From a virus (lineage: Duplodnaviria > Caudoviricetes): a stretch of DNA of 55,347 nucleotides. The notes under the pieces were generated by a model. That model saw only the letters and a program-made list of their open reading frames with translations, did not search any database and had not been told where the DNA came from. Position 1 is the first letter of the stretch; each line of letters opens with the position of its first letter. The translations under genes and the position numbers were made by a program. Positions 1 to 55,347 of this stretch are shown in pieces. The stretch is taken from the IMG/VR virus record IMGVR_UViG_3300046170_000038, positions 1 to 55,347 of that record; one strand, 5' to 3'.

Positions 1-242
1 CACATATACTACGCCACCCCCAGTGGCCCTTGCCCCGCCCGTGTGATCGCCTGTGAAGAAGGTACCCGTGCATTATCTCCCTCGGTTTTTCCACACATCT
101 TTTTTGCCACACCATCATTGCCGCATATGCCTGTTATCATGGGCGATATGGGATAGCGGCAAGTGTTATGAAAACAGTTATGGTGCGATATGTGAAAGCA
201 AACATTCAAATATTAGAATGTGTGAAGCGATGTTGAGCCGAT
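1..242. repeat. Left copy of 242-bp direct terminal repeat
   Basis: 1-242 is identical to 55106-55347; the same 66-aa ORF appears at 9..209 and 55114..55314 (offset 55105). True DTR or assembly overlap. Confidence 0.95.
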
Positions 243-336
243 GCACATTGTCTGCAGACAATACCCCTACTTTACATTGCCATATGTGCAAGCTGCATGT
301 CATATTATATGCATATGCATCTATTATGACTATCTA

Positions 337-412
337 AGGTTGCCGAATCACCCCTAATTAAACAACCTTAATGCATTGTAATACCCCCTACAGGTTGCCG
401 AATCACCCCTAA
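337..412. repeat. 21-bp direct repeat AGGTTGCCGAATCACCCCTAA x2 next to the left terminal repeat
   Basis: Exact copies at 337-357 and 392-412. Confidence 0.9.
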
Positions 413-613
413 CATATCGCCATATAGTTGCGTTATTTGAGTAGGTAAAAGATAGTGCTTTCCAAACAATACACTTTTAAGATGTATTCACTGCCTTTCA
501 ACCCATTGATAACATTACATTTTATTATTTATACAATTAGGGTGTTTACAAAGTCAATTATCTGGATACAATTAGGGCCACAAACAGAAACACAGACACA
601 AAGGATTAAATCA

Positions 614-856
614 ATGTTTAATAAAGTTTTCACATACACATCAGCAGATACCATCGCCGAAACATGGGACGGTGTAAAATATGGTGGCGAACTATATTGT
701 TTTCTTTGGAATGAAATTGTTTCTCAATATCCTAAAAAAACAGACTATGATGGTTATGGCTTTGAGGGTGCAACATCTAACAATGTATCAGATTATTGGG
801 ATATAATCCCTACACATTTACAGAATGAACTAAACAGATTAGCGTTGATTGATTGA
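614..856 (+). CDS. Early hypothetical protein
   Basis: ORF 455..856; start reassigned to ATG 614, which follows AAGGA at 601. Confidence 0.7.
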   Translation: MFNKVFTYTSADTIAETWDGVKYGGELYCFLWNEIVSQYPKKTDYDGYGFEGATSNNVSDYWDIIPTHLQNELNRLALID

Positions 857-927
857 TTTTAACTGGTAAGCATTTACTTGCTTACTTATTAAGACCAAAC
901 TTAACCAAACTGAAAAGGACTAAACCA

Positions 928-1179
928 ATGCAAATCAAAACAACAGTTAAAACGGGTAGAGTTTACAATGGCAATCAAGAAATAGTTATTTCATTGATTG
1001 ATGATGTGGTAACATTTACTGATCAATCAAGAAACATCAATGGCCTATGTCAACTAGATGATATTGATATTGAAATGTTACAAGATGAAACATTGTTTTC
1101 AACTCAGGCAAACAAAGCAAAGTATCTTGAAAATTTCATCATGGCAAAATATGATGCGGGACAATATAAAAACGCTTGA
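928..1179 (+). CDS. Early hypothetical protein
   Basis: ORF 853..1179; ATG 928 follows a GAAAAGGA Shine-Dalgarno. Confidence 0.75.
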   Translation: MQIKTTVKTGRVYNGNQEIVISLIDDVVTFTDQSRNINGLCQLDDIDIEMLQDETLFSTQANKAKYLENFIMAKYDAGQYKNA

Positions 1180-1361
1180 CATTCTTAGATTGCACCATTA
1201 TCAAGATGGTGTAATGTTAGAAAGTCAAACAAAGATAAAACAAGATGCGGTACGCCCATAATGATTTTATCTTGACTTTTCAAAGCTGGTATGGTGCAAG
1301 CTAGTCCATACGTTCTAATTGAGACAAAGTAGAGCCAATTAGAACAAAATAAAATAAAGAC

Positions 1362-1391
1362 TTGACTAAGTTAAACGACTAAGACTAGACT
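1362..1391 (+). promoter_or_regulatory. Putative sigma70 early promoter (one of several CTTGAC sites at 1175, 1271, 1361, 1721)
   Basis: TTGACT-N18-TAGACT in an ORF-free region with an A-rich upstream tract. Confidence 0.5.
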
Positions 1392-1396
1392 GAATA

Positions 1397-1716
1397 CAAG
1401 AAACGGGCAACACGGTGATAATAGCCCACACCACACGTTAAATGAAAAGTAAGAACATTGACTAGGGTAAAGATGCCTAGCACAACTAAAAGGCTCTGGC
1501 TTGTGGATGCAAGCATGTCTAGCAAATGGACGGATTAAGCAACCGTGTAGCGACTAAACACCCGATAGGTACGTGTACCTTTGAGCAAGGGATGCAGCGC
1601 AAAATGTCCCATGAAAAACAGGGCTTGTGAACGGTGACTTGAATCAGTCCGTCTATAGTGCTGGTTAATTGTCTTTTGAGTAATCGCAAGCTGTGCAATT
1701 CTAGGCCAACCTAGAC
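1397..1716 (+). ncRNA. Candidate large structured non-coding RNA, family unknown; ends approximate
   Basis: No credible ORF 1180-1781; six colinearly nested helices plus several local hairpins, many with G-U pairs on the + strand (see findings). Confidence 0.6.
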
Positions 1717-1781
1717 CATGCTTGACATGTGGCATGGCTTGTGATTATCTATAAAGACAACACAAACTGAAAGGTTTCAAT

Positions 1782-2366
1782 ATGTATACTGACAATATCC
1801 TTGCATGTTATATGCAAAGCCTCAACTCTGAGGTATCGCATGGCAAAACATGGTATGCAGACGCAAAGCAAGCTGCACAAGATATGGCAGATAAGTACGA
1901 ACTGCCATTGCATGTTGTTGTGGGTGTCATTGCAGCATTGTCACCAACTAATAACTGGTCACGTAATCTAGTTGATGCAGATAATATGCTAGATACCTTT
2001 GTACTGGGCGGCTATGTGGAAAGTTGCAAGCCTTGTACTTACAAAACAATGCGTGATAAGGCTTGGTCTATTCTGCAGTCTATGCCCCATGATAATGATG
2101 ATGTGGCGTTTATACTCAAAGGCCCAAAGATAACAGACTTTTTCTACTGCATCATGGGCAAGAATGTTTGTGTAGTTGACGGTCACGCTTGGTGCATTGC
2201 CAATGCAGACCGTAGGACTATGCAGGAAGTGCCAAACATTGGCAAAAAACTACGCCTAGAAATACAGCAAGCCTATGCAGACGCTGGTGAACGTGTGGGA
2301 CTTACTGCATACCAGATGCAAGCTGCAACATGGGTGACATGGCGTAGGCTACACGGTGTAAAATAA
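1782..2366 (+). CDS. HhH-GPD DNA-glycosylase-like phage protein (DUF7178-like)
   Basis: Motifs WY, AALSP-x-N-N-W-x-R-N, GPKI, VVDGH and QAATW; strong SD. Confidence 0.6.
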   Translation: MYTDNILACYMQSLNSEVSHGKTWYADAKQAAQDMADKYELPLHVVVGVIAALSPTNNWSRNLVDADNMLDTFVLGGYVESCKPCTYKTMRDKAWSILQSMPHDNDDVAFILKGPKITDFFYCIMGKNVCVVDGHAWCIANADRRTMQEVPNIGKKLRLEIQQAYADAGERVGLTAYQMQAATWVTWRRLHGVK

Positions 2367-2369
2367 TAG

Positions 2370-2398
2370 TTGACAGTACTGATAGGCGGCTATATGCT
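2370..2398 (+). promoter_or_regulatory. Sigma70-type promoter
   Basis: TTGACA-N17-TATGCT, intergenic. Confidence 0.7.
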
Positions 2399-2453
2399 GC
2401 TTATTATACTACCAACTATCTCAACTTAACCCAACTTGAAAAGGAACTACCCC

Positions 2454-2813
2454 ATGACTAATGTAAACACAAAGCCAGTTGTTGCCACATCTAACCCACA
2501 GTTGTATGCAAACCATACTTTCCACATGTCACGTGCGACACCGTTCACTTACAACTACGCAGTAGTTGATGACTACATCCTTGCTAATTACATGACCAAA
2601 AGCCAGCGTCAAATGGCAAAAGACTTGAACGAATACCCAAATCGTATTGCCTATCGTGTGCAAATACTCAAAGCCAATGGCATTATCAGTGTCAAGGCTG
2701 TAGGACGTACTACTGAGGGACGCTTAAAGAAAGAGTACCTGCAGCAGTATGATGCAGCTATCAAGCTGTACAAAGAACTGATGGCGATTAACCCGCAAGC
2801 ATTGGCAGGGTAA
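2454..2813 (+). CDS. Putative HTH DNA-binding protein
   Basis: SQRQMAKDLNEYPNRIAYRVQILK resembles a helix-turn-helix; ATG 2454 after an AAGGA SD. Confidence 0.55.
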   Translation: MTNVNTKPVVATSNPQLYANHTFHMSRATPFTYNYAVVDDYILANYMTKSQRQMAKDLNEYPNRIAYRVQILKANGIISVKAVGRTTEGRLKKEYLQQYDAAIKLYKELMAINPQALAG

Positions 2814-2980
2814 TGATTTATCACTGTACATTCTATACTGGTGTGGGCAAGATACTGCACCAGTATCAAACCAAGTCCTACAGACAAGTTATGTATGATG
2901 CAAAGATTGCTGTACAGTCTGGACTACATGTAAAAGTGTTGCAGAATGGCAACACAATTAAGCTGCCTGAGTTTAAATAG
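2813..2980 (+). CDS. Small hypothetical protein (55 aa, not in ORF track)
   Basis: TAATG-coupled start; MIYHCTFYTG...KLPEFK. Confidence 0.55.
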   Translation: MIYHCTFYTGVGKILHQYQTKSYRQVMYDAKIAVQSGLHVKVLQNGNTIKLPEFK

Positions 2981-3011
2981 ACAGAAAGGTTATCCCAAGT
3001 TATATAAGTAC

Positions 3012-3040
3012 TTGACACCTCCCTATGGTACTTATATAAC
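3012..3040 (+). promoter_or_regulatory. Sigma70-type promoter
   Basis: TTGACA-N17-TATAAC. Confidence 0.7.
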
Positions 3041-3075
3041 TTTGATATAATCTAACTTAACATGGATGAATTGGT

Positions 3076-3252
3076 ATGAACATATACGTAAACGAAAGAT
3101 CAGTGTACGGAAACACAATGGTGTACCCCGCATGTGACAAGGCAAAAGCATTTGCAAATATTGCAGGTACAAAGACCTTAACCTTTGAGACAATACAAGA
3201 GATAAAAAACTTGGGCTATGATGTATGCCTAAACTATAGGGACAAACTGTAA
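3076..3252 (+). CDS. Small hypothetical protein (58 aa, not in ORF track)
   Basis: MNIYVNERSVYGNTMVYPACDKAKAFANIAGTKTLT...; stop coupled (TAATG) to the next gene. Confidence 0.7.
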   Translation: MNIYVNERSVYGNTMVYPACDKAKAFANIAGTKTLTFETIQEIKNLGYDVCLNYRDKL

Positions 3253-3449
3253 TGACTATTATAATAGACAGATGGGACTTGCAAGGTGAACTGGCAAACA
3301 TAATGTGCAAGCTATCAACAAGTGACTTATGTGTACTGGCAGAACATATGCTAGGCACAGGCCACACTTCACTAGGCTATACAATGGTTATGGGTGAAAA
3401 GACTGACGCCATACTGAAAGAAATAAAAAATGAAACAACTAATGATTGA
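3252..3449 (+). CDS. Hypothetical protein
   Basis: Translationally coupled ORF. Confidence 0.6.
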   Translation: MTIIIDRWDLQGELANIMCKLSTSDLCVLAEHMLGTGHTSLGYTMVMGEKTDAILKEIKNETTND

Positions 3450-3559
3450 CAAGCTAATGACCGTAGGCTACTCTGTAATGGTAGTGATAAACACTGTCAC
3501 TGCACTAGCAATAATCTACACCGCAACACATTACTTAACTTAATACAAAGGACAGACCA

Positions 3560-3871
3560 ATGACTGTAGCAGAAATTAAACTGGCACTAATGACCCTTAA
3601 CACCAGTGAATTGACTGATATCAAACAAGCAATGCTTACACTAGACACTGCTGACCTCAATGATATTATTGACTTGGCTCATGAGCTAAAGACCCTCAAG
3701 GGTAGGATTAGCCTCAAGGTAGGTCAGGACGTTTGGGTAGTACAGACGTACATTACGGGAAATACCAAGCGTACTGCTGGTATCGTTGAGAAGATCAACC
3801 AGAAGAAAGCACAGGTGCGTATGCGTGGCTCTATCTACAACGTACCCTTTGCAATGCTTGAGGCAGCATAA
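3560..3871 (+). CDS. Hypothetical protein with C-terminal KOW/SH3-like barrel
   Basis: LKVGQDVWVV...GIVEKINQKKAQV...YNVPFAML; short tandem duplication at the N-terminus; good SD. Confidence 0.6.
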   Translation: MTVAEIKLALMTLNTSELTDIKQAMLTLDTADLNDIIDLAHELKTLKGRISLKVGQDVWVVQTYITGNTKRTAGIVEKINQKKAQVRMRGSIYNVPFAMLEAA

Positions 3872-4026
3872 TGAAACGTAAGGTAGGTATCATTAATCCT
3901 GTGGCAAAGGCTATGCTTCAACAGCGTAAGCCACCACAGGTGGTGCTACCTAAGAAGGGTAACAAGGCCAAGCGTAGTCGTGGCAATGACTTTCGTAAGG
4001 CATTAGCAGAACAAATGGAGAAATAA
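3871..4026 (+). CDS. Small basic protein (51 aa, not in ORF track), weakly ArfA-like
   Basis: MKRKVGIINPVAKAMLQQRKPPQVVLPKKGNKAKRSR...; TAATG-coupled. Confidence 0.6.
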   Translation: MKRKVGIINPVAKAMLQQRKPPQVVLPKKGNKAKRSRGNDFRKALAEQMEK

Positions 4027-4029
4027 ATT

Positions 4030-4293
4030 ATGACAGATACACCGAAAACACCAGAGGAATGGGAACAATTACGTAAGGATCGTCACCAAGCAAACCTTGA
4101 TGCCTTCAATGCTTTGCAGGAAGATCAACAGGTAGCAATTAGACATGCGTTCAAGGCTTTGTCTGCAGCACAGGATACTTTATCTGAGTGTCAAGACCTG
4201 TGGCTATCTGACATCAAGGAACTAGACCGTGCCTACTGGCAAATGCGTCACAGCTTTATGGCTGTTGTTGATCCAGAGAATGCAAGCCTATGA
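4030..4293 (+). CDS. Hypothetical protein
   Basis: GGAG SD; packed in operon. Confidence 0.75.
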   Translation: MTDTPKTPEEWEQLRKDRHQANLDAFNALQEDQQVAIRHAFKALSAAQDTLSECQDLWLSDIKELDRAYWQMRHSFMAVVDPENASL

Positions 4294-4529
4294 GTTATTT
4301 GAAGGCATATACTGTTACGCTTGACATAGATGGTGAGTACAAGCTAGTCAGACTAGATGATACCTTTCCATCTGTATCAAGTGCAGTAACAGCTATCAAC
4401 ACAGCCATGTTACTTGTACAGGTTAAACAACCTGCATCTGTAATAAATCTGGTAGACTGTACTGAGTATGTGCCTTCAGCATTTGAGGGTATCAAGTATG
4501 CCTACCCAATACCAGAGGTAATGCAATGA
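4290..4529 (+). CDS. Hypothetical protein
   Basis: ATGA overlap with the upstream gene. Confidence 0.7.
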   Translation: MSYLKAYTVTLDIDGEYKLVRLDDTFPSVSSAVTAINTAMLLVQVKQPASVINLVDCTEYVPSAFEGIKYAYPIPEVMQ

Positions 4530-4711
4530 ATACAGATGATGACTTTGCCCTGACTGTCAAACCTAAACGACAGGTAAAGGGTACATACACTGGTATGTGT
4601 GGTGGTGTATTAGCTATTGAGTATGCCACAGACACATGGTTTTTAGAACAGGATGAACTGGAACATGACACAGATACGCAAGCGCATGGCCCGTCTGATG
4701 CAGCCTATTGA
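4526..4711 (+). CDS. Hypothetical protein
   Basis: ATGA overlap; GAGG SD. Confidence 0.5.
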   Translation: MNTDDDFALTVKPKRQVKGTYTGMCGGVLAIEYATDTWFLEQDELEHDTDTQAHGPSDAAY

Positions 4712-4856
4712 CAGGCAGATAATGATGTGCGATGATCGTGAAGAAACCATGATGCTTGCATGTGCTATGCTTCAGTCCTGCATCACCATACTGGACGCCA
4801 GCATAGGTACACAGGGACGCAAAGAAATAATAACTGACGCCAACAAAAAGGATTAA
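4653..4856 (+). CDS. Hypothetical protein
   Basis: Fills the operon; LMQPIDRQIMMCDDREETMMLACAML. Confidence 0.65.
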   Translation: MNWNMTQIRKRMARLMQPIDRQIMMCDDREETMMLACAMLQSCITILDASIGTQGRKEIITDANKKD

Positions 4857-4861
4857 GTTCT

Positions 4862-5056
4862 ATGCCTAACAATATGATAATTCAAATGCCTAGTGGCATG
4901 AGACTGTCTATCACACAAGGTGTAGGCATGATGGGTGACAGAGACAGAGGCTCTATTGAGGTAGGTGTGCTTGATGACAAGGGCAACCTGATAGGTGATC
5001 CACGTGGCTATGTGGATGGCTCACAATTACACCAGATACTAGAGGGGATGCTGTAA
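4862..5056 (+). CDS. Hypothetical protein
   Basis: Stop coupled to the next gene (TAATG). Confidence 0.65.
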   Translation: MPNNMIIQMPSGMRLSITQGVGMMGDRDRGSIEVGVLDDKGNLIGDPRGYVDGSQLHQILEGML

Positions 5057-5463
5057 TGGTACTTACTGCCCTGTCCTGCATTGCATTGAACGTATACTTT
5101 GAGGCACGTAGTGACAACATGTCTGGACAGTATGCCGTGGCTCATGTTGTACTCAACAGGGTACAGGATAGCCGCTGGCCTAATGAGGTATGCGAAGTAG
5201 TCACACAACGTAATGATAACAACGTCTGCCAATTCAGTTGGTACTGTGATGGTAAAGCTGACAAGCCTGATGATGAATATGCTTGGGCATATGCTCAGAT
5301 GGTGGCGGCAGATGTACTACGTGGCGAAGTCCCTGACTTTACTGGTGGATCAACCCACTATCATGCGTACTATGTCAAGCCCTATTGGGCTGACAAGATG
5401 CTATACCAAGGAGACTTTGGCTCTCATTATTTCTTTAGAGAAATAGATGGGCTGAACAGATAA
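5056..5463 (+). CDS. Cell wall hydrolase, SleB/Hydrolase_2 family
   Basis: CIALNVYFEAR, AVAHVVLNRV, CQFSW, GSTHYHA, PYWA and HYFF motifs. Confidence 0.92.
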   Translation: MVLTALSCIALNVYFEARSDNMSGQYAVAHVVLNRVQDSRWPNEVCEVVTQRNDNNVCQFSWYCDGKADKPDDEYAWAYAQMVAADVLRGEVPDFTGGSTHYHAYYVKPYWADKMLYQGDFGSHYFFREIDGLNR

Positions 5464-5466
5464 CAC

Positions 5467-5495
5467 TTGCTATCTTTACTAGTATAGGTTATGAT
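5467..5495 (+). promoter_or_regulatory. Sigma70-type promoter for the DUF932-integrase operon
   Basis: TTGCTA-N17-TATGAT, intergenic. Confidence 0.6.
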
Positions 5496-5541
5496 AGCTA
5501 TACAACAAGGGCATAGTTGCCCACAACATAAGGAACAGACA

Positions 5542-6375
5542 ATGGCTTTAGATTTTATTCCAGAGAACCTTGACTTCGCAGTAGCGTTTGAGGACACAAA
5601 AATGCACGACAAAAAGTATGTGCTTAATGCAGACACTGGCAAGTACATGGGTATTGTTGGTCAAGGCTTTCAGTGTGCCAGCCACGGTGATTTCTTCCGA
5701 GGTGTATGGGACACAGTGACAGAGGAAATGTCACCTAATGAGTTAGCAGATGCAGACTTTACATGGCATACTGCTAGAGGTGGGGCATGGGCAATGCTTG
5801 ATGTTACCTTACCCAACATGCGTAGTACCATAACTACAGACAAGCATGAGACTAGCATTGGCAATCGTATCATTAGTCTGCATGGCATTGATGGATCATG
5901 CAGCAATCAATCTTACTTTGGTGCTATTGATTACTTCTGTAAAAACGGAATGATCAGTGGTGACTATGACAAAATCCGTAAGAAGAACACAGCCAACTTT
6001 ACCCTTGAGGGTTTCATCTATGAGTTGGCACGTGCAAGGGCTAGTTTCTATGACAACGCTGCAAAGATGCAGGTGTGGGCTAACACCTCAACTAAATATG
6101 TAGATGTTAAGTCTTTGCTTGATGATATGATTTCATCTAAGCGTAAAGCAGAGAAAATGTTTCAGTTGTATAGCCATGAGGCCAGTGTACGTGGGCATAA
6201 CAAGTTCTCTTTGTACTCTGCCTTCACCAACTATGCCAGCTATGCTGATGAACGTAATGGGTTCAGCCTCAAGAATACTGGCAATGATACACAGGCAGTC
6301 AGCATGTGGTCACGTGAGCAAGAGGTGAGCAAGTGGGTCAGTGATCCTAAGTTCATCACATTGGAAGCTGCATAA
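5542..6375 (+). CDS. DUF932-family protein
   Basis: GIVGQGFQCASH, HGIDGS, DYFCKNGM and LYSAFTNYAS pattern; ATG 5542 after AAGGAA. Confidence 0.75.
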   Translation: MALDFIPENLDFAVAFEDTKMHDKKYVLNADTGKYMGIVGQGFQCASHGDFFRGVWDTVTEEMSPNELADADFTWHTARGGAWAMLDVTLPNMRSTITTDKHETSIGNRIISLHGIDGSCSNQSYFGAIDYFCKNGMISGDYDKIRKKNTANFTLEGFIYELARARASFYDNAAKMQVWANTSTKYVDVKSLLDDMISSKRKAEKMFQLYSHEASVRGHNKFSLYSAFTNYASYADERNGFSLKNTGNDTQAVSMWSREQEVSKWVSDPKFITLEAA

Positions 6376-7499
6376 TGACTAAGTTGCCACGATATGTACA
6401 GCCACGTAAACAACCCAAGGGTGTAGTGTCTTATCGCTTCAACCCACCTCAGTCTCTTGTTGATGCTGGGGTGGTGAGCCGCAAGGAATGGGGTACTGAT
6501 CTTAAACAGGTTAAGGTACTCGCCAAAGAGTTGAATGACTTAGTTGACAAGTACCGTGAAGAACAGGCATTGATATTCAATGTTAAGCCAAGCAGCACTG
6601 TTGCAAATTTGTCACAGTATTACTTTGCCTCTAATGATTTCAAGGCGTTACGTAATACAACTAAGGTACATTACAGGTACTTCATTGGTCTACTGGACAA
6701 TGCCATAGGTCACATGAGGCATGGTGATGTTACCTCTAAGGTTGCAAAGCATTTGTATGAACAGTGGGTTGAGCAAGGCATTAGCTTTGCCAATCATGGT
6801 GCTACCTGTGCCAGCCGTGTCTTTAACTACGCCATTGAAATGGAACAGATTAACACTAATCCTTTCACCAACATTAAGCGTAAGGCTACACCACAACGTA
6901 AGGTAGTATGGGAACATGCTGATGTGACTAACTTTATGGACACCGCCTTCAGTAAGTACAAGTACCGTAACGTGGGCATGATCGTGGCTATGGCCTATCA
7001 GTGGTGTCAAAGACTAGGTGACATGCGTATGCTTACGTGGGATGCCCTTGACTTAGACAGGCAGCGCATGTACCTTGAACAGTCTAAGCGTAGGGCAGAG
7101 GTGTTCCTACCCATTGATGATCAGTTACATGTAATGCTCAAGGAACAGCATGAGGACTACGGCTTTCAGCCTTATGTTGCACCCCACCCTACACCTGTAG
7201 GTGGTACGTTCAAACCCTATGGCATGGAAAGACTATCTAAAGTAGGACGTAGGGTAATGCGAGAGGCTGAGTTACCAGAAAGCCTACGCCTTATGGACTT
7301 ACGTAGGACAGGGGTAACACAAATGGTTGAGGCAGGTGTACCATTGCCACAGTTGATGGCTGTTACTGGTCACACACATGTTGCATCTGTGAAACCATAC
7401 ATAAAAAATACATTCGCCTCTGCTAATAAAGCCTTGACAGCACGTAATGCTCATGTAGAATTGAGTGTAACGAAGAACATTGAAAGTGATTGGCTATGA
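6375..7499 (+). CDS. int: Tyrosine recombinase/integrase
   Basis: CQRLGD (Arg), QSKR (Lys), DLRRT, TGH and KPY catalytic motifs. Confidence 0.9.
   Translation: MTKLPRYVQPRKQPKGVVSYRFNPPQSLVDAGVVSRKEWGTDLKQVKVLAKELNDLVDKYREEQALIFNVKPSSTVANLSQYYFASNDFKALRNTTKVHYRYFIGLLDNAIGHMRHGDVTSKVAKHLYEQWVEQGISFANHGATCASRVFNYAIEMEQINTNPFTNIKRKATPQRKVVWEHADVTNFMDTAFSKYKYRNVGMIVAMAYQWCQRLGDMRMLTWDALDLDRQRMYLEQSKRRAEVFLPIDDQLHVMLKEQHEDYGFQPYVAPHPTPVGGTFKPYGMERLSKVGRRVMREAELPESLRLMDLRRTGVTQMVEAGVPLPQLMAVTGHTHVASVKPYIKNTFASANKALTARNAHVELSVTKNIESDWL
7434..7461 (+). promoter_or_regulatory. Putative promoter for primase/helicase inside the 3' end of int
   Basis: TTGACA-N16-TAGAAT. Confidence 0.55.
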
Positions 7500-8302
7500 A
7501 CATAATAGAAATTATAAATGACTTACAGCTAAGTGTTGGTGACAGTAAACGTATGGCATGTCCAGTGTGTCATGCTAAGAATACATTTACTATTACTAAT
7601 ACTATGGGTAAGATTGTTTGGAATTGTTACAAGGCTAGTTGTACTGTCAGCGGCGGTACAAATGTGGCACTATCTGTTGGTGATGTTCGTAAGGCACTTG
7701 GTTATATGACTGACGAGCTAGACCCTTCCCCATTTGTAAAGCCTGACTACCTAGTTAATGATGGGCCTGAGTGTTGGGATTTTCTTAAACAGTATGGCCT
7801 ATCATCTGAAGATGTTATTGTATTGTATGACGTAAAGGATCACCGTATAGTCTTTCCTGTGCTAGATGACAGAGGTTGTATAGTTGATGGATCAGGTAGA
7901 TCACTGGGAAAAAGAATACCTAAATGGAAAAGATATGGTAATAGTGACTTGCCATACCATTGTGGATGTGGTAATGTCGCTGTAGTGGTAGAGGACAGCG
8001 TGAGTGCTGCAGTTGTAGGTGCGACAGTGAACAACGATCTAAAGCTGGATGCCAAAGATGATGATGTATATGTCGGGGTGGCTGTGTTGGGTACATCATT
8101 ATCAGAGGGACACAAGCGGTACTTGTCGCAGTTCTCTACCATAATAGTAGCACTTGACCCCGATGCTTTACCCAAGTCACTCAAGTTCGCTAAAGAATTA
8201 CGCACGTACTGTTCAGATGTACGTGTTTTAAAGTTGACAGACGATTTAAAGTATAGTAACCCTGACGATATAAGTAATCTGATAACCCTAACACAAGGAT
8301 AG
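7496..8302 (+). CDS. DNA primase (Zn-ribbon plus TOPRIM)
   Basis: CPVC...CYKASC zinc finger; VVVED, LGT and ALDPDA TOPRIM motifs. Confidence 0.9.
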   Translation: MNIIEIINDLQLSVGDSKRMACPVCHAKNTFTITNTMGKIVWNCYKASCTVSGGTNVALSVGDVRKALGYMTDELDPSPFVKPDYLVNDGPECWDFLKQYGLSSEDVIVLYDVKDHRIVFPVLDDRGCIVDGSGRSLGKRIPKWKRYGNSDLPYHCGCGNVAVVVEDSVSAAVVGATVNNDLKLDAKDDDVYVGVAVLGTSLSEGHKRYLSQFSTIIVALDPDALPKSLKFAKELRTYCSDVRVLKLTDDLKYSNPDDISNLITLTQG

Positions 8303-8309
8303 ACCCCAC

Positions 8310-9533
8310 ATGGAACTAGCACTAATACGCAGCCTGATGAACAAAGAGTTTTATGACAGTCATCGTGGCTCTCGTTGTCCAGAACGATTGTTCAGCCCTG
8401 ATGTACGCAAGATTAAGAAGGCCATTGACAGTGCAATGCACCGTTATGAGCGTACCGTTACACCTGACGAGATTGAGGCGTTGTTTATGTCCAACAATGC
8501 TACCCTGACAACAGCACAGAAGACTGCCTATAGTGCGCTGTTCGCTACAGTAAAGCGAGAACAGCCTATGGGTGAGGACATTGCACAAGAGGTGCTATCC
8601 AAGCTGTTCCAACAGGTGATTGGTGAGGACATTGCTAACCTTGGCTTTGATTATGTCAATGGTACAAAGGATACCCTTGAGCCACTACGTAATATGCTTG
8701 AGCAATATGGTGATGACTTCACGCCCAAGCTAAACATTGAATGGGAAGACACAAGCATTGATCATATCCTTGCACTCAACAGTCTTGAGAGCCAGTGGAC
8801 ATTCAACATCCCTACACTTACCCGTAAGGTTGAGGGTGTTAATGCTGGTCACTTGATTGAGATTGGTGCTAGGCCCAACACTGGCAAGACTTCATTCCAT
8901 GCCAGCCTGATTGCTGGTGAGAATGGCTTTGCATGGCAGGGTGCTAAGTGCATTGTGTTATGTAACGAGGAAGGCTATCACCGTGTAGCACACCGCTACA
9001 TCACTGCCGCCTCTAACATGGAAGCCAAAGAGGTTGTAGCCAACAAGTCAAAGGCAATGGCTGCATACGATAAGATCAGGGATAACGTCAAGTTCAAGGA
9101 CGCTACTGATCGTGACATGTCATGGGTTGAGAGTGTCTGTAAGACATACAAGCCTGACATTGTGGTGCTTGACATGGGTGACAAGTTCGCCAAGACTTCT
9201 GGCTACTCTCGCCCTGATGAAGCACTAAAGGCTAACGCTATCTATGCTAGACAGATTGCAAAGCAACATGGCTGCGCTATCTTCTACATGTCTCAGCTAT
9301 CTGCTGATGCAGAGAACAAGGTGGTACTCAACCAATCCATGATGGAAGGTAGTCGTACAGGTAAGGCTGCAGAGGCAGACCTAATGCTGTTGATTGCAAA
9401 GAATCCACCTGTTGAGGGACAGGACGAAGAGGACACCATGCGTCACCTCAATGTTGTCAAGAACAAACTGTCTGGTTGGCATGGTATTGTACATACCAAT
9501 CTGAACTACAAGACAGCGAGGTACGAGGCATGA
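8310..9533 (+). CDS. DnaB/T7 gp4-like SF4 replicative helicase
   Basis: Walker A GARPNTGKTS, VVLD, MSQL, EADL, VKNK. Confidence 0.93.
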   Translation: MELALIRSLMNKEFYDSHRGSRCPERLFSPDVRKIKKAIDSAMHRYERTVTPDEIEALFMSNNATLTTAQKTAYSALFATVKREQPMGEDIAQEVLSKLFQQVIGEDIANLGFDYVNGTKDTLEPLRNMLEQYGDDFTPKLNIEWEDTSIDHILALNSLESQWTFNIPTLTRKVEGVNAGHLIEIGARPNTGKTSFHASLIAGENGFAWQGAKCIVLCNEEGYHRVAHRYITAASNMEAKEVVANKSKAMAAYDKIRDNVKFKDATDRDMSWVESVCKTYKPDIVVLDMGDKFAKTSGYSRPDEALKANAIYARQIAKQHGCAIFYMSQLSADAENKVVLNQSMMEGSRTGKAAEADLMLLIAKNPPVEGQDEEDTMRHLNVVKNKLSGWHGIVHTNLNYKTARYEA

Positions 9534-9703
9534 TAAATAGAGACACACACAGAGAGTTATGTGAAAAGTATGAGGCGGTAAAACGTGACGCAAAGTATTG
9601 GGAAGCACAAGCTAAGACATTACGTACACGTAACGTACATTTACTAGAAGATGTAGAAAGACTGTCTGCACAATTAAGGTTATGGAAAGGTACAGCACCG
9701 TGA
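9530..9703 (+). CDS. Small coiled-coil hypothetical protein
   Basis: ATGA overlap with the helicase stop; GAGG SD. Confidence 0.6.
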   Translation: MINRDTHRELCEKYEAVKRDAKYWEAQAKTLRTRNVHLLEDVERLSAQLRLWKGTAP

Positions 9704-10131
9704 ATAACTATGTATATACAGCCATTGGACTTGTGGTATTTTACATTGGCCTTAAGATGTTTAGTGGTGGTATGAAATCTATGGGTAACATAGACCACTT
9801 GACTTGGTTCTTGGGCAACCCAATCTATATGTTCTTTGGGTCAATCGCTATGACACTGGCATGGCAGAGTAGTAGCCTTAGTACTACAGCAATCATTGCT
9901 TTGGTTGCATCAGGTGTACTACCCTTACCTGCTGCTGTGGCTGCTGTATTAGGGGCTAACATAGGTACAACAGGGACTATCTGGTTGGCAGGGCTGCTAG
10001 TGTCTGACGGTATGCCAAGGGGTGACACACTACGCATAGCCATGATACACACTGGCGTTAATCTTTTGATGGCGATAAGTCTATTGCCATTTGTAAATCA
10101 CATAGCTAAGTATGTTGGGAGAGTAGGGTGA
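9700..10131 (+). CDS. Single-repeat Na+/Pi cotransporter family membrane protein (NptA/SLC34-like)
   Basis: WQSSSLSTT and GANIGTT signatures, RIAMIHTGVN helix; hydrophobic throughout; GTG start at 9700 inferred from the GTGA overlap and SD. Confidence 0.85.
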   Translation: MNNYVYTAIGLVVFYIGLKMFSGGMKSMGNIDHLTWFLGNPIYMFFGSIAMTLAWQSSSLSTTAIIALVASGVLPLPAAVAAVLGANIGTTGTIWLAGLLVSDGMPRGDTLRIAMIHTGVNLLMAISLLPFVNHIAKYVGRVG

Positions 10132-10227
10132 ATGATGAGGAATAAGTCTGTAGTTTATTACTCACAAGTTACGCTGCAACGTAACTATTTAACTTTTACG
10201 CCATAGCGTAAAGAAAAGGACAGGAAA

Positions 10228-10545
10228 ATGAGACAGCACATATACGACACGTGGACACTAATCATGGACTCGGACAGAAGCCCCCTAAAGAATATACCTG
10301 ACAACAATGCCCGACACTTAATCTTGCAGATACTTGCATGGATGTGGTGTATTGTGTTTAGTATTTTCTTGGGCAGCTATCTTGTGTTTGGGTTGACAGC
10401 GATAGCTCATGTGTTACTACTGGCTGCAATAGCTGTGACTGTCGGTACGTTTGATACTGCTAACAGGAACCCAAAGACGTTATCTGATTTTGCCATGCGT
10501 CTTGATGGGTACAATGGTAGACGTAACAACGGAGAGCATGATTAA
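10228..10545 (+). CDS. Small membrane protein, function unknown
   Basis: PLKNIPD...ILQILAWMWCIVF...AIAH; two hydrophobic segments; AGGA SD. Confidence 0.8.
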   Translation: MRQHIYDTWTLIMDSDRSPLKNIPDNNARHLILQILAWMWCIVFSIFLGSYLVFGLTAIAHVLLLAAIAVTVGTFDTANRNPKTLSDFAMRLDGYNGRRNNGEHD

Positions 10546-10601
10546 ATTATGACTAAGAAAGATAATCGGATATAATCGGATATAATTGGAGTGGATAAAG
10601 A

Positions 10602-11276
10602 ATGTCACAGATTGAAGTAACATACATAGACCACATGGGTAGTGACCTGAGTGTAGTCAATGCAGCACGTGTATCCTTTGGTAAGAAGAGTGAGGCACTA
10701 GGTACATCAGGTGTAGAGGGTGAGCATATGACACCCATACTACATGATACAGACAAGAGACTAATTAAGTACCTAGCCAAGCATAAACACATGTCACCAT
10801 TTGGTCATGCCTTTTCCAGCTTCCATGTCAAGGCTCCTATCTTTGTAGCTAGGCAACTGGTCAAGCATAAGTTCCTACGATGGAATGAGATTAGTCGTAG
10901 GTATGTAGATGATGAGCCTGAGTTCTATGAGCCTGATGAATGGAGAGACAAGAGTGCAGATAAAAAGCAGGGTAGTGGAGGTAAAAGTCAGTCTCAATAC
11001 TTCCCTAACATCTATGTCAAAGAGGTATCAGACAAGGCACTAGGTGACTATAAAAAGATGTTGGTTCAAGGCATCTGTCCAGAGCAAGCACGTATGGTGT
11101 TGCCACAAAGCACCATGACTGAATGGTATTGGTCAGGTAGTCTTGACGCCTTCTCTGACATGTGTATACTAAGATGTAAAGAAGATACACAGTTTGAAAC
11201 AAGAATAGTTGCAAATGAAATATCTGCTTGTATGAAAGACCTGTTTCCTATAGCATGGGGAGCATTGACCGTTTGA
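10602..11276 (+). CDS. thyX: FAD-dependent thymidylate synthase
   Basis: VNAARVSF, HMSPF, APIFVARQ, NEISRRY and EQARMVLP motifs. Confidence 0.95.
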   Translation: MSQIEVTYIDHMGSDLSVVNAARVSFGKKSEALGTSGVEGEHMTPILHDTDKRLIKYLAKHKHMSPFGHAFSSFHVKAPIFVARQLVKHKFLRWNEISRRYVDDEPEFYEPDEWRDKSADKKQGSGGKSQSQYFPNIYVKEVSDKALGDYKKMLVQGICPEQARMVLPQSTMTEWYWSGSLDAFSDMCILRCKEDTQFETRIVANEISACMKDLFPIAWGALTV

Positions 11277-11291
11277 TAGGATACCCGACAC

Positions 11292-13331
11292 ATGATACTG
11301 ACACTAGACGTAGAGAATACAACGACAACACGTGATGGCAAGCTGCACCTTGATCCATTTGAGAAAGACAATTCATTGACACAGGTAGGTACACTGGATC
11401 AATCAGGTAACGAACACATCTTTACCTTTGACCATTCAGAAAAGCAGGGTACACAATTTGATCACCAATGTGTGCAGTCAATGCTTGACAAGACTACTGT
11501 ACTGGTTGCACACAATGCTGTACATGACTTGCTGTGGTTATGGGAGTCAGGCTTTACATATGATGGTAAGGTGTTTGACACCATGCTTGGTGAGTATATC
11601 TTACAGCGTGGGCAGAAGCAACCCCTATCCCTTGATGCATGTGCAGAGCGTTACGCATTAGACACACAGAAGCAGGATACACTCAAAGAGTATTTCAAGA
11701 AGGGCTACACCACACGTGACATACCCTTGGCTGAGTTGACAGAGTATTTGTCCCATGACCTACATGCTACACAGCAGTTGTACAATACAATCACTGCCAA
11801 GCTAGATGGTACTACCCTGCAGGACAGTGTTGATCTGACTAACCAACTTGCTATACACCTTGCTAAGATTTATCAGCGTGGCTTCAAGGTTGATACAGAT
11901 GCACTAGAGGCAGTACGTAAAGAGTACGAGGATGAACGTGACGAGTTAGTGCGTAGTCTTGAGGCACATACACATGAGTTGATGGGTGACAGACCTGTGA
12001 ACCTTAACAGTCCAGAGCAACTTGCATGGGTTGTGTATGGTCGTAAGCCTGATGACAAAAAGGTGTGGCCTACATTGTTTGAGGGACGTATGGTAGATGC
12101 TAAGTTCAAGTCTACCGTTACCAAGCACTCAACCAAGTTGTACAAACAGAAGGCAAAACAATGCAAGTCCTGCTACGGTAGTGGGCAAATCAGGAAGGTA
12201 AAGAAAGATGGAACTCCTTTTGCAAGACCCAACAGGTGTGTCGGGTGTGATGGTTGTGGGTATACTTTTGTGGATACTAACCAGTTAGCTGGCCTACAAT
12301 TCACTGCACCGACTGCCAAGTTCATCAGTGCCAATGGTTTCAGTACAGGCAAGGACAGCCTGACATACCTTGAGGGTGTGGCTAGAGCCAAGCAGATGCC
12401 AGAGGCAGTCAAGTTTCTACAGAACATGAAGCGTCTGAATGCCATTGAGGTATACATTGCCAGCTTCATTGGTGGTATTGCTACCCACACCAAGGCAGAC
12501 GGTAAGCTACATGCCCGTCTACTGCAGCACAGGACAGGTACAGGCAGACTATCAGGTGCTGACCCTAACATGCAGAACATGCCACGTGGCGGTACATTCC
12601 CTGTCAAGCGTGTGTTTGTATCACGATGGGATGGTGGACAGATTATGGAAGCTGACTTTGCACAGCTAGAGTTTCGTGTCGCTGCATTTCTGTCTCAAGA
12701 CATGGTTGCCATTGACGAGGTTATCACTGGCTTTGATGTACATGCCTACACTGCCAAGACCATCACAGATGCTGGTCAACCTACAGCTAGGCAAGCTGCC
12801 AAGGAACATACCTTTGCTCCACTGTTCGGTGCTACTGGGTATGGACGTACACCAGCAGAGGCTGCATACTACACAAAGTTCATGGACAAGTACAAAGGTA
12901 TTGCTGCATGGCACAAGAGACTAGCCGACGAGGTACTGGCTACTGGCTGCATTACCACACCATCAGGCAGGGCATTTGCTTTCCCTGATGCTACCCGTAA
13001 CAAACATGGAGGTGTGACATATTTCACACAGATAAAAAATTATCCGGTGCAATCCTTTGCAACGGCTGACATTGTACCTATATGTCTGATATACATAGAC
13101 AAGATGTTGGAGGCAAACAAGATGCAGAGTTGTATAGTCAACACCGTACATGACAGTGTGGTACTTGACATACACCCTGATGAAACAGACAAGGTACTCA
13201 AGATCATAGACAGAACAAACGACAGGCTGATATCCATTGTCAATAAGAAATGGAATATAGACTTCAACATTCCTCTATTATTAGAGGCAAAGATTGGCCC
13301 GAATTGGCTTGACACCAAAGACGTAGCATGA
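11292..13331 (+). CDS. polA: Family A DNA polymerase with 3'-5' exonuclease and inserted DnaJ-type zinc finger
   Basis: Exo motifs LDVE and HNAVHD; CKSCYGSG...CVGCDGCG insert; TGRLS, ADFAQLEFR, motif B KEHTF and VHDS. Confidence 0.95.
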   Translation: MILTLDVENTTTTRDGKLHLDPFEKDNSLTQVGTLDQSGNEHIFTFDHSEKQGTQFDHQCVQSMLDKTTVLVAHNAVHDLLWLWESGFTYDGKVFDTMLGEYILQRGQKQPLSLDACAERYALDTQKQDTLKEYFKKGYTTRDIPLAELTEYLSHDLHATQQLYNTITAKLDGTTLQDSVDLTNQLAIHLAKIYQRGFKVDTDALEAVRKEYEDERDELVRSLEAHTHELMGDRPVNLNSPEQLAWVVYGRKPDDKKVWPTLFEGRMVDAKFKSTVTKHSTKLYKQKAKQCKSCYGSGQIRKVKKDGTPFARPNRCVGCDGCGYTFVDTNQLAGLQFTAPTAKFISANGFSTGKDSLTYLEGVARAKQMPEAVKFLQNMKRLNAIEVYIASFIGGIATHTKADGKLHARLLQHRTGTGRLSGADPNMQNMPRGGTFPVKRVFVSRWDGGQIMEADFAQLEFRVAAFLSQDMVAIDEVITGFDVHAYTAKTITDAGQPTARQAAKEHTFAPLFGATGYGRTPAEAAYYTKFMDKYKGIAAWHKRLADEVLATGCITTPSGRAFAFPDATRNKHGGVTYFTQIKNYPVQSFATADIVPICLIYIDKMLEANKMQSCIVNTVHDSVVLDIHPDETDKVLKIIDRTNDRLISIVNKKWNIDFNIPLLLEAKIGPNWLDTKDVA

Positions 13332-13337
13332 TATAAC
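13309..13337 (+). promoter_or_regulatory. Sigma70-type promoter for the SSB operon
   Basis: TTGACA-N17-TATAAC(TAC). Confidence 0.7.
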
Positions 13338-13372
13338 TACAAAATTCGCTCAGTGTTAAGGAGAACATACAC

Positions 13373-14266
13373 ATGACAAATCAAGTAACAACGATTGATA
13401 CAAACAACTACGCAGCTATGGCTAAGGCTATGGGCATGGGTGACACAGCAGGAGAAAAGAAAACCAGTGCGCTTGCCCGTCTGCGTATCAACCACACACC
13501 TGTCATGGGACAGGCAGAGGTTAAAGGCAAGCAGGTAAATGTAGAGGTAGTGGAGGGTGGTACATACAAGCTAGAGATACCTGATGGGCCTACATACTTT
13601 GCAGAGAAGGTAAAGATTCGCCCATTCCTACAGCGTTTCATGTACAAAAAGTTTGTCATGGGCAGTGACACTACACCTAATCGTTATGTCAAGACTGTTA
13701 TGGGTGACAACCTAAACTCAGATATGAAGGACAATGACGGTGGCTTCAACTGTGGTAAACCTTCTGGTTGGATTGAAGACTTCAACAGTCTGCCTGACAG
13801 CATGAAAGAGTTGATCCGTTCTATCAAACGTGTGCGTGTACTCTTTGGTACTGTGGACATGGTGAACAGTACAGATGCACAGGGTAATCCTGTTGAAGCA
13901 CCTAGTACACCATTCATCTATGAGGTTGAGAACCGTGATGCCTTTAAGATTATTGGTAATGTCTTTACTAAGTTGGGTAAGATGCAACGCCTTCCACCAC
14001 AGCATTACATTGACTGTGCTACAGAGAAGCGTGACCTACCCAATGGTAGTTGTTTCTATCTGCCTACCGCAGACTTAGACCTCATGTCTACACTGGACAT
14101 GGACAATGATACACAGGCTACCTTTGCTGACTTCATTGCATGGATTGCTAACTACAATCAGTATATCCTTGGGGAATGGGGAGACAAAATGCAGCATGAC
14201 AATGAGGAAATACCAGATGCCATTGTAGAGGACTTGGTAGACATTGATGAAGATGCGTTTGCATAA
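13373..14266 (+). CDS. Probable single-stranded DNA-binding/annealing protein
   Basis: Lies after polA; acidic C-terminal tail ending DEDAFA; strong SD. Function inferred. Confidence 0.55.
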   Translation: MTNQVTTIDTNNYAAMAKAMGMGDTAGEKKTSALARLRINHTPVMGQAEVKGKQVNVEVVEGGTYKLEIPDGPTYFAEKVKIRPFLQRFMYKKFVMGSDTTPNRYVKTVMGDNLNSDMKDNDGGFNCGKPSGWIEDFNSLPDSMKELIRSIKRVRVLFGTVDMVNSTDAQGNPVEAPSTPFIYEVENRDAFKIIGNVFTKLGKMQRLPPQHYIDCATEKRDLPNGSCFYLPTADLDLMSTLDMDNDTQATFADFIAWIANYNQYILGEWGDKMQHDNEEIPDAIVEDLVDIDEDAFA

Positions 14267-15054
14267 TGTTTGATATGCCACCACAAGGCATTGTCTATGA
14301 CATGTCAAATGAGGACTACCACAAACAGGTAGGCTACTCTTCATCTGCCATTAAAACGGTGTGTAAGCAATCGCTTGCACACTACATGGCACAGAAACCA
14401 TTAGGTGACAGTCCAGCGTTTGCGTTGGGCAGTGCCGTACATGCTACGTTACTTGAGCCAGAGCGTGACCTTGTTACCAAAGGCCCAAAGACACGTACCT
14501 CTAAGCTGTACAAAGACCTGTATGCTAACAAGAAAGGTGACGAGGTTGTACTGACAGAGGTTGAGTATCATGTACATAACAAGATGTGTCAGTCAGCACT
14601 TGACAATCCAGTGTGCAATGCCTTACTGACACACAAGGAAAGAGTAACAGAAAGCAGTGTGTTTACAGTTGATCCTGTGAGTGGTCTTAACATTAAGACT
14701 AGACCAGACCTATACATACCAGAGACAGGACAGATCGTTGACATTAAAACTACTATTGATGCTTCGCCAAAAGGTTTTGCAGAACAAGTTGGTAAGTACG
14801 CTTATCATATACAAGCTGCTTTCTATTTGCTTACTTGTAAACTGGCTGGCATAAAGGCTAAAGAGTTTAGCTTTATAGCTATTGAAAAGACTGCGCCCTA
14901 TATGGCACACCTGCATGTCATGTCACCTGAGTTAGTTATAGAATCAACTAAGCAGGTTAAGGAAACACTCGCCCTTATAGCGGAGGCTAACAAGTCGGGT
15001 GAATATGGTACTGGTTGGGGAGATTACTCAACCCTAAAGGTAGGAGACTTTTAA
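14266..15054 (+). CDS. PD-(D/E)XK exonuclease (RecE/ExoVIII-like)
   Basis: SNEDYH, SSSAIK, GSAVHATLLEP, KTRPD, VDIKTT and YHIQAAFY. Confidence 0.88.
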   Translation: MFDMPPQGIVYDMSNEDYHKQVGYSSSAIKTVCKQSLAHYMAQKPLGDSPAFALGSAVHATLLEPERDLVTKGPKTRTSKLYKDLYANKKGDEVVLTEVEYHVHNKMCQSALDNPVCNALLTHKERVTESSVFTVDPVSGLNIKTRPDLYIPETGQIVDIKTTIDASPKGFAEQVGKYAYHIQAAFYLLTCKLAGIKAKEFSFIAIEKTAPYMAHLHVMSPELVIESTKQVKETLALIAEANKSGEYGTGWGDYSTLKVGDF

Positions 15055-15281
15055 TGTTCAATGAAGAAGAAATCAAAGATATGGAAGAGGCCATTGCCAC
15101 TATGGAAGATGACCTTAGCCAAGCCAAGGCAGACCTAAAGAAAAAGAAGTACGGTGCTTTACGTGAAGCTATTAATGCACGTAATGAAATGGATAAGGTA
15201 GTGCAGGAAGAGTTGACCAAGCTAAACCTGACACATAATCCTTGGACTGTACAGCCAAGCCGACACCTTTTCTGGCGGTGA
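15054..15281 (+). CDS. Coiled-coil hypothetical protein
   Basis: TAATG-coupled; GGAG SD. Confidence 0.7.
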   Translation: MFNEEEIKDMEEAIATMEDDLSQAKADLKKKKYGALREAINARNEMDKVVQEELTKLNLTHNPWTVQPSRHLFWR

Positions 15282-15733
15282 TGAATGGCAAGAGCTTTCG
15301 TGCAGCTAGAAAGTACGGGTACAGGAGTGGACTAGAAGTTAAACTAGCTACCTATTTAAAAGAGCAAGGTGTACTTGCCGAGTATGAATCAATGAAGATT
15401 GAATGGGAAGACTTGACATACCGTACCTATACACCAGACTTTATACTACCTAATGGTATCATCATTGAGACTAAGGGTATGTTTACTACAGACGATAGGC
15501 GAAAGCATCTTGCGATAAAAAAGCAACACCCTAAACTGGATATACGTTTTGTGTTTGAAAACGGTAGACGTAAGCTACGTAAGGGTGCTAAGAGTACTTA
15601 TGAAATATGGTGCGACAGGTACGGCTTTGAATGTTATGATAGGATTGTACCTGAGTCATGGTTAAAAGAAAAGGGTAAGGCATTAGGCACTAAGTTTGTT
15701 GCCTACCCACATCCCAAAGTAGTGAGGAAGTAA
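15281..15733 (+). CDS. T7 gp3-like endonuclease I (Holliday junction resolvase)
   Basis: YRSGLE, YTPDF, IIIETKG and DIRFVF. Confidence 0.93.
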   Translation: MNGKSFRAARKYGYRSGLEVKLATYLKEQGVLAEYESMKIEWEDLTYRTYTPDFILPNGIIIETKGMFTTDDRRKHLAIKKQHPKLDIRFVFENGRRKLRKGAKSTYEIWCDRYGFECYDRIVPESWLKEKGKALGTKFVAYPHPKVVRK

Positions 15734-16069
15734 ATGAATATAAAAGATATAGTAAATGATATGAGGGATGAAGACTTTATAATACGCATTACTCCTTACC
15801 ATGAGAATGGTGCATGGGATGGTGACGTACAGGTATCTCTGGTATCATCTGAGAATAACCCTTTGGGTGAAGAGGACTTTGCTTATCTATCTCACTTGTG
15901 TAGTATGCTATGTTCTGTTATACCTGTAATAGAGGAAGATGAATACGTAAGGGATGCACTACATAGCTATGTTCTTAATAGGTTAAGCGATGAACCTGAT
16001 GAAAAGCCTAGTTATACAGCAGACGGTAATGTGCTAACGCTAACATCTAAGACAAGAGGTAATGCCTAA
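15734..16069 (+). CDS. Hypothetical protein
   Basis: Packed in operon with SD. Confidence 0.75.
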   Translation: MNIKDIVNDMRDEDFIIRITPYHENGAWDGDVQVSLVSSENNPLGEEDFAYLSHLCSMLCSVIPVIEEDEYVRDALHSYVLNRLSDEPDEKPSYTADGNVLTLTSKTRGNA

Positions 16070-16320
16070 TGGCTAAATGGAAAGAGTTACCAGCAGATGT
16101 AGTCAATCATCCCCCACAGTACAATTCGGGGGGGATTGAGTGCATTGATGCAATGAAGGCAATGTCAGAGGGATCATATGTAGAGCCACACCATGCCTAC
16201 TGTTGGCAGAATGCCTTCAAGTACATATGGCGTTGGCCTTACAAGAACGGTGTAGAGGACTTGCGTAAAGCAAGGTGGTACATTGACCGATTAATACATG
16301 AGTTAGAAAATGAAAGCTAG
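16069..16320 (+). CDS. DUF3310 / T7 gp1.7-like nucleotide kinase
   Basis: DVVNHPPQY, IECIDA, NAFKYIWR and KNGVEDLRKARWY. Confidence 0.88.
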   Translation: MAKWKELPADVVNHPPQYNSGGIECIDAMKAMSEGSYVEPHHAYCWQNAFKYIWRWPYKNGVEDLRKARWYIDRLIHELENES

Positions 16321-16471
16321 GGTATTAATAAGTCTTGAAATAGATGAAGAGGACTACCCTATGCCAGTAGATGGTAGTGTTCAAGAGGAATTAAATGAAG
16401 CTATCTATGCATACATATATGATATAGATGGTATAAGTATAACCAAGATGAGGATAACAACTGATGAATAA
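16310..16471 (+). CDS. Small acidic hypothetical protein (53 aa, not in ORF track)
   Basis: MKARVLISLEIDEEDYPMPVDG... fills the gap before nrdJ. Confidence 0.65.
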   Translation: MKARVLISLEIDEEDYPMPVDGSVQEELNEAIYAYIYDIDGISITKMRITTDE

Positions 16472-18365
16472 TAACTATTTGCCTACTGACTATCAGACTT
16501 TCATTGCTACTAGCCGCTATGCACGATGGTTAGAGGATGAAGGACGCCGTGAGACATGGGGAGAAACAGTAGAACGATACCTACAAAACATTGCAAAGAC
16601 TTGGCTCAAGCCTGTTGATCTACAGGAAGTACGTGAGGCTATCCTTAGCCTTGAGGTCATGCCTAGTATGAGGTCAATGATGACAGCAGGTAAGGCTGCA
16701 GATCGTGACAATACCTGTATGTATAACTGTAGCTACCTACCCGTAGATGATCCTAAGTCTTTTGATGAGGCTATGTTCATCCTCCTTTGCGGGACGGGGG
16801 TTGGTTTCAGTGTTGAGCGTCAGTTCATTACTAAACTCCCTGATGTTCCTACTCTTTTCCAAAGCGAAACGTGTGTCGTCATCAAGGACAGCAAGGAAGG
16901 ATGGGCTAAAGGGCTGAGACAAGTTTTGGCACTCCTATGGGCTGGCGAAATTCCCAAGTGGGACGTATCTAAAGTCAGGCCAGCAGGTGCAAGACTAAAG
17001 ACATTTGGTGGTAGGGCATCAGGCCCAGCACCATTGATTGATCTGTTTAACTTTGCTATCACTACATTCAAACAGTCACAAGGACGTAAGCTGTCCAGCC
17101 TAGAGTGTCACGATCTTATGTGTAAGATTGGTGAGGTAGTAGTGGTCGGTGGTGTACGCCGTAGTGCTATGATTAGTTTATCTAATCTATCTGATGATCG
17201 TATGCGCCATGCCAAGTCAGGTAACTGGTGGGAGAATGCAGCACACAGAGCATTAGCTAATAACTCAGTATCTTATACAGAAAAACCAGACAGCATGGCA
17301 TTCATGCGTGAGTGGACAGCCCTAATGGAGAGTGGTAGTGGTGAACGAGGTATCTTCAACAGAGAAGCATCAGTTAAACAAGCTGCAAAGAATGGCCGTA
17401 GAGAGTCTTGCTATGAGTTCGGAACCAATCCATGTTCGGAAATCATACTTAGGCCAAATCAGTTCTGTAATCTTACGGAAGTTGTCATACGTGCTAACGA
17501 CAGTCTGGAAGACCTTGCAAGAAAAACCCGCATTGCAACTATACTTGGAACAATACAGTCCACCTACACAAACTTTCCATACTTGCGAAAAGTGTGGAAC
17601 ACCAATACAGCAGCGGAAAGATTGCTAGGTGTATCACTAACAGGAATAATGGACAATAAGCTGATGACCTTGGAGAACAAAGGGTTGTCCGAAACATTGG
17701 AGCATCTTAAAAATGTGGCTGTTTCTACTAACGCTGAGTGGGCTGACCGTCTTGGTATCCCTCATAGCACTGCTATTACTTGTGTCAAGCCCAGTGGAAC
17801 AGTTTCCCAACTGGTTGATTCATCTTCTGGCATTCATGCTCGTCACTCTCCCTATTATATCCGTACTGTGCGTGGAGATAATAAAGACCCATTGACAGAG
17901 TTTATGAAGGCACAAGGTATACCTAACGAACCTGACGTTATGAAGCCTGACGCTACTACAGTGTTTAGCTTTCCTATGCAGTCACCTCTTGGTGCAGTAC
18001 ACACGGCTGACATGACAGCAATACAACAACTAGACATGTGGCTTATGTATCAGAGACATTGGTGTGAGCATAAACCTAGTGTAACTATTAATGTCAAGGC
18101 AGATGAATGGCTAGAGGTAGGGGCATTTGTGTACAAACACTTTGATGAAATGTCAGGAGTGTCATTCCTACCTTTCAATGAACATACATACCAACAGGCT
18201 CCGTATCAGGAATGTACAAAGGAAGAGTTCTTTGATATGATTGATGCATCACCTGCTAAGATTGATTGGACTAAGCTATCTGAATACGAACAGGAAGATA
18301 ATACTAGCGGTGTGCAGACTATGGCATGTACTGGTGATGTTTGTGAGATGGTAGACATAACCTAA
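16464..18365 (+). CDS. nrdJ: Class II (adenosylcobalamin-dependent) ribonucleotide reductase
   Basis: MPSMR, YNCS, GTGVGFS, GGVRRSA, TNPCSE and TCVKPSGT; C-terminal CxxxxC; no beta-subunit gene nearby. Confidence 0.93.
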   Translation: MNNNYLPTDYQTFIATSRYARWLEDEGRRETWGETVERYLQNIAKTWLKPVDLQEVREAILSLEVMPSMRSMMTAGKAADRDNTCMYNCSYLPVDDPKSFDEAMFILLCGTGVGFSVERQFITKLPDVPTLFQSETCVVIKDSKEGWAKGLRQVLALLWAGEIPKWDVSKVRPAGARLKTFGGRASGPAPLIDLFNFAITTFKQSQGRKLSSLECHDLMCKIGEVVVVGGVRRSAMISLSNLSDDRMRHAKSGNWWENAAHRALANNSVSYTEKPDSMAFMREWTALMESGSGERGIFNREASVKQAAKNGRRESCYEFGTNPCSEIILRPNQFCNLTEVVIRANDSLEDLARKTRIATILGTIQSTYTNFPYLRKVWNTNTAAERLLGVSLTGIMDNKLMTLENKGLSETLEHLKNVAVSTNAEWADRLGIPHSTAITCVKPSGTVSQLVDSSSGIHARHSPYYIRTVRGDNKDPLTEFMKAQGIPNEPDVMKPDATTVFSFPMQSPLGAVHTADMTAIQQLDMWLMYQRHWCEHKPSVTINVKADEWLEVGAFVYKHFDEMSGVSFLPFNEHTYQQAPYQECTKEEFFDMIDASPAKIDWTKLSEYEQEDNTSGVQTMACTGDVCEMVDIT

Positions 18366-18847
18366 TGCAACTTGAGATGTTTGAAATACTAAGTCCTGAA
18401 CCTTACGAGGGCGGCATAGAGTGTAACAACTGTGGTGTAGTTCAACCTATTGATAACTTTCAACAAATGTTAGCAGGAGAAATAAAAAGAAAGTGTAGAA
18501 CCTGTGCTAGAAATCAATCAGGACTTATCAAACATCTTAAGTCTTTGCATCCATACCCTGATGAAAACTATTGCTGTCCTATCTGCAATAGAAATATTAA
18601 GGAGATAAGTAGAACAGGACAAAAAATGTTACAGTCTTGGGTACTAGATCACTGCCATGAAACAGAAACATTTAGGGCATGGCTATGCTTTAATTGTAAT
18701 ACAGGACTTGGTGCTTTTAAAGATAACCTTGATAGAGTAAAAAAAGCTAAAACTTATTTAGAAGATCATATGTACAAACAAAAGGAGAACTATTATGATA
18801 TGGGTTTATACAGTAGTAATGATGATGATAGAACCAACAACAAGTGA
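18365..18847 (+). CDS. Endonuclease VII-like (His-Me) nuclease
   Basis: CPIC...LDHCH...RAWLCFNCNTGLG; additional N-terminal CxxC pairs. Confidence 0.85.
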   Translation: MQLEMFEILSPEPYEGGIECNNCGVVQPIDNFQQMLAGEIKRKCRTCARNQSGLIKHLKSLHPYPDENYCCPICNRNIKEISRTGQKMLQSWVLDHCHETETFRAWLCFNCNTGLGAFKDNLDRVKKAKTYLEDHMYKQKENYYDMGLYSSNDDDRTNNK

Positions 18848-19016
18848 AAAAACTTTCATAGTGTTTTCACCAAACACAGCATTTACAAATGAAGAGTCTT
18901 GCCAACAATGGAGAGAGGTAGATATGTTGAGGCTCTACAATTCAAGGCCAAGTGAAAATGCAAAAGCAGTTAGTCAATGCTTTCCATTTCCTTTTAATGT
19001 AGATAAAGGAACATAG
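18795..19016 (+). CDS. Hypothetical protein
   Basis: AAGGAG SD; hydrophobic N-terminus with a Cys pair. Confidence 0.65.
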   Translation: MIWVYTVVMMMIEPTTSEKTFIVFSPNTAFTNEESCQQWREVDMLRLYNSRPSENAKAVSQCFPFPFNVDKGT

Positions 19017-19019
19017 GTA

Positions 19020-19048
19020 TTGACATACGCTTTACATAATGATAATGT
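19020..19048 (+). promoter_or_regulatory. Sigma70-type promoter
   Basis: TTGACA-N17-TAATGT, intergenic. Confidence 0.6.
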
Positions 19049-19075
19049 TGCCCTGTAACTCAATAAGGAAATAAC

Positions 19076-19525
19076 ATGACCGCTTACAGAAAACCTTTCT
19101 CGCATAATCTCTACGGTAAATACGATGGTGTAGCTAAAAAAACTCTAATCAAACACCTTGAGTATCATGGACATACTGTAGTAAACAGTGAGGAATCTTA
19201 TGATGCTGACGTAGTAACACAAGAGGGTGGAGAAACATACTTCAATGAAGCAGAGGTAAAGGCTGCATGGAAAGGAGATTGGCCTACACACTGGACAGAG
19301 ATACGCATACCTGAACGTAAGAAGAAGTTGTTAAGCAAGCACAAAGGCAACCTGACGTTCTACATCTTTCGTGAAGACATGAAACAGGCATGGTGTATTG
19401 ACAGTTCATTACTGACTGATGATAAATTAAAGGTAGCAAAGGGCAGAAACATAATGAAGGGTGAGCAGTTCTATCACATACCTTATGTAGATGCTAAGTT
19501 AATCAATGTAAAGGAAGCGGCATGA
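19076..19525 (+). CDS. Hypothetical protein, possible PD-(D/E)XK fold
   Basis: ADVV...EAEVK motif. Confidence 0.6.
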   Translation: MTAYRKPFSHNLYGKYDGVAKKTLIKHLEYHGHTVVNSEESYDADVVTQEGGETYFNEAEVKAAWKGDWPTHWTEIRIPERKKKLLSKHKGNLTFYIFREDMKQAWCIDSSLLTDDKLKVAKGRNIMKGEQFYHIPYVDAKLINVKEAA

Positions 19526-19779
19526 GAAAGCCAATGAACCGTAATGCAAGGGGGTTGGGCAAATACGATGCCCCACTCAAGGTACAGTATCAGCAGGGAT
19601 ACTATGCCTTCAAGAGAGGTGGGCAAGTAAACCCCTTTCACTCAGACACTATGCAGTTCCGTGAGTGGAATAGAGGATACGACAAAGCCTACCATGAGAA
19701 CTTAACAAAGGTAAAGAAGGATGAACAGCTTAGAGAAAGACGTAAAGACATTCATGGAGGGCAAGTACAGCATGTCTGA
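19522..19779 (+). CDS. Ribosome-modulation-factor (Rmf)-like small protein
   Basis: YQQGYYAFKRG...NPF...EWNRGY matches the Rmf pattern GY-x-A-x3-G...P...W-x2-G-(W/Y). Confidence 0.5.
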   Translation: MRKPMNRNARGLGKYDAPLKVQYQQGYYAFKRGGQVNPFHSDTMQFREWNRGYDKAYHENLTKVKKDEQLRERRKDIHGGQVQHV

Positions 19780-20095
19780 TTTCAATTCGTATCAAAGATC
19801 AGCAGCAACCACAGCTATCTATACAGACAAGGTTGTGTATCCTGCACTGGGTCTTGTTGGTGAGGCAGGTGAGGTAGCCAACAAGGTTAAGAAGGTCTTA
19901 CGTGATAAGGATGGGGTCTTTACATCTGAGGATAGGGACGCTATAGCCAAGGAGATTGGTGATGTACTGTGGTACTGTGCCGCACTAGCCACTGATCTTG
20001 AATTAACATTAGGTTATATAGCTAGTCAGAATGAGTTGAAGTTATCTAAGCGTAAAGCTAACGGTACTATTGGTGGTAGTGGTGACGATAGGTAA
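19721..20095 (+). CDS. mazG: MazG-like NTP pyrophosphohydrolase
   Basis: LGLVGEAGEVANKVKK and KEIGDVLWY. Confidence 0.9.
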   Translation: MNSLEKDVKTFMEGKYSMSDFNSYQRSAATTAIYTDKVVYPALGLVGEAGEVANKVKKVLRDKDGVFTSEDRDAIAKEIGDVLWYCAALATDLELTLGYIASQNELKLSKRKANGTIGGSGDDR

Positions 20096-20129
20096 AAGAA
20101 AAGGGGGGCTTAATTGCCCCCTCACTTTA
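20096..20129. terminator. Terminator hairpin where the two transcription arms converge (probably bidirectional)
   Basis: A-tract, then GGGGGC-TTAATT-GCCCCC, then TCACTTT, between convergent stops. Confidence 0.85.
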
Positions 20130-23100
20130 TTGCCTAGCCATTAAACCTGATTTTATTTCTTTAGGTATTACAGCAGAAGTTTCATTTATTCCTTCAATGT
20201 AACTCTTTAGTAAAATAACATCTTCAATATTATTAGGATCAAACTTTCTATCTGGGCCTTTTTCATCCCAATCCTGTAATGCTCCACGTTTTTTACTCTT
20301 AGGTATCTTTAAATACTCTGCCCTAGCAACAGTCTTAAAAAAATTAACCTGTATTCCCTGCAGTTTTTTTCCTAGTGCAGTATACTCTGAATTATTAGTA
20401 CCTTTTTCTTGTCTTACTTTATTCATTTCATCTACTACAGATTGTTTTCTATCTTGTAAAGCTGTAGCTTGGGGTAAAGTTATATTAAATTTATTACCTT
20501 CCCCGTATTTAATTCTAGCTAAAGACCTGTATACATTCATTTGACTTTCTATTTCAGTAATAACTTTATTGTTTACAAACTGTTCCTGTGTATACTTACC
20601 GTGCAAGCTGCTGTCTTCTTTGTAGTCTTCAATTAAGTCAGCTTCTTTTTTCTTCATGTCTTTTAAAAATACTGGCATAAAAGATAGCATCAATGCATCT
20701 TCAGCAGCTTTTATGTCAGGTTCTTTTGTTCTACTCTCAAACTTCCATGCAGGAAAACCTTTCTCCTGTAAATATTCGGCAGCTTCATTTTTCTGGCCCC
20801 TCATATTGATACCAAAGAAAGCAGCAATAGGATTACCTCTCCTGTTAGGAGACATAAACCCTTCATTTATAGGATCATTCTGTAAAATAGTTGGATCACT
20901 TTGATCCGCATACTGTATGCCACCTGCACGTTTCTTCATCTTAAACTCTTCACTAGGATTAAACAAGTTGGCATTTTCTGGTCCAGTAAGTATCTGTCCT
21001 TGGTCTAAAGATTCTCCAAAAGAATAACTAAAAGCACCCGCTAAATTTTCTGCTGTGCTGCCTGTAAGTATAGGACGATCTGCCTTCCTAGTATTAATAT
21101 AGCTTTCACTTGGCCTGTACTCTGCTATCCTTTGTGCATCAAGTACCTGTCGCATTGGAGATAAGAAACTATTTACATACTGACCTACAGCTTTTCCTAA
21201 AGCATCAGCAGCTTTTTGATCTGACTCTGGCGTACCTGCACCACCTGCAATTTTAGAAATTTCTTCTATGAATACATTGCCTGTACCTGTACGAAATGTA
21301 GTACCAGCAAATGTTTCCATAAATTCTTTAACATCAAACCAATCATTAAAAGTACCTTGCAGTTCCTCTGTCTTACCAAAAGTTACAGCCTGTGCCTGTG
21401 GTACAAACTTAGCTACATCAGGGTCAAGTCTTTTCATAGCCTCGCCTATCCATAGCATTTGCCGTAGTGGAAATTGAGGGGTAGTATCTACACCCATTCC
21501 TTCTTCAACAAACCTGCCTCTAACTTCTTTATAGTCTGCAGGGGCATCTTCACTTGCTCTGTAATTATAGGCGGCACAAATGGCAGCTAATCCAGTTATG
21601 TTACGAGATATTCCTTGCCTGTTTTTAGCTGAAAGGGCTACCTCACTAAGGCCCTCTTTAGTACGTGCTATATTACCTTTTCCTTTAATAACAGCCGTTA
21701 CAGCACTTAAAGCTGGCCTAAATGCACCAGAAGAATACTGCGCCATTAGTTCCATAGAGTTAAACATAAATCTTGGGAAGGGTATAATAGGTGTAAGTCC
21801 GTTACGTGTAATGAAATTACTTGCATCTCTAAATGCTTTTATGTCTGGTGCTTTAGCGTAGGTAACGTCTAATGCACGTTTGGTTGCTTGCTCAAGTAAG
21901 TTTTCAAACTTAGGTGATCCTTTACCTCTAACTGTACTAGAGTTAGAAATAAAATCCTGCAGTTTTCCTTCTTTCAATGCCTGAACAAAGTCAACTCCTT
22001 TACCATCTATTTTATAATGTCTCTTGACTAGCCGTTCTAGTTCTCCAACAAAAACACCTCTACGTATTAAGTGTTCTTGCAACCTGTTTGGTCCATTAAG
22101 TACATCAACAACACTCTCACCTCTTTTCAAAAGAGCATCTGTTACTTTCCATGCAGCACCACCCTCAGAACCAGAGCCTAATGCTTTTTGATATTCATTA
22201 ATATTATTAAGTAAGTTGTCATGTTGTTTTTCAAACTCAGGACGTTTAAGTATAAACTCTGTAAGTTCATTAGCCATTCTAGGACTAGAAAAAATGTACT
22301 TCATATGAGACATTGAGCCTGTCCAGTAACCTGTTTTAGAGAATGGACTTACTTCTCTAATTAAACCCTTAACACCGTCCTGTCCAAGTGCATATATAGC
22401 AGAGTCAAATAAATTTTCTACAGCTTCCATTGGCGCTCTCATACCAGCAGACTGTAAGTTACGCATGGCAGTTTTAAATTGACTAACCATTAAACCACGG
22501 CGCATGTTCTCTAGTCTACGCCATGTTTGCATTGGCTTACTCTGTTGGTTAGCCCGTATTCTATCTTTAGCCGCATCAATCTCAGACAGATTACCTGCCT
22601 TCCTAATTTGAGATAGTTTGTTAAGTATCTTACCTGCCTCAGAACCTGAACCTGCTACAGCCAATACGTACTCGTCAAAAGACATACCATACTTAGCCAA
22701 CATATCAGCTAGTTCTTGGTTTGTATTTACGTCTAGTTTATTTGCTACAGTTAAATCAAACAAGCTGTCTATAATTGTTTTATCTTTTGGAAATGCACCG
22801 GGATTTTTCTTAGCAAACTCAGATGCAATAGATACCAATGCATTAAATTTTTCTGGCCTAACTAAAGGTGACACTAAATCATCTACCTCTTCTGTAAGTC
22901 CTGTAAATGCTTGGTCTTCATCCATACGTAGTGTATCAACAGGTGCGCCTGTATCAGTAGCTTGCTGTGCCATCCTTGCCTCTGCAGCCTCAATAATATT
23001 AAGGTCTGCCTGACTTGGCTCAACACCCACCTGTCCTCTTGCAGATACTACTCTTGCTCTAGCTTCCTGTAACTCCTGTACATCTGCTGCTACAGCCCTA

Positions 23101-24212
23101 CCTGCCTCACGCATTCTATCAAAGTCTACTACTTGATTGCCATCAGCATCAATTTTAAGTACACCCAACTCAGCGTTAGAGCCTGTGCCAAGGGTTACTT
23201 CCATCCACTCTTCTGCAATACGTGCCTGTAATTCTGGTGCTGCCTGTGCTGTTGTTGCAGACAGTGCCGTAGTTTCTGCTGTGCTTGCTTCAGTAGCCTC
23301 AAGTATTGTATCCATTTGTTGTCTGGTTGTTTCGTATGGTTTACCAGTAACAAGTTCTTTACCTTTACGTATTACTGCAGTACCACCGACTATACCAGCA
23401 GCAAGTTCTGCAGCAGCTAGTGATGCAAAGCCTACAGCCTTGGCTCTGTCTCCCTCAAGCCACATTTGCCTAGATGATTCTAGTGTATCTGGTATGTCTA
23501 GTATACCCATAGCAGTACCTAAGAACGGTGTCCACTCAGAACCATTCATTACGTATGCAATACTATTAATGTCTAGCCCCGCATCAATTAATTCTGTTGC
23601 TAGTTTTTGACGTACAGGATTACTGTTGTCTTCTAAGGCAGTAGAAATATCATTGTATCTATTTACAAGTTTATCTTCTAGTCCTCTTTCTTCAAAGCCT
23701 TCGCCCCTTGACAATTTAAATGCTGCCATAGTTTCTGCTTGTTGCTTTGCAAAAGAACTAGGATATTGCTCAGTAGCACTTTCTAAATCTTCAATAGTTT
23801 CTTCAATACGTTCTACACCTTCTTGAGCCTCTTGACCTAAACCTTCCCATTGTGCCACTAATAATTTATTTAAAGTTTGTTGAGATTCAAAGTCTGCCAG
23901 ATTAGATGTATCTTTTATTTGAACAATATTATCACCCTCTTTCAAAGGTCTACTAGCTAATTGTTCTGAGATAGTTTCTATAGATGTTTCACTGTCGTTT
24001 ATATCTTTAGGTGTGGGAATTATAGTAGTTTCAACTTCAGGCTCTTTACCTGCAGTATCCAATTCAACAGTATTTAAATCAATAGAACGATTTATACCAC
24101 TTAAACTAGAAGTTGGTTTTGCTACAGGTGCAGTAACTACAGGAGTGTCATTGGTAGTTTCTTTTTCATTAGCAAATACATTTCTAACAGTTACGTTATC
24201 TAAAACACCCAT
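20127..24212 (-). CDS. Large internal virion (ejection) protein
   Basis: 1361 aa, last gene of the late arm; size and position analogous to T7 gp16. Inferred. Confidence 0.65.
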   Translation of the reverse strand: MGVLDNVTVRNVFANEKETTNDTPVVTAPVAKPTSSLSGINRSIDLNTVELDTAGKEPEVETTIIPTPKDINDSETSIETISEQLASRPLKEGDNIVQIKDTSNLADFESQQTLNKLLVAQWEGLGQEAQEGVERIEETIEDLESATEQYPSSFAKQQAETMAAFKLSRGEGFEERGLEDKLVNRYNDISTALEDNSNPVRQKLATELIDAGLDINSIAYVMNGSEWTPFLGTAMGILDIPDTLESSRQMWLEGDRAKAVGFASLAAAELAAGIVGGTAVIRKGKELVTGKPYETTRQQMDTILEATEASTAETTALSATTAQAAPELQARIAEEWMEVTLGTGSNAELGVLKIDADGNQVVDFDRMREAGRAVAADVQELQEARARVVSARGQVGVEPSQADLNIIEAAEARMAQQATDTGAPVDTLRMDEDQAFTGLTEEVDDLVSPLVRPEKFNALVSIASEFAKKNPGAFPKDKTIIDSLFDLTVANKLDVNTNQELADMLAKYGMSFDEYVLAVAGSGSEAGKILNKLSQIRKAGNLSEIDAAKDRIRANQQSKPMQTWRRLENMRRGLMVSQFKTAMRNLQSAGMRAPMEAVENLFDSAIYALGQDGVKGLIREVSPFSKTGYWTGSMSHMKYIFSSPRMANELTEFILKRPEFEKQHDNLLNNINEYQKALGSGSEGGAAWKVTDALLKRGESVVDVLNGPNRLQEHLIRRGVFVGELERLVKRHYKIDGKGVDFVQALKEGKLQDFISNSSTVRGKGSPKFENLLEQATKRALDVTYAKAPDIKAFRDASNFITRNGLTPIIPFPRFMFNSMELMAQYSSGAFRPALSAVTAVIKGKGNIARTKEGLSEVALSAKNRQGISRNITGLAAICAAYNYRASEDAPADYKEVRGRFVEEGMGVDTTPQFPLRQMLWIGEAMKRLDPDVAKFVPQAQAVTFGKTEELQGTFNDWFDVKEFMETFAGTTFRTGTGNVFIEEISKIAGGAGTPESDQKAADALGKAVGQYVNSFLSPMRQVLDAQRIAEYRPSESYINTRKADRPILTGSTAENLAGAFSYSFGESLDQGQILTGPENANLFNPSEEFKMKKRAGGIQYADQSDPTILQNDPINEGFMSPNRRGNPIAAFFGINMRGQKNEAAEYLQEKGFPAWKFESRTKEPDIKAAEDALMLSFMPVFLKDMKKKEADLIEDYKEDSSLHGKYTQEQFVNNKVITEIESQMNVYRSLARIKYGEGNKFNITLPQATALQDRKQSVVDEMNKVRQEKGTNNSEYTALGKKLQGIQVNFFKTVARAEYLKIPKSKKRGALQDWDEKGPDRKFDPNNIEDVILLKSYIEGINETSAVIPKEIKSGLMARQ

Positions 24213-25303
24213 TAAAATACGCCTCTTGTTCCCATTATTCCTTGTTGTGGTTGTCCTGTTTTTTTATCTGTCCATTGTATAACATCACCTTCTTTGTATA
24301 CACCTCTTTCAATTTTATCTTCTACTACGCTTTGTGCTTCAATAGGATGCATTGTAACATTTGCAGGACCATTACCATTATTTATTTTTTTTATGTATGC
24401 GGCTGATCTTTTTGTAAACTCTTTTTCTGCTGCAAGTACTCTTTGCTCCATAAATTTATCAGGAACAAAACCTTCTATTGGGTTAGTTACAAACTCATTC
24501 TTTTGTATATTTATAATAACACTATTGACTTCTAATTCTTCAACTTCATTACCTATAATAATTTTTTCAGTCATAGTACTTAAATCTGTTTTTACTCTAC
24601 CAAAAGATTTATATACATCTGTGGCTGTATCACGTAACATTTTTAATCCTCTGGCTTGGTCAACTCCTAATTGACCTGAAGGATCACCACCACTGTCTTT
24701 AGTTGCTGCTGCTTTCCACTCAGCATGTCCTTCTTTTAAAATTGTTTTCTGTCTTTCCCATTCTGCTAAAGCATCTGCATCATCTAGTGGTATACTTATC
24801 TTAGCCTCATAATGACTAGACAATTTATCTTCCCAACTATTCTTTTCAGCTTTTACTTTTGGGGGTATAGGTTTAAATGTAATACTGCCAGTAGTTAAAC
24901 CTTGAGGTGCAGATGCGGCACTAGCAGAAGTAACATCAGGTAAATCTTCACCTGTTATTTGACCAATCTTTACTTGAGTAGCTGGATCAACACCTGCTTT
25001 AACATAAAGGTCTGCTTGTTTTAATGCTTCTTGTGCAAACCCCTTTCCTTTTTCTACAAATTTAGCTGCATTTTCATCTCCAAAATGAAATGACAAAGAG
25101 GCTAATAAAGTTTCAGCATCTTTTTGTTTAGCTACACGTGCGGCTTTTCTGGCCCTTGATGCTGCACGTGCCTCTGTAGCAATTTGCCACTGTTGTTGTT
25201 GTTCAGTAACCTCATCTTCTCTATTTTGTTGTGCAAATCTTTCTAATGTTCTAGTACCAGCACGTGCGCCACCACCTAAAAATGCCCCAAAGTTAAAAGC
25301 CAT
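24212..25303 (-). CDS. Putative internal virion protein
   Basis: MAFNFGAFLGGGA N-terminus, coiled coil; operon position. Confidence 0.55.
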   Translation of the reverse strand: MAFNFGAFLGGGARAGTRTLERFAQQNREDEVTEQQQQWQIATEARAASRARKAARVAKQKDAETLLASLSFHFGDENAAKFVEKGKGFAQEALKQADLYVKAGVDPATQVKIGQITGEDLPDVTSASAASAPQGLTTGSITFKPIPPKVKAEKNSWEDKLSSHYEAKISIPLDDADALAEWERQKTILKEGHAEWKAAATKDSGGDPSGQLGVDQARGLKMLRDTATDVYKSFGRVKTDLSTMTEKIIIGNEVEELEVNSVIINIQKNEFVTNPIEGFVPDKFMEQRVLAAEKEFTKRSAAYIKKINNGNGPANVTMHPIEAQSVVEDKIERGVYKEGDVIQWTDKKTGQPQQGIMGTRGVF

Positions 25304-25827
25304 TACATTTCTCCTTGAACTTGGTTCATATCACGACTAGGCCGTGCCATAAGGCCACTTGCAAGCGGTCTTTTTTTAGTTACTTCAACAGGCTTGTCTT
25401 CTTTTATTTCTGGTTTTTTATCTTTTAAATTCTTCATAGCTAGTGCAATTTTACTAGGTGATATAATGTCTTGATCTATTTTTTCTGATCCATCCATACT
25501 GTATTCTATCTCAGCTTCGTCTGCAACATATGCAATTAATTCCATAAGTACTGGTAATAATAAAATTGATACATCAATAGTATGCATACCTTCCATAGCA
25601 CCTGACTGTACTATTATTTCAGCAATAGAAGTTACAGGTGTACCCATTTCAAGTGCATCTATTAATGAATCATTTAATGAAGGGTCAGTAATTTTATTAG
25701 CATAATGTTCTAATGCATCTTCTACTGTTGAATACTTAGCAGGTTGTTGCCAAGGTCTTGCACCTATCTCAGTAGTCAAAGACTGACCGGGAATTGGTCC
25801 ATCCATAAGGGGATTAAACTCAGCCAT
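25303..25827 (-). CDS. Hypothetical virion-associated protein
   Basis: DGPIPGQSLT...PWQQP motif; coupled ORF. Confidence 0.65.
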   Translation of the reverse strand: MAEFNPLMDGPIPGQSLTTEIGARPWQQPAKYSTVEDALEHYANKITDPSLNDSLIDALEMGTPVTSIAEIIVQSGAMEGMHTIDVSILLLPVLMELIAYVADEAEIEYSMDGSEKIDQDIISPSKIALAMKNLKDKKPEIKEDKPVEVTKKRPLASGLMARPSRDMNQVQGEM

Positions 25828-26026
25828 TTTGCATTCCCGCCCGTAGCTTCTGTAATATTTTAAATTGATCTATAAGATAATTATCATCAGCCATGTTAGT
25901 ATCTTCCTCAACGGGTTTATTACGTGAAAGTAAACCTGATTGTTTTGCAGGTTCTTCTTTAGGCTGCATCATCATACTTTTATTCATGTAGTCTCTATAA
26001 GCTGTAGCAGCTTGTCCCTTTAACAT
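25820..26026 (-). CDS. Small hypothetical protein
   Basis: GGGGA SD; contains SGLLSR. Confidence 0.65.
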   Translation of the reverse strand: MLKGQAATAYRDYMNKSMMMQPKEEPAKQSGLLSRNKPVEEDTNMADDNYLIDQFKILQKLRAGMQNG

Positions 26027-26038
26027 TACATTCCCCTA

Positions 26039-28111
26039 TTAAAATATAGCTTTAAAACCCGGTATTTTACTACCTACATAACCAAGAGCAAGTGTACTTA
26101 CAAAGTCACCAATAGCACTAGACGATGCTACATCTGCTTGATACTCTGCTGTTGATCTTTCTCTACCTGCAGCCAAGTGACTCAGTGTTACAGCATTCTG
26201 TCTGTCACGTTCATTGTCAGATGAAGTCCATGCCCATTCCATCATGTCAGCATGTTCTTGCCACAGATTAGAGTATGCCTGATTAGACATGTCAAGTACA
26301 GCAGCAGCATTAATTTCATTAGCCCTATTGACAGCGGCTGTTGCTGCAGTTGCAATCTCTCTACGCCATACAGCATTAGACTGTGCAATTACTAAACCAT
26401 TCTGTGCATTAAATTGATCACGTTGATTTGCAATCTCTGTATTAAATTTGTTAACAGCATTCTCTTCACCAGCATTAAACTGTGACATAGCATTAGCTTG
26501 TGTAGTATTAAACTGTGAAGTCTGTGTTTTAAGGTTAGCAAAGAACTGGTCAGATTGGTTCTCACTAGTTGCATTAAATTGCTTGGCTGCATTCTCTGCT
26601 GCCTGATCTGTAAACATAGACTGTGTACGTTGTTGTGCCTTAAACATTTCTGTCTGTTGTTGATTAGCTAGGTTAGTCATGTCCATTGCAAGGAATGACT
26701 GTGCATTCATTACGGCTGCAGCCTGTCGGTTACTTAGATTAGCCATGTCAAGGTTTGCCAGTGACGATGCCTCTGCCATAGTAAGTGCCTGTCGGTTAGA
26801 CAGGTTACTCAGGTTCATTGTGTTAGCTGCACGACTATTCTCTAGTGCTACCTGTTGTTCTGCAGTAAAGTTCATGTTAGCTATATCACTAACCTTAGCT
26901 GCATTAGCTACACGTGACTGAAAGGCTTGATCAAACTCCATGCCCATAAAGGTAGCACGTTGTTGTGCTGACAGCATGGCTCTCTCTTGACGATTACTCA
27001 GGTTTTTTATTTCAAACCCTGCAACTGTCTGTGCATCTGCACTAGCAATAGGCAGTGCTGACTCCATAGCTGCCTGTACAAGAGCCTGTCCTGCCATGCT
27101 ACTAGCACCAAGGCCACGTGCAGCCATCTGTGCTGTAGCGTTGCGTAAGGCTCCTGCAGCCCATGCTGGTGTTTCACCACCCTCAAAGTCTGCCATCAAT
27201 GTATCTAGCTGACCCTTTACAGTAGCCCTGTCACTAGGTGTGGCTGTTGCTGCCTGTATCTGTTCTGTAAACTGACTTGCCTTTGCAGCATTAGCTGCTG
27301 GCTCAATGATCTCACCTGCCTGTAGCTCACGCTGTACAGGGTTATCCATTTTAAGGGCAGTGCCTTGTGCTGCATCTATAGCAGATACTGCAGTCTCAGT
27401 TTGTTGCTGTCCTGTTACCTGTGCATCATCTGATACAGTACCTGTAGGTGTTTGTGTTTGATCAAGTACACCCTCTACAGTACCTGCAGTTTTAGTTGGG
27501 TCTACTTTAGCTATTCCTTGGGTTAATGGATAAGAAGCTAATCTACCTTTATCTCCTTCATCTACAGATGGGCCTATAGGGGGTGCTGTAGATGGTTTAA
27601 ATCGTGCCATATCATCATGAGGTTCATATCTTGGTCTAGGGTCAAACATACGAAACTCATTACGAGGATCATAGGCAGTAGCCTGTGCAACTGTACCCTG
27701 TGTAGCTGTGGCTGTAGGTGATGTTGCACCTACCTGTCCAGCACCTGCAGCTAAGTCTTGTGATGTTTGTGCAACAGTGCCAGTAGCTGTAGCTATACCA
27801 CCAACAGGTAGTGCTGGTCCTTGCATACGGTTTACTGTAGTCTGACCAATACTTGCAGGTGTTTCAGGTTCTTCTGGTTCTATGGGTTCTACAGGTGTAG
27901 TTACATCACCACCTTCTTGATAGTTTTTACGCACCATACCACCATTCATCATTTGAATAGCTTTGTTTTGAAAGTCATTAAACTTCATCTGTGCTTCAGG
28001 ATCAGTTTGTAAAAAGTCTTTAAACTTTCCCATGTCACCCTGATAGCCTAACGTACCAGCTATACGCTCCATTGCCTGTGGTTTAAATCCTTGAAACTGC
28101 ATTGCTGTCAT
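26039..28111 (-). CDS. Putative internal virion protein (A/Q/N-rich helical repeats)
   Basis: Repeated NLSNRQ and QFN motifs; hydrophobic C-terminus. Confidence 0.65.
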   Translation of the reverse strand: MTAMQFQGFKPQAMERIAGTLGYQGDMGKFKDFLQTDPEAQMKFNDFQNKAIQMMNGGMVRKNYQEGGDVTTPVEPIEPEEPETPASIGQTTVNRMQGPALPVGGIATATGTVAQTSQDLAAGAGQVGATSPTATATQGTVAQATAYDPRNEFRMFDPRPRYEPHDDMARFKPSTAPPIGPSVDEGDKGRLASYPLTQGIAKVDPTKTAGTVEGVLDQTQTPTGTVSDDAQVTGQQQTETAVSAIDAAQGTALKMDNPVQRELQAGEIIEPAANAAKASQFTEQIQAATATPSDRATVKGQLDTLMADFEGGETPAWAAGALRNATAQMAARGLGASSMAGQALVQAAMESALPIASADAQTVAGFEIKNLSNRQERAMLSAQQRATFMGMEFDQAFQSRVANAAKVSDIANMNFTAEQQVALENSRAANTMNLSNLSNRQALTMAEASSLANLDMANLSNRQAAAVMNAQSFLAMDMTNLANQQQTEMFKAQQRTQSMFTDQAAENAAKQFNATSENQSDQFFANLKTQTSQFNTTQANAMSQFNAGEENAVNKFNTEIANQRDQFNAQNGLVIAQSNAVWRREIATAATAAVNRANEINAAAVLDMSNQAYSNLWQEHADMMEWAWTSSDNERDRQNAVTLSHLAAGRERSTAEYQADVASSSAIGDFVSTLALGYVGSKIPGFKAIF

Positions 28112-28113
28112 TA

Positions 28114-28377
28114 TTAAAATCCGTCCTTTAATCCGTCAAGTATGTCTTGAACTGATACTCTCTTCTTAGCATTAGGTGTGTATCTACACATATATGTCTT
28201 AGGGCATTCACTAAACTTAAACATAGGGTAATGATATCCTATTGTACCATTAGGTCCACGGTAAATGCAAACCATTTCTCCCTGTATCTTAACTCTTTTT
28301 GCTAAGTGACACTGTACAAACTCAGGGTTACTTAACAGCCCTGCTAACACAAGGGGTAACACAACAAGATTAATCAT
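28114..28377 (-). CDS. Small Cys-containing, possibly secreted protein
   Basis: Hydrophobic N-terminus and four Cys. Confidence 0.65.
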   Translation of the reverse strand: MINLVVLPLVLAGLLSNPEFVQCHLAKRVKIQGEMVCIYRGPNGTIGYHYPMFKFSECPKTYMCRYTPNAKKRVSVQDILDGLKDGF

Positions 28378-28856
28378 TAACTAATTCCTAGTGATATCAG
28401 ATATATGCCCCCACCTAATACACCAATGATTAGTAATGATAGGCCACCTATAGCTGCGTTGTTTGCCATCTGTCTTTTAGCTTCCATCGCCGCATACACA
28501 GTCTCTTCACGTTCCTTACGTATTTGCCTACGCATACCTAACATTTCATCGTATGTGCCTACACCAAACCTGTAGTCTAACATAAACTTTATTTCTTTTT
28601 CTTTCTCAAGCAATGTTTTCTTACGAACAATAATGTCCATTGCTTCTTGTTCTATGTTGTCAGTACCGTGGGTCTGCTTGTCTAACCACGTAGGGTTTTT
28701 ACGTTGAGACTCAGCCCTAGTAATGTCAGCTACTGCACCGTACCACTTACCTAGTTGCTGTGATACATCTTGTATTTCTCTGCCAGCACCTACTAGCATC
28801 TTGACCCCTTTGAAGGCTGCATTAGCTGCAGCAAAAGCTGTAACGGGGTCAATCAT
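28377..28856 (-). CDS. Hypothetical membrane-anchored protein
   Basis: MIDPVTAFAAA N-terminus; C-terminal TM helix. Confidence 0.75.
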   Translation of the reverse strand: MIDPVTAFAAANAAFKGVKMLVGAGREIQDVSQQLGKWYGAVADITRAESQRKNPTWLDKQTHGTDNIEQEAMDIIVRKKTLLEKEKEIKFMLDYRFGVGTYDEMLGMRRQIRKEREETVYAAMEAKRQMANNAAIGGLSLLIIGVLGGGIYLISLGIS

Positions 28857-28860
28857 TTAA

Positions 28861-29115
28861 TTATCTCTTTGCGTGATTAGTTGTAACCACATTTAATGCA
28901 TCCTTGATTGCTTCTACATTTGCATCAATACGTGCAATCATTACGTCATTCTCTTGTATATCATCTTCTAGTATTTCCATACTAGTTCTCATATCTTCTA
29001 TGTCATTCATGTTATACTTAATGTCTGATACCATGCTGGACACTGCCCACACTACAGCAGCACCCTGTGCTAGTAATGCTCCTGCTATTGTTACTAATGT
29101 CCAGTTGATATCCAT
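28861..29115 (-). CDS. TM plus coiled-coil small protein
   Basis: N-terminal TM followed by heptad pattern. Confidence 0.65.
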   Translation of the reverse strand: MDINWTLVTIAGALLAQGAAVVWAVSSMVSDIKYNMNDIEDMRTSMEILEDDIQENDVMIARIDANVEAIKDALNVVTTNHAKR

Positions 29116-29603
29116 TAGCTAGGCTCCGTAGGCCAATCGCCCCCATTGCCTTCCATGTCAGGACTTGCCAAGTTAGGCCAGTTAGAGTGAGTAGTAATAT
29201 CACGTAGTGCTGTACGGTAAGTTACCCATGCACTAGGTACAGAGCCACCAGCTTCTAATGCTTTTGTTACAACCCAATCACAACTAGCTAGACGTTTATC
29301 TCTTTCTGCTCTGTTACGTGTAGCTACTTCAGCATTAGCAGCAGTGACTACAGCAGCACGTTCCTCAGAGGTCATATCTGTGACACGGCGAGTATATACT
29401 TTACCGTCCTGCAGATATGGCGTGACACTCTCGTTTTTTTGTGTGGCTGAGTCATAAGCTAGGAACACAACCACTTCTGCACAGCTATTAGCCGCAAGCC
29501 AATCAGCATCAGGGCCAGCTTTAGGGAATGAAGTGTTAGGAAACATAGACTTGTGATCTGCTATCTCGCCTATAGTGCTGCCATCTAGTTTTGCTATCTT
29601 CAT
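29115..29603 (-). CDS. Tail fibre assembly chaperone-like protein
   Basis: RAERDKRLASCDW...WVTYRTALRDIT...WPTEP. Confidence 0.75.
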   Translation of the reverse strand: MKIAKLDGSTIGEIADHKSMFPNTSFPKAGPDADWLAANSCAEVVVFLAYDSATQKNESVTPYLQDGKVYTRRVTDMTSEERAAVVTAANAEVATRNRAERDKRLASCDWVVTKALEAGGSVPSAWVTYRTALRDITTHSNWPNLASPDMEGNGGDWPTEPS

Positions 29604-29605
29604 GT

Positions 29606-31645
29606 CTATTGTCCTTTATCTGCGAATGCTTTGGTCGGTGCTGTGAAATTGCTTGTATAACGAGCAAACTTGCTTATACGAACTTCATCCATATATCCGT
29701 TGGAAGGGTAAGTAGTTTCAGCAGTTCTGAGAGTGCCTAGAAACCAAGGAAATCCACCCGTATCTAAGTTAGAAGAGGATGTAACGGATATATCACTAGT
29801 GCCATTTAAATATAATTTGTAAGAGGTTCCATTTTTCACTAAGGCAAGATGATACCAAACGTCATTATCCAATGTTGTACCACCAGCATTGGCTATATCA
29901 TAACTAGAATTATTAGATGATAAAGCCAAAGATAACGTCCCATTACCTGTATATATTTGAAAGCCGTTGCCTTTAGTTATAAGTTCTTGATATGCTGGTG
30001 ACGTTTTATTTACGAACCTCCAAAAAAACTCAACAGTCCAGTTACCTCCACCATCAATGTTGTTTCCCCCATTCTCTGAAAAAGTGGCATAATCACTATT
30101 ACCATCCAGAAGCAGAGAAGCAGTACCAAACTTTTTTTGCGCCGTGCTAGTTTTAGCAGTGCCATACAACGTCAGATTATTCTGTGAAGTACTGTCAATC
30201 GCCTGACCATCTGCCATGTTTAAGAGCAGCTTGGTGTTGGTGACGGCTGTAAGGGGGGCTGTTGGGACAGTATACGTTGTGCCACTATATAACGCAGTGC
30301 CTTTTACAATTCTTGCATCACAGATATAACCGTCAAAGTCGTAAGAAGCACCGTCCATAGTGCCAATTATAAATGTTGTACTACTTCTATCTAAGTTGTT
30401 ATTTATACCTGTTGCTGCTGAACTTTTTCTAGCACCGTTGACGTAAATATAACCTGTGCCGCTGCTGACAGAGAAAGCTATATGGTTCCAAGCATTTATT
30501 TGCACAGGGTCACTACCATCTGTGGTTAAATCTATTGCACCTCCTGCATTATCTGCAGCATTTAAATAAAAATTTACTTCATTTGTATAACGCAAAGAAA
30601 AATACCAGCCTGTAGGATAACCACCTGCTTGAGCCATAATCATTGGATAATCATTGCTTTCAGAAACAGTTGGATATACCCAAGCCTCTAGTGTAAAGGT
30701 ATCACCTAGAACAAAGTCAGCAGAATCCCCAGTGCTTAAAAAGTCATTGTCTCCATCAAAATAAGCACTCGCCCCGTTCACCGCAGGGTCATACACACTG
30801 TTGGACAGGAATGGGCCAAATGCTGTTACTGCTGGATTGCCCACAGGTGTTAATGCAAATCCTGTTGAGGAATTATCAATGAACCTGTTGCTTTGGCAGG
30901 TTAAAAGTTTGGTATTTGTAATGGCAGTTAATGCAGAAGTTGGGACAGTAATGCTTGAGCCACTGTATAGGGCAGTGCCTTTAAGTAGTCTAAGGTTGCT
31001 AATGTGACCATTAAAATTACCGCCACTAGCAGTATAACTGCCAATTCTTGCTGTACCGGAGGATGCACCTTGTGTTGCAGTGTTTGTGGCTTGTGCCACT
31101 CTTGTCCCGTTTAAATACAAGCTAGTGTTGTTGCTCCCTGTGCCTGACCTAACTACTGCGACATGGTTCCAAGTATTTGTTAAGATGGAATTATCAGCAC
31201 TTTTAACTATATCAGCACCCGCATACCAACTGACATATTTGTCAGATGAATGAATATATAATTGTGTGCTGCCAATTAGAAAAGTATTCGGATGCTGATT
31301 ATCTATTACAATAGTTCTAGCATTAAAAAAAAGCTCAAATGTGTAGTCACCATCTAAACTCATTGTTGCATCATTTGTGTATGTTAGGCTATCCCCATCA
31401 CCATCAAAGGACCAACTCCACTCACCATCAGGCCGAGCAAATGGCCCAAACGAGCCTTGGGTTACATTGCCATTAGCTGTGATTGTGTGGTTGCTTGTAG
31501 AGCCATCATCAAAAGCATTGTTGACACCGTTGTTACTGCCCTCAAAATGACTGAGAAAACTAACACGGTTGAACTGATCGTCTGACGGTGCCGCATCTGT
31601 ACCAGAAGCACCTAACAGTCCTGTATTGAAGAATGATTTAGCCAA
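29606..31645 (-). CDS. Concanavalin A/LamG multi-domain receptor-binding protein
   Basis: Three repeats of FTxE(x)W...W(N/Y)H(V/I/L)A...LYxNG...GY(I/M)xxxR; TTG start at 31645 inferred from overlap with the upstream stop. Confidence 0.85.
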   Translation of the reverse strand: MAKSFFNTGLLGASGTDAAPSDDQFNRVSFLSHFEGSNNGVNNAFDDGSTSNHTITANGNVTQGSFGPFARPDGEWSWSFDGDGDSLTYTNDATMSLDGDYTFELFFNARTIVIDNQHPNTFLIGSTQLYIHSSDKYVSWYAGADIVKSADNSILTNTWNHVAVVRSGTGSNNTSLYLNGTRVAQATNTATQGASSGTARIGSYTASGGNFNGHISNLRLLKGTALYSGSSITVPTSALTAITNTKLLTCQSNRFIDNSSTGFALTPVGNPAVTAFGPFLSNSVYDPAVNGASAYFDGDNDFLSTGDSADFVLGDTFTLEAWVYPTVSESNDYPMIMAQAGGYPTGWYFSLRYTNEVNFYLNAADNAGGAIDLTTDGSDPVQINAWNHIAFSVSSGTGYIYVNGARKSSAATGINNNLDRSSTTFIIGTMDGASYDFDGYICDARIVKGTALYSGTTYTVPTAPLTAVTNTKLLLNMADGQAIDSTSQNNLTLYGTAKTSTAQKKFGTASLLLDGNSDYATFSENGGNNIDGGGNWTVEFFWRFVNKTSPAYQELITKGNGFQIYTGNGTLSLALSSNNSSYDIANAGGTTLDNDVWYHLALVKNGTSYKLYLNGTSDISVTSSSNLDTGGFPWFLGTLRTAETTYPSNGYMDEVRISKFARYTSNFTAPTKAFADKGQ

Positions 31646-32447
31646 GTGCTGCCCCTCCAAGGAAGCCGTAGTAAGTAGTGCCACCATCACGTGTAAAGAA
31701 ACCGTATCCGTTTACTTCACTATTTCCCGGTGCATCTGGTGCTGATCCTCCTGCCCAATCCACTGAGCTAGGCCAAGCAATAGTTTTAGCTGATGAAGGT
31801 TGAGTAATAAACAAAGTAAAACTGTATGCTGTACCACTTGTAGGTGGATTGCTAAATGCAAACGTAGTGTTCTCGGATAGTGTAACAGAAAAAGATGTGC
31901 CTGTAGCTAGATCAAGTGTAGTTGTAGAACCTGTGCTATTGGCTACATATGTTTCTTGGTATGTCAGAGGCTTTAGTGAGCCTGTCATGGTTACGGAAGT
32001 AGTGCCTGTAGGTATCTCAATTACGTCTGCGTCTGCGTCATTCTTAATTGTTACATCGTTAGTACTGCCCTGACCAGTAATGATAATACCTTCTGCTGCA
32101 GTGTAACCAATAGCTGCATCATCCCCTGCTGCTGTGTCACCTGTAGCTTGAAGTGTAGCACCAGAGGCTACTACATCACTTGTAAATACACTGTTACTTG
32201 TATCAAACGTACTAAAGGCTACAATCTCTACAGTATCATTAGCTGTAGCACCAGAGGCCAACACAACGTCTGACCCATTGGTAGCTGTATAGTCTGCCCT
32301 AGCTAAGTGTACCCCATTAAGATATACAGAAACAAGATCAGGGGTATACCCTTGGGTAGTAAATGTAGTTTGATTTGATGTGGCTGTATATACGTCCCGA
32401 CTTTGTGTAGCCTGTGGGGTAGGTATTGCGCCTATATATCCTGACAT
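31638..32447 (-). CDS. Tail fibre component
   Basis: MSGYIG...VYLNGV...DYTATNG. Confidence 0.75.
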   Translation of the reverse strand: MSGYIGAIPTPQATQSRDVYTATSNQTTFTTQGYTPDLVSVYLNGVHLARADYTATNGSDVVLASGATANDTVEIVAFSTFDTSNSVFTSDVVASGATLQATGDTAAGDDAAIGYTAAEGIIITGQGSTNDVTIKNDADADVIEIPTGTTSVTMTGSLKPLTYQETYVANSTGSTTTLDLATGTSFSVTLSENTTFAFSNPPTSGTAYSFTLFITQPSSAKTIAWPSSVDWAGGSAPDAPGNSEVNGYGFFTRDGGTTYYGFLGGAALG

Positions 32448-32456
32448 TCTGTTTCC

Positions 32457-33482
32457 TTATGAGTTTACTCTGCCGTACATAGTGATTGTCCCACTTACTA
32501 TGTTACCACTAGCAAATTTAAATTGAATCCCATCTACTATCGTTGCAGCTTTTGTTTTTCCTAGTGAATAACCGCCGCTGACTAGTCCACCAAGAGCACC
32601 ATTTTCTCTCGTATAAAGACCAAATCCAGTGACATACGTAGTTGTGTTTAAATGAGGGCATATAAGAGAGTATTCACCATTAAGGCCTTCATTGGTGGCA
32701 TTGCCAATTCCTCTATATGCTAAAGGTATATATGCTGCATCCCCCGCACTTGCAGCTGCATCCACGCCTTTTACATAACTATCTGAAGCACTTAAATAAT
32801 TAGAGCCATCATCAACACTCAACAAAGCCTGAAATAATTGATCGTCAGTTTGTGGTAAAATATTACCTAGTGTAAATATATAGCTATCATATTTACTTGA
32901 ATCAAAACCTGTAAAACTAGCAGTTGCTGCGTTGCTTACATCAGTAGAAGAGATAAATTCTAACCCACCGCCAACTTTAGTGCCAATATACGTAGCTAAC
33001 CTAGCCATTGTAGCTTTACGATTAGTGCCACCCGCACCGTCATCCACAACCATCAAGTCTGCATCAACTAATGCTGCACCAATGTCTGTACCACCGTCTA
33101 TGTCTAGGTCAACCAAAGGTATTGAGCCATCTGGGACAATTAAACTATTTGCAGTAACACTACCACTAACTGTTACGTTACTACTAAACGTACCACCTGA
33201 TGCCTTACTTACTGTATCACTTGTTTCAAAACTACCGTGGGACACAATAACAATTTGATCACCTTCAGTAGCACCTGTTTCTAAGGTAACAGTAGAGCCA
33301 TTAGTGGCAGTGTAGTCTGTGCCATCTACTAATCTTATACCGTTCTGATATACATGCACAGCACCGACAGTATAACCAACATTAGGAATACTGGTTTGGC
33401 TGGCTGTTGCCGTAATTGTGTGCTTTGTTTCTATTTGTTGTGGTGCTGATACTGCTACCTTACCACCAATATAACCTGCCAT
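32457..33482 (-). CDS. Tail fibre component with paralogous head domain
   Basis: MAGYIG...VYQNGI...DYTATNG; C-terminus SGNIVSGTITMYG. Confidence 0.75.
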   Translation of the reverse strand: MAGYIGGKVAVSAPQQIETKHTITATASQTSIPNVGYTVGAVHVYQNGIRLVDGTDYTATNGSTVTLETGATEGDQIVIVSHGSFETSDTVSKASGGTFSSNVTVSGSVTANSLIVPDGSIPLVDLDIDGGTDIGAALVDADLMVVDDGAGGTNRKATMARLATYIGTKVGGGLEFISSTDVSNAATASFTGFDSSKYDSYIFTLGNILPQTDDQLFQALLSVDDGSNYLSASDSYVKGVDAAASAGDAAYIPLAYRGIGNATNEGLNGEYSLICPHLNTTTYVTGFGLYTRENGALGGLVSGGYSLGKTKAATIVDGIQFKFASGNIVSGTITMYGRVNS

Positions 33483-33491
33483 TTTGTTTCC

Positions 33492-34210
33492 TTATGAGTT
33501 TACTATGCCAAACATAGTAATTGTTCCTGATGCTATGTTTCCACTATTATATTTAAATTGCACTGCATCTACATCGGCTGATGAGTTTCTTTGCCCTGCT
33601 ATTTGAATAAGAGTTGCGTATCCATCACTGCTATAATAGAATGTTTGGCCTACTACTCTTGTCGGCAGAGTTAGATGGGGGCCATGGATAAACATATGCC
33701 CACTGCATCCACCTTCTTCGCCTGATGCGGTTCCTTGACTAGCACTAACATTTATGTTTGCACTTGTTGCATCAAATCCAGCATAGCCACTACCACCACT
33801 ATCACCACGATATTGAGCAACATAATCACTACTACCTGTATCATAATTACTTCCACCATCAGTACTCGTTAGTAAAAGTAGTGACTTTGCATCAGCCGCA
33901 GAAACTACATTTAAAAATGTAAATAAATAACTGTCATACTTAGAAGAATCAAAACCTGTAAAACTAATAGTAGCAGTATCACTAGCATCAGTAGAAGCTA
34001 TGAACTCCATGCCACCACCAATCTTAGTACCCATATAAGTAGCAAGCCTAGACATTGTAGCCTTGCGGTTTGTACCACCAGCCCCATCGTCTACAATCAT
34101 AAGGTCAGCATCTACAAGAGCAGCACCGATATCTGTACCTGCATCAATGTCTAGTAAGGCAGTGTTACCCCACTACCAGTAAGATTAGCTGTGTCTCTTG
34201 CTTTAGTCAT
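33492..34210 (-). CDS. Tail fibre component with paralogous head domain (one indel near 34160)
   Basis: Start MTKARDTANL at 34210 with SD; frame change joins LLDIDAGTDIGAAL to ORF 33492..34100. Confidence 0.7.
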
Positions 34211-34220
34211 GTTCTATCCT

Positions 34221-34502
34221 TTAGCTAGGCTTGGTAGGCCACGTAATACTATTAGGGAAGCCACTCTGTGCTGGTACGTCCCGTAGTGCTGCACGATAAG
34301 TAGTCCATGCACTAGACATGGTTACATCACTGTTGCCCATCCAATCGGTAGCAGCTAGTAGTGCATCCCGTTCCTCACGGACAGCTACAGCAGCACGTGT
34401 GTCTGCAGCATCAGCCCATGCCTTTTCTTCAGCATCACGGGCAGTTTCTTCGTCTGCTGTGAACTGAACCATTTCTCCGTTAATATTATGATATCTTGGC
34501 AT
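34221..34502 (-). CDS. Tail fibre assembly chaperone-like protein
   Basis: REERDALLAATDW...WTTYRAALRDVP...WPTKP; paralog of 29115..29603. Confidence 0.78.
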   Translation of the reverse strand: MPRYHNINGEMVQFTADEETARDAEEKAWADAADTRAAVAVREERDALLAATDWMGNSDVTMSSAWTTYRAALRDVPAQSGFPNSITWPTKPS

Positions 34503-34526
34503 TTCTGCTTTTCCTTTGTTGTTGTG

Positions 34527-35235
34527 TTATGAATCTTTAATTCCGTACATTCTAATTTCACCAGACTCTATATTTCCTGATGAAAAGAAAAATTGTATTG
34601 CATTTACATTAGCAGTAGCCTGTCTTGATCCACCATAGGTTACATAGTTATTACTGTATATTCTGCTATTAGGGTCTTGTCCCACTCCACCTGATGAAAT
34701 AATATAAGTGTAAGAGCTAGTAACATGCGGTAATCTGCACTCTATGTCTAAACTTGCACCAAGCTCTCCACTATCAGACCCAAAAGTATTAGTACCAAAA
34801 GGATCAATAACATTAACATCAGTAGTATTACCAAAATTATGATAATTATCACTGCCACTATCATAAGAACTGCCACCATTAGAGCTAGTTCTAACCTGTA
34901 ATAATACATTATCAGTAGCAGGAATAACTAATCTAAATTCAAACAGGTAGTGTACATATTTGCTAGAATCAAATTGTGTAAATGCTTGAGTAGCAGCATT
35001 ACTAATAGACCCAGATGAAACTATAAACTCTTTAAGTCCACCAACTTTAGTACCCATATAAGTAGCCATAGTCTCAACGGAAGTCATACGCATAGTGCCA
35101 GCATCGTTGATCAAGACACCATCACCATCAGCAATAGCAGTTGTGCCCTCTGGCTGTACCACCGTCTATGTTATCTAGTTCAGCTTTTGTTACACCAGTG
35201 CTTGCTAATGCAGCTAGTTTCTCTTGCCTACTCAT
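34527..35235 (-). CDS. Tail fibre component with paralogous head domain (indel near 35147)
   Basis: TAATG-coupled start at 35235; C-terminus SGNIESGEIRMYG. Confidence 0.7.
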
Positions 35236-35591
35236 TAGCTGTCAATCTCCATATAGCTCATAATCACTGAGACTTTATCTGCTACACTACAGTCTACCTT
35301 AATGATATCACCTGCGTTAAGAACAACCTTACCGTCTAGTACAGACAGTGACGATCCTACTGGTATAGCTGCATCTTTAATTAGGTGTGCTGTAGTGTTT
35401 TGTGTTTGACTTGTTTGTGTAGTTGTACTAACCAGAGTTACACTTGCTGTAACCTGAGAGGTGTGTACGTTAGCTAAAGTAAGTCCTAAGATGATAGCCC
35501 TAGTACTTGATTGGGTAGTGTATATTGTTTCAGGAGTACCTGCACTAGCTGGTGCAACGTCCCTTGTAATTGTCTTGAATGTATTTGCCAT
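35235..35591 (-). CDS. Virion structural protein (fibre-associated)
   Basis: MANTFK...LANV...IPVGSSL...KVVL...SYMEI; lies in the tail module. Confidence 0.7.
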   Translation of the reverse strand: MANTFKTITRDVAPASAGTPETIYTTQSSTRAIILGLTLANVHTSQVTASVTLVSTTTQTSQTQNTTAHLIKDAAIPVGSSLSVLDGKVVLNAGDIIKVDCSVADKVSVIMSYMEIDS

Positions 35592-35603
35592 TAATTTGTT
35601 TCC

Positions 35604-37346
35604 TTATCCAAGGGCGATTGCTAAAGCTGTTGCTTCATCTTGTGCGGTACTTGTTACGACTGCAGTAGTTGCAAGTGTACCAGCAGTACTAGGTAGTGTC
35701 AAGGTAATATCTGCAGTAGATGCAGGGACCAATTAAGGTTACTTTGTTTGTACCGTTATCACTATCCTCAAAGAACTCAAGGAACCCTGCAGAGGTAGAA
35801 CCATTCTTTAGCTGAACCCCTGCGTTTGCTATTGGGGTAGTTAGTGTAGCGTAGTAAGTGTTTTGTTTGTGAGTGTCTTAGAGGTAGCTGACAGATATGT
35901 ATCAAAGGTATCTACTGTAGTTTGGCGCATAGTGCCATTATCATTAGTAACAATACCGTCACCACCAGCTACAGCCGTAGTACCTGCAGAGGTATCCCCA
36001 TCCATTATATTAAGCTCAGTAGCTGTTGAAGTTACTGCTACATCTTCGTTAATCTTAGGAGAGGTTAGTGTTTTGTTTGTCAGTGTATCTGTAGATACAA
36101 GTGATACCAGAGTAGAGTTAGCACCTGCAGGTAACATAAGAGTATTAGTTACTCCTGCTGAGTGTGGTTGACCATATACTTTTTGACCATGACTGTTACT
36201 TTCACAGTTAAAGACAACAGCACCTGAGTTAGTGTTACCACGTACAACAACAGTGCCTGTACCATTAGGTGCTAAGTCTAGTGTAGCATTAGAAGTAGTA
36301 ACAATATCATTGCCATTAAGGTCTAGGTTGCCGCCTAACTGTGGGGTGCTATCTTCTGCTACATTAGAAATAGCACTAGAGGTAGCAAGGCCAGAGACTA
36401 CAGTACTTCTTGAAACTTTCTTTAAACCACCACCAGAAGTATCCAATGCAAGGAATACATCATCATTAGCAATAGTACTAATCTCTGATAGACTACCTAT
36501 TGTACTACCACTAGCATCAAGAATGTTTAACTCAGCAGCAGTTGCTGTTACCCCATCCATAATGTTTAGTTCTGCAGTAGTGGCAGTAACACCGTCCATA
36601 AGATTTAGCTCTGCTGTTGTAGCAGTTACACCATCCATGATATTAAGTTCAGCAGCAGTAGCTGAGATAGCTGTACCGTTGTAGTTAATAGCATCTACGT
36701 AAGCTGTACCATCAATGTACAAGTCACGCCATTCCTGACTAGACGAACCAAGATCGTATGCACTATCTGTATTAGGAATAATACTTGAGTTTACATCAGC
36801 ACCAAACACAACATTATCTGCTGCTGCATCACCTAAAGTAATTGTACCACCATTGAAGGTAGTAGTACCTGTTACTGTAAGATTGCCACCAATACCCAAG
36901 TTGCCTGAGATATCAGCATTACCATTCATGTCAATAGTAGTAGCTGCAATCTGTATCTCTGTATCAGCTACAAGGTCAAGCTGCCCGTCAGTACTAGAAT
37001 TAATATAGATAGCACTATCACGAAACTGTAACTTTTCCGCAGCCGCAATAAGTATATCATCAGAAAACTCAAAGTAATCCTCATCCTCCATCCACTTGAA
37101 TACACCGTCATTACTCTCACCATCAAAGGTTACTGTAATGTCTGTACCTGCAGTACCGTCACCCATCGTAATAGATGTACCAAGCAGCTTAGTAATAGGA
37201 CCACCTTCTGCAGTAGTCCCGTCATGTGTGTGGCCTGTACTTGCGGCAAAGGCAGCTAATAGCTGATCAAACTCATTGTTAGTGTGAGCCGCCGTAATTG
37301 TATCGCCATCTGTATATGATGATTGTCTTGAATATGTAGCACCCAT
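35604..37346 (-). CDS. Main tail fibre (indels near 35855 and 35727)
   Basis: N-terminus Y-x-RQS...GHTHDG; AELNIMDG repeats; reading continues by frame changes to ATALAIALG* at 35604. Confidence 0.75.
36520..36665 (-). repeat. Imperfect 39-bp tandem coding repeat (TATxAELNIMDGV) x about 4
   Basis: Seen in the translation of 35841..37346; a further copy near 36010. Confidence 0.8.
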
Positions 37347-39085
37347 CTAACGTCTTGCTCCTAATTGATATTCTAGCTGAAACCCTTTAAGTGAGTACGG
37401 GGCAGTAGTACCACCGTCTTCTACTTTTAATGCAACTGAAAAACCAGAACCTTCTACTGGTTGACGTACAAGGGGCTGGGTTGGCCCACCATAAACAAAC
37501 TGTGTTGCACTGCCTTCTGTGCTGTACGTAGCAGAACCATACTGTGCAGCCACGTTAGCTGTGTCTAGTGGGTAGTTTGCAGGTCTAGCAGAATCTGTAT
37601 CTTCATTGTCATATCTAAGTATTAAGTCAGCATCAATGTCTGCTTCTGGTTTGTAGTTAATGATAACCCGTTGCATGTGCTTACGGATACCAGTATCACC
37701 AAAGCTCATGTCAGGACTTCTGTATCTACCTAAGATAGCTGTACCATCAAAGTCATTGCCTGATTCTTGTCTTTGTATAAAGCCTGTAGTGTCACCGTGA
37801 AGAACAATTACATCACCTGACTCAACAAAAGGTATCCGTACAAGCTACCTGTATGCCTCTTGTTTCAGAAAACTCAAATGCTTCTTTCTTAAGAACACAA
37901 ATAGCACCTTTAGATAGTGACTGCCCTTGCCCATCTTTAGTAAAGAATATGCGGTATTGGGTCTTATCGGGTATAACTACGGAGTCAAACGATCCAGCAT
38001 CACTGATGTTCTCATCAAATACAGTTTGGATGTTCTTACTAATAGTACCCTAGTTCAGTATCACCAATACGTGCAGTCGCAGCAACAGTACGTAGTCCAT
38101 CAGGACCAAGAAATATTAAGTCACCTGCAAATTCCTGCACGGTAAAGCTGTTAATGCATCCAATGTTTCTAGTAACAGGTTGTACAGAAAAGTCAGAAGA
38201 ACTAGAACCAGTAAGTTTAAATATCCTGTTTTCACAAAAGATAAACAAGCTATCACGGAAAACCTTTAGTGCAACTACAGTATCATCAACCTTAATACTA
38301 CCTGCACCTTGACCACTATTAAACCCGTCTTCATCAAACGGCTCACTAAATACTACCTCTTGTGGTGTAGTAGACTTACCACCATAAAACATATGATTTC
38401 TATATGCAGCCACAACAGTAGCACCTGTTACACTACTATCACTAACATCTGCTGCTGACATAGAAGTGTTAAATATTACAGGAGCATTAACCCCATCCAC
38501 ACAGATAATCTTTTCGTTACCGTCAAAGTTATATCTTTCAAAGTGGTACTTTGCAGCACTGGTTCTACCTGTGTCTCTAACAGTCCAGCTTTCTGATACT
38601 ACATCAAGTTTAGCATGTGCTGCTGCAGTAGAAGATACAGCCCTAGTTACACCTGTAAAGTTAGTAGATGTTTTACCTGTGTAAGTAAATATCTCTGAGT
38701 TAATCTGTAATGTGCCACTAGAAGAAAAACCTAATGTAGATGGTACAGTAATAGTACCTGATCCTGTCATGCTTGTATCTGCTGCAATAGCAATAGACAA
38801 CTCAGCAGAAGCAGAACTAAATATCTTTTCACCTCTGGCTGCTATTACTTTATTGTCAAAGTTAGCAATCATTAGCAGTGGCTCAGAGCTAGAACTAGTT
38901 TGAGGCACAATAGCATTTACATATTTACGAAAACCACTAATACGTCTATAGCCACCTGAAATGTCAGGCTCAAAGTTTTCTAGTTGTAGTGCCTCTCCCG
39001 GTTGCATAATAAAGTTAGATCGGTTAAGAACTAATCCACCTTCACAGTTAAATGCAACTGGCTGTGTCTGGGAACTATCAGGCAC
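37347..39085 (-). CDS. Tail tubular/nozzle protein (broken by indels near 38048 and 37830-37850)
   Basis: ORFs 38039..39085 and 37347..37709 are linked by continuous coding in shifted frames; beta-rich; follows the adaptor gene. Confidence 0.7.
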
Positions 39086-40027
39086 TAGCTTACAACCCCT
39101 GACATAAAGTTAACAGAGCCACGTGGTCTTAATACAACAGTAGACCTAACGTACTCATATTTATTAATTAACAAACTTTGCATGTTCTTAATACCCTGCT
39201 CAAACCTAGCAAAGTTTAATTGATACTGTTGCATTTCACCACGATACTGATATACAAAAGCAGAAGCACCATCTACAATTACAGGTGCAAACCTTTCAGG
39301 TATAGTAGTAGTATCTCCATGTGCAGAAAGATTAGCAGGAAATGTATAGTAATCAAATGTTAAAGTGTATTCTTTATCAGGAAATGGATGAAGTAAAAAA
39401 TTATTATCAGGTGTACGGAATAATACTTCTAGGTACACCGCCATTATCAAATTGAGCTACAAATACTCCATCTGCATGTGTAGCTGCAGTAGTGCTATTA
39501 GCACCACGTGTACAGCCTGTAAGATCATTACCTGATATAGCAGGTATATGTTACTTGCTCACTACCAAGATAAATAGTACCAGATGCATCAAAACCTGTA
39601 GTAGATGTAAGAGTTAGCGTTGCTACAGAATCAGAATGTGAGCCATTTAAAGTAGTAGATGCAATGTCATCTTCTTGATTAGGCATACTCATTCTGTATA
39701 TATTCATTATAGTTTAATGTACTAAGATTACTACCAGATGCATTAAGGCGTAGTACTTTTCTTTATCCTAGCTGTATTGTAGTCTATTGATTTAGTACTA
39801 GTAGGTACAGTATACCTAACTTTTCCCGGCACTAATGTTTCTGTATTAGTAGCGTGATTAAAAGAATATCCAAACTCACGTTGATTAATATATCGTATAG
39901 ACTCATTAACTGCATTTTTACATTGTATTTGTACGCCCCTAGCACTAGTAAAGTTACTAGAGGTAAGCTCTACTTCATTCATACGAGTGATGACACTGTT
40001 AGCTAATGTTAAATAAGTAAGAGCCAT
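39085..40027 (-). CDS. Tail adaptor/tubular protein A (about four indels)
   Basis: MALTYLTLANSVITRMNEV start at 40027; C-terminal part HPFPDKEY...TTTIPERF in 39085..39450. Confidence 0.7.
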
Positions 40028-40088
40028 TATAATTCCTAAATAGATTTTTGCCCCAAGAATTGTTTGTTGCATAAACTTGATGCACCAA

Positions 40089-40114
40089 TGGGGCCAGCAT
40101 ATAGCCAGCCCCAA
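40089..40114 (-). terminator. GC-rich hairpin after the capsid/decoration genes (terminator or stabiliser)
   Basis: GGGGCTGGC-TATAT-GCTGGCCCC on the - strand; U-tract is poor. Confidence 0.5.
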
Positions 40115-40128
40115 AGTATATAGGTTTA

Positions 40129-40664
40129 TTAAATGAGGTCACGTTGAGCAACAGCAGCCTCAGTCTTTGCAGCCTGAAACATCTGCAACTACTGCATATA
40201 CCCGAAGGCGTCCAGTAGCAGGTGCAGCACCAGCAACAAGAACGTCAATGGTATCAGCAGCACCAACACATGCCAAAGCAGCAGCAGCAAACGTAGAAGC
40301 TGCGCCTGTATTGACAATGTTAGCTTCACCGTTAGTACCTTTTGCAAGGTATGTACCAGCAGCAGCAGTCAAGTCAGCACCGTCAATAATGTCATCGCCA
40401 CCAGCGAAGTCAATATCTGCAGTACAAGAAGTCGTGAAAGGTTTCATGATTTCTGCACCAGCAGCAACGATAACTGATTCAGCAGGGATTTCTAGTAGTT
40501 GAAAGATATCACCAGTTTGCGCCAGAGTAACCAGCAGTAACCATTGCATCAATATCTAGGATTGCTTCAATGGTGCGTACAGAGTTACCAACTACTGTTG
40601 GAACAGCAAGAACATTTGCTCCAACACCAGCGGTATCACTGGAAGTCATATCATAAGTAGCCAT
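40129..40664 (-). CDS. Capsid-associated (decoration/cement-like) protein (two +1 indels near 40517 and 40173)
   Basis: MATYDMTSS start with GGGGGA SD directly after MCP; removing two bases gives a 177-aa ORF. Confidence 0.65.
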
Positions 40665-40676
40665 GTTATATCCCCC

Positions 40677-41750
40677 TTACGCTGCGTTATATTTGGCAGT
40701 AACGATACCTTCAGGACGAAGAATCTTTCTACCGTATAGATGCATACCACGAACAATGTCAGCAAAGCTGTCAGGGTCACGATATGTTTCTGTCTTATTG
40801 ATCTGCTCGGCAGTTGCTACAGCAGAATCATGTCCAGCAACAATAACACCAAAGTTAGAGTTTTGGTTAGAAGCACCAGATGTTCCCGGTCCAGTACCTA
40901 CCGCTGGCAGGTTAGACGAAGAATATACACGGAAGCCGTGGAAGTTATTGAGAACAAGACCATTACGAAGTCCACCTGATTCACCGAAGTCTGCATTCAT
41001 GAAGCGTGAATCTTCATCAGCAAGAATTTCCATGAATACTGGATCAACTACAATCCAACGGCCTTGTTTGTCAACTTGCTGTTGATCAAGCAAACGAGCC
41101 ATACGAGCAACAACCATTGCTGGTGAAGCCGTAGCAGTTGGAAGTGCAGTAGCACCGGGCAAACGTGCAGCCAGAGGAATAGAGTGTGTTCCTGCAGAGC
41201 TTGTAGTGATGTTGCCAAAGTCATCTTTATGCAGTTGCATAGAGGAAAGCAGTTCGTTAGAACCAGCAGTTGATACCGCTTTAGTACCGTTCACAGTAGT
41301 GTTCAGTGCATCAGCTTGTGAGTGCAAAGAAGACTGTTTGTAACCAGACATGTAGCCAAGAACTTCTTGGTCATGCTGATCAGCAAGACGGTATGCAGCA
41401 CGGTTAGAAGCAAGGTCCATGAAATTTACATGCGAATGTGCTTCTTCAATATCGTCCATTTTAAAAGCAAAATAGTTTGCTTTGTCAATGACTAATGAGA
41501 AATCTTCGTCTTGCAAATCTTGCGCTGTGACATTTGTGCCACGTGCATATTCGCTTACAGAGATTTCGGGTTCTTTAATGATCTTGACGGTATCGCCTTG
41601 ACCACTAATTTCTCCGAAATAATCAGAGTTAGTAATGTCACCACAGACGGTAGACTTGCGGAAGGCAAGTTGTACCTGTTTGCTGTAAATGACTGGGCTA
41701 AAATTACCATTAGGTAAATTACCATAACCCGTAGCTGTCGTAAATGCCAT
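40677..41750 (-). CDS. Major capsid protein
   Basis: GNFSPVIYSK, ITNSDYFGEI, GDTVKI and DSFADIVRGMHLYG; follows the scaffold gene. Confidence 0.92.
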   Translation of the reverse strand: MAFTTATGYGNLPNGNFSPVIYSKQVQLAFRKSTVCGDITNSDYFGEISGQGDTVKIIKEPEISVSEYARGTNVTAQDLQDEDFSLVIDKANYFAFKMDDIEEAHSHVNFMDLASNRAAYRLADQHDQEVLGYMSGYKQSSLHSQADALNTTVNGTKAVSTAGSNELLSSMQLHKDDFGNITTSSAGTHSIPLAARLPGATALPTATASPAMVVARMARLLDQQQVDKQGRWIVVDPVFMEILADEDSRFMNADFGESGGLRNGLVLNNFHGFRVYSSSNLPAVGTGPGTSGASNQNSNFGVIVAGHDSAVATAEQINKTETYRDPDSFADIVRGMHLYGRKILRPEGIVTAKYNAA

Positions 41751-41801
41751 TGTATTATTCCTTTGCATTAAGACACAGATACAAACTTAAATGTAATTAA
41801 T

Positions 41802-41952
41802 GAGGCTAATTCTTTTGGGTAACATTATTGTAAAAAGTTGGCCGACCTTTTACGTAACGGGCCACAAGACTTTAGGTAGTCGTTAGCACTATTCATGTTT
41901 GTGAAAGTAGATTTAACACAGGTAGTCCAAATAAGTAGGGGGCTGTGTTAAA
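41802..41952 (-). promoter_or_regulatory. Structured 5' leader of the capsid mRNA
   Basis: 10-bp stem 41912-41952 and multi-stem domain 41802-41881 with CC/YUAC internal loops. Confidence 0.65.
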
Positions 41953-41965
41953 CCTGTTGTATATA

Positions 41966-41998
41966 GTTATATTGTTTATTTAAGACTTGTCAAGTCTT
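41966..41998 (-). promoter_or_regulatory. Capsid promoter with a palindrome over the -35
   Basis: TTGACA-N16-TATAAC(TAT); AAGACTTG-T-CAAGTCTT at 41982-41998. Confidence 0.7.
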
Positions 41999-41999
41999 T

Positions 42000-42869
42000 T
42001 TATCGTGCGCTACCAGAAATATCGTAAATAAATTCACCTTTTCTAATAGCATCCATGATCTCATCTTGATGTTTCTCGTATTCTTTAGTAGACATTTTAT
42101 TAACACGTGACTCAGACATTTTAGTATTGTTAGATGTAGCGTCTGGTTGACCACGTGTATTACGAGTATTCACCGACTTAGCAGCTTCTTTGTTACTGCT
42201 AGGTTTCTTTGTTTTGATATTCATGTCTGCTTTGTACAAATCAATAGCACGTGCTGCAGACCTTGCATCATTATCATTTTCGTATAGTGCCTCTTGTACC
42301 CACTTAGGCTGTTCTTCTGCCCACTCATGGAACTCATCACTGTCACGTATCTCACCAAAGTCAGGGTGGGCTTTAAGTAATTCTACTTCAGCTTTCTCAC
42401 GTGATGCACTTTCCCGTAATGTATCAATTTCTTTAATACGTTCTTGTAAACCTTCTTGTTGTTCACGTGCTTTCTTAATAGCAATAGTTTCAACAATAGC
42501 AGCTACATCTGGATACTGGCTTGCCCATGCATCTATGTCTTCATCTGACTTAGGTAATTTAATTTCTTGTGCAGTACTTTGTTTTAATTGTGACTCTAGT
42601 GTAGTAATACGAGCTTCTAAGTCTGCCTTTGCTTTCTGTGATCCTCTACGTAAATCAGCATAGCGTTTCTTATAACTCTTTTCTTCTGCACCTTCTGGTT
42701 CTGCATCTTCTTTGGCCTGTACTTCAGCTTCTTTTTCTGCGCCTTCACGTTCTGCCATTAACTCACGTAGTTTTTTTTCGTCTTCCTCTACACGTTCATG
42801 CACTCTACTTTTACGTTGCATCATCATTGACTTGGGCGGTTCTTGTGCCTCTACTATTTGGTTTTCCAT
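42000..42869 (-). CDS. Capsid scaffolding protein
   Basis: Charged coiled coil; YKKRYADLR, HPDF, FHEWAEEQP and IDLYK; upstream of MCP. Confidence 0.85.
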   Translation of the reverse strand: MENQIVEAQEPPKSMMMQRKSRVHERVEEDEKKLRELMAEREGAEKEAEVQAKEDAEPEGAEEKSYKKRYADLRRGSQKAKADLEARITTLESQLKQSTAQEIKLPKSDEDIDAWASQYPDVAAIVETIAIKKAREQQEGLQERIKEIDTLRESASREKAEVELLKAHPDFGEIRDSDEFHEWAEEQPKWVQEALYENDNDARSAARAIDLYKADMNIKTKKPSSNKEAAKSVNTRNTRGQPDATSNNTKMSESRVNKMSTKEYEKHQDEIMDAIRKGEFIYDISGSAR

Positions 42870-42883
42870 TTTAGTTCCTATTT

Positions 42884-42930
42884 ACTGGGGCCACCGTAGC
42901 CTGTGTTATAAGGGGAGTGGGTAGGCCAGT
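42884..42930 (-). promoter_or_regulatory. Structured RNA element upstream of the scaffold RBS
   Basis: ACUGG-CCUAC-CCACU-CC-CCU-loop-AGG-CUAC-GGUGG-CC-CCAGU. Confidence 0.65.
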
Positions 42931-42943
42931 TCTAATTAGCTGT

Positions 42944-43138
42944 TTAACGTGCAGCTAAACCACGTTTAGGGACAGGTTCCGCTGTGGCAAATTGCCCTAG
43001 CATACGATCAAACTCTGCGCCAAAAACTTTTGCAATAACTTCTCTTACAGGTCCATTCATTGCTTCACGAATAATAGTTTTCTCTTCTTCTGATAGTTGT
43101 TCGTAGTTATTCCAAACTTCAATAAAATCAATTTCCAT
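42944..43138 (-). CDS. Small hypothetical protein
   Basis: TAATG-coupled; ends RGLAAR. Confidence 0.7.
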   Translation of the reverse strand: MEIDFIEVWNNYEQLSEEEKTIIREAMNGPVREVIAKVFGAEFDRMLGQFATAEPVPKRGLAAR

Positions 43139-46100
43139 TACTTTACTATTCCTTTATTATACAGGACAGTCCAATCTTTTTGATCTGTAAATAATCCAAT
43201 GCTATAGCAAATAGCTTCACCTACATTTTTAATAAGGTATCCTAGCACTGACCTCTTTTTATATTCTTGAGGTTTAACTATATGGGCTATCTCTTTAGCT
43301 CTCGCTATTGTAAGATATTCAAAAACATTTGTCAAGAGGGTAGATGATCTCATTTTAACAACCATAGGTACAGCCCAATAGTGATAGCCACGTACTGTAA
43401 TAGGTGACAAATGTTTGGCTGTATATACTACATCCATACGATACAGTTCACGGTCTAGCTTACCCTGCTTGTACAATTCAGTACAGATAACACGTGAGCT
43501 ACTACCATCACCGCCACCACGATCTATTTCCTGTTGAGCGCTTTCTCCCGGCCCACCACCATCAAACATATCTACAATGCTAGTAAATCCACCTGTATTT
43601 CCCGGTGGGTCTGCAGGTTTACTAGGTGTGCCTCCACTACCATCACTAGTATTATAACGTACACCGTCTTTAGTTACCTGTTTAGCTGTAGCTGTAGCAG
43701 GTGTACCACCTTTGTCTTGTTGTGTAATTCCCGGCCCTTCATACTTGTCACCATTTAGTTTAGTCTTTTTACCAAATGTACTCTTAACAAACTTAGTACC
43801 TTCAGCATCACTAAACACTGTCATAGCAGCACGTTGACCTGTAGCATTAGGATCAAGGTCACGAACTTTAGTAACCTTACCATCAGCTTTTTGTAAAACA
43901 CCAGCTTCATTACCATCACTACCAGATATCTTACCAATAGCATAGCCGCCTGTAGTACTACCTACGTAGCCAGCTTTAATTGAGTCTTGTGTTTGTTTAG
44001 AGTTTGCAATGTATGCTGGTATCTTAGAGGTTGCTGTAGCAATTTCTTTATTACGTGTTTGTATTCTAGTCCTTTGTGCTGCAGCTTCTCTGGCTCTAGT
44101 TTGTGCTGCAGTTTGTTGTTGTGCAGCTACATCTAAAGAAGCATCTTTAAAACCCGGCTCAAGTTCATCTCCAAAAATAGAATACCTTTTATCTTGTTCT
44201 GCAATAAATGGAGTTCCCCCAATATAAGAAGTATCACCAAATGCTTGTTTTGTTTGAATAGGTCCAAACATATCAGGCGATGCTTGAAGTGCTGCAGCTT
44301 CCCTTTGTGCTTGAGCATTAAGATTTTGTGCAGTGTATTGAAAAGCATCTGGGCTTGGATAACTTGGAACAAATCTATCAGAAGCAGGGCCATATGTTTC
44401 TTCTGCACTGACTGTAGTAGGTTTAACAACAGGAGATAAAGGAGAACCCATGCCTTCTGTTTCACGTGGGTCTTGCATTTGCACACCAACTTCATCATAG
44501 CTACTTTCTACAGATGTTTGTGGTTGTTTTTGTAAAACTCTATTTGCTTGACCTGCTTCGGCGGGAGCAACTACATAATTAACTGGGGGCATGTTTTGCA
44601 TTGCAGCATACATATCACTTTCGTAACCTGCACGTTGGGAAGGTCCATAGTTTTGTTGAGTTGTTTCTAATGAAGTATAGTCAGGTTTATCTTCTCTTAT
44701 TAAATTAGGTTTAGTTGGCGTGTATCTTTTTTTAAATTCTTGATCCCTTTGAAATTTTGCTAAGTTTTGTTCTGCTTCTGTAGGTTGTGGAGGTTGTACA
44801 TTTATACCCGCTTCATCATACCCTATTAAATTTTTATTAAATTCAGGGGCGTCAAAGTCAGGTCCAGTGCGTTCAGGACGTACATTAGGTTTTAATGCTT
44901 CTTGACTAGTAAGGTAGTCACCTGTACCAATCATTGAATTAATAGAAGATGGCCCCGTTTCAGATGCAGAACGTATTGGAGATAAAGCAGTTTGAGGTGG
45001 TCCTGCCCTAAGAGGTGACGTTAAAGGAACTGGTTTTTTTGAAGTAAGAGATTTATCTTTTGTAGAAGTAGGTGTTTGTATATTACCTGCTGCTACTCTA
45101 GCTCCCATACCGGGAAATGCAGTAGGTTGTCTAGGGTCTTGATTAGTAAATGTACCAATAGCTGTACCTTGTGGTCCTGTTTGAGTAACAGGTGCAGTAA
45201 CACTAACATCAGGCCGTAATATAGGTTTAAGACTTGTTGTAGGTGCAGCAGCAGTAGCAGGTTTAGTACCACTTACCTCTGTCACTGCAGCATTCTGTGC
45301 AACCTTTGCAGCATCCTCTTGATTAATGCCAAGTGCATTAGCAACAGGAGTAACAAGACCTGTAACAAAATTTGTTATGTTAGCAAACAGTCCTTCTTTT
45401 TTCTTAGGGTCTGTTTCACCACCATATTCTTTATAAAGTGCTAGTGCATTAGTTTTAGCTGGGCCATTAGGCATATTATCTATGCGGCTTTTCATATTAG
45501 CCATTTGATTATTTTTATTGTTACGCATTAAAGCACCAACTAATAAACCAACAGGGCCACCTACCATAGTAGCAATAGCTAAACCTGCAGCATTACCTGC
45601 TTTAGCACCAAAGCCATTTTGTTCTGCCATATAACTAAAAAACTCATCGTCATTCATATTTCTATAGTCAGGTGCTGGTTGATCTGGCTGTGGCTCTGGG
45701 CCTTCATTATCACCAGTAGTAGGTCTATAGCTACGTCTATTAACAGTCTGAATAGCTGCCTGTGTAGTTGTAGGTGCTGTGTTAGCAGGTGGTGTGTACA
45801 GTGTATACCCTGCAGGTATTTCAGTAGTAGCTACTCCATTTACAGATGTAATAATAATAGAGTTACCATTAGCGTCACGATATTCCTGCATAGTTACTAC
45901 AGGTGTCTTCATAAAGTCATCATACACAATAGGTGTCTGCGTACCAGTAGATGTACCACCACCCATCGTAGGTACAGGTGCTGTTTGTAATGTCTGCATT
46001 TGTGGTACAAATCCACCCTCTGCAAATTCCATAGGCTCACCTTCACCACCTACAACAATAAGATCAGCCATACCAAATGGTAAGTCATCAGGCATAGTAG

Positions 46101-46380
46101 CCTCTTCACTATTGCCCATCTGTCCCATGCGTTCCATTTGTTTAAGGCCCATCTTAGCCTCTTGTCGTAATGCCATCATTTTATCTAGGCCATGATATCG
46201 TACTACATCTGCAGGAAAAATAAACTCACCTTCACTTACATTAGCTGGTATGTCATCCCGTACACCTTCTTTAGTGCCACCGATAGGTACACGATTGCCT
46301 GATGCTTCATCAATCTCGCCACCTTCGTCTTTTAATCCACCTAGTGCAAATGCTTGCATCTGTTTATCCATTAGACCCAT
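43138..46380 (-). CDS. Large low-complexity head-module protein (1080 aa)
   Basis: N-terminal DDIPANVSEGEFIFPADVV motif, P/T/Q-rich middle and C-terminal VICTELY...GYHYWA domain; between portal and scaffold. Confidence 0.75.
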   Translation of the reverse strand: MGLMDKQMQAFALGGLKDEGGEIDEASGNRVPIGGTKEGVRDDIPANVSEGEFIFPADVVRYHGLDKMMALRQEAKMGLKQMERMGQMGNSEEATMPDDLPFGMADLIVVGGEGEPMEFAEGGFVPQMQTLQTAPVPTMGGGTSTGTQTPIVYDDFMKTPVVTMQEYRDANGNSIIITSVNGVATTEIPAGYTLYTPPANTAPTTTQAAIQTVNRRSYRPTTGDNEGPEPQPDQPAPDYRNMNDDEFFSYMAEQNGFGAKAGNAAGLAIATMVGGPVGLLVGALMRNNKNNQMANMKSRIDNMPNGPAKTNALALYKEYGGETDPKKKEGLFANITNFVTGLVTPVANALGINQEDAAKVAQNAAVTEVSGTKPATAAAPTTSLKPILRPDVSVTAPVTQTGPQGTAIGTFTNQDPRQPTAFPGMGARVAAGNIQTPTSTKDKSLTSKKPVPLTSPLRAGPPQTALSPIRSASETGPSSINSMIGTGDYLTSQEALKPNVRPERTGPDFDAPEFNKNLIGYDEAGINVQPPQPTEAEQNLAKFQRDQEFKKRYTPTKPNLIREDKPDYTSLETTQQNYGPSQRAGYESDMYAAMQNMPPVNYVVAPAEAGQANRVLQKQPQTSVESSYDEVGVQMQDPRETEGMGSPLSPVVKPTTVSAEETYGPASDRFVPSYPSPDAFQYTAQNLNAQAQREAAALQASPDMFGPIQTKQAFGDTSYIGGTPFIAEQDKRYSIFGDELEPGFKDASLDVAAQQQTAAQTRAREAAAQRTRIQTRNKEIATATSKIPAYIANSKQTQDSIKAGYVGSTTGGYAIGKISGSDGNEAGVLQKADGKVTKVRDLDPNATGQRAAMTVFSDAEGTKFVKSTFGKKTKLNGDKYEGPGITQQDKGGTPATATAKQVTKDGVRYNTSDGSGGTPSKPADPPGNTGGFTSIVDMFDGGGPGESAQQEIDRGGGDGSSSRVICTELYKQGKLDRELYRMDVVYTAKHLSPITVRGYHYWAVPMVVKMRSSTLLTNVFEYLTIARAKEIAHIVKPQEYKKRSVLGYLIKNVGEAICYSIGLFTDQKDWTVLYNKGIVK

Positions 46381-46585
46381 TCTGTAGTACCTCTTCTCTA
46401 AGTAAAAGTAATCTGCGTAATGTATGTATTGCGCCTTGCGCTCTATAAACTATAACACTTTCGTCTGTTTGCTCCATAGTGCGATGCTGTTGTTTAATTA
46501 AGTCCTCAACATAATTATTGAATTGGTCCCATTCCTGCTGGTTGACCACCAGCGGCTTGAGGTTGTTGAGTAGGTTGCTGTTCAT
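46364..46585 (-). CDS. Small protein downstream of portal
   Basis: MNSNLL...YRAQG...LLLLREEV; AGGA SD before 46585. Confidence 0.65.
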   Translation of the reverse strand: MNSNLLNNLKPLVVNQQEWDQFNNYVEDLIKQQHRTMEQTDESVIVYRAQGAIHTLRRLLLLREEVLQNGSNG

Positions 46586-48645
46586 TTCCTGTAAATCCTT
46601 GTTGTCCCGGCGCAGGTACTCCACCTGTACCTATAGTTGCACCACCAACGCCAGATGCGTCTACTGGTGGTTGTCCACCTTGGGGTGGTTGTGGCTGTTC
46701 CTGTTGAAAGCCCTTCATCATTTCTGCTTGCAGTGCAGCTTCATTCATATTGTTTGTTACTTTGTCTGGGTCAAGATCAAGAGACTTTGCAATCTCCCGA
46801 ATAATATAATCAAACTTAGTAAAGGGTGCTAGTGACGGTGCGGCTGCAATCTGCATAAACTGTGTAAGACGTTGACTACGTACCTCATTAGCCATAAGAC
46901 TTTCAGTACCACGTGCCTTTACTTCCAAGTCACCCTTAATGTCAGGGTCAAAGTCAAACTGCATGTTAAACCTAAACAAACCCTCACCTAGTGGACGTAG
47001 TAAGTAGTCATCAATGTTTTTAACTACAGACTTAATACTTCCCTGTGCTGCGCCCATAAGCATACTAATGCCTGATGCAGTTCTACCTACACCTGATACA
47101 CCTGTCTGTCCATGAGCAAAGCTAGGAAAGCCAGTACTTTCATCTGCAAGTACACGTGCCTTATCAAACAGTTGCAGATTTTCTCCTGATACATTAGGAA
47201 ACTTAGTACCAAAAATAGCCTGTCCCGGTGCGCCACCTTGACGCCTAAAGACCTTGCCGGGATACAATGACAAGTCTTGACCGGGAACTAGGTTTGTTTC
47301 ATCAATCTCTATAAGTAAGTTACCCGACAGTACGGCATTATCTACAGCCATACGCATAAAACCATTCATCAATGTTTGAGTATCGTCCATGTTTTCAGCG
47401 ATACCTACACCAAAGAAGCTATAGGGATTGAGTTCATACGGGGCAGCATGATACGGTATACGGGCAGGTTTAAATGGATTAATTACCATACGTAGTAGTT
47501 TACCATTACACACCCAAACATTAGCCTGTAGTTCATCTACATCACTAAGCTCAGAGGGAATGTCTACGCCCTGTTCTTCTAAAAAATCTACATCAACCAT
47601 GCCCCAGTACTCTAGTACCTCATAGCGTTCTACGCCATGTTCAGGTGCATAGTCAGATAGATCATCTTCCCAAAATTCTTTATTATAATTCTCGCCAAGT
47701 TGTATTGCTTCATCAATTACATTGTCTCTAAAGAAAGGACGTTTCTTAAGTTGACGTAACTGTGTACGTGACATTTTATGACGTTCAATTACATACTGTG
47801 CTTCATCCATATTGTTTGCATCTGGATCAGGATAAAAGTTCCACACAGATACATGAGATACCTGTGGTACTGTTTTAATAGTGGGGCTATACTCACCCTC
47901 TTCATTCCAATGAGGGTACTCTTTGTCAACAGCAAATGGACCCTTCATAACACCAGTGCCAAACAATGCCATTTCAAATGCAGTATTACGTAAATGTTTA
48001 CTTGCATTAGATTCTTCTAGCTGATCCTGTATTTTCTTTTGCATTTTCTTTGCAGCTACCATAGCTGGACTAAATGTAATAGCGGTAGGTGTCATGCCTG
48101 TGCCATTTTTTAAACCATCTACGCCACGTAGTTTATCTGTAAAGGAGCCAAGCATTTCGCCTAGTGTTTTACTTGTAGCACCTTTAGCTAGTTCTTTACC
48201 GTCACCTTTAAATCCATACGGAGTTACAGGATCGTTTTCTTCTGACTCTTTAATTTGCTCTGGTTCTTTAGGATCAAAGTTTACATCTGACACTACGCCC
48301 TCTGGTAATTCAGTAGGGTCTACTGTAAGAGGAAACTTATTATTAGCAAACATAATAGACTCAAGCTGCTGATATGCAGCTAGTGTTTTAGTTTTAGTAA
48401 CCTTAATAAAAACTCTTGACTTTTCAGCTTCAGTAAATTGTACATCAGGGACCGTATATACCACGATAGTTTCTGTATGCAGCTAACCAGCGTTGTTCAT
48501 CTTGATTACGATAATCTTCTGCACGTTTAAATCGTCCCTCAATATAAGGAATAATGTTATTGGTTTGATAATCGTCTATAGAAGACTGTTCACTATCTTC
48601 TAGTACTATTGATTCGTCTTCAATGAATGTATTATCTTCGTCCAT
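46515..48645 (-). CDS. Portal protein (one +1 indel near 48449)
   Basis: 48445..48645 (...YRNYRGIYG) joins PDVQF... in 46515..48464; FGTGVMKGP, NFYPDP and FFGVG. Confidence 0.9.
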
Positions 48646-48655
48646 TTATATTTCC

Positions 48656-50233
48656 TTAATATCCAAAAGTTGAGTCTGCCATTGGCATACTGTTCTGAGG
48701 TGTACCCCTACTGTCATAATCAAATATACTAAAGCGTGGCCTAGACATTATACCATAACGTAGTGCGTCATACAAGTGATCTTCCGAGTGGGTATCTACA
48801 TCTTCTGGATTCTTTTTATCCAGTGGTATAGCAGGTAATTGTGAAATAGTTTCAGTACAGGTATTAAAGAATACCATACGTGCTTCCTCTGTAAACTCAT
48901 CTACCTGTAAACGCCTGTGTATTTCGTTCTTACCAGCTACACGTGAACCTTTACTTCTATCTGAAGGACGCCAGCGACAGCCTCTCATAATCATTTGTTC
49001 TGCTAGGCTAGGGCCAGTGTCACCACGTTTATGCCACAGTGACGAGTCAAGTACGCCATACCGTATATTACCATCACCAGCCTCTGCCTCAAGTACCATG
49101 TCTGCTAAGTCTACCGCAAGAACTTTAGATACATACAACTCTCTGTACACTACCAACTGCTCATCAGGACTAACCGCAAACCATAAGACTCCTGTGTAAC
49201 TTCCGTAACCGTAATCGCAAGCTCTAAACTTAACCCAGTTATTAGGAATTTCAAAAGGCTCAATGACATGATCGTGTCTATTAAACTCAGTGAAGGCTGC
49301 ACCTTCTTTAATGTCCCAATCACCGTCTAGTAATTGCCTACGTTGTTGCTCTGGTAGTGACAAAAGCATTGCTTCATAGTCACCCTGTTGCGACAAGTAC
49401 GGATTGTCTTTTAGTCTTGCAGGAATAAACCTGCGTTTAAATAATGGTCTACCTGCTTTGGCATGTCCTGCAGGATACTTTAATGGCTCACCTGTTTCAA
49501 TGTCTGTAGCTATAAATGACTTACCTGCAGGTGAGGGGTCTATAAACATTTTCTTAACCCAGTGATGGCCTCTGCCGCCGGGGTTTGTAGTTGCTCTCAT
49601 ACAAAGAGGTAACTCAGGGTCTGCTGATCTTAAACGTGACCTCATATAATTCCAAGCAAAAGGTGTAGCCCATTGGGTAAGTTCATCAAAACCGATCCAG
49701 CTAAAGGCCAATCCTTGATACTTAGTAACATCCTGATCCTTATCTAAATAACTCATCCACAGAGTAGCCCCTGATGGTGCAGTCCATTGCATCTTACGTT
49801 CTGACCACTTAATACCGGGCCAAATCTTAGGGTACATTTCCTGCGATTTACTAATAAGTTCTCTTAGTTCTTCTGTTGTGTGGCGTAGTAGTAGGCCGCT
49901 AAAGCTGGAATTACCCATGTACCTAAGAGGATCAGCAAGCATAGCGTAAGACTTACCCCCACCAGCACTGCCTCCGTACAGGACTTCTCTTTCACCTGCG
50001 GCAAGAAAGTTAGTCTGCGGTCCCTCATTCGGCTTAAAGATAACATTGTGGGTTTCCTCAACCTCCTTGATATAGTCATGTTCAATTATGTTAGGCTGGG
50101 GTAGCTCTTTCTTCGTTGTCTTTTTTGCTGTCAAGCCTTTTTTCTTCAATGGCTTCCGCTTTGGCGATTGCCGTTTTCGCATATTCAGCCCATCTGCGTA
50201 GGCTTGTAGCTTGTTGTTTTCTGCTTCGCTCAT
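48656..50233 (-). CDS. terL: Terminase large subunit (start uncertain)
   Basis: Walker A YGGSAGGGKS, Walker B IGFDE, ATTNPGG, CDYGY and DHLYDALRY. Confidence 0.95.
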   Translation of the reverse strand: MSEAENNKLQAYADGLNMRKRQSPKRKPLKKKGLTAKKTTKKELPQPNIIEHDYIKEVEETHNVIFKPNEGPQTNFLAAGEREVLYGGSAGGGKSYAMLADPLRYMGNSSFSGLLLRHTTEELRELISKSQEMYPKIWPGIKWSERKMQWTAPSGATLWMSYLDKDQDVTKYQGLAFSWIGFDELTQWATPFAWNYMRSRLRSADPELPLCMRATTNPGGRGHHWVKKMFIDPSPAGKSFIATDIETGEPLKYPAGHAKAGRPLFKRRFIPARLKDNPYLSQQGDYEAMLLSLPEQQRRQLLDGDWDIKEGAAFTEFNRHDHVIEPFEIPNNWVKFRACDYGYGSYTGVLWFAVSPDEQLVVYRELYVSKVLAVDLADMVLEAEAGDGNIRYGVLDSSLWHKRGDTGPSLAEQMIMRGCRWRPSDRSKGSRVAGKNEIHRRLQVDEFTEEARMVFFNTCTETISQLPAIPLDKKNPEDVDTHSEDHLYDALRYGIMSRPRFSIFDYDSRGTPQNSMPMADSTFGY

Positions 50234-50516
50234 TCTTTACCCGTTTCATTAACCCTACATGGGAGATACTTCTACCTGTGTGTGCGCTTAACCAATTAGC
50301 AACTTCTCTATACGAGTATTGCTTTAAATACTTTTTAGCAAGTACTAACTTATTAAGTTCATCGGGTATAGGTTTTAGTATCCTATCATCTTCAGGATCA
50401 ACTATATACCCAAAAGGTATTGTACGTGAAATTCGGGGAATGTCAACCCATTCATTATCAACTTTTACATCAGTGGGCTGTGGTAATTTCCATTTGCCTA
50501 GTGGCCTAGTCATCAT
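50091..50516 (-). CDS. Putative DNA-binding protein next to terminase
   Basis: IPFGY...YSYREVANWL...ISHVGL, recombinase-domain/HTH-like. Confidence 0.65.
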   Translation of the reverse strand: MMTRPLGKWKLPQPTDVKVDNEWVDIPRISRTIPFGYIVDPEDDRILKPIPDELNKLVLAKKYLKQYSYREVANWLSAHTGRSISHVGLMKRVKNERSRKQQATSLRRWAEYAKTAIAKAEAIEEKRLDSKKDNEERATPA

Positions 50517-50880
50517 CTTCTTCTATGTTTTTAGCTGGCATTAACATAACGCCACCCTTTGCCTCTACTTGCATCTTTTCTGTTTTAACCAATCCAGTGC
50601 GATCCAGTAGTTCCTTTGCAGAAGCAACTTTATCTTTAATGCCCAGTTCCGTGGGGTCATATAAACCACCAACAATAGCCATTGCAGCCTTTGGAGCATT
50701 CCTTGCCATATACATTTGAGTTGCTTCAAGTACTTCTTCCTTTATGCCTCTAATTAAATCACTAGTGCTGTAGGTATCTGAATACCCCGCTAGTTTCTTA
50801 GCAAGTACTACATCACCACCTGCACCGTCAAACAGTACATTAAGAAATGCTTGTTGTTTTTCTGTAAGTGTACGTGCCAT
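50506..50880 (-). CDS. terS: Probable terminase small subunit
   Basis: LTEKQQAF...AKKLAGYS HTH start and AKELLDRTG; upstream of terL. Confidence 0.7.
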   Translation of the reverse strand: MARTLTEKQQAFLNVLFDGAGGDVVLAKKLAGYSDTYSTSDLIRGIKEEVLEATQMYMARNAPKAAMAIVGGLYDPTELGIKDKVASAKELLDRTGLVKTEKMQVEAKGGVMLMPAKNIEEDDD

Positions 50881-51071
50881 TATTTTAGTTCCTTATATTT
50901 TGGTAAGCAATAAGCTATAGCTCTATCTTCTGGTGCTATGCCGTGTGTACTATATCGTTTAATTATTTGATTTGCATAATAGTTGCAGTGTTCAATCGTA
51001 TTAAATACCATTGTGTCCTCTATACGTTCTCTGTCTATGCCAAGATAAACTATTAGTACAAAGGTATACAC
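50880..51071 (-). CDS. Hypothetical protein
   Basis: Coupled ORF, hydrophobic N-terminus with a Cys pair. Confidence 0.6.
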   Translation of the reverse strand: MYTFVLIVYLGIDRERIEDTMVFNTIEHCNYYANQIIKRYSTHGIAPEDRAIAYCLPKYKELK

Positions 51072-51073
51072 CT

Positions 51074-51526
51074 TTACATCATTTCAAAATGTGGTGCATC
51101 AATAAATGGTCTACGGCCTTGTGATCTACGCAGGTCTACATAGCTATTCATAGCGTCCTCCATAGAACCGTCCCACTCAGCAATGTTACCTACACTCCAA
51201 GCTGCGCCCCACTTAATAGGTACACCATGAATACGTGCAGCGTCAGCCATAGCATCAGCTAAGTCATCATACATATTTAAAGCCCATGTAATGTTTGGGC
51301 CAACATAGGCTACCAAATCAACTGCACGGCCCTCTAGGTGTTTACTTTTCATGGTTTGTGATGCGCCCTTAGCTACCAAGGCTTCCTGCTCGGCTACTGT
51401 ACGCATACCGCATGTCACACCAAAGTCTACCTTAGTCATGTCAATAGCTGCATTAACTACAGTTACTAAATCTGGATTGACACCTTTAAGCCGACCAATA
51501 CTACGTGACGATAATTTAAATCCCAT
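51074..51526 (-). CDS. Endolysin, M15 (L-Ala-D-Glu) peptidase
   Basis: GMRT...Q, SKHLEGRAVD and DAPHFE zinc-binding motifs. Confidence 0.92.
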   Translation of the reverse strand: MGFKLSSRSIGRLKGVNPDLVTVVNAAIDMTKVDFGVTCGMRTVAEQEALVAKGASQTMKSKHLEGRAVDLVAYVGPNITWALNMYDDLADAMADAARIHGVPIKWGAAWSVGNIAEWDGSMEDAMNSYVDLRRSQGRRPFIDAPHFEMM

Positions 51527-51633
51527 TTTGTTTCTCCGCTATGAGCTTTGCTTGCTCCCGTATTAACTCTTGTTGTTTTTCTAATACAATAAACTGCCTG
51601 TCAACTTCACTTAACTGTGGCATTTTTATCACA

Positions 51634-51987
51634 TTATCTTTTGCCAAAGAACTTACTCACTGAACGCATTCCTATACTGGCACTTACAATACCACCTAAT
51701 GCAATCTGATACCACTGAGGCATAGCTTCTAAAGAAGTAAAACCTTGCGCTACTATTTGATTACCCCAATCGCCACAAAAGGCTAGGATCAGTGGGATTG
51801 AGAATAGTAAAGTAATCCACTCATCTTTCCATGAGTTTTCTGTAGCCTTTATAGCTTCAATGTCCCAATCAATCTCACCTGTAAGCTGTTTCTTTTTTAT
51901 CTCAGCCTCAGTTAATTTGATCTGTGTCTTACCATCTATGATACTGGTAGCTAATCCTGTGAGGCTACCTATAAGTTGACCAATCAT
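51634..51987 (-). CDS. Putative holin
   Basis: SWKDEW followed by TM helices, PQWYQ, basic C-terminus; upstream of the endolysin. Confidence 0.7.
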   Translation of the reverse strand: MIGQLIGSLTGLATSIIDGKTQIKLTEAEIKKKQLTGEIDWDIEAIKATENSWKDEWITLLFSIPLILAFCGDWGNQIVAQGFTSLEAMPQWYQIALGGIVSASIGMRSVSKFFGKR

Positions 51988-52274
51988 TTAAACAATCCTG
52001 TTTTACGATAATCTATTAAACCACCTTTATTAAGTGCTATAGAAGAAAAATGTTTTAAAAATTCTGCCTTTGTTGGATTATTATTTTTAAGATACCTCAT
52101 AATAGTTTTTGAAGTTTCTTTTCCCAATGTCGGTTCTGGGGCAGATTTATTTTCCTTTAAAAGTTTTTCTACTTGATCTAAACGTATTCTTTTTCCATCT
52201 TTAAAATCTATAACAGTTTGTTCTTTACCGTCATATTCAGCACTATTTATTTCATATGATTTTTTATTGCCCAT
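51984..52274 (-). CDS. Basic hypothetical protein
   Basis: ATG 52274; ends LNKGGLIDYRKTGLFK. Confidence 0.65.
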   Translation of the reverse strand: MGNKKSYEINSAEYDGKEQTVIDFKDGKRIRLDQVEKLLKENKSAPEPTLGKETSKTIMRYLKNNNPTKAEFLKHFSSIALNKGGLIDYRKTGLFK

Positions 52275-52276
52275 AA

Positions 52277-52483
52277 TTAATGTTTCTCGTTTCCTAGCCA
52301 TACCGCAAAACAACCTGTGAGTGCGCCCATACAAATAGATACTAATCCTGATTGTTGTACTGATGGGTCAGGCAATGTCATAAACCAATGTACCGTTTGG
52401 TATGTTAGTACAGTGACAGCAAGCATCATAATACGTGGCATGATTTGCCATTTAAGTATACGTTCCATAACAATCTCTGGCAT
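52277..52483 (-). CDS. Small two-TM membrane protein
   Basis: WQIMPR...WFMTLPDP...GLVS...GALTG. Confidence 0.75.
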   Translation of the reverse strand: MPEIVMERILKWQIMPRIMMLAVTVLTYQTVHWFMTLPDPSVQQSGLVSICMGALTGCFAVWLGNEKH

Positions 52484-52484
52484 A

Positions 52485-52748
52485 TTATTTCCCCCTATAT
52501 GCTTTTACTTTTTTTGCAACTTTCTTAGGTTGAGCCACAAACTGCTTACCCGCAGCCTTGCCTCTTCGTTTGGCACGTGTTGTAGCAGCATACTCAGAAT
52601 CACTAAGAGATTTAATAGCTTTAGCAGGAAGGTATCTTTCGCCAGTAGCCTTAGACCCCTGTGTAGAGGGCTTGCCACTCTTAGTTCTCCAATCCTGCTT
52701 AGTCCACCTGTCAAGGCTCTGTTGACTTTGAGCTTTACTTTTTGGCAT
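52485..52748 (-). CDS. Small basic protein (DUF5872-like)
   Basis: SQQSLDRWTKQDWRTKSG...ERYLP...QFVAQP. Confidence 0.7.
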   Translation of the reverse strand: MPKSKAQSQQSLDRWTKQDWRTKSGKPSTQGSKATGERYLPAKAIKSLSDSEYAATTRAKRRGKAAGKQFVAQPKKVAKKVKAYRGK

Positions 52749-52890
52749 CTGTATGTTTTTTCTGCACAGGAAAATTAGCGGTAAGACTTGCTCCTTTATG
52801 GGATACAAACTTACCACTATGTTTCATTAGTTTAAATTTACCGTCTTTTTGCTTCATCCAATGATAGCCTTTGGGTGCATCTACCTTCAT
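52735..52890 (-). CDS. Small basic protein (51 aa, not in ORF track)
   Basis: MKVDAPKGYHWMKQKDGKFKLMKH...; TAATG-coupled with GGAGG SD. Confidence 0.7.
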   Translation of the reverse strand: MKVDAPKGYHWMKQKDGKFKLMKHSGKFVSHKGASLTANFPVQKKHTDAKK

Positions 52891-53072
52891 TACTTGTATC
52901 CTCCCCCAGCTTTCTTGTAACGAGAGGCAACAAGCTGTGCTTTACGGGCCGACCACTGGCCGGGGCTTCCACCTTTGCTGCCAGCTTTAACGGAATTAAA
53001 AATACGCTTACGCATACTAGGCTTAGTATAATTACCTGCCGCATTAACGGTAGACTTTTTGCCTGATTTCAC
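52890..53072 (-). CDS. Small basic protein
   Basis: NYTKP...GGSPGQWSARKAQLVA...YKKAGGGY. Confidence 0.75.
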   Translation of the reverse strand: MKSGKKSTVNAAGNYTKPSMRKRIFNSVKAGSKGGSPGQWSARKAQLVASRYKKAGGGYK

Positions 53073-53184
53073 CTCTTGTTACTCCTATGTCTCTAAGAGC
53101 TTTATCTGACATATGTTGTAATTGCCAGTATGCTACTCTACGTTCTTGTGCTTGTTGTATTGTTTTAATAATATTCTTGAACAT
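53044..53184 (-). CDS. DUF1127 (YjiS-like) small protein, 46 aa, not in ORF track
   Basis: MFKNIIKTIQQAQERRVAYWQLQHMSDKALRDIGVTRGEIRQKVYR with L-x2-MSD-x2-LRDIG-x-TR-x-EI signature; AAGGAG SD. Confidence 0.88.
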   Translation of the reverse strand: MFKNIIKTIQQAQERRVAYWQLQHMSDKALRDIGVTRGEIRQKVYR

Positions 53185-53271
53185 GGTATGTCTCCTTATG
53201 TTTAACCATAAGATAGTTATACCATGTTCAAGTTTAAATAACTACAGCTATTAATGCATTCCCGCTATGCA
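53176..53271 (-). promoter_or_regulatory. DUF1127 control region: LysR-type palindrome, -10 box and RBS-sequestering inverted repeat
   Basis: TGCAT-N7-ATGCA at 53255-53271; TATAAC at 53221-53216; 14-bp inverted repeat 53176-53189/53219-53232. Confidence 0.65.
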
Positions 53272-53297
53272 CGATCAACACAACGGAAAGGGTTGAA

Positions 53298-53540
53298 TTA
53301 CTTAGGTGTGCCACTTTGAGTAGCTGGACCTGTTAAGTGAGTAGGAGAGGCTTTAGCTTTCATCATTGCTACTGCCTTCTCCATATCTTTCTTGCGTTGT
53401 CTAGTGGCTCTTTTAGTAGTTACGTCAGGAGTATAGCCATGCTTATTAGCAAATTCAGATGAGGTCATTTCACCATCACTTACTTTAGCCTGATCCATTC
53501 TTTCAGTAGCTGTCATAGAGTATTTAGATTTAGTAACCAT
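53298..53540 (-). CDS. Hypothetical protein
   Basis: TAATG-coupled ORF. Confidence 0.65.
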   Translation of the reverse strand: MVTKSKYSMTATERMDQAKVSDGEMTSSEFANKHGYTPDVTTKRATRQRKKDMEKAVAMMKAKASPTHLTGPATQSGTPK

Positions 53541-54235
53541 TACTTCTTAGTTTTTTTCTTAGCCATGCCACCGTACATATATGCAGTAGCTTTTTTCTTA
53601 GCGGTAGGTTTCTTTTTAGCCATACCACCCTTCATCATTTTGCCAACACCGTCAGCAGCAAAGGCAGGTACTTTTTTACCATTCTTCATTACCATTGGCA
53701 TACCACCATCTTTAAGATTTTTAGGACGGGCTTTAGGTCGTAGTGATGTTTTTACACCCGGTTTAGATGTAGGTACACGTGTTCCCTGTGGTACTTTTTC
53801 ATTATTACCACGGCGAGTGTTTGTGTTTTCTGTACGAGATTTAGTGTCGCCTTTGTCTTTAGCTTTTTGTTCTGCAGCTTTAACCTTTGCAATTTCTTTT
53901 TCAATACGTGTTTGTAACTTAGCTCGCTGTTCTGCAGTCTTAGCTTTCTTTAAATCACTACGTAGTTTAACTATAGATATTGCAGGTGTAGCACTTGCAA
54001 CCACTGTAGCTCCTGCAGCAGCCCTACGCTGCCCACTACGGTACACACGCTGCGCTCTAGTAGCAGGATCAATTTTCTTTTGGCCTGAAGTTGGACCATC
54101 TTTTAAATCCTTCATATGTTTTTTGCCTTCGTTTACAGCTTTCTTTGTAAACTTTTTAGTTGCGGCTGCTAGACCACGTTTTGCAATAAATCTTGCTACA
54201 ACACCTGCTGCTGCTGCTATTAAGGGTACTCCCAT
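53540..54235 (-). CDS. Lys/Ala/Arg-rich basic protein
   Basis: Very basic; C-terminal MKGGMAKKK-type repeats; AAGGA SD. Confidence 0.75.
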   Translation of the reverse strand: MGVPLIAAAAGVVARFIAKRGLAAATKKFTKKAVNEGKKHMKDLKDGPTSGQKKIDPATRAQRVYRSGQRRAAAGATVVASATPAISIVKLRSDLKKAKTAEQRAKLQTRIEKEIAKVKAAEQKAKDKGDTKSRTENTNTRRGNNEKVPQGTRVPTSKPGVKTSLRPKARPKNLKDGGMPMVMKNGKKVPAFAADGVGKMMKGGMAKKKPTAKKKATAYMYGGMAKKKTKK

Positions 54236-54247
54236 TGGTTTAATTCC

Positions 54248-54526
54248 TTACCATTTTACTTTATTAGCCCAGTATGCGGCACTCATTTTGCCCTTGGCTA
54301 TGTTCTTTCCATGACGAGCTTTAAATGATGCACGTTTCTTTTTCATTTTACTTGTTTCACCAGCTTTTGGTTTACCTGCGGTCTTCGCTCCCTGTTCACC
54401 AAACCTGATGAGCTTAATTTTACTACCCTCTTTTGCAAGTACGGCATGACTTTTCGTTGGGTGATCAGGGGTACGCTTCGGCTTGTTATAACCTGCAAAG
54501 GTTTCCCCTCTATATGTAATACTCAT
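54248..54526 (-). CDS. Small basic protein with R-x-SF-x-ARH...SAAYWA motif
   Basis: KLIRFG...RASFKARH...SAAYWANKVKW. Confidence 0.8.
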   Translation of the reverse strand: MSITYRGETFAGYNKPKRTPDHPTKSHAVLAKEGSKIKLIRFGEQGAKTAGKPKAGETSKMKKKRASFKARHGKNIAKGKMSAAYWANKVKW

Positions 54527-54768
54527 TAGGATTTTCCATAGTTAGGATCACTGTATGACTTCTCAGTCCAACCTTCCAGCCTCATTGCTTCTTCTACGTG
54601 CTTTAATGTAAATGATTTACCGTAGTGAGCATCAACTGCAGCCTTTACATAAAATACATCACTATGTGGTATGTGCAGTTGGTCTAAATTACCGTCAAGA
54701 AGGTGGTTATAAAACTCTTCTAATACATTGTCTGTGTATAGTTTTACAGATTTCTTACTCATTGTCAA
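54526..54768 (-). CDS. Hypothetical protein, first gene of the late arm
   Basis: LEEFY...LHIPHSDVFYV; coupled to the downstream gene. Confidence 0.7.
   Translation of the reverse strand: MTMSKKSVKLYTDNVLEEFYNHLLDGNLDQLHIPHSDVFYVKAAVDAHYGKSFTLKHVEEAMRLEGWTEKSYSDPNYGKS
54741..54768 (-). promoter_or_regulatory. Putative late-arm promoter
   Basis: TTGACA-N16-TAAAAC(TAT). Confidence 0.55.
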
Positions 54769-54795
54769 GTACTTTCTACATATTATTGTTATTTA

Positions 54796-54839
54796 TGTAC
54801 ATTTAAAGTGATAGGATTTTAGTTTGTACATTTAAAGTG
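54796..54839. repeat. 15-bp direct repeat TGTACATTTAAAGTG x2
   Basis: Copies at 54796-54810 and 54825-54839. Confidence 0.85.
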
Positions 54840-54925
54840 TCTGCATTTACGTGATTAATAGGTTTTAATTATTATTCATCTACAAATGAATCACTGTAAG
54901 TGAGTGTCTACTGTCTACTATGATA

Positions 54926-54953
54926 GTTTTACACATCCAGTAAAACATGTCAA
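54926..54953 (-). promoter_or_regulatory. Putative late-arm promoter with internal inverted repeat
   Basis: TTGACA-N16-TAAAAC(TAT); GTTTTAC-N7-GTAAAAC at 54926-54946. Confidence 0.6.
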
Positions 54954-55105
54954 CCCCTAATCGTACATGTAGTAGCATTTTAGTGTAAGGTTTGGGGTAA
55001 TGTGTGACAAATATGTCACTATATATGCAGCTATGGGGTATCATGGTACGTATATACACCTTGTGGTTACCAGTTTGAAAAACTTGATCTGTGTATTTGT
55101 GTATG

Positions 55106-55347
55106 CACATATACTACGCCACCCCCAGTGGCCCTTGCCCCGCCCGTGTGATCGCCTGTGAAGAAGGTACCCGTGCATTATCTCCCTCGGTTTTTCCACA
55201 CATCTTTTTTGCCACACCATCATTGCCGCATATGCCTGTTATCATGGGCGATATGGGATAGCGGCAAGTGTTATGAAAACAGTTATGGTGCGATATGTGA
55301 AAGCAAACATTCAAATATTAGAATGTGTGAAGCGATGTTGAGCCGAT
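55106..55347. repeat. Right copy of 242-bp direct terminal repeat
   Basis: Identical to 1-242. Confidence 0.95.

Follow-up and report, generated by a model that had tools for sequence, protein, structure and literature searches.

A conserved structured RNA between the early promoter and first early gene of an HMO-2011-type phage, proposed as an early leader

The put RNAs of phage HK022 are about 70 nt long, comprise two stem-loops, and make RNA polymerase resistant to terminators in cis without the participation of protein factors. In phage lambda, the nutL/N-leader region carries boxA and boxB and, between these and the start of N, a large hairpin sensitive to RNase III; the early leader of phage T7 has its RNase III site ahead of gene 0.3. 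Complex conserved phage RNAs to which no function has been assigned have also been described, including GOLLD and ROOL (PMC12286853), and the viral structured-RNA candidates reported from IMG/VR by Fremin et al. in 2023 include some that lie upstream of genes (PMC10690425).

The RNA described here is located near the left end of an HMO-2011-type podovirus genome. The window, by which we mean the entire stretch of DNA that was analyzed, is that complete genome of 55,347 bp with its terminal repeats of 242 bp. Comparative sequence analysis confirms a conserved structured RNA of ~360 nt on the + strand, extending from ~1398 to 1760, and we consider it virtually certain that this RNA is genuine. 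Its 5′ limit at ~1398 lies directly 3′ of a promoter at 1362 to 1391, and its 3′ limit at 1760 is 10 nt upstream of the ribosome-binding site of the gene that begins at 1782. In every case the RNA has the orientation of the early genes, and in the window the + strand genes continue 3′ of it to ~20 kb as an operon of ~18 kb. Each genome has a single copy, and the right genome end contains no further one.

Like the put element of HK022, this RNA is a structured early-transcript element 3′ of an early promoter, on the same strand as a long operon and in a phage that appears to use the host polymerase. When compared by description only, it is unlike put in having ~360 nt, 12 to 14 helices, a pseudoknot, and a three-way junction. 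The order of promoter, hairpin P6, the long stem formed by S1 and S2, and ribosome-binding site resembles that of the lambda N leader, although P6, with its bulged A and loop of 14 nt, differs from boxB and its 5-nt loop, and the 5′ domain is far more elaborate than nut. Also unlike lambda, the first gene is not conserved, and the 14 + strand ORFs scanned (455 to 11276) include none with an N-like or other antiterminator-like or RNA-binding Pfam domain; a basic 51-aa ORF at 3871 to 4026 has a relative in phage CRP-1, where the region scanned lacks the RNA. With the T7 early leader the locus shares its left-end location, host-type promoters, an irregular stem of ~20 bp, and a first early gene, but it differs in having a large conserved 5′ domain and a three-way-junction cap, and a role for RNase III is putative here. 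Unlike GOLLD and ROOL, the RNA is shorter, lacks an Rfam match, and occupies a fixed position from promoter to first gene. It resembles the candidates of Fremin et al. in being a covarying motif from uncultured phage contigs (PMC10690425), and the supplementary tables of that study contain neither a 25-nt P6 string nor the ids of seven family-member contigs.

A first-pass annotation had placed a large structured RNA at 1397 to 1716, in a gap free of ORFs. The gap is real, as the 602 bp from 1180 to 1781 contain no ORF longer than 67 aa. A folded RNA is indeed present in the proposed region, but the borders were misplaced and leave it ~45 nt too short. With those borders the predicted folding energy is no better than that of shuffled sequences (z = +0.24 for the + strand and +0.07 for the − strand), whereas corrected borders give z-scores of −3.98 for 1495 to 1765 and −6.23 for 1662 to 1765, with none of 200 shuffles as good. 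Thus, the z-score hinged wholly on the choice of borders, and the folding of a single sequence led to a fold that was plausible yet wrong.

The family comprises 128 distinct versions of the RNA, found in IMG/VR and in marine metagenome contigs. A covariance model built from six sequences yielded 68 distinct homologues, in which 89.9% of alignment cells are paired versus 34 to 43% for slid controls and 29 of 37 base pairs are compensated; none of 500 shuffles equals the real alignment in pairing or in covariation score. When 66 sequences were aligned independently with MAFFT, 82.8% of cells were paired, versus 29 to 49% for slid controls. A separate search of viral contigs for TTGAGCAAGGG, followed after a gap of 20 to 50 nt by GAACGG, returned 118 stretches that mostly represent chance matches, and only those confirmed by nhmmer were kept.

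The covariation that had been suggested as a check is therefore strong, but it supports a different fold from the one originally drawn. That fold was one large structure closed by six colinear long-range helices, in which 1480 to 1546 pairs with 1631 to 1696. Every listed helix is complementary in the window, and the arrangement is near the minimum-energy fold of 1495 to 1765 considered alone; the long-range helices, however, lack conservation in the 66 homologues. Overall, 55.5% of the cells of the nested fold are paired versus 29 to 39% for slid controls, and its long-range helices range from 31 to 71% (31% for 1480–84/1692–96, 35% for 1519–24/1659–64, and 54% for 1527–34/1648–55). The hairpin at 1589 to 1610 that these helices were thought to enclose is paired in 36% of cells. 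Alignment columns 69 and 242 pair in six of 66 sequences and columns 73 and 239 in 17 of 66, the 19 compensated pairs fall below the shuffle mean of 21.8, and the segments involved instead form P1, the pseudoknot, and P6, which are 92 to 100% paired. We consider it highly improbable that the nested fold is the structure of the family; it could still be one conformer that the RNA adopts in the lineage to which the window belongs.

The surroundings include several TTGAC boxes, a long palindrome, and the adjoining genome end, features that would suit elements acting purely at the DNA level, such as clustered promoters, operators, a packaging signal, or an origin, in the absence of any functional RNA. 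However, the stem sequences change while their pairing is retained, whereas an operator for a protein would be expected to keep its sequence rather than its complementarity. Moreover, G-U pairs are not symmetric in a duplex, where they correspond to A-C on the other strand. The ratio of G-U to A-C pairs is 69:11 in the 5′ domain and 197:3 in the 3′ domain, and this large excess fits a + strand RNA, in agreement with the initial reading of the many G-U pairs. An explanation confined to DNA is thus exceedingly unlikely in our estimation. A conserved small ORF was also considered and rejected, because neither a 34-aa frame on the + strand nor two overlapping frames of 59 and 66 aa on the − strand are kept as protein. 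The tblastn matches are partial and equal in the two overlapping frames, which indicates conservation at the nucleotide level, and the long open frames of the − strand result from its low content of A.

As the first-pass annotation had proposed, the RNA corresponds to no catalogued class. Scanning the whole window with the 4,227 families of Rfam 15, among them tRNA-like RNAs, 6S, RNase P, tmRNA, riboswitches, ribozymes, GOLLD, ROOL, and marine metagenome motifs, gave no matches, a permissive scan of 1100 to 1850 gave only chance matches that lie outside the RNA or have no relation to it (E values of 0.28 to 1.2, with 15 to 21 bits versus thresholds of 50 to 91), and ten homologous loci gave no Rfam matches at E values up to 1. 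ARAGORN identified no tRNA or tmRNA genes in the window, again as anticipated. A compact, pseudoknotted phage fold whose function has not been assigned might be a self-cleaving ribozyme, but the permissive scans also returned no Rfam ribozyme match and the conserved junction core of known classes is absent, such that we give this reading very little credence.

Beyond the family itself, two conserved motifs had no exact matches in 185,579 prokaryote genomes, a search that diverged copies would escape, and blastn with three versions of the RNA had no match among 50,697 phage records. The RNA is also absent from the ~2.5 kb scanned in each of the phages CRP-13, CRP-1, and CRP-207, where the top score with filters off was 5 bits; a model search of the three complete records also gave no match, which by itself carries no weight. 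By eye, the upstream region of CRP-13 looks unrelated. These three phages have no recognized RNA polymerase either, which suggests that the element is dispensable for the HMO-2011 genome type. A literature search found no paper that pairs HMO-2011 with a noncoding RNA. The family thus appears to be previously uncatalogued, and it may be included as an unnamed candidate in the alignments of Fremin et al.

The 5′ domain is a compact, multi-helix structure comprising P0 to P6 and a 2-bp pseudoknot, and is backed by covariation. It is preceded by two hairpins. The first structure of the transcript in the window's sub-lineage is Pa (1405 to 1427), in which GGGC at 1405–08 pairs with GCCC at 1424–27. 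Among 12 listed relatives, which do not constitute a formal count, Pa is unchanged in seven, is GGGU/ACCC in one (L351), and is replaced by a different 5′ hairpin in four. The second, Pb (1462 to 1480), is specific to the sub-lineage and pairs CUAGG at 1462–66 with CCUAG at 1476–80. This side hairpin had been noted in the first-pass annotation, and it is confirmed by a two-sided change in a single relative, L314 (CUUGG/CCAAG).

Another side hairpin noticed at the outset, P0 (1499 to 1514; 1499–1503/1510–14), presents a conserved UGGAU loop and is well supported, with 92.7% of cells paired and two-sided changes at all five pairs in the MAFFT alignment of 66 sequences. P1 (1530 to 1546; 1530–33/1543–46) carries an invariant UAA in its loop and is 95.1% paired with four of four pairs compensated in the MAFFT alignment, and 93.6% paired in the model-fitted alignment. 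The P1 and P6 stem sequence is identical in the window's own lineage. The pseudoknot (1522 to 1540) joins the 5′ strand with the loop of P1, GC at 1522–23 pairing with GC at 1539–40. Both of its pairs are formed in 66 of 66 sequences, one as CG in 56 and GC in 10, and the other as CG in 40, UA in 15, and AU in 11.

P2 (1550–52/1598–1600, spanning 1550 to 1600) encloses P3 (1561–63/1589–91) and P4 (1567–71/1576–80). In the model-fitted alignment P2 is 99.3% paired with three of three pairs compensated, P3 is 100% paired, and P4, which coincides with the hairpin originally identified at 1567 to 1580 and so upholds it, is 86.1% paired with six of seven pairs compensated. P5 (1608 to 1623; 1608–10/1621–23) is 97.6% paired in the same alignment, with compensation at three of three pairs; its value of 66.9% in the MAFFT alignment is explained by the poor alignment of this part there.

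P6 (1624 to 1658) is the most conserved element of the RNA. It consists of an outer helix (1624–25/1657–58) and a stem (1629–30/1652–53 and 1632–34/1649–51) with a bulged A at 1631 and a 14-nt loop at 1635 to 1648. Five of its pairs show no variation across all 66 sequences, and the fraction of paired cells is 92.2%. It is also the sole part in common with the reduced leaders that we call group 3, where it is located directly in an uninterrupted 5′ UTR. Two discrete alleles of 7 nt occur in the P6 loop, one in 35 of the 66 sequences and the other in 31, with no intermediates. Their distribution is not matched by any alignment column beyond the loop, and the highest mutual information (0.62 bits) follows lineage. 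The invariance of P6 amid variation, its retention as the only part kept in group 3, and its two alleles together suggest that it is the site of a factor.

The 3′ domain consists of a stem of ~20 bp formed by S1 and S2 and capped by a three-way junction with the hairpins H1 and H2. In the outer stem S1 (1669 to 1760), UUGUCUUU at 1669–76 pairs with AAAGACAA at 1753–60; the U-rich tract at 1669 to 1677, which might suggest a boxA-like element, is the 5′ strand of this stem. S1 appears in the minimum-energy fold computed for the window and in most of those computed for 22 relatives. When strands were swapped between sequences, the cognate mean was −7.1 kcal/mol versus −4.2 kcal/mol for non-cognate combinations, and 41 of 44 cognates were better than the non-cognate mean. 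For the inner stem S2 (1681 to 1747; 1681–91/1737–47) the corresponding means are −15.4 and −5.7 kcal/mol, with 44 of 44 better. S2 is also predicted by RNAalifold on 54 sequences, and in the MAFFT alignment it is 97.2% paired with nine of 11 pairs compensated. The S1 helix of 8 bp, an internal loop, and the S2 helix of at least 11 bp thus amount to roughly two helical turns of irregular duplex separating the promoter from the first gene, and both helices are conserved.

The side hairpin first seen at 1700 to 1715 corresponds to H1 (1701 to 1714; 1701–05/1710–14), which has a conserved GGCCAACC core and compensation at five of five pairs in 54 sequences; the figure of 36.5% in the MAFFT alignment arises because the window row is shifted by one column there. 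H2 (1717 to 1729; 1717–20/1726–29) has a CUUGA loop and is 89.7% paired with three of four pairs compensated in the MAFFT alignment, its stem variants including AUAUG/CAUAU, UGUG/CACA, CGUG/CACG, and UUGC/GCAA. H2 contains TTGACA at 1722–27, which had been read as a separate downstream promoter. These nucleotides are the loop and 3′ arm of a covarying hairpin inside S2, an assignment that does not favor such a promoter; TTGACA could have a second role as a −35 box.

The other promoter-like site in the original proposal, at 1362, was recovered by a promoter scan and recurs in relatives. This distal early promoter (1362 to 1391, + strand) has a −35 box TTGACT at 1362–67, an 18-nt spacer, and a −10 box TAGACT at 1386–91. 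Among the 62 homologues with at least 120 nt of upstream sequence, 46 have a promoter within 200 nt upstream that conforms to TTGACN, 16 to 18 nt, and NANANT. The −10 box is AAGACT, CAGACT, or TAGACT in 45 of these 46 and CATAAT in the remaining one, and the block in relatives reads AAGACTTGACTA ... AGACTGAATACA. From these elements we infer that host RNA polymerase initiates transcription at this promoter, with a start near 1398. The 23 proteins scanned include no RNA-polymerase PHROG, and a PF00940 search for a phage RNA polymerase gave no match, its own control also being silent. Contigs from RNA libraries of three studies span parts of 1268 to 1767, although these are assembled contigs for which DNA carry-over is possible; they lie within 1268 to 1977, were selected by using the window stretch itself, and carry no information on ends, strand, or level, and gaps in their cover have no meaning.

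The first early gene follows the RNA closely. Its ribosome-binding site, AAAGG at 1770–74, is unpaired in the folds, and its ATG at 1782–84 (+ strand) opens a reading frame of 194 aa (DUF7178 / phrog_3842). Of 54 homologues, 48 have a start codon preceded by a Shine–Dalgarno sequence 24 to 45 nt 3′ of S2; in one more the distance is 87 nt, and in five no such codon was found. The gene after the leader varies, with at least seven different genes across phages, a diversity consistent with an RNA that serves the operon or transcript rather than a particular gene.

The first-pass annotation had suggested an anti-defence decoy, a put-like antiterminator, or a ribozyme as candidate functions. We propose that the RNA is the structured 5′ leader of the left-end early transcription unit, wherein the 5′ domain would provide elongation control and the 3′ stem would be a processing element. 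We assign this reading, taken whole, a probability of roughly 40%. That the RNA acts in cis as an early leader, by whatever mechanism, is slightly better than an even bet, whereas elongation control specifically is a tentative assignment that we regard as rather doubtful. The leader would act in cis, during or just after its synthesis, on the fate of the early transcript, and P6 would be where a trans-acting factor docks, the candidates being a phage protein, an elongation factor of the host, and the elongating host polymerase itself. Of the possible outcomes, the likeliest would be control of elongation or antitermination over the ~18-kb + strand operon, in a manner akin to nut or put. There is no excess of intrinsic terminators to override, with 15 terminator-like sites in positions 1 to 20000 versus 13.7 expected. 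The long 3′ stem would be a double-strand-specific processing or stabilizing element, which would detach the leader from the message and expose the ribosome-binding site, much like the lambda N leader or the T7 early leader.

The same locus can also be read as the gene of a stand-alone or processed early RNA that acts in trans as the first product of infection, for example as a decoy or sponge for a host protein or defence system, or as a regulator of host RNA, and that would be produced in quantity from a strong promoter of its own. The 3′ stem would then protect the 3′ terminus of this RNA, and expression of the first gene would depend on a proximal promoter or on processing. Within the lineage nearest to the window, L001, L290, and L314 carry a strong hairpin 3′ of the 5′ domain and, beyond it, TTGACT, 17 nt, and TATGGT, with hairpin z-scores of −3.8 and −2.0 in two of the three. 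This arrangement, together with the possible H2 promoter, is as compatible with a separate RNA gene as with a leader. The conserved promoter that the RNA possesses, the conservation of TTGACA in H2, the variable downstream gene, and the resemblance of the discrete P6 loop alleles to specificity determinants are also consistent with action in trans. However, no U-tract terminator follows S1, the −10 box of the supposed proximal promoter falls in a covarying strand of S2 and is not conserved, a ribosome-binding site always adjoins the RNA, and the P6 module of group 3 lies within an uninterrupted 5′ UTR. Sites complementary to the P6 loop are no more frequent in the phage than expected by chance (two versus 2.0 expected, one being the loop itself). 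A CsrA/RsmA-sponging RNA in particular was rejected, because GGA motifs are not enriched (5.33 per RNA versus 4.83 expected, with z above 2 in none of 66 sequences). Given this evidence, a trans-acting RNA is a credible but unlikely alternative.

A riboswitch would likewise be situated in the 5′ UTR, and a covarying element beside a ribosome-binding site, with several helices, a pseudoknot, and conserved unpaired nucleotides, has the size and complexity typical of an aptamer. The 5′ domain would in that case sense a host metabolite, an ion, or a signal, and the 3′ part, which differs by lineage, would be the expression platform. The only candidate for a mutually exclusive pairing, a:b, is no better with cognate than with swapped strands (−5.1 versus −4.6 kcal/mol; 23 of 44), and a:e (S1) and b:c (S2) are supported instead. 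A local hairpin represented by helices 7 and 8 of the first covariance model was dropped as well, with helix 7 76% paired and the a:b switch arm unsupported. Further evidence against sensing of a ligand is that the conserved fold does not sequester the ribosome-binding site, that P3 and P4 within P2 are replaced wholesale by other hairpins in 29 of 66 sequences, that conservation is highest in a two-allele hairpin loop and not in a junction, that the following gene differs between phages, and that no riboswitch in Rfam is matched. A riboswitch therefore seems improbable to us.

If the RNA is an early leader as we propose, it might act through P6 as a second class of RNA, unrelated to put, that reprograms host RNA polymerase. 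We consider this idea speculative and unlikely to hold. Through P6, the folded leader would either load onto the polymerase that had just synthesized it or bring a factor to that enzyme. The polymerase would thereby become processive over the whole 18-kb early arm of a T7-like podovirus that has lost its own polymerase, perhaps helping to draw this arm in, and the two loop alleles would mark two specificities for hosts or factors.

The HMO-2011-type group, its integrase, and its genome layout are among the subjects described in PMC6918029. The RNA reported here adds to this a new family for structural and regulatory study, one with strong covariation and at least 128 sequence versions in marine metagenomes. 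The hosts of HMO-2011-type phages are SAR116 and Roseobacter RCA bacteria. These phages are among the most abundant marine phage types, and an RNA at the very start of their early transcript offers a handle on the control of early infection in phages that have no polymerase of their own.

A 602-bp stretch separating ORF 853–1179 from the gene at 1782–2366 contains the leader RNA analyzed here, and the ORF-free gap noticed in the first-pass annotation is real. The gene (DUF7178/phrog_3842) is the first well-supported one in the window, and its product has 60% protein identity with its homologue in Roseobacter phage CRP-13. Judged from gene content, the virus is an HMO-2011-type podovirus, wherein the + strand encodes integrase, primase, helicase, family-A DNA polymerase, ThyX, and ribonucleotide reductase (approximately 1.8–20 kb) and the − strand encodes terminase, portal, and virion proteins (55 down to 20 kb). 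Among the proteins scanned, none was recognized as a phage RNA polymerase, which is absence of evidence given that the control of one search was silent. The 55,347-bp record is complete, and its two ends (1–242 and 55106–55347) are exact direct repeats of 242 bp whose first 200 bases are approximately 50% G+C versus 31 to 37% across the next kilobase. The + strand ORFs 455–856 (133 aa) and 853–1179 (108 aa) have no homologue in related loci and no PHROG or Pfam match. These two ORFs (455–1179) are possibly not genes, in which case approximately 1.5 kb of the left end would be non-coding. A near-perfect palindrome (1175–1229, arms of approximately 24 bp) starts at the stop codon of ORF 853–1179 and includes TTGACA; a permissive Rfam scan matched it only by chance, to microRNA-like entries on both strands. 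This palindrome might serve as terminator, operator, or processing hairpin. Farther along, ORF 9682–10131 (149 aa) matches a Na+/Pi-cotransporter domain family (PF02690, E = 1.7e-14) and is possibly a phosphate-related auxiliary gene.

Homologues of gene 1782 led to 43 IMG/VR loci, and comparison of their upstream regions by blastn and MAFFT revealed a conserved block, patchy but clear, wherein compensatory changes are visible. From six sequences, RNAalifold predicted 37 pairs, 19 with double changes. The homologue set was assembled with a covariance model (R1) and by scanning viral contigs twice for motifs, with nhmmer as the filter. R1 found 68 distinct matches, including 25 at 78 to 189 bits and 19 at 36 to 70 bits; the window scores 161 bits over 1521–1701. 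In the R1-fitted alignment, 89.9% of cells are paired versus 34 to 43% for slid partners, double changes occur in 29 of 37 pairs, and none of 500 shuffles equals the real alignment in pairing or in covariation score. Because such an alignment is biased towards the structure of its own model, pairs were counted again in 66 longer sequences aligned with plain MAFFT, using the structure written from the window. Here 82.8% of cells are paired (29–49% when slid), with double changes in 39 of 53 pairs. A further motif scan, of metagenome contigs, added at least 120 loci, and the 200-nt core exists in at least 128 distinct versions among 214 anchored loci.

The 5′ domain of the fold, all on the + strand, includes the hairpin P0 (1499–1503/1510–14, loop UGGAU) and the stem P1 (1530–33/1543–46), whose loop is engaged by a 2-bp pseudoknot, PK (1522–23/1539–40). 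All 66 sequences keep PK paired; one of its positions shows two pair types and the other three. Stem P2 (1550–52/1598–1600) encloses P3 (1561–63/1589–91) and P4 (1567–71/1576–80); other hairpins, one with an invariant 12-nt loop, replace this P3/P4 domain in 29 of the 66 sequences. P5 (1608–10/1621–23) precedes P6 (1624–58), a hairpin with a 14-nt loop, a bulged A, and five pairs that never vary among the 66 sequences. The P6 loop exists as two block alleles without intermediates, GACUUGA-type (35 sequences) and AAAAUAC-type (31), each seen with either P3/P4 or the replacement hairpins. The former (1636–1646) resembles the −35 region of the promoter (1358–1369, GACTTGAC) and shares CUUGA with the loop of H2, a hairpin of the 3′ domain, whereas the AAAAUAC-type allele has no likeness to that −35 region. 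Two extra hairpins, Pa (1405–27) and Pb (1462–80), open the transcript in the sub-lineage of the window only; each is backed by just one compensated relative. Pb, a side hairpin in the first-pass annotation, is plausible.

The 3′ domain, on the same strand, comprises an outer stem S1 (1669–76/1753–60), an inner stem S2 (1681–91/1737–47), and the hairpins H1 (1701–05/1710–14) and H2 (1717–20/1726–29). S2 is 97% paired in the MAFFT alignment with 9 of 11 pairs compensated, and RNAalifold recovered S2 and H1 from 54 sequences with 17 of 19 pairs compensated. Since the register of S1 differs among lineages, this stem was examined by partner swapping. Cognate S1 strands average −7.1 kcal/mol versus −4.2 kcal/mol for non-cognate strands, and 41 of 44 beat the non-cognate mean; for S2 the values are −15.4 and −5.7 kcal/mol, with all 44 better. 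The domain is built in at least three ways: as this three-way junction, as a different long stem (L300 group), or as a hairpin with a promoter-like site (L001 group). In the lineage of L001 this site reads TTGACT, 17 nt, and TATGGT, and it stands behind a different hairpin at the place where the window has TTGACA (1722–27). The TTGACA of the window had been read as a separate promoter. It forms the loop and 3′ arm of H2, whose stem covaries, and one lineage has UUCAAG at this position. The hexamer 17 nt 3′ of TTGACA belongs to the variable strand of S2 and shows no conservation, and a promoter scan called none at this site; TTGACA may nonetheless have a second role as a −35 box.

The helices first proposed for this region are every one complementary in the window, but the six nested long-range helices are not kept across the family: they are 55.5% paired overall, several only 31 to 36%, with fewer compensated pairs than shuffles. 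They join the 5′ arm of each of the stems P1 and P6 to the 3′ arm of the other, a cross-pairing that the window allows because P1 and P6 by chance both read ACGG/CCGU. Among relatives P6 is fixed and P1 varies (UCCG/CGGA, CCAG/CUGG, GCCA/UGGC, and others), and thus the cross-pairing breaks. The local hairpins 1499–1514, 1567–80, and 1700–15 were correctly seen and correspond to P0, P4, and H1, all supported. The start of the interval proposed, 1397–1716, is also right, lying near the transcription start, but its end falls 44 nt short of that of S1. Over this interval the sequence folds no more stably than its shuffles (z +0.24; other strand +0.07), an outcome that had been named in advance as counting against the RNA. 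The finding survives because those borders were wrong; 1495–1765 gives z −3.98 and 1662–1765 gives z −6.23, with 0 of 200 shuffles as good in either case.

As first proposed, the RNA is from the + strand. G-U pairs far exceed A-C pairs in the supported helices (69 versus 11 in the 5′ domain and 197 versus 3 in S2 and H1, both structures being derived assuming this strand), promoter and genes run in the same direction, and no conserved protein frame was found in the RNA region. The suspected upstream promoter was found by the promoter scan, and 46 of 62 homologues have TTGACN followed after 16 to 18 nt by AAGACT, CAGACT, or TAGACT (CATAAT in one). The −10 element ends 27 to 159 nt upstream of the core, and members of the window's sub-lineage are nearly identical across the promoter block and the GAAUACA after it. 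Before and overlapping the −35 box, relatives such as L328, L299, L256, and L298 have tandem units of approximately 13 nt with AGAC(C/T/A)GAATA or AAGACTAAA, and related copies are present at 1380–1396 of the window; these may be regulator sites or an UP-like element. Downstream, an SD-preceded start codon follows S2 after 24 to 45 nt in 48 of 54 sequences; in one more the distance is 87 nt, and in five no such codon was found. In four loci (L316, L098, L360, and L266) an insert approximately 30 to 130 nt past the leader ends like a tRNA T-arm and 3′ acceptor strand, although ARAGORN called no tRNA there. Since a related phage is described as integrating into a tRNA-Met gene (PMC6918029), this insert may be an attP core.

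We found the RNA solely in uncultured viral and marine metagenome contigs. Neither of two conserved motifs is matched exactly anywhere in 185,579 prokaryote species genomes, blastn found no match in 50,697 phage records, and the model matched nothing within the regions searched of the cultured relatives CRP-13, CRP-1, and CRP-207. RNA-library contigs from three studies cover parts of 1268–1767, which is compatible with transcription of the leader without proving it. The family matches nothing in Rfam 15, consistent with the novelty first claimed for it, and we found no description of it in literature on HMO-2011 phages and noncoding RNA. It may be among the 10,006 unnamed candidate RNAs of a 2023 catalogue built from IMG/VR (PMC10690425), of which the tables, as distinct from the alignments, contain neither motif string nor seven member contigs.

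At least seven first genes, unrelated to one another, stand behind the same leader. Its retention while the adjoining gene changes suggests that it probably serves either the entire transcript or operon or a target in trans, and not one particular protein. In group 3, loci with a reduced leader, the P6 module alone is retained, enclosed by a closing helix, with a long hairpin after it that reaches the ribosome-binding site. The apical part of this hairpin (for example in L029 745–830, L025, and L030–L034) has a CCUCC(C) run, a possible anti-SD element complementary to the AAGGAG just downstream. P6 alone persists across all architectures, and its loop changes in one block, a pattern suggesting that P6 is probably read by a trans-acting partner. 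Processing and stabilizing hairpins are a feature of podovirus and lambdoid early leaders, which S1 and S2 would resemble in forming approximately two turns of irregular duplex just before the ribosome-binding site.

Based on this duplex, the constancy of P6, and the retention of the leader as genes change, we rank a cis-acting early leader first, with a probability of roughly 0.55. Its leading specific mechanism, control of elongation or antitermination, is tentative: terminator-like sites in the operon are not in excess, no recognizable partner protein was found in the 14 + strand ORFs scanned, and CRP-13, CRP-1, and CRP-207 lack the element in the regions searched. Several relatives, and CRP-1 too, share a very basic (Lys/Arg-rich) 51-aa early protein (3871–4026). 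It was weighed as an RNA-binding partner, but CRP-1 shows no RNA match. A processed RNA acting on a trans target, which retention behind changing genes would also suit, ranks second and is rather unlikely. A riboswitch ranks third and is improbable, weakened because its sole candidate alternative pairing fails the swap test. Under the cis-acting reading as under the others, a conserved, elaborately folded RNA fills the space between the first promoter of the early operon and its first ribosome-binding site, and the invariant hairpin P6 is its center.

Follow-up and report, generated by a model that had tools for sequence, protein, structure and literature searches.

Conserved structured leaders with a recurrent asymmetric internal loop upstream of the scaffold-like and capsid genes of an HMO-2011-type marine podovirus

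Background

Several phages control the translation of their messages through small structured RNAs that lie at a ribosome site and are read there by a phage protein, as exemplified by the coat-protein hairpins of MS2 and PP7 and the RegA sites of T4. The T4 gene 32 pseudoknot is presented as another translational operator in the accessible text of Fremin et al. 2023 (PMC10690425), a study reporting candidate structured RNAs from IMG/VR that are conserved, intergenic and located upstream of phage genes. With regard to head proteins, post-transcriptional autoregulation of the P22 scaffolding protein was described by Casjens & Adams (1985) and Wyckoff & Casjens (1985), judging from their titles as cited in PMC5529062; on that account, scaffold protein that is free adjusts its own production at a post-transcriptional step. 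In P22 the start of gene 8 lies 13 nt past the portal gene, and genes 8 and 5 overlap at the end of the former. To our knowledge, no RNA operator has been defined in P22.

The C-loop offers a structural comparison. In the available portions of PMC9516175, PMC2952876 and PMC2441787 it is an asymmetric internal loop of hairpin stems associated with protein binding and translational control, with examples in rRNA helices, the thrS operator and viroid loop 26. Its long strand often begins with C, and it contains two key cytosines and an unpaired A (accessible text of PMC9516175 and PMC2952876); C-loops are also described as raising helical twist (excerpts of PMC2441787).

The present analysis concerns a 55,347-nt stretch of viral DNA (IMG/VR record IMGVR_UViG_3300046170_000038, hereafter the window), which is a complete HMO-2011/CRP-type marine podovirus. 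An earlier note on this DNA had described five copies of one loop, CC opposite (C/U)UAC, in the minus-strand leaders of the scaffold and capsid genes, and had proposed an RNA operator system balancing scaffold and capsid output or, alternatively, a structural RNA for assembly or packaging. The P22 precedent that it invoked holds as a concept, the head-gene pair being the same, but not as anatomy: P22 lacks comparable leaders, whereas the phage described here has discrete leaders and a dedicated capsid promoter. The loop module has no sequence or structure similarity to the T4 gene 32, MS2/PP7 or RegA operators and, unlike them, is present in five copies distributed over two mRNAs and in both orientations.

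Results and discussion

Five loops of one type in two leaders

A related capsid is encoded by at least 599 viral contigs, and the element is kept in at least 73 of the sequences examined, including the cultured phages HMO-2011, CRP-1 and CRP-3. The hosts of these three phages are SAR116 and Roseobacter. The relatives are close, with capsid identities of 83-96%. The capsid start codon occupies the same aligned position in 75/75 loci, and the ATG given in Table 1 (MAFTT...) is likely the true start. The 289-aa gene served by the other leader has no family above cut-off in Pfam/NCBIfam and no support from PDB sequences; a weak Atlas lead connects it to a scaffold cluster (score 0.93, 130 shared features), so that "scaffold" is a putative label taken only from this lead and from gene position, not a demonstrated function.

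All five loops are present as reported, in two untranslated leaders of the minus strand (Table 1), and both in the window and in its relatives the modules are asymmetric internal loops between Watson-Crick pairs. Judged by sequence comparison, the module is an asymmetric internal loop of CC opposite (N)YNAC whose letters do not change, the helices on either side varying through compensatory substitutions. A relaxed descriptor (CC opposite (N)YUAC, flanking helices of at least 2 bp each and at least 5 bp together, span of at most 140 nt) gave 8 matches in the two leaders (323 nt), comprising the five reported modules and their register variants. Dinucleotide shuffles of the leaders gave 0.86 +/- 1.06 matches, and 0 of 1000 reached 8. 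Genome-wide, the same descriptor matches at 2.7/kb on the minus strand and 3.7/kb on the plus strand. A stricter descriptor, with both helices of at least 3 bp, recovers two of the five modules and matches the genome 22 times (minus) and 44 times (plus); with one exception, the remaining strict matches of the window all lie inside ORFs. The exception, a long-range candidate with a 10-bp stem (40776/40657), joining the end of the capsid gene to the start of the next gene, is absent from the minimum free energy (MFE) structure and was rejected as chance. Folded as single sequences, the scaffold leader has z = +0.86 (163/200 shuffles fold as well) and the capsid leader z = -1.54 (13/200). Because these folds are unexceptional and the stricter descriptor misses three modules, the weight of the evidence is comparative.

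Table 1 Features of the two leaders in the window (positions of the window)
Feature	Coordinates	Strand	Remark
Scaffold-like gene leader, type B hairpin	42884..42930	-	two modules, dyad-symmetric; kept in 10/10 unique type B sequences
Scaffold hairpin, lower stem	42930-42926/42888-42884	-	
Scaffold hairpin, loop 1	CCUAC 42925-42921 opposite CC 42890-42889	-	
Scaffold hairpin, middle stem	42920-42916/42895-42891	-	
Scaffold hairpin, loop 2	CC 42915-42914 opposite CUAC 42899-42896	-	
Scaffold hairpin, apical stem	42913-42911/42902-42900	-	apical loop 42910-42903
Scaffold-like gene SD and ATG	42867..42879; SD AGGAA 42879-42875, ATG 42869-42867	-	
Small hairpin over -35 box	41982..41998; stem 41998-41992/41988-41982	-	directly 3' of scaffold stop; MFE and centroid
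Predicted sigma-70-type capsid promoter	TTGACA 41993-41988, TATAAC 41971-41966	-	hexamers; 16-nt spacer
H1 hairpin	41909..41955; stem 41955-41943/41921-41909	-	near predicted 5' end of leader
H1 loop	CC 41942-41941 opposite ACUAC 41926-41922	-	short apical stem CC/GG
P2/P3 domain	41802..41881	-	apical hairpin 41853-41830
P2	GA[CUAC]CUAA 41881-41872 with UUAG[CC]UC 41809-41802	-	
P3	UGG[CC]CGUUA 41864-41855 with UAAUG[UUAC]CCA 41827-41816	-	nested in P2
Capsid SD and ATG	41748..41763; SD AAGGA 41763-41759, ATG 41750-41748	-	

Conservation and covariation of the capsid leader

The intergenic region before the capsid gene measures 227-310 nt (75 loci), and by comparison among relatives the capsid leader is a conserved structured RNA of about 200 nt. 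Since RNAalifold on the plain MAFFT alignment gave the top of H1 together with a spurious GGC/GCC helix, owing to indels, the structure H1+P2+P3 was set by hand and then tested on the MAFFT alignment. There, 84.0% of cells are paired versus 69.8% in shuffles, and the covariation score is 0.354 versus 0.137 shuffled (0/500) and at most 0.116 when the structure is slid. In the model-fitted alignment (73 matches) 87.8% of cells are paired, 22/27 pairs change on both sides and the covariation score reaches 0.425 against 0.142 shuffled and at most 0.097 slid; with relatives this close, shared descent inflates the number of covarying cells, and the shuffle controls are not probabilities. In the lower stem of H1, changes on both sides affect 9/9 pairs in the model-fitted and 8/9 in the MAFFT alignment, and all three pairs of the upper stem change on both sides in either alignment. 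In P2, one pair reads GC 56/AU 14, and inner pairs of P3 read AU 33/GC 20/GU 17 and UA 40/AU 12/GC 9/CG 1; the covariation support for P2 and P3 comes from few varying pairs. Three of the seven loop-adjacent pairs never vary (CG 70, GC 70, GC 70), and a fourth changes in a single sequence (UA 69/AU 1).

The loop letters are more constant. The short strand CC is invariant in 64/64 unique leaders at all three capsid-leader sites, and the long strand of H1 is CUAC in 50, CCAC in 9, UUAC in 2, CAAC in 2 and UCAC in 1 of these, thus beginning with C in 61/64; the long strand of P3 is CAC in 54/64. Independent MFE folds of the 64 leaders contain CC/CUAC as their commonest internal loop (42), followed by CC/CAC (29), CC/CCAC (9) and CC/UUAC (5). 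Among the 20 well-aligned core pairs (1387 cells), G-U/U-G occurs 45 times versus 14 for A-C/C-A, an excess that favours the sense strand.

Chance resemblance, or plain sequence conservation such as that of DNA-level sites, would be in keeping with the frequent genome-wide matches of the loose descriptors and with the balance of G-U (58) and A-C (64) cells over all 27 pairs. This explanation is largely refuted and we regard it as extremely improbable, for compensatory changes preserve pairing across relatives with unrelated helices, the enrichment in the window was equalled by none of the shuffles, and G-U exceeds A-C in the core pairs. The element is very probably a functional structured RNA. 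The claim of the earlier note that the loops upstream of the head genes are an RNA feature is thus upheld by covarying stems and invariant loop letters, in exactly two leaders.

In distant relatives the loops outlast the helices around them. In HMO-2011, CRP-1 and CRP-3 the loops persist within helices of entirely different sequence, locus L114 keeps them with a helix of its own (UUAUC/GAUAA), and locus L127 combines the helix CUUGU/ACAAG and two tandem hairpins with retained loops. The two-module scaffold hairpin is likewise retained, with other helices, in HMO-2011, CRP-1, CRP-3 and L114. The CC of H1 was not seen by eye in HMO-2011. A long capsid leader is missing from Pelagibacter phage HTVC033P, whose scaffold hairpin carries CA instead of CC.

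The scaffold-like gene leader

Scaffold leaders of 61 loci fall into type A with one module (39), type B with two modules in dyad symmetry (16) and leaders with none (6). The window carries a type B hairpin, ACUGG[CCUAC]CCACU[CC]CCU-UAUAACAC-AGG[CUAC]GGUGG[CC]CCAGU, in which all three helices are fully paired and each strand reads GG-CUAC-N5-CC-CC. It stops roughly 5 nt short of the SD and 14-15 nt short of the ATG. Type A hairpins consist of 2 + 5-7 bp (7-9 bp) with 100% of cells paired, a closing pair of CG (18 sequences) or UA (12), and loop letters invariant in 30/30 unique sequences. When the records of five relatives were searched with the scaffold-type pattern, four gave a single hairpin match each, which was the scaffold leader; one record had an additional non-hairpin match, and one type B record had no match owing to the pattern spacing. 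When viral contigs were scanned with a pattern for the type A hairpin, most matches were due to chance, and 21/80 fetched loci contain the hairpin. The scaffold SD is predicted to be mostly unpaired (median probability 0.96 in 10 type B and 0.77 in 30 type A leaders), which indicates that the hairpin alone would not mask it.

These hairpins bear on whether the element might act as RNA only, as a stabiliser of the mRNA 5' end or a ribosome standby or enhancer site, its C-loop-like loops serving to set helical twist. A 5'-terminal stem-loop stabilises bacterial mRNA, and H1 would lie at or very near the predicted RNA 5' end, since it starts 0-5 nt after the -10 hexamer in 49/64 leaders and 10 nt after it in the window. 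The phage modules also share general features with C-loops as these appear in parts of PMC9516175 and PMC2952876, namely the asymmetric loop, the position in a hairpin stem, the C-first long strand and two cytosines around an A, and a raised twist is attributed to C-loops in PMC2441787. This likeness is one of sequence, the defining base triples being a three-dimensional feature, and the dimensions differ from those of the PSTVd example: its C-loop is 3x1, whereas the phage loops, in which the short strand is always CC, measure 4x2, 5x2 or 3x2. The C-50 construct in the available part of PMC2441787, parsed as CACU opposite AG, differs from the phage loops in sequence and can be read as 4x2 or 3x1. 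An RNA-only role leaves the fixed letters of the type A loop hard to explain, given that this hairpin has no RNA partner needing the exact loop; the use of one loop in both orientations and on two mRNAs is more easily reconciled with a reader acting in trans than with a global fold, and the dyad symmetry of type B would have no obvious purpose. We therefore consider it unlikely.

Transcription of the leaders

The promoter pattern has 3 matches in the window versus 0.13 expected, and both hexamers of TTGACA-N15-18-TATAAC are found in 64/64 unique relatives. A consensus promoter scan passed over the capsid promoter because its rule demands T at position 6 of the -10 hexamer. No terminator was found between the capsid leader and the capsid gene. 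Metatranscriptome contigs, which show no ends, strand or level and whose gaps and depth steps were disregarded as evidence, cover parts of the window in 4/4 runs; listed contigs of runs X1, X3 and X4 span the leader sequence, whereas those of X7 end at 41782 in the capsid leader and yet cover the scaffold leader.

Two further explanations turn on these transcripts. Processing by a double-strand- or structure-specific endoribonuclease, RNase III-like as at T7 intergenic sites, would be directed by the internal loops, would separate the two messages from RNA upstream and would leave protective hairpins. Asymmetric internal loops are a feature of the hairpins that form T7 RNase III sites, both elements here stand between genes of one transcription unit, and type B, H1 and P2/P3 each comprise roughly 13-20 bp plus loops; in addition, an RNA contig of X3 (41509-42059) runs from the 3' end of the scaffold gene into the capsid leader, as would read-through RNA that might have to be processed, a weak indication in view of possible DNA carry-over. 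An RNase III site requires about two turns of double helix, however, for which the 7-9 bp of type A hairpins are too short; the capsid leader has a predicted promoter of its own and needs no cleavage to gain a 5' end, and the metatranscriptome contigs, which cannot show ends, list no molecule ends. Processing is accordingly a rather improbable explanation. The strong consensus-like promoter, the several identical modules on one RNA and the contig coverage of the leader could also speak for a role in trans, in which an abundant leader would titrate a host RNA-binding protein as its decoy or sponge, or would take a physical part in packaging or in the assembly of the head. Every copy of the leader runs on into the capsid ribosome site, and none is free-standing: covariance model R1 finds one copy in the window and none elsewhere in it, and there is no terminator to set the leader apart from the gene. 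Such a role is very doubtful, and for the structural RNA in assembly or packaging that had been suggested earlier, which we hold equally doubtful, nothing was found in support. By the same sequence searches, the loops are restricted to the scaffold-like and capsid leaders.

Capsid ribosome site and proposed function

Most relatives have a predicted pairing between the 3' strand of P2 (CAG-CC-UCUU) and the SD GGAGG, which is not predicted in the window. The unpaired probability of the capsid SD has a median of 0.03 over 63 leaders and is below the shuffle mean in 14/14 representatives; for the majority type, 0-9 of 30 shuffles reach the observed sequestration. In the window subgroup the SD is unpaired with a probability of 0.46-0.47 versus 0.31-0.37 in shuffles, and by these fold predictions sequestration is absent from the window's own subgroup.

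We propose that the five loops belong to two conserved cis-acting elements that would be read by a shared RNA-binding factor, a reading to which position and conservation lend about an even chance; that the element is a protein-binding operator is similarly poised, at even chances or slightly below. The loops would be recognition sites for this one factor, possibly a dimer, which would control translation or stability of the scaffold-like and capsid mRNAs. Candidate binders within the phage are the scaffold-like protein, the capsid protein and a further small protein; a host protein is also a candidate. On the scaffold hairpin, the factor could hinder 30S binding; in most relatives, where P2 is predicted to engage the SD through its 3' strand, formation or binding of the P2 module could free the ribosome site, and H1 may protect the mRNA 5' end. 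From the anatomy of the leaders, the loops could balance scaffold and capsid output. The interpretation in the earlier note is partly supported, in that its loops are a conserved RNA feature of these two leaders. A more specific version, in which the loops are operators for a dimer of the scaffold-like protein that, when free, occupies the dyad-symmetric hairpin at its own ribosome site and represses its own synthesis, and that releases the capsid ribosome site by keeping P2 and P3 in the fold that forms the modules, is improbable as it stands. If true, coat protein would be made only when scaffold is available and the ratio of the two would be fixed; it would be the first RNA operator defined in a tailed phage that couples head-protein synthesis to assembly, and it would occur in one of the most frequently recovered marine groups.

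The design is of interest in that one small asymmetric loop with fixed letters is used five times on two mRNAs whose proteins are needed in a set ratio. Should a binder be found, the cultured hosts and discrete operators would provide a tractable system for the post-transcriptional control of head-protein stoichiometry, a question that P22 raised but, lacking separable leaders, does not lend itself to.

Relation to described RNA families

Rfam 15 contains no family that matches the element in the window or in nine relatives. The window from 40000 to 44000 gave only two irrelevant matches (E 0.2 and 6.4), and the best match in the nine relatives was ctRNA_pND324 (34.4 bits versus a gathering score of 45, E 0.18), in addition to a miRNA. 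A literature search found no paper joining HMO-2011 and structured RNA. In the accessible part of Fremin et al. 2023, the only candidate upstream of P22_CoatProtein genes is DNAVirus_7287, which is from human and mammal gut and not marine; these candidates were compared by description, and part of the capsid leader may be among the 8495 unnamed ones. We rate the element as a new RNA family, structured leaders that control phage genes being already known as a kind, and an RNA family entry could be built from the covariance model and alignments.

A second known motif appears at the junction of P2 and P3. The sarcin-ricin (bulged-G) signature GAA/AGUA, as given in the available text of PMC5737476, is found in the P2-P3 joining strands of 45/64 unique relatives (AGUA-Y-AGGCC and CCCU-A-GAA). 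It is absent from the window and its subgroup, where by eye the joining strands can pair (UCUU/AAGA).

Lastly, a small DUF1127 protein was considered as binder. Its gene is present in the window, the L027 genome, CRP-1 and CRP-3; it was not found in HTVC033P or in HMO-2011, which keeps the modules, and the protein was set aside as a lead only. The DUF1127 family has no known binding motif. In the accessible portion of PMC12501420, small DUF1127 proteins are linked to PhoR.

An RNA element in the scaffold and capsid leaders

The asymmetric internal loops (CC opposite (N)YUAC) upstream of the 289-aa scaffold-like gene and the major capsid gene belong to a real, conserved cis-acting RNA family. 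Reading of the minus-strand sequence placed all five modules where the earlier note had claimed them, two in the scaffold leader (74 nt) and one each in the 5' hairpin H1 and the nested helices P2 and P3 of the capsid leader (roughly 250 nt). A loose descriptor, permissive enough to take in all five, gave 8 matches in the leaders' 323 nt versus 0.86 +/- 1.06 in dinucleotide shuffles, with 0 of 1000 shuffles reaching 8; its density across the genome was 2.7-3.7 matches per kb. Folding energies were ordinary (z = +0.86 for the scaffold leader and -1.54 for the capsid leader), and a stricter descriptor recovered 2 of the 5 modules while matching 66 times genome-wide, the remaining matches in the window all lying within ORFs. 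Loose-descriptor enrichment apart, the window by itself gives an ordinary, unimpressive signal.

Minus-strand features of the window and the alternative scaffold-leader hairpin of its relatives
Feature	Position	Strand	Remarks
Portal	46515-48464	-	
1080-aa protein		-	between portal and 64-aa ORF in late-gene order
64-aa ORF	42944-43138	-	
Scaffold-leader hairpin	42930-42884	-	two modules; ACUGG[CCUAC]CCACU[CC]CCU-loop-AGG[CUAC]GGUGG[CC]CCAGU
289-aa scaffold-like gene	42000-42869	-	
H1	41955-41909	-	CC opposite ACUAC, capsid leader
P2	41881-41872 with 41809-41802	-	CUAC opposite CC, capsid leader
P3	41864-41855 with 41827-41816	-	CC opposite UUAC, capsid leader
Major capsid gene	40677-41768	-	
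SU10-type adaptor, N-terminal part	39743-40114	-	PF24175, phrog_10775
59-aa ORF between adaptor parts	39528-39707	-	
SU10-type adaptor, C-terminal part	39085-39450	-	PF24175, phrog_10775
Type A hairpin (relatives)			one module; AUAAGG[CUAC]CCAGC-UACG-GCUGG[CC]CCAAC

Conservation of the scaffold leader

The window, a complete virus record of 55,347 bases with direct terminal repeats, has as its nearest kin by DNA and capsid the marine podoviruses CRP-9, HMO-2011, CRP-3 and, distantly, HTVC033P. Capsid identity is 81% to Roseobacter phage CRP-9, 72% to Puniceispirillum phage HMO-2011, 55% to CRP-3 and 38.5% to Pelagibacter phage HTVC033P. Distant genomes that keep the loops are the strongest evidence for the element. 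The loop stands in different stem sequences in HMO-2011 (GUUGG[CUAC]UCACU[CC]CCAUAC-loop-GUGUGG[CUAC]GGUGG[CC]CCAAC), CRP-3 (GGG[CUAC]CCG(C)AAAA[CC]CCGG-loop-CCGG[CUAC]UUUUCGG[CC]CCC) and the loci L114, with middle helix UUAUC/GAUAA, and L127. The last carries, on its reverse strand at about 400-500, two tandem one-module hairpins (GG[CUAC]CUUGU..ACAAG[CC]CC and GG[CUAC]CUUG..CAAG[CC]CC) upstream of a distant scaffold homologue (27% identical to the scaffold-like protein). In the similar hairpin of HTVC033P, CUAC is opposite CA.

Sufficient upstream sequence was available for 61 loci: 39 have the one-module type A hairpin, 16 the two-module type B of the window, and 6 neither. The 30 unique type A sequences, some with longer stems, have all cells paired; next to the loop, 18 have a CG pair and 12 a UA pair. 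In type B all three helices are intact in 10 of 10 unique sequences, the lower stem being CUGG/CCAG in some and CUAG/CUAG in others and the apical stem variable; this hairpin is a dyad, with GG-CUAC-N5-CC-CC on each strand.

Conservation of the capsid leader

Scanning of viral contigs with the capsid protein found at least 599 relatives among 600 candidate stretches, of which 80 loci (83-96% identity) were kept. Both genes are present in 75 loci, the window included (64 unique sequences), with 227-310 nt from scaffold stop to capsid ATG. A hand-written structure of 27 pairs (lower and upper stems of H1, outer and inner helices of P2 and P3) paired 84.0% of cells in a MAFFT alignment versus 69.8% when shuffled. 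That the stems covary, as the earlier note required, is seen in a score of 0.354 versus 0.137 shuffled (0/500) and no more than 0.116 when partners were slid. The first alignment also yielded a covariance model, and 73 matches fitted to it form a second alignment, one biased towards the structure. This gave 87.8% of cells paired, both-sided changes in 22 of 27 pairs, and a score of 0.425, compared with 0.142 after shuffling and no more than 0.097 after sliding. Support for H1 pairing is very good; P2 and P3 draw on fewer varying pairs, such as one P2 pair (GC 56, AU 14) and the P3 inner pairs (AU 33/GC 20/GU 17; UA 40/AU 12/GC 9/CG 1).

The loop letters vary far less than the stems: all three sites have CC in 64/64, and almost every long strand terminates in AC. 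When the 64 leaders were folded individually, the internal loop seen most often was CC/CUAC (42); next among CC loops came CC/CAC (29), CC/CCAC (9) and CC/UUAC (5). In the 20 well-aligned pairs G-U exceeds A-C (45 versus 14 in 1387 cells), an excess in favour of the sense strand; counted over all 27 pairs, G-U and A-C are about equal (58 versus 64). The P2-P3 joining strands are AGUA-Y-AGGCC and CCCU-A-GAA in 45/64 unique leaders (e.g. L037:2289-2503, L001:900-1135), which in sequence has the signature of a sarcin-ricin (bulged-G) loop stacked on P3; among the 64 compared, the window's subgroup lacks it. In two loci (L059:690-958, L075:2245-2518) the 3' part of the leader is enlarged by some 45 inserted nt, which lie between P2 and the ribosome site.

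HMO-2011, CRP-1 and CRP-3 retain the capsid promoter plus the P2 and P3 modules, the inner P2 helix of CRP-3 being CAG/CUG instead of CUG/CAG, and score 70.9, 70.8 and 43.8 bits with model R1, the covariance model of the capsid leader. HTVC033P has only 31 nt upstream of its capsid gene. R1 has one copy in the window. A scaffold-type pattern gave one hairpin match each, at the scaffold leader, in 4 of 5 relatives' records, one of which also had a non-hairpin match; the fifth, a type B genome, was missed owing to the spacing in the pattern. An Rfam scan of both leaders returned no matching family, and a literature search found no paper combining 'HMO-2011' with 'structured RNA'. Compared by description with a large published catalogue of structured-RNA candidates mined from IMG/VR (PMC10690425), whose sole listed entry linked to P22-type coat genes comes from gut samples, the family is apparently not previously described.

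Transcription and proposed function

The pattern TTGACA-N15-18-TATAAC lies directly 3' of the scaffold stop in 64/64 unique sequences and matches 3 times in the window versus 0.13 expected; TATAAC agrees with the alphaproteobacterial -10 consensus. The other two exact matches (TTGACA-N17-TATAAC) are at 3012-3040 (+) and 13309-13337 (+), on the early-gene strand. A 7-bp hairpin without U-tract, centred on the -35 box at 41982-41998 (-), adjoins the scaffold stop codon; relatives carry other hairpins at its place.

RNA evidence consists of contigs from four metatranscriptome runs of four studies, which carry no information on ends, strand or level. Among the contigs listed, those from X1, X3 and X4 span capsid-leader sequence and those from X7, the remaining run, cover the scaffold leader; one contig bridges 41509-42059. 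DNA carry-over is a possible source. Variants in the contigs sit in loops or preserve pairing, e.g. G to A at 41858 (G-U to A-U).

A small hairpin that keeps exact loop letters without an RNA partner suggests that something probably reads them, and the occurrence of one loop in two mRNAs, in either orientation and as a dyad, favours a common RNA-binding factor, perhaps dimeric, that would read the loops in both leaders. Judged from sequence, such a protein operator is plausible. The scaffold hairpin ends a median 5-6 nt upstream of the Shine-Dalgarno sequence (SD) and about 15 nt upstream of the AUG. This SD is predicted to be open (unpaired 0.77 in type A, 0.96 in type B), so repression of the scaffold gene would require a factor bound at the hairpin.

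For capsid leaders of the GGAGG type, folding predicts a paired SD (median unpaired probability 0.03 over all 63 leaders), mostly with CCUC(UU), the P2 3' strand, as partner; its unpaired value was under the shuffle mean in 14/14 representatives, with 0-9 of 30 shuffles equally low. AAGA and GGAGG are rival partners of one and the same UCUU, so the ribosome site of these leaders would be released once the P2 module formed or was bound. The window's subgroup has a weaker, unsequestered SD (AAAGGA, unpaired 0.46-0.47), so the proposed P2/SD switch is not general. H1 would lie at or near the RNA 5' end and may protect the message. The mechanism as a whole (factor binding, SD switch, 5' protection) is offered as a model.

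The loop resembles the C-loop in general features but seems to differ in size from the described examples, and P22 scaffold autoregulation is a conceptual precedent, although P22 itself, unlike this phage group, is without such leaders.

Other features of the genome

The late genes lie on the minus strand in the order portal, 1080-aa protein, 64-aa ORF, 289-aa gene and major capsid, whose true start is probably ATG 41750. The 'scaffold' name is based on gene position and a weak Atlas lead only; the 289-aa gene is of unknown function in PHROGs and had no match above cut-off among PDB sequences, Pfam or NCBIfam. An SU10-type adaptor is divided between two ORFs (39085-40114, -). Coding-like sequence at 37710-38049 and 35604-35840 (-) has no ATG/GTG/TTG ORF; stop-to-stop frames 37822-38049 and 37347-37844 (-) overlap, which a sequencing error, an unusual start or a frameshift could explain. 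At 6375-7499 (+) lies a tyrosine integrase (PF00589, E 1.4e-15), which suggests that the phage may be able to integrate.

A 46-aa ORF at 53044-53184 (-) matches DUF1127 (PF06568, E 3.5e-10), the family of CcaF1, an RNA-binding protein of Rhodobacter (PMC8034643); PMC12501420 describes other members as acting on PhoR. The gene also occurs in the genome of locus L027, CRP-1 and CRP-3, and was not found when looked for in HMO-2011 and HTVC033P. Together with a 149-aa ORF of the Na+/Pi-cotransporter family (PF02690, E 1.7e-14; 9682-10131, +), it may form a phosphate-related auxiliary gene set.
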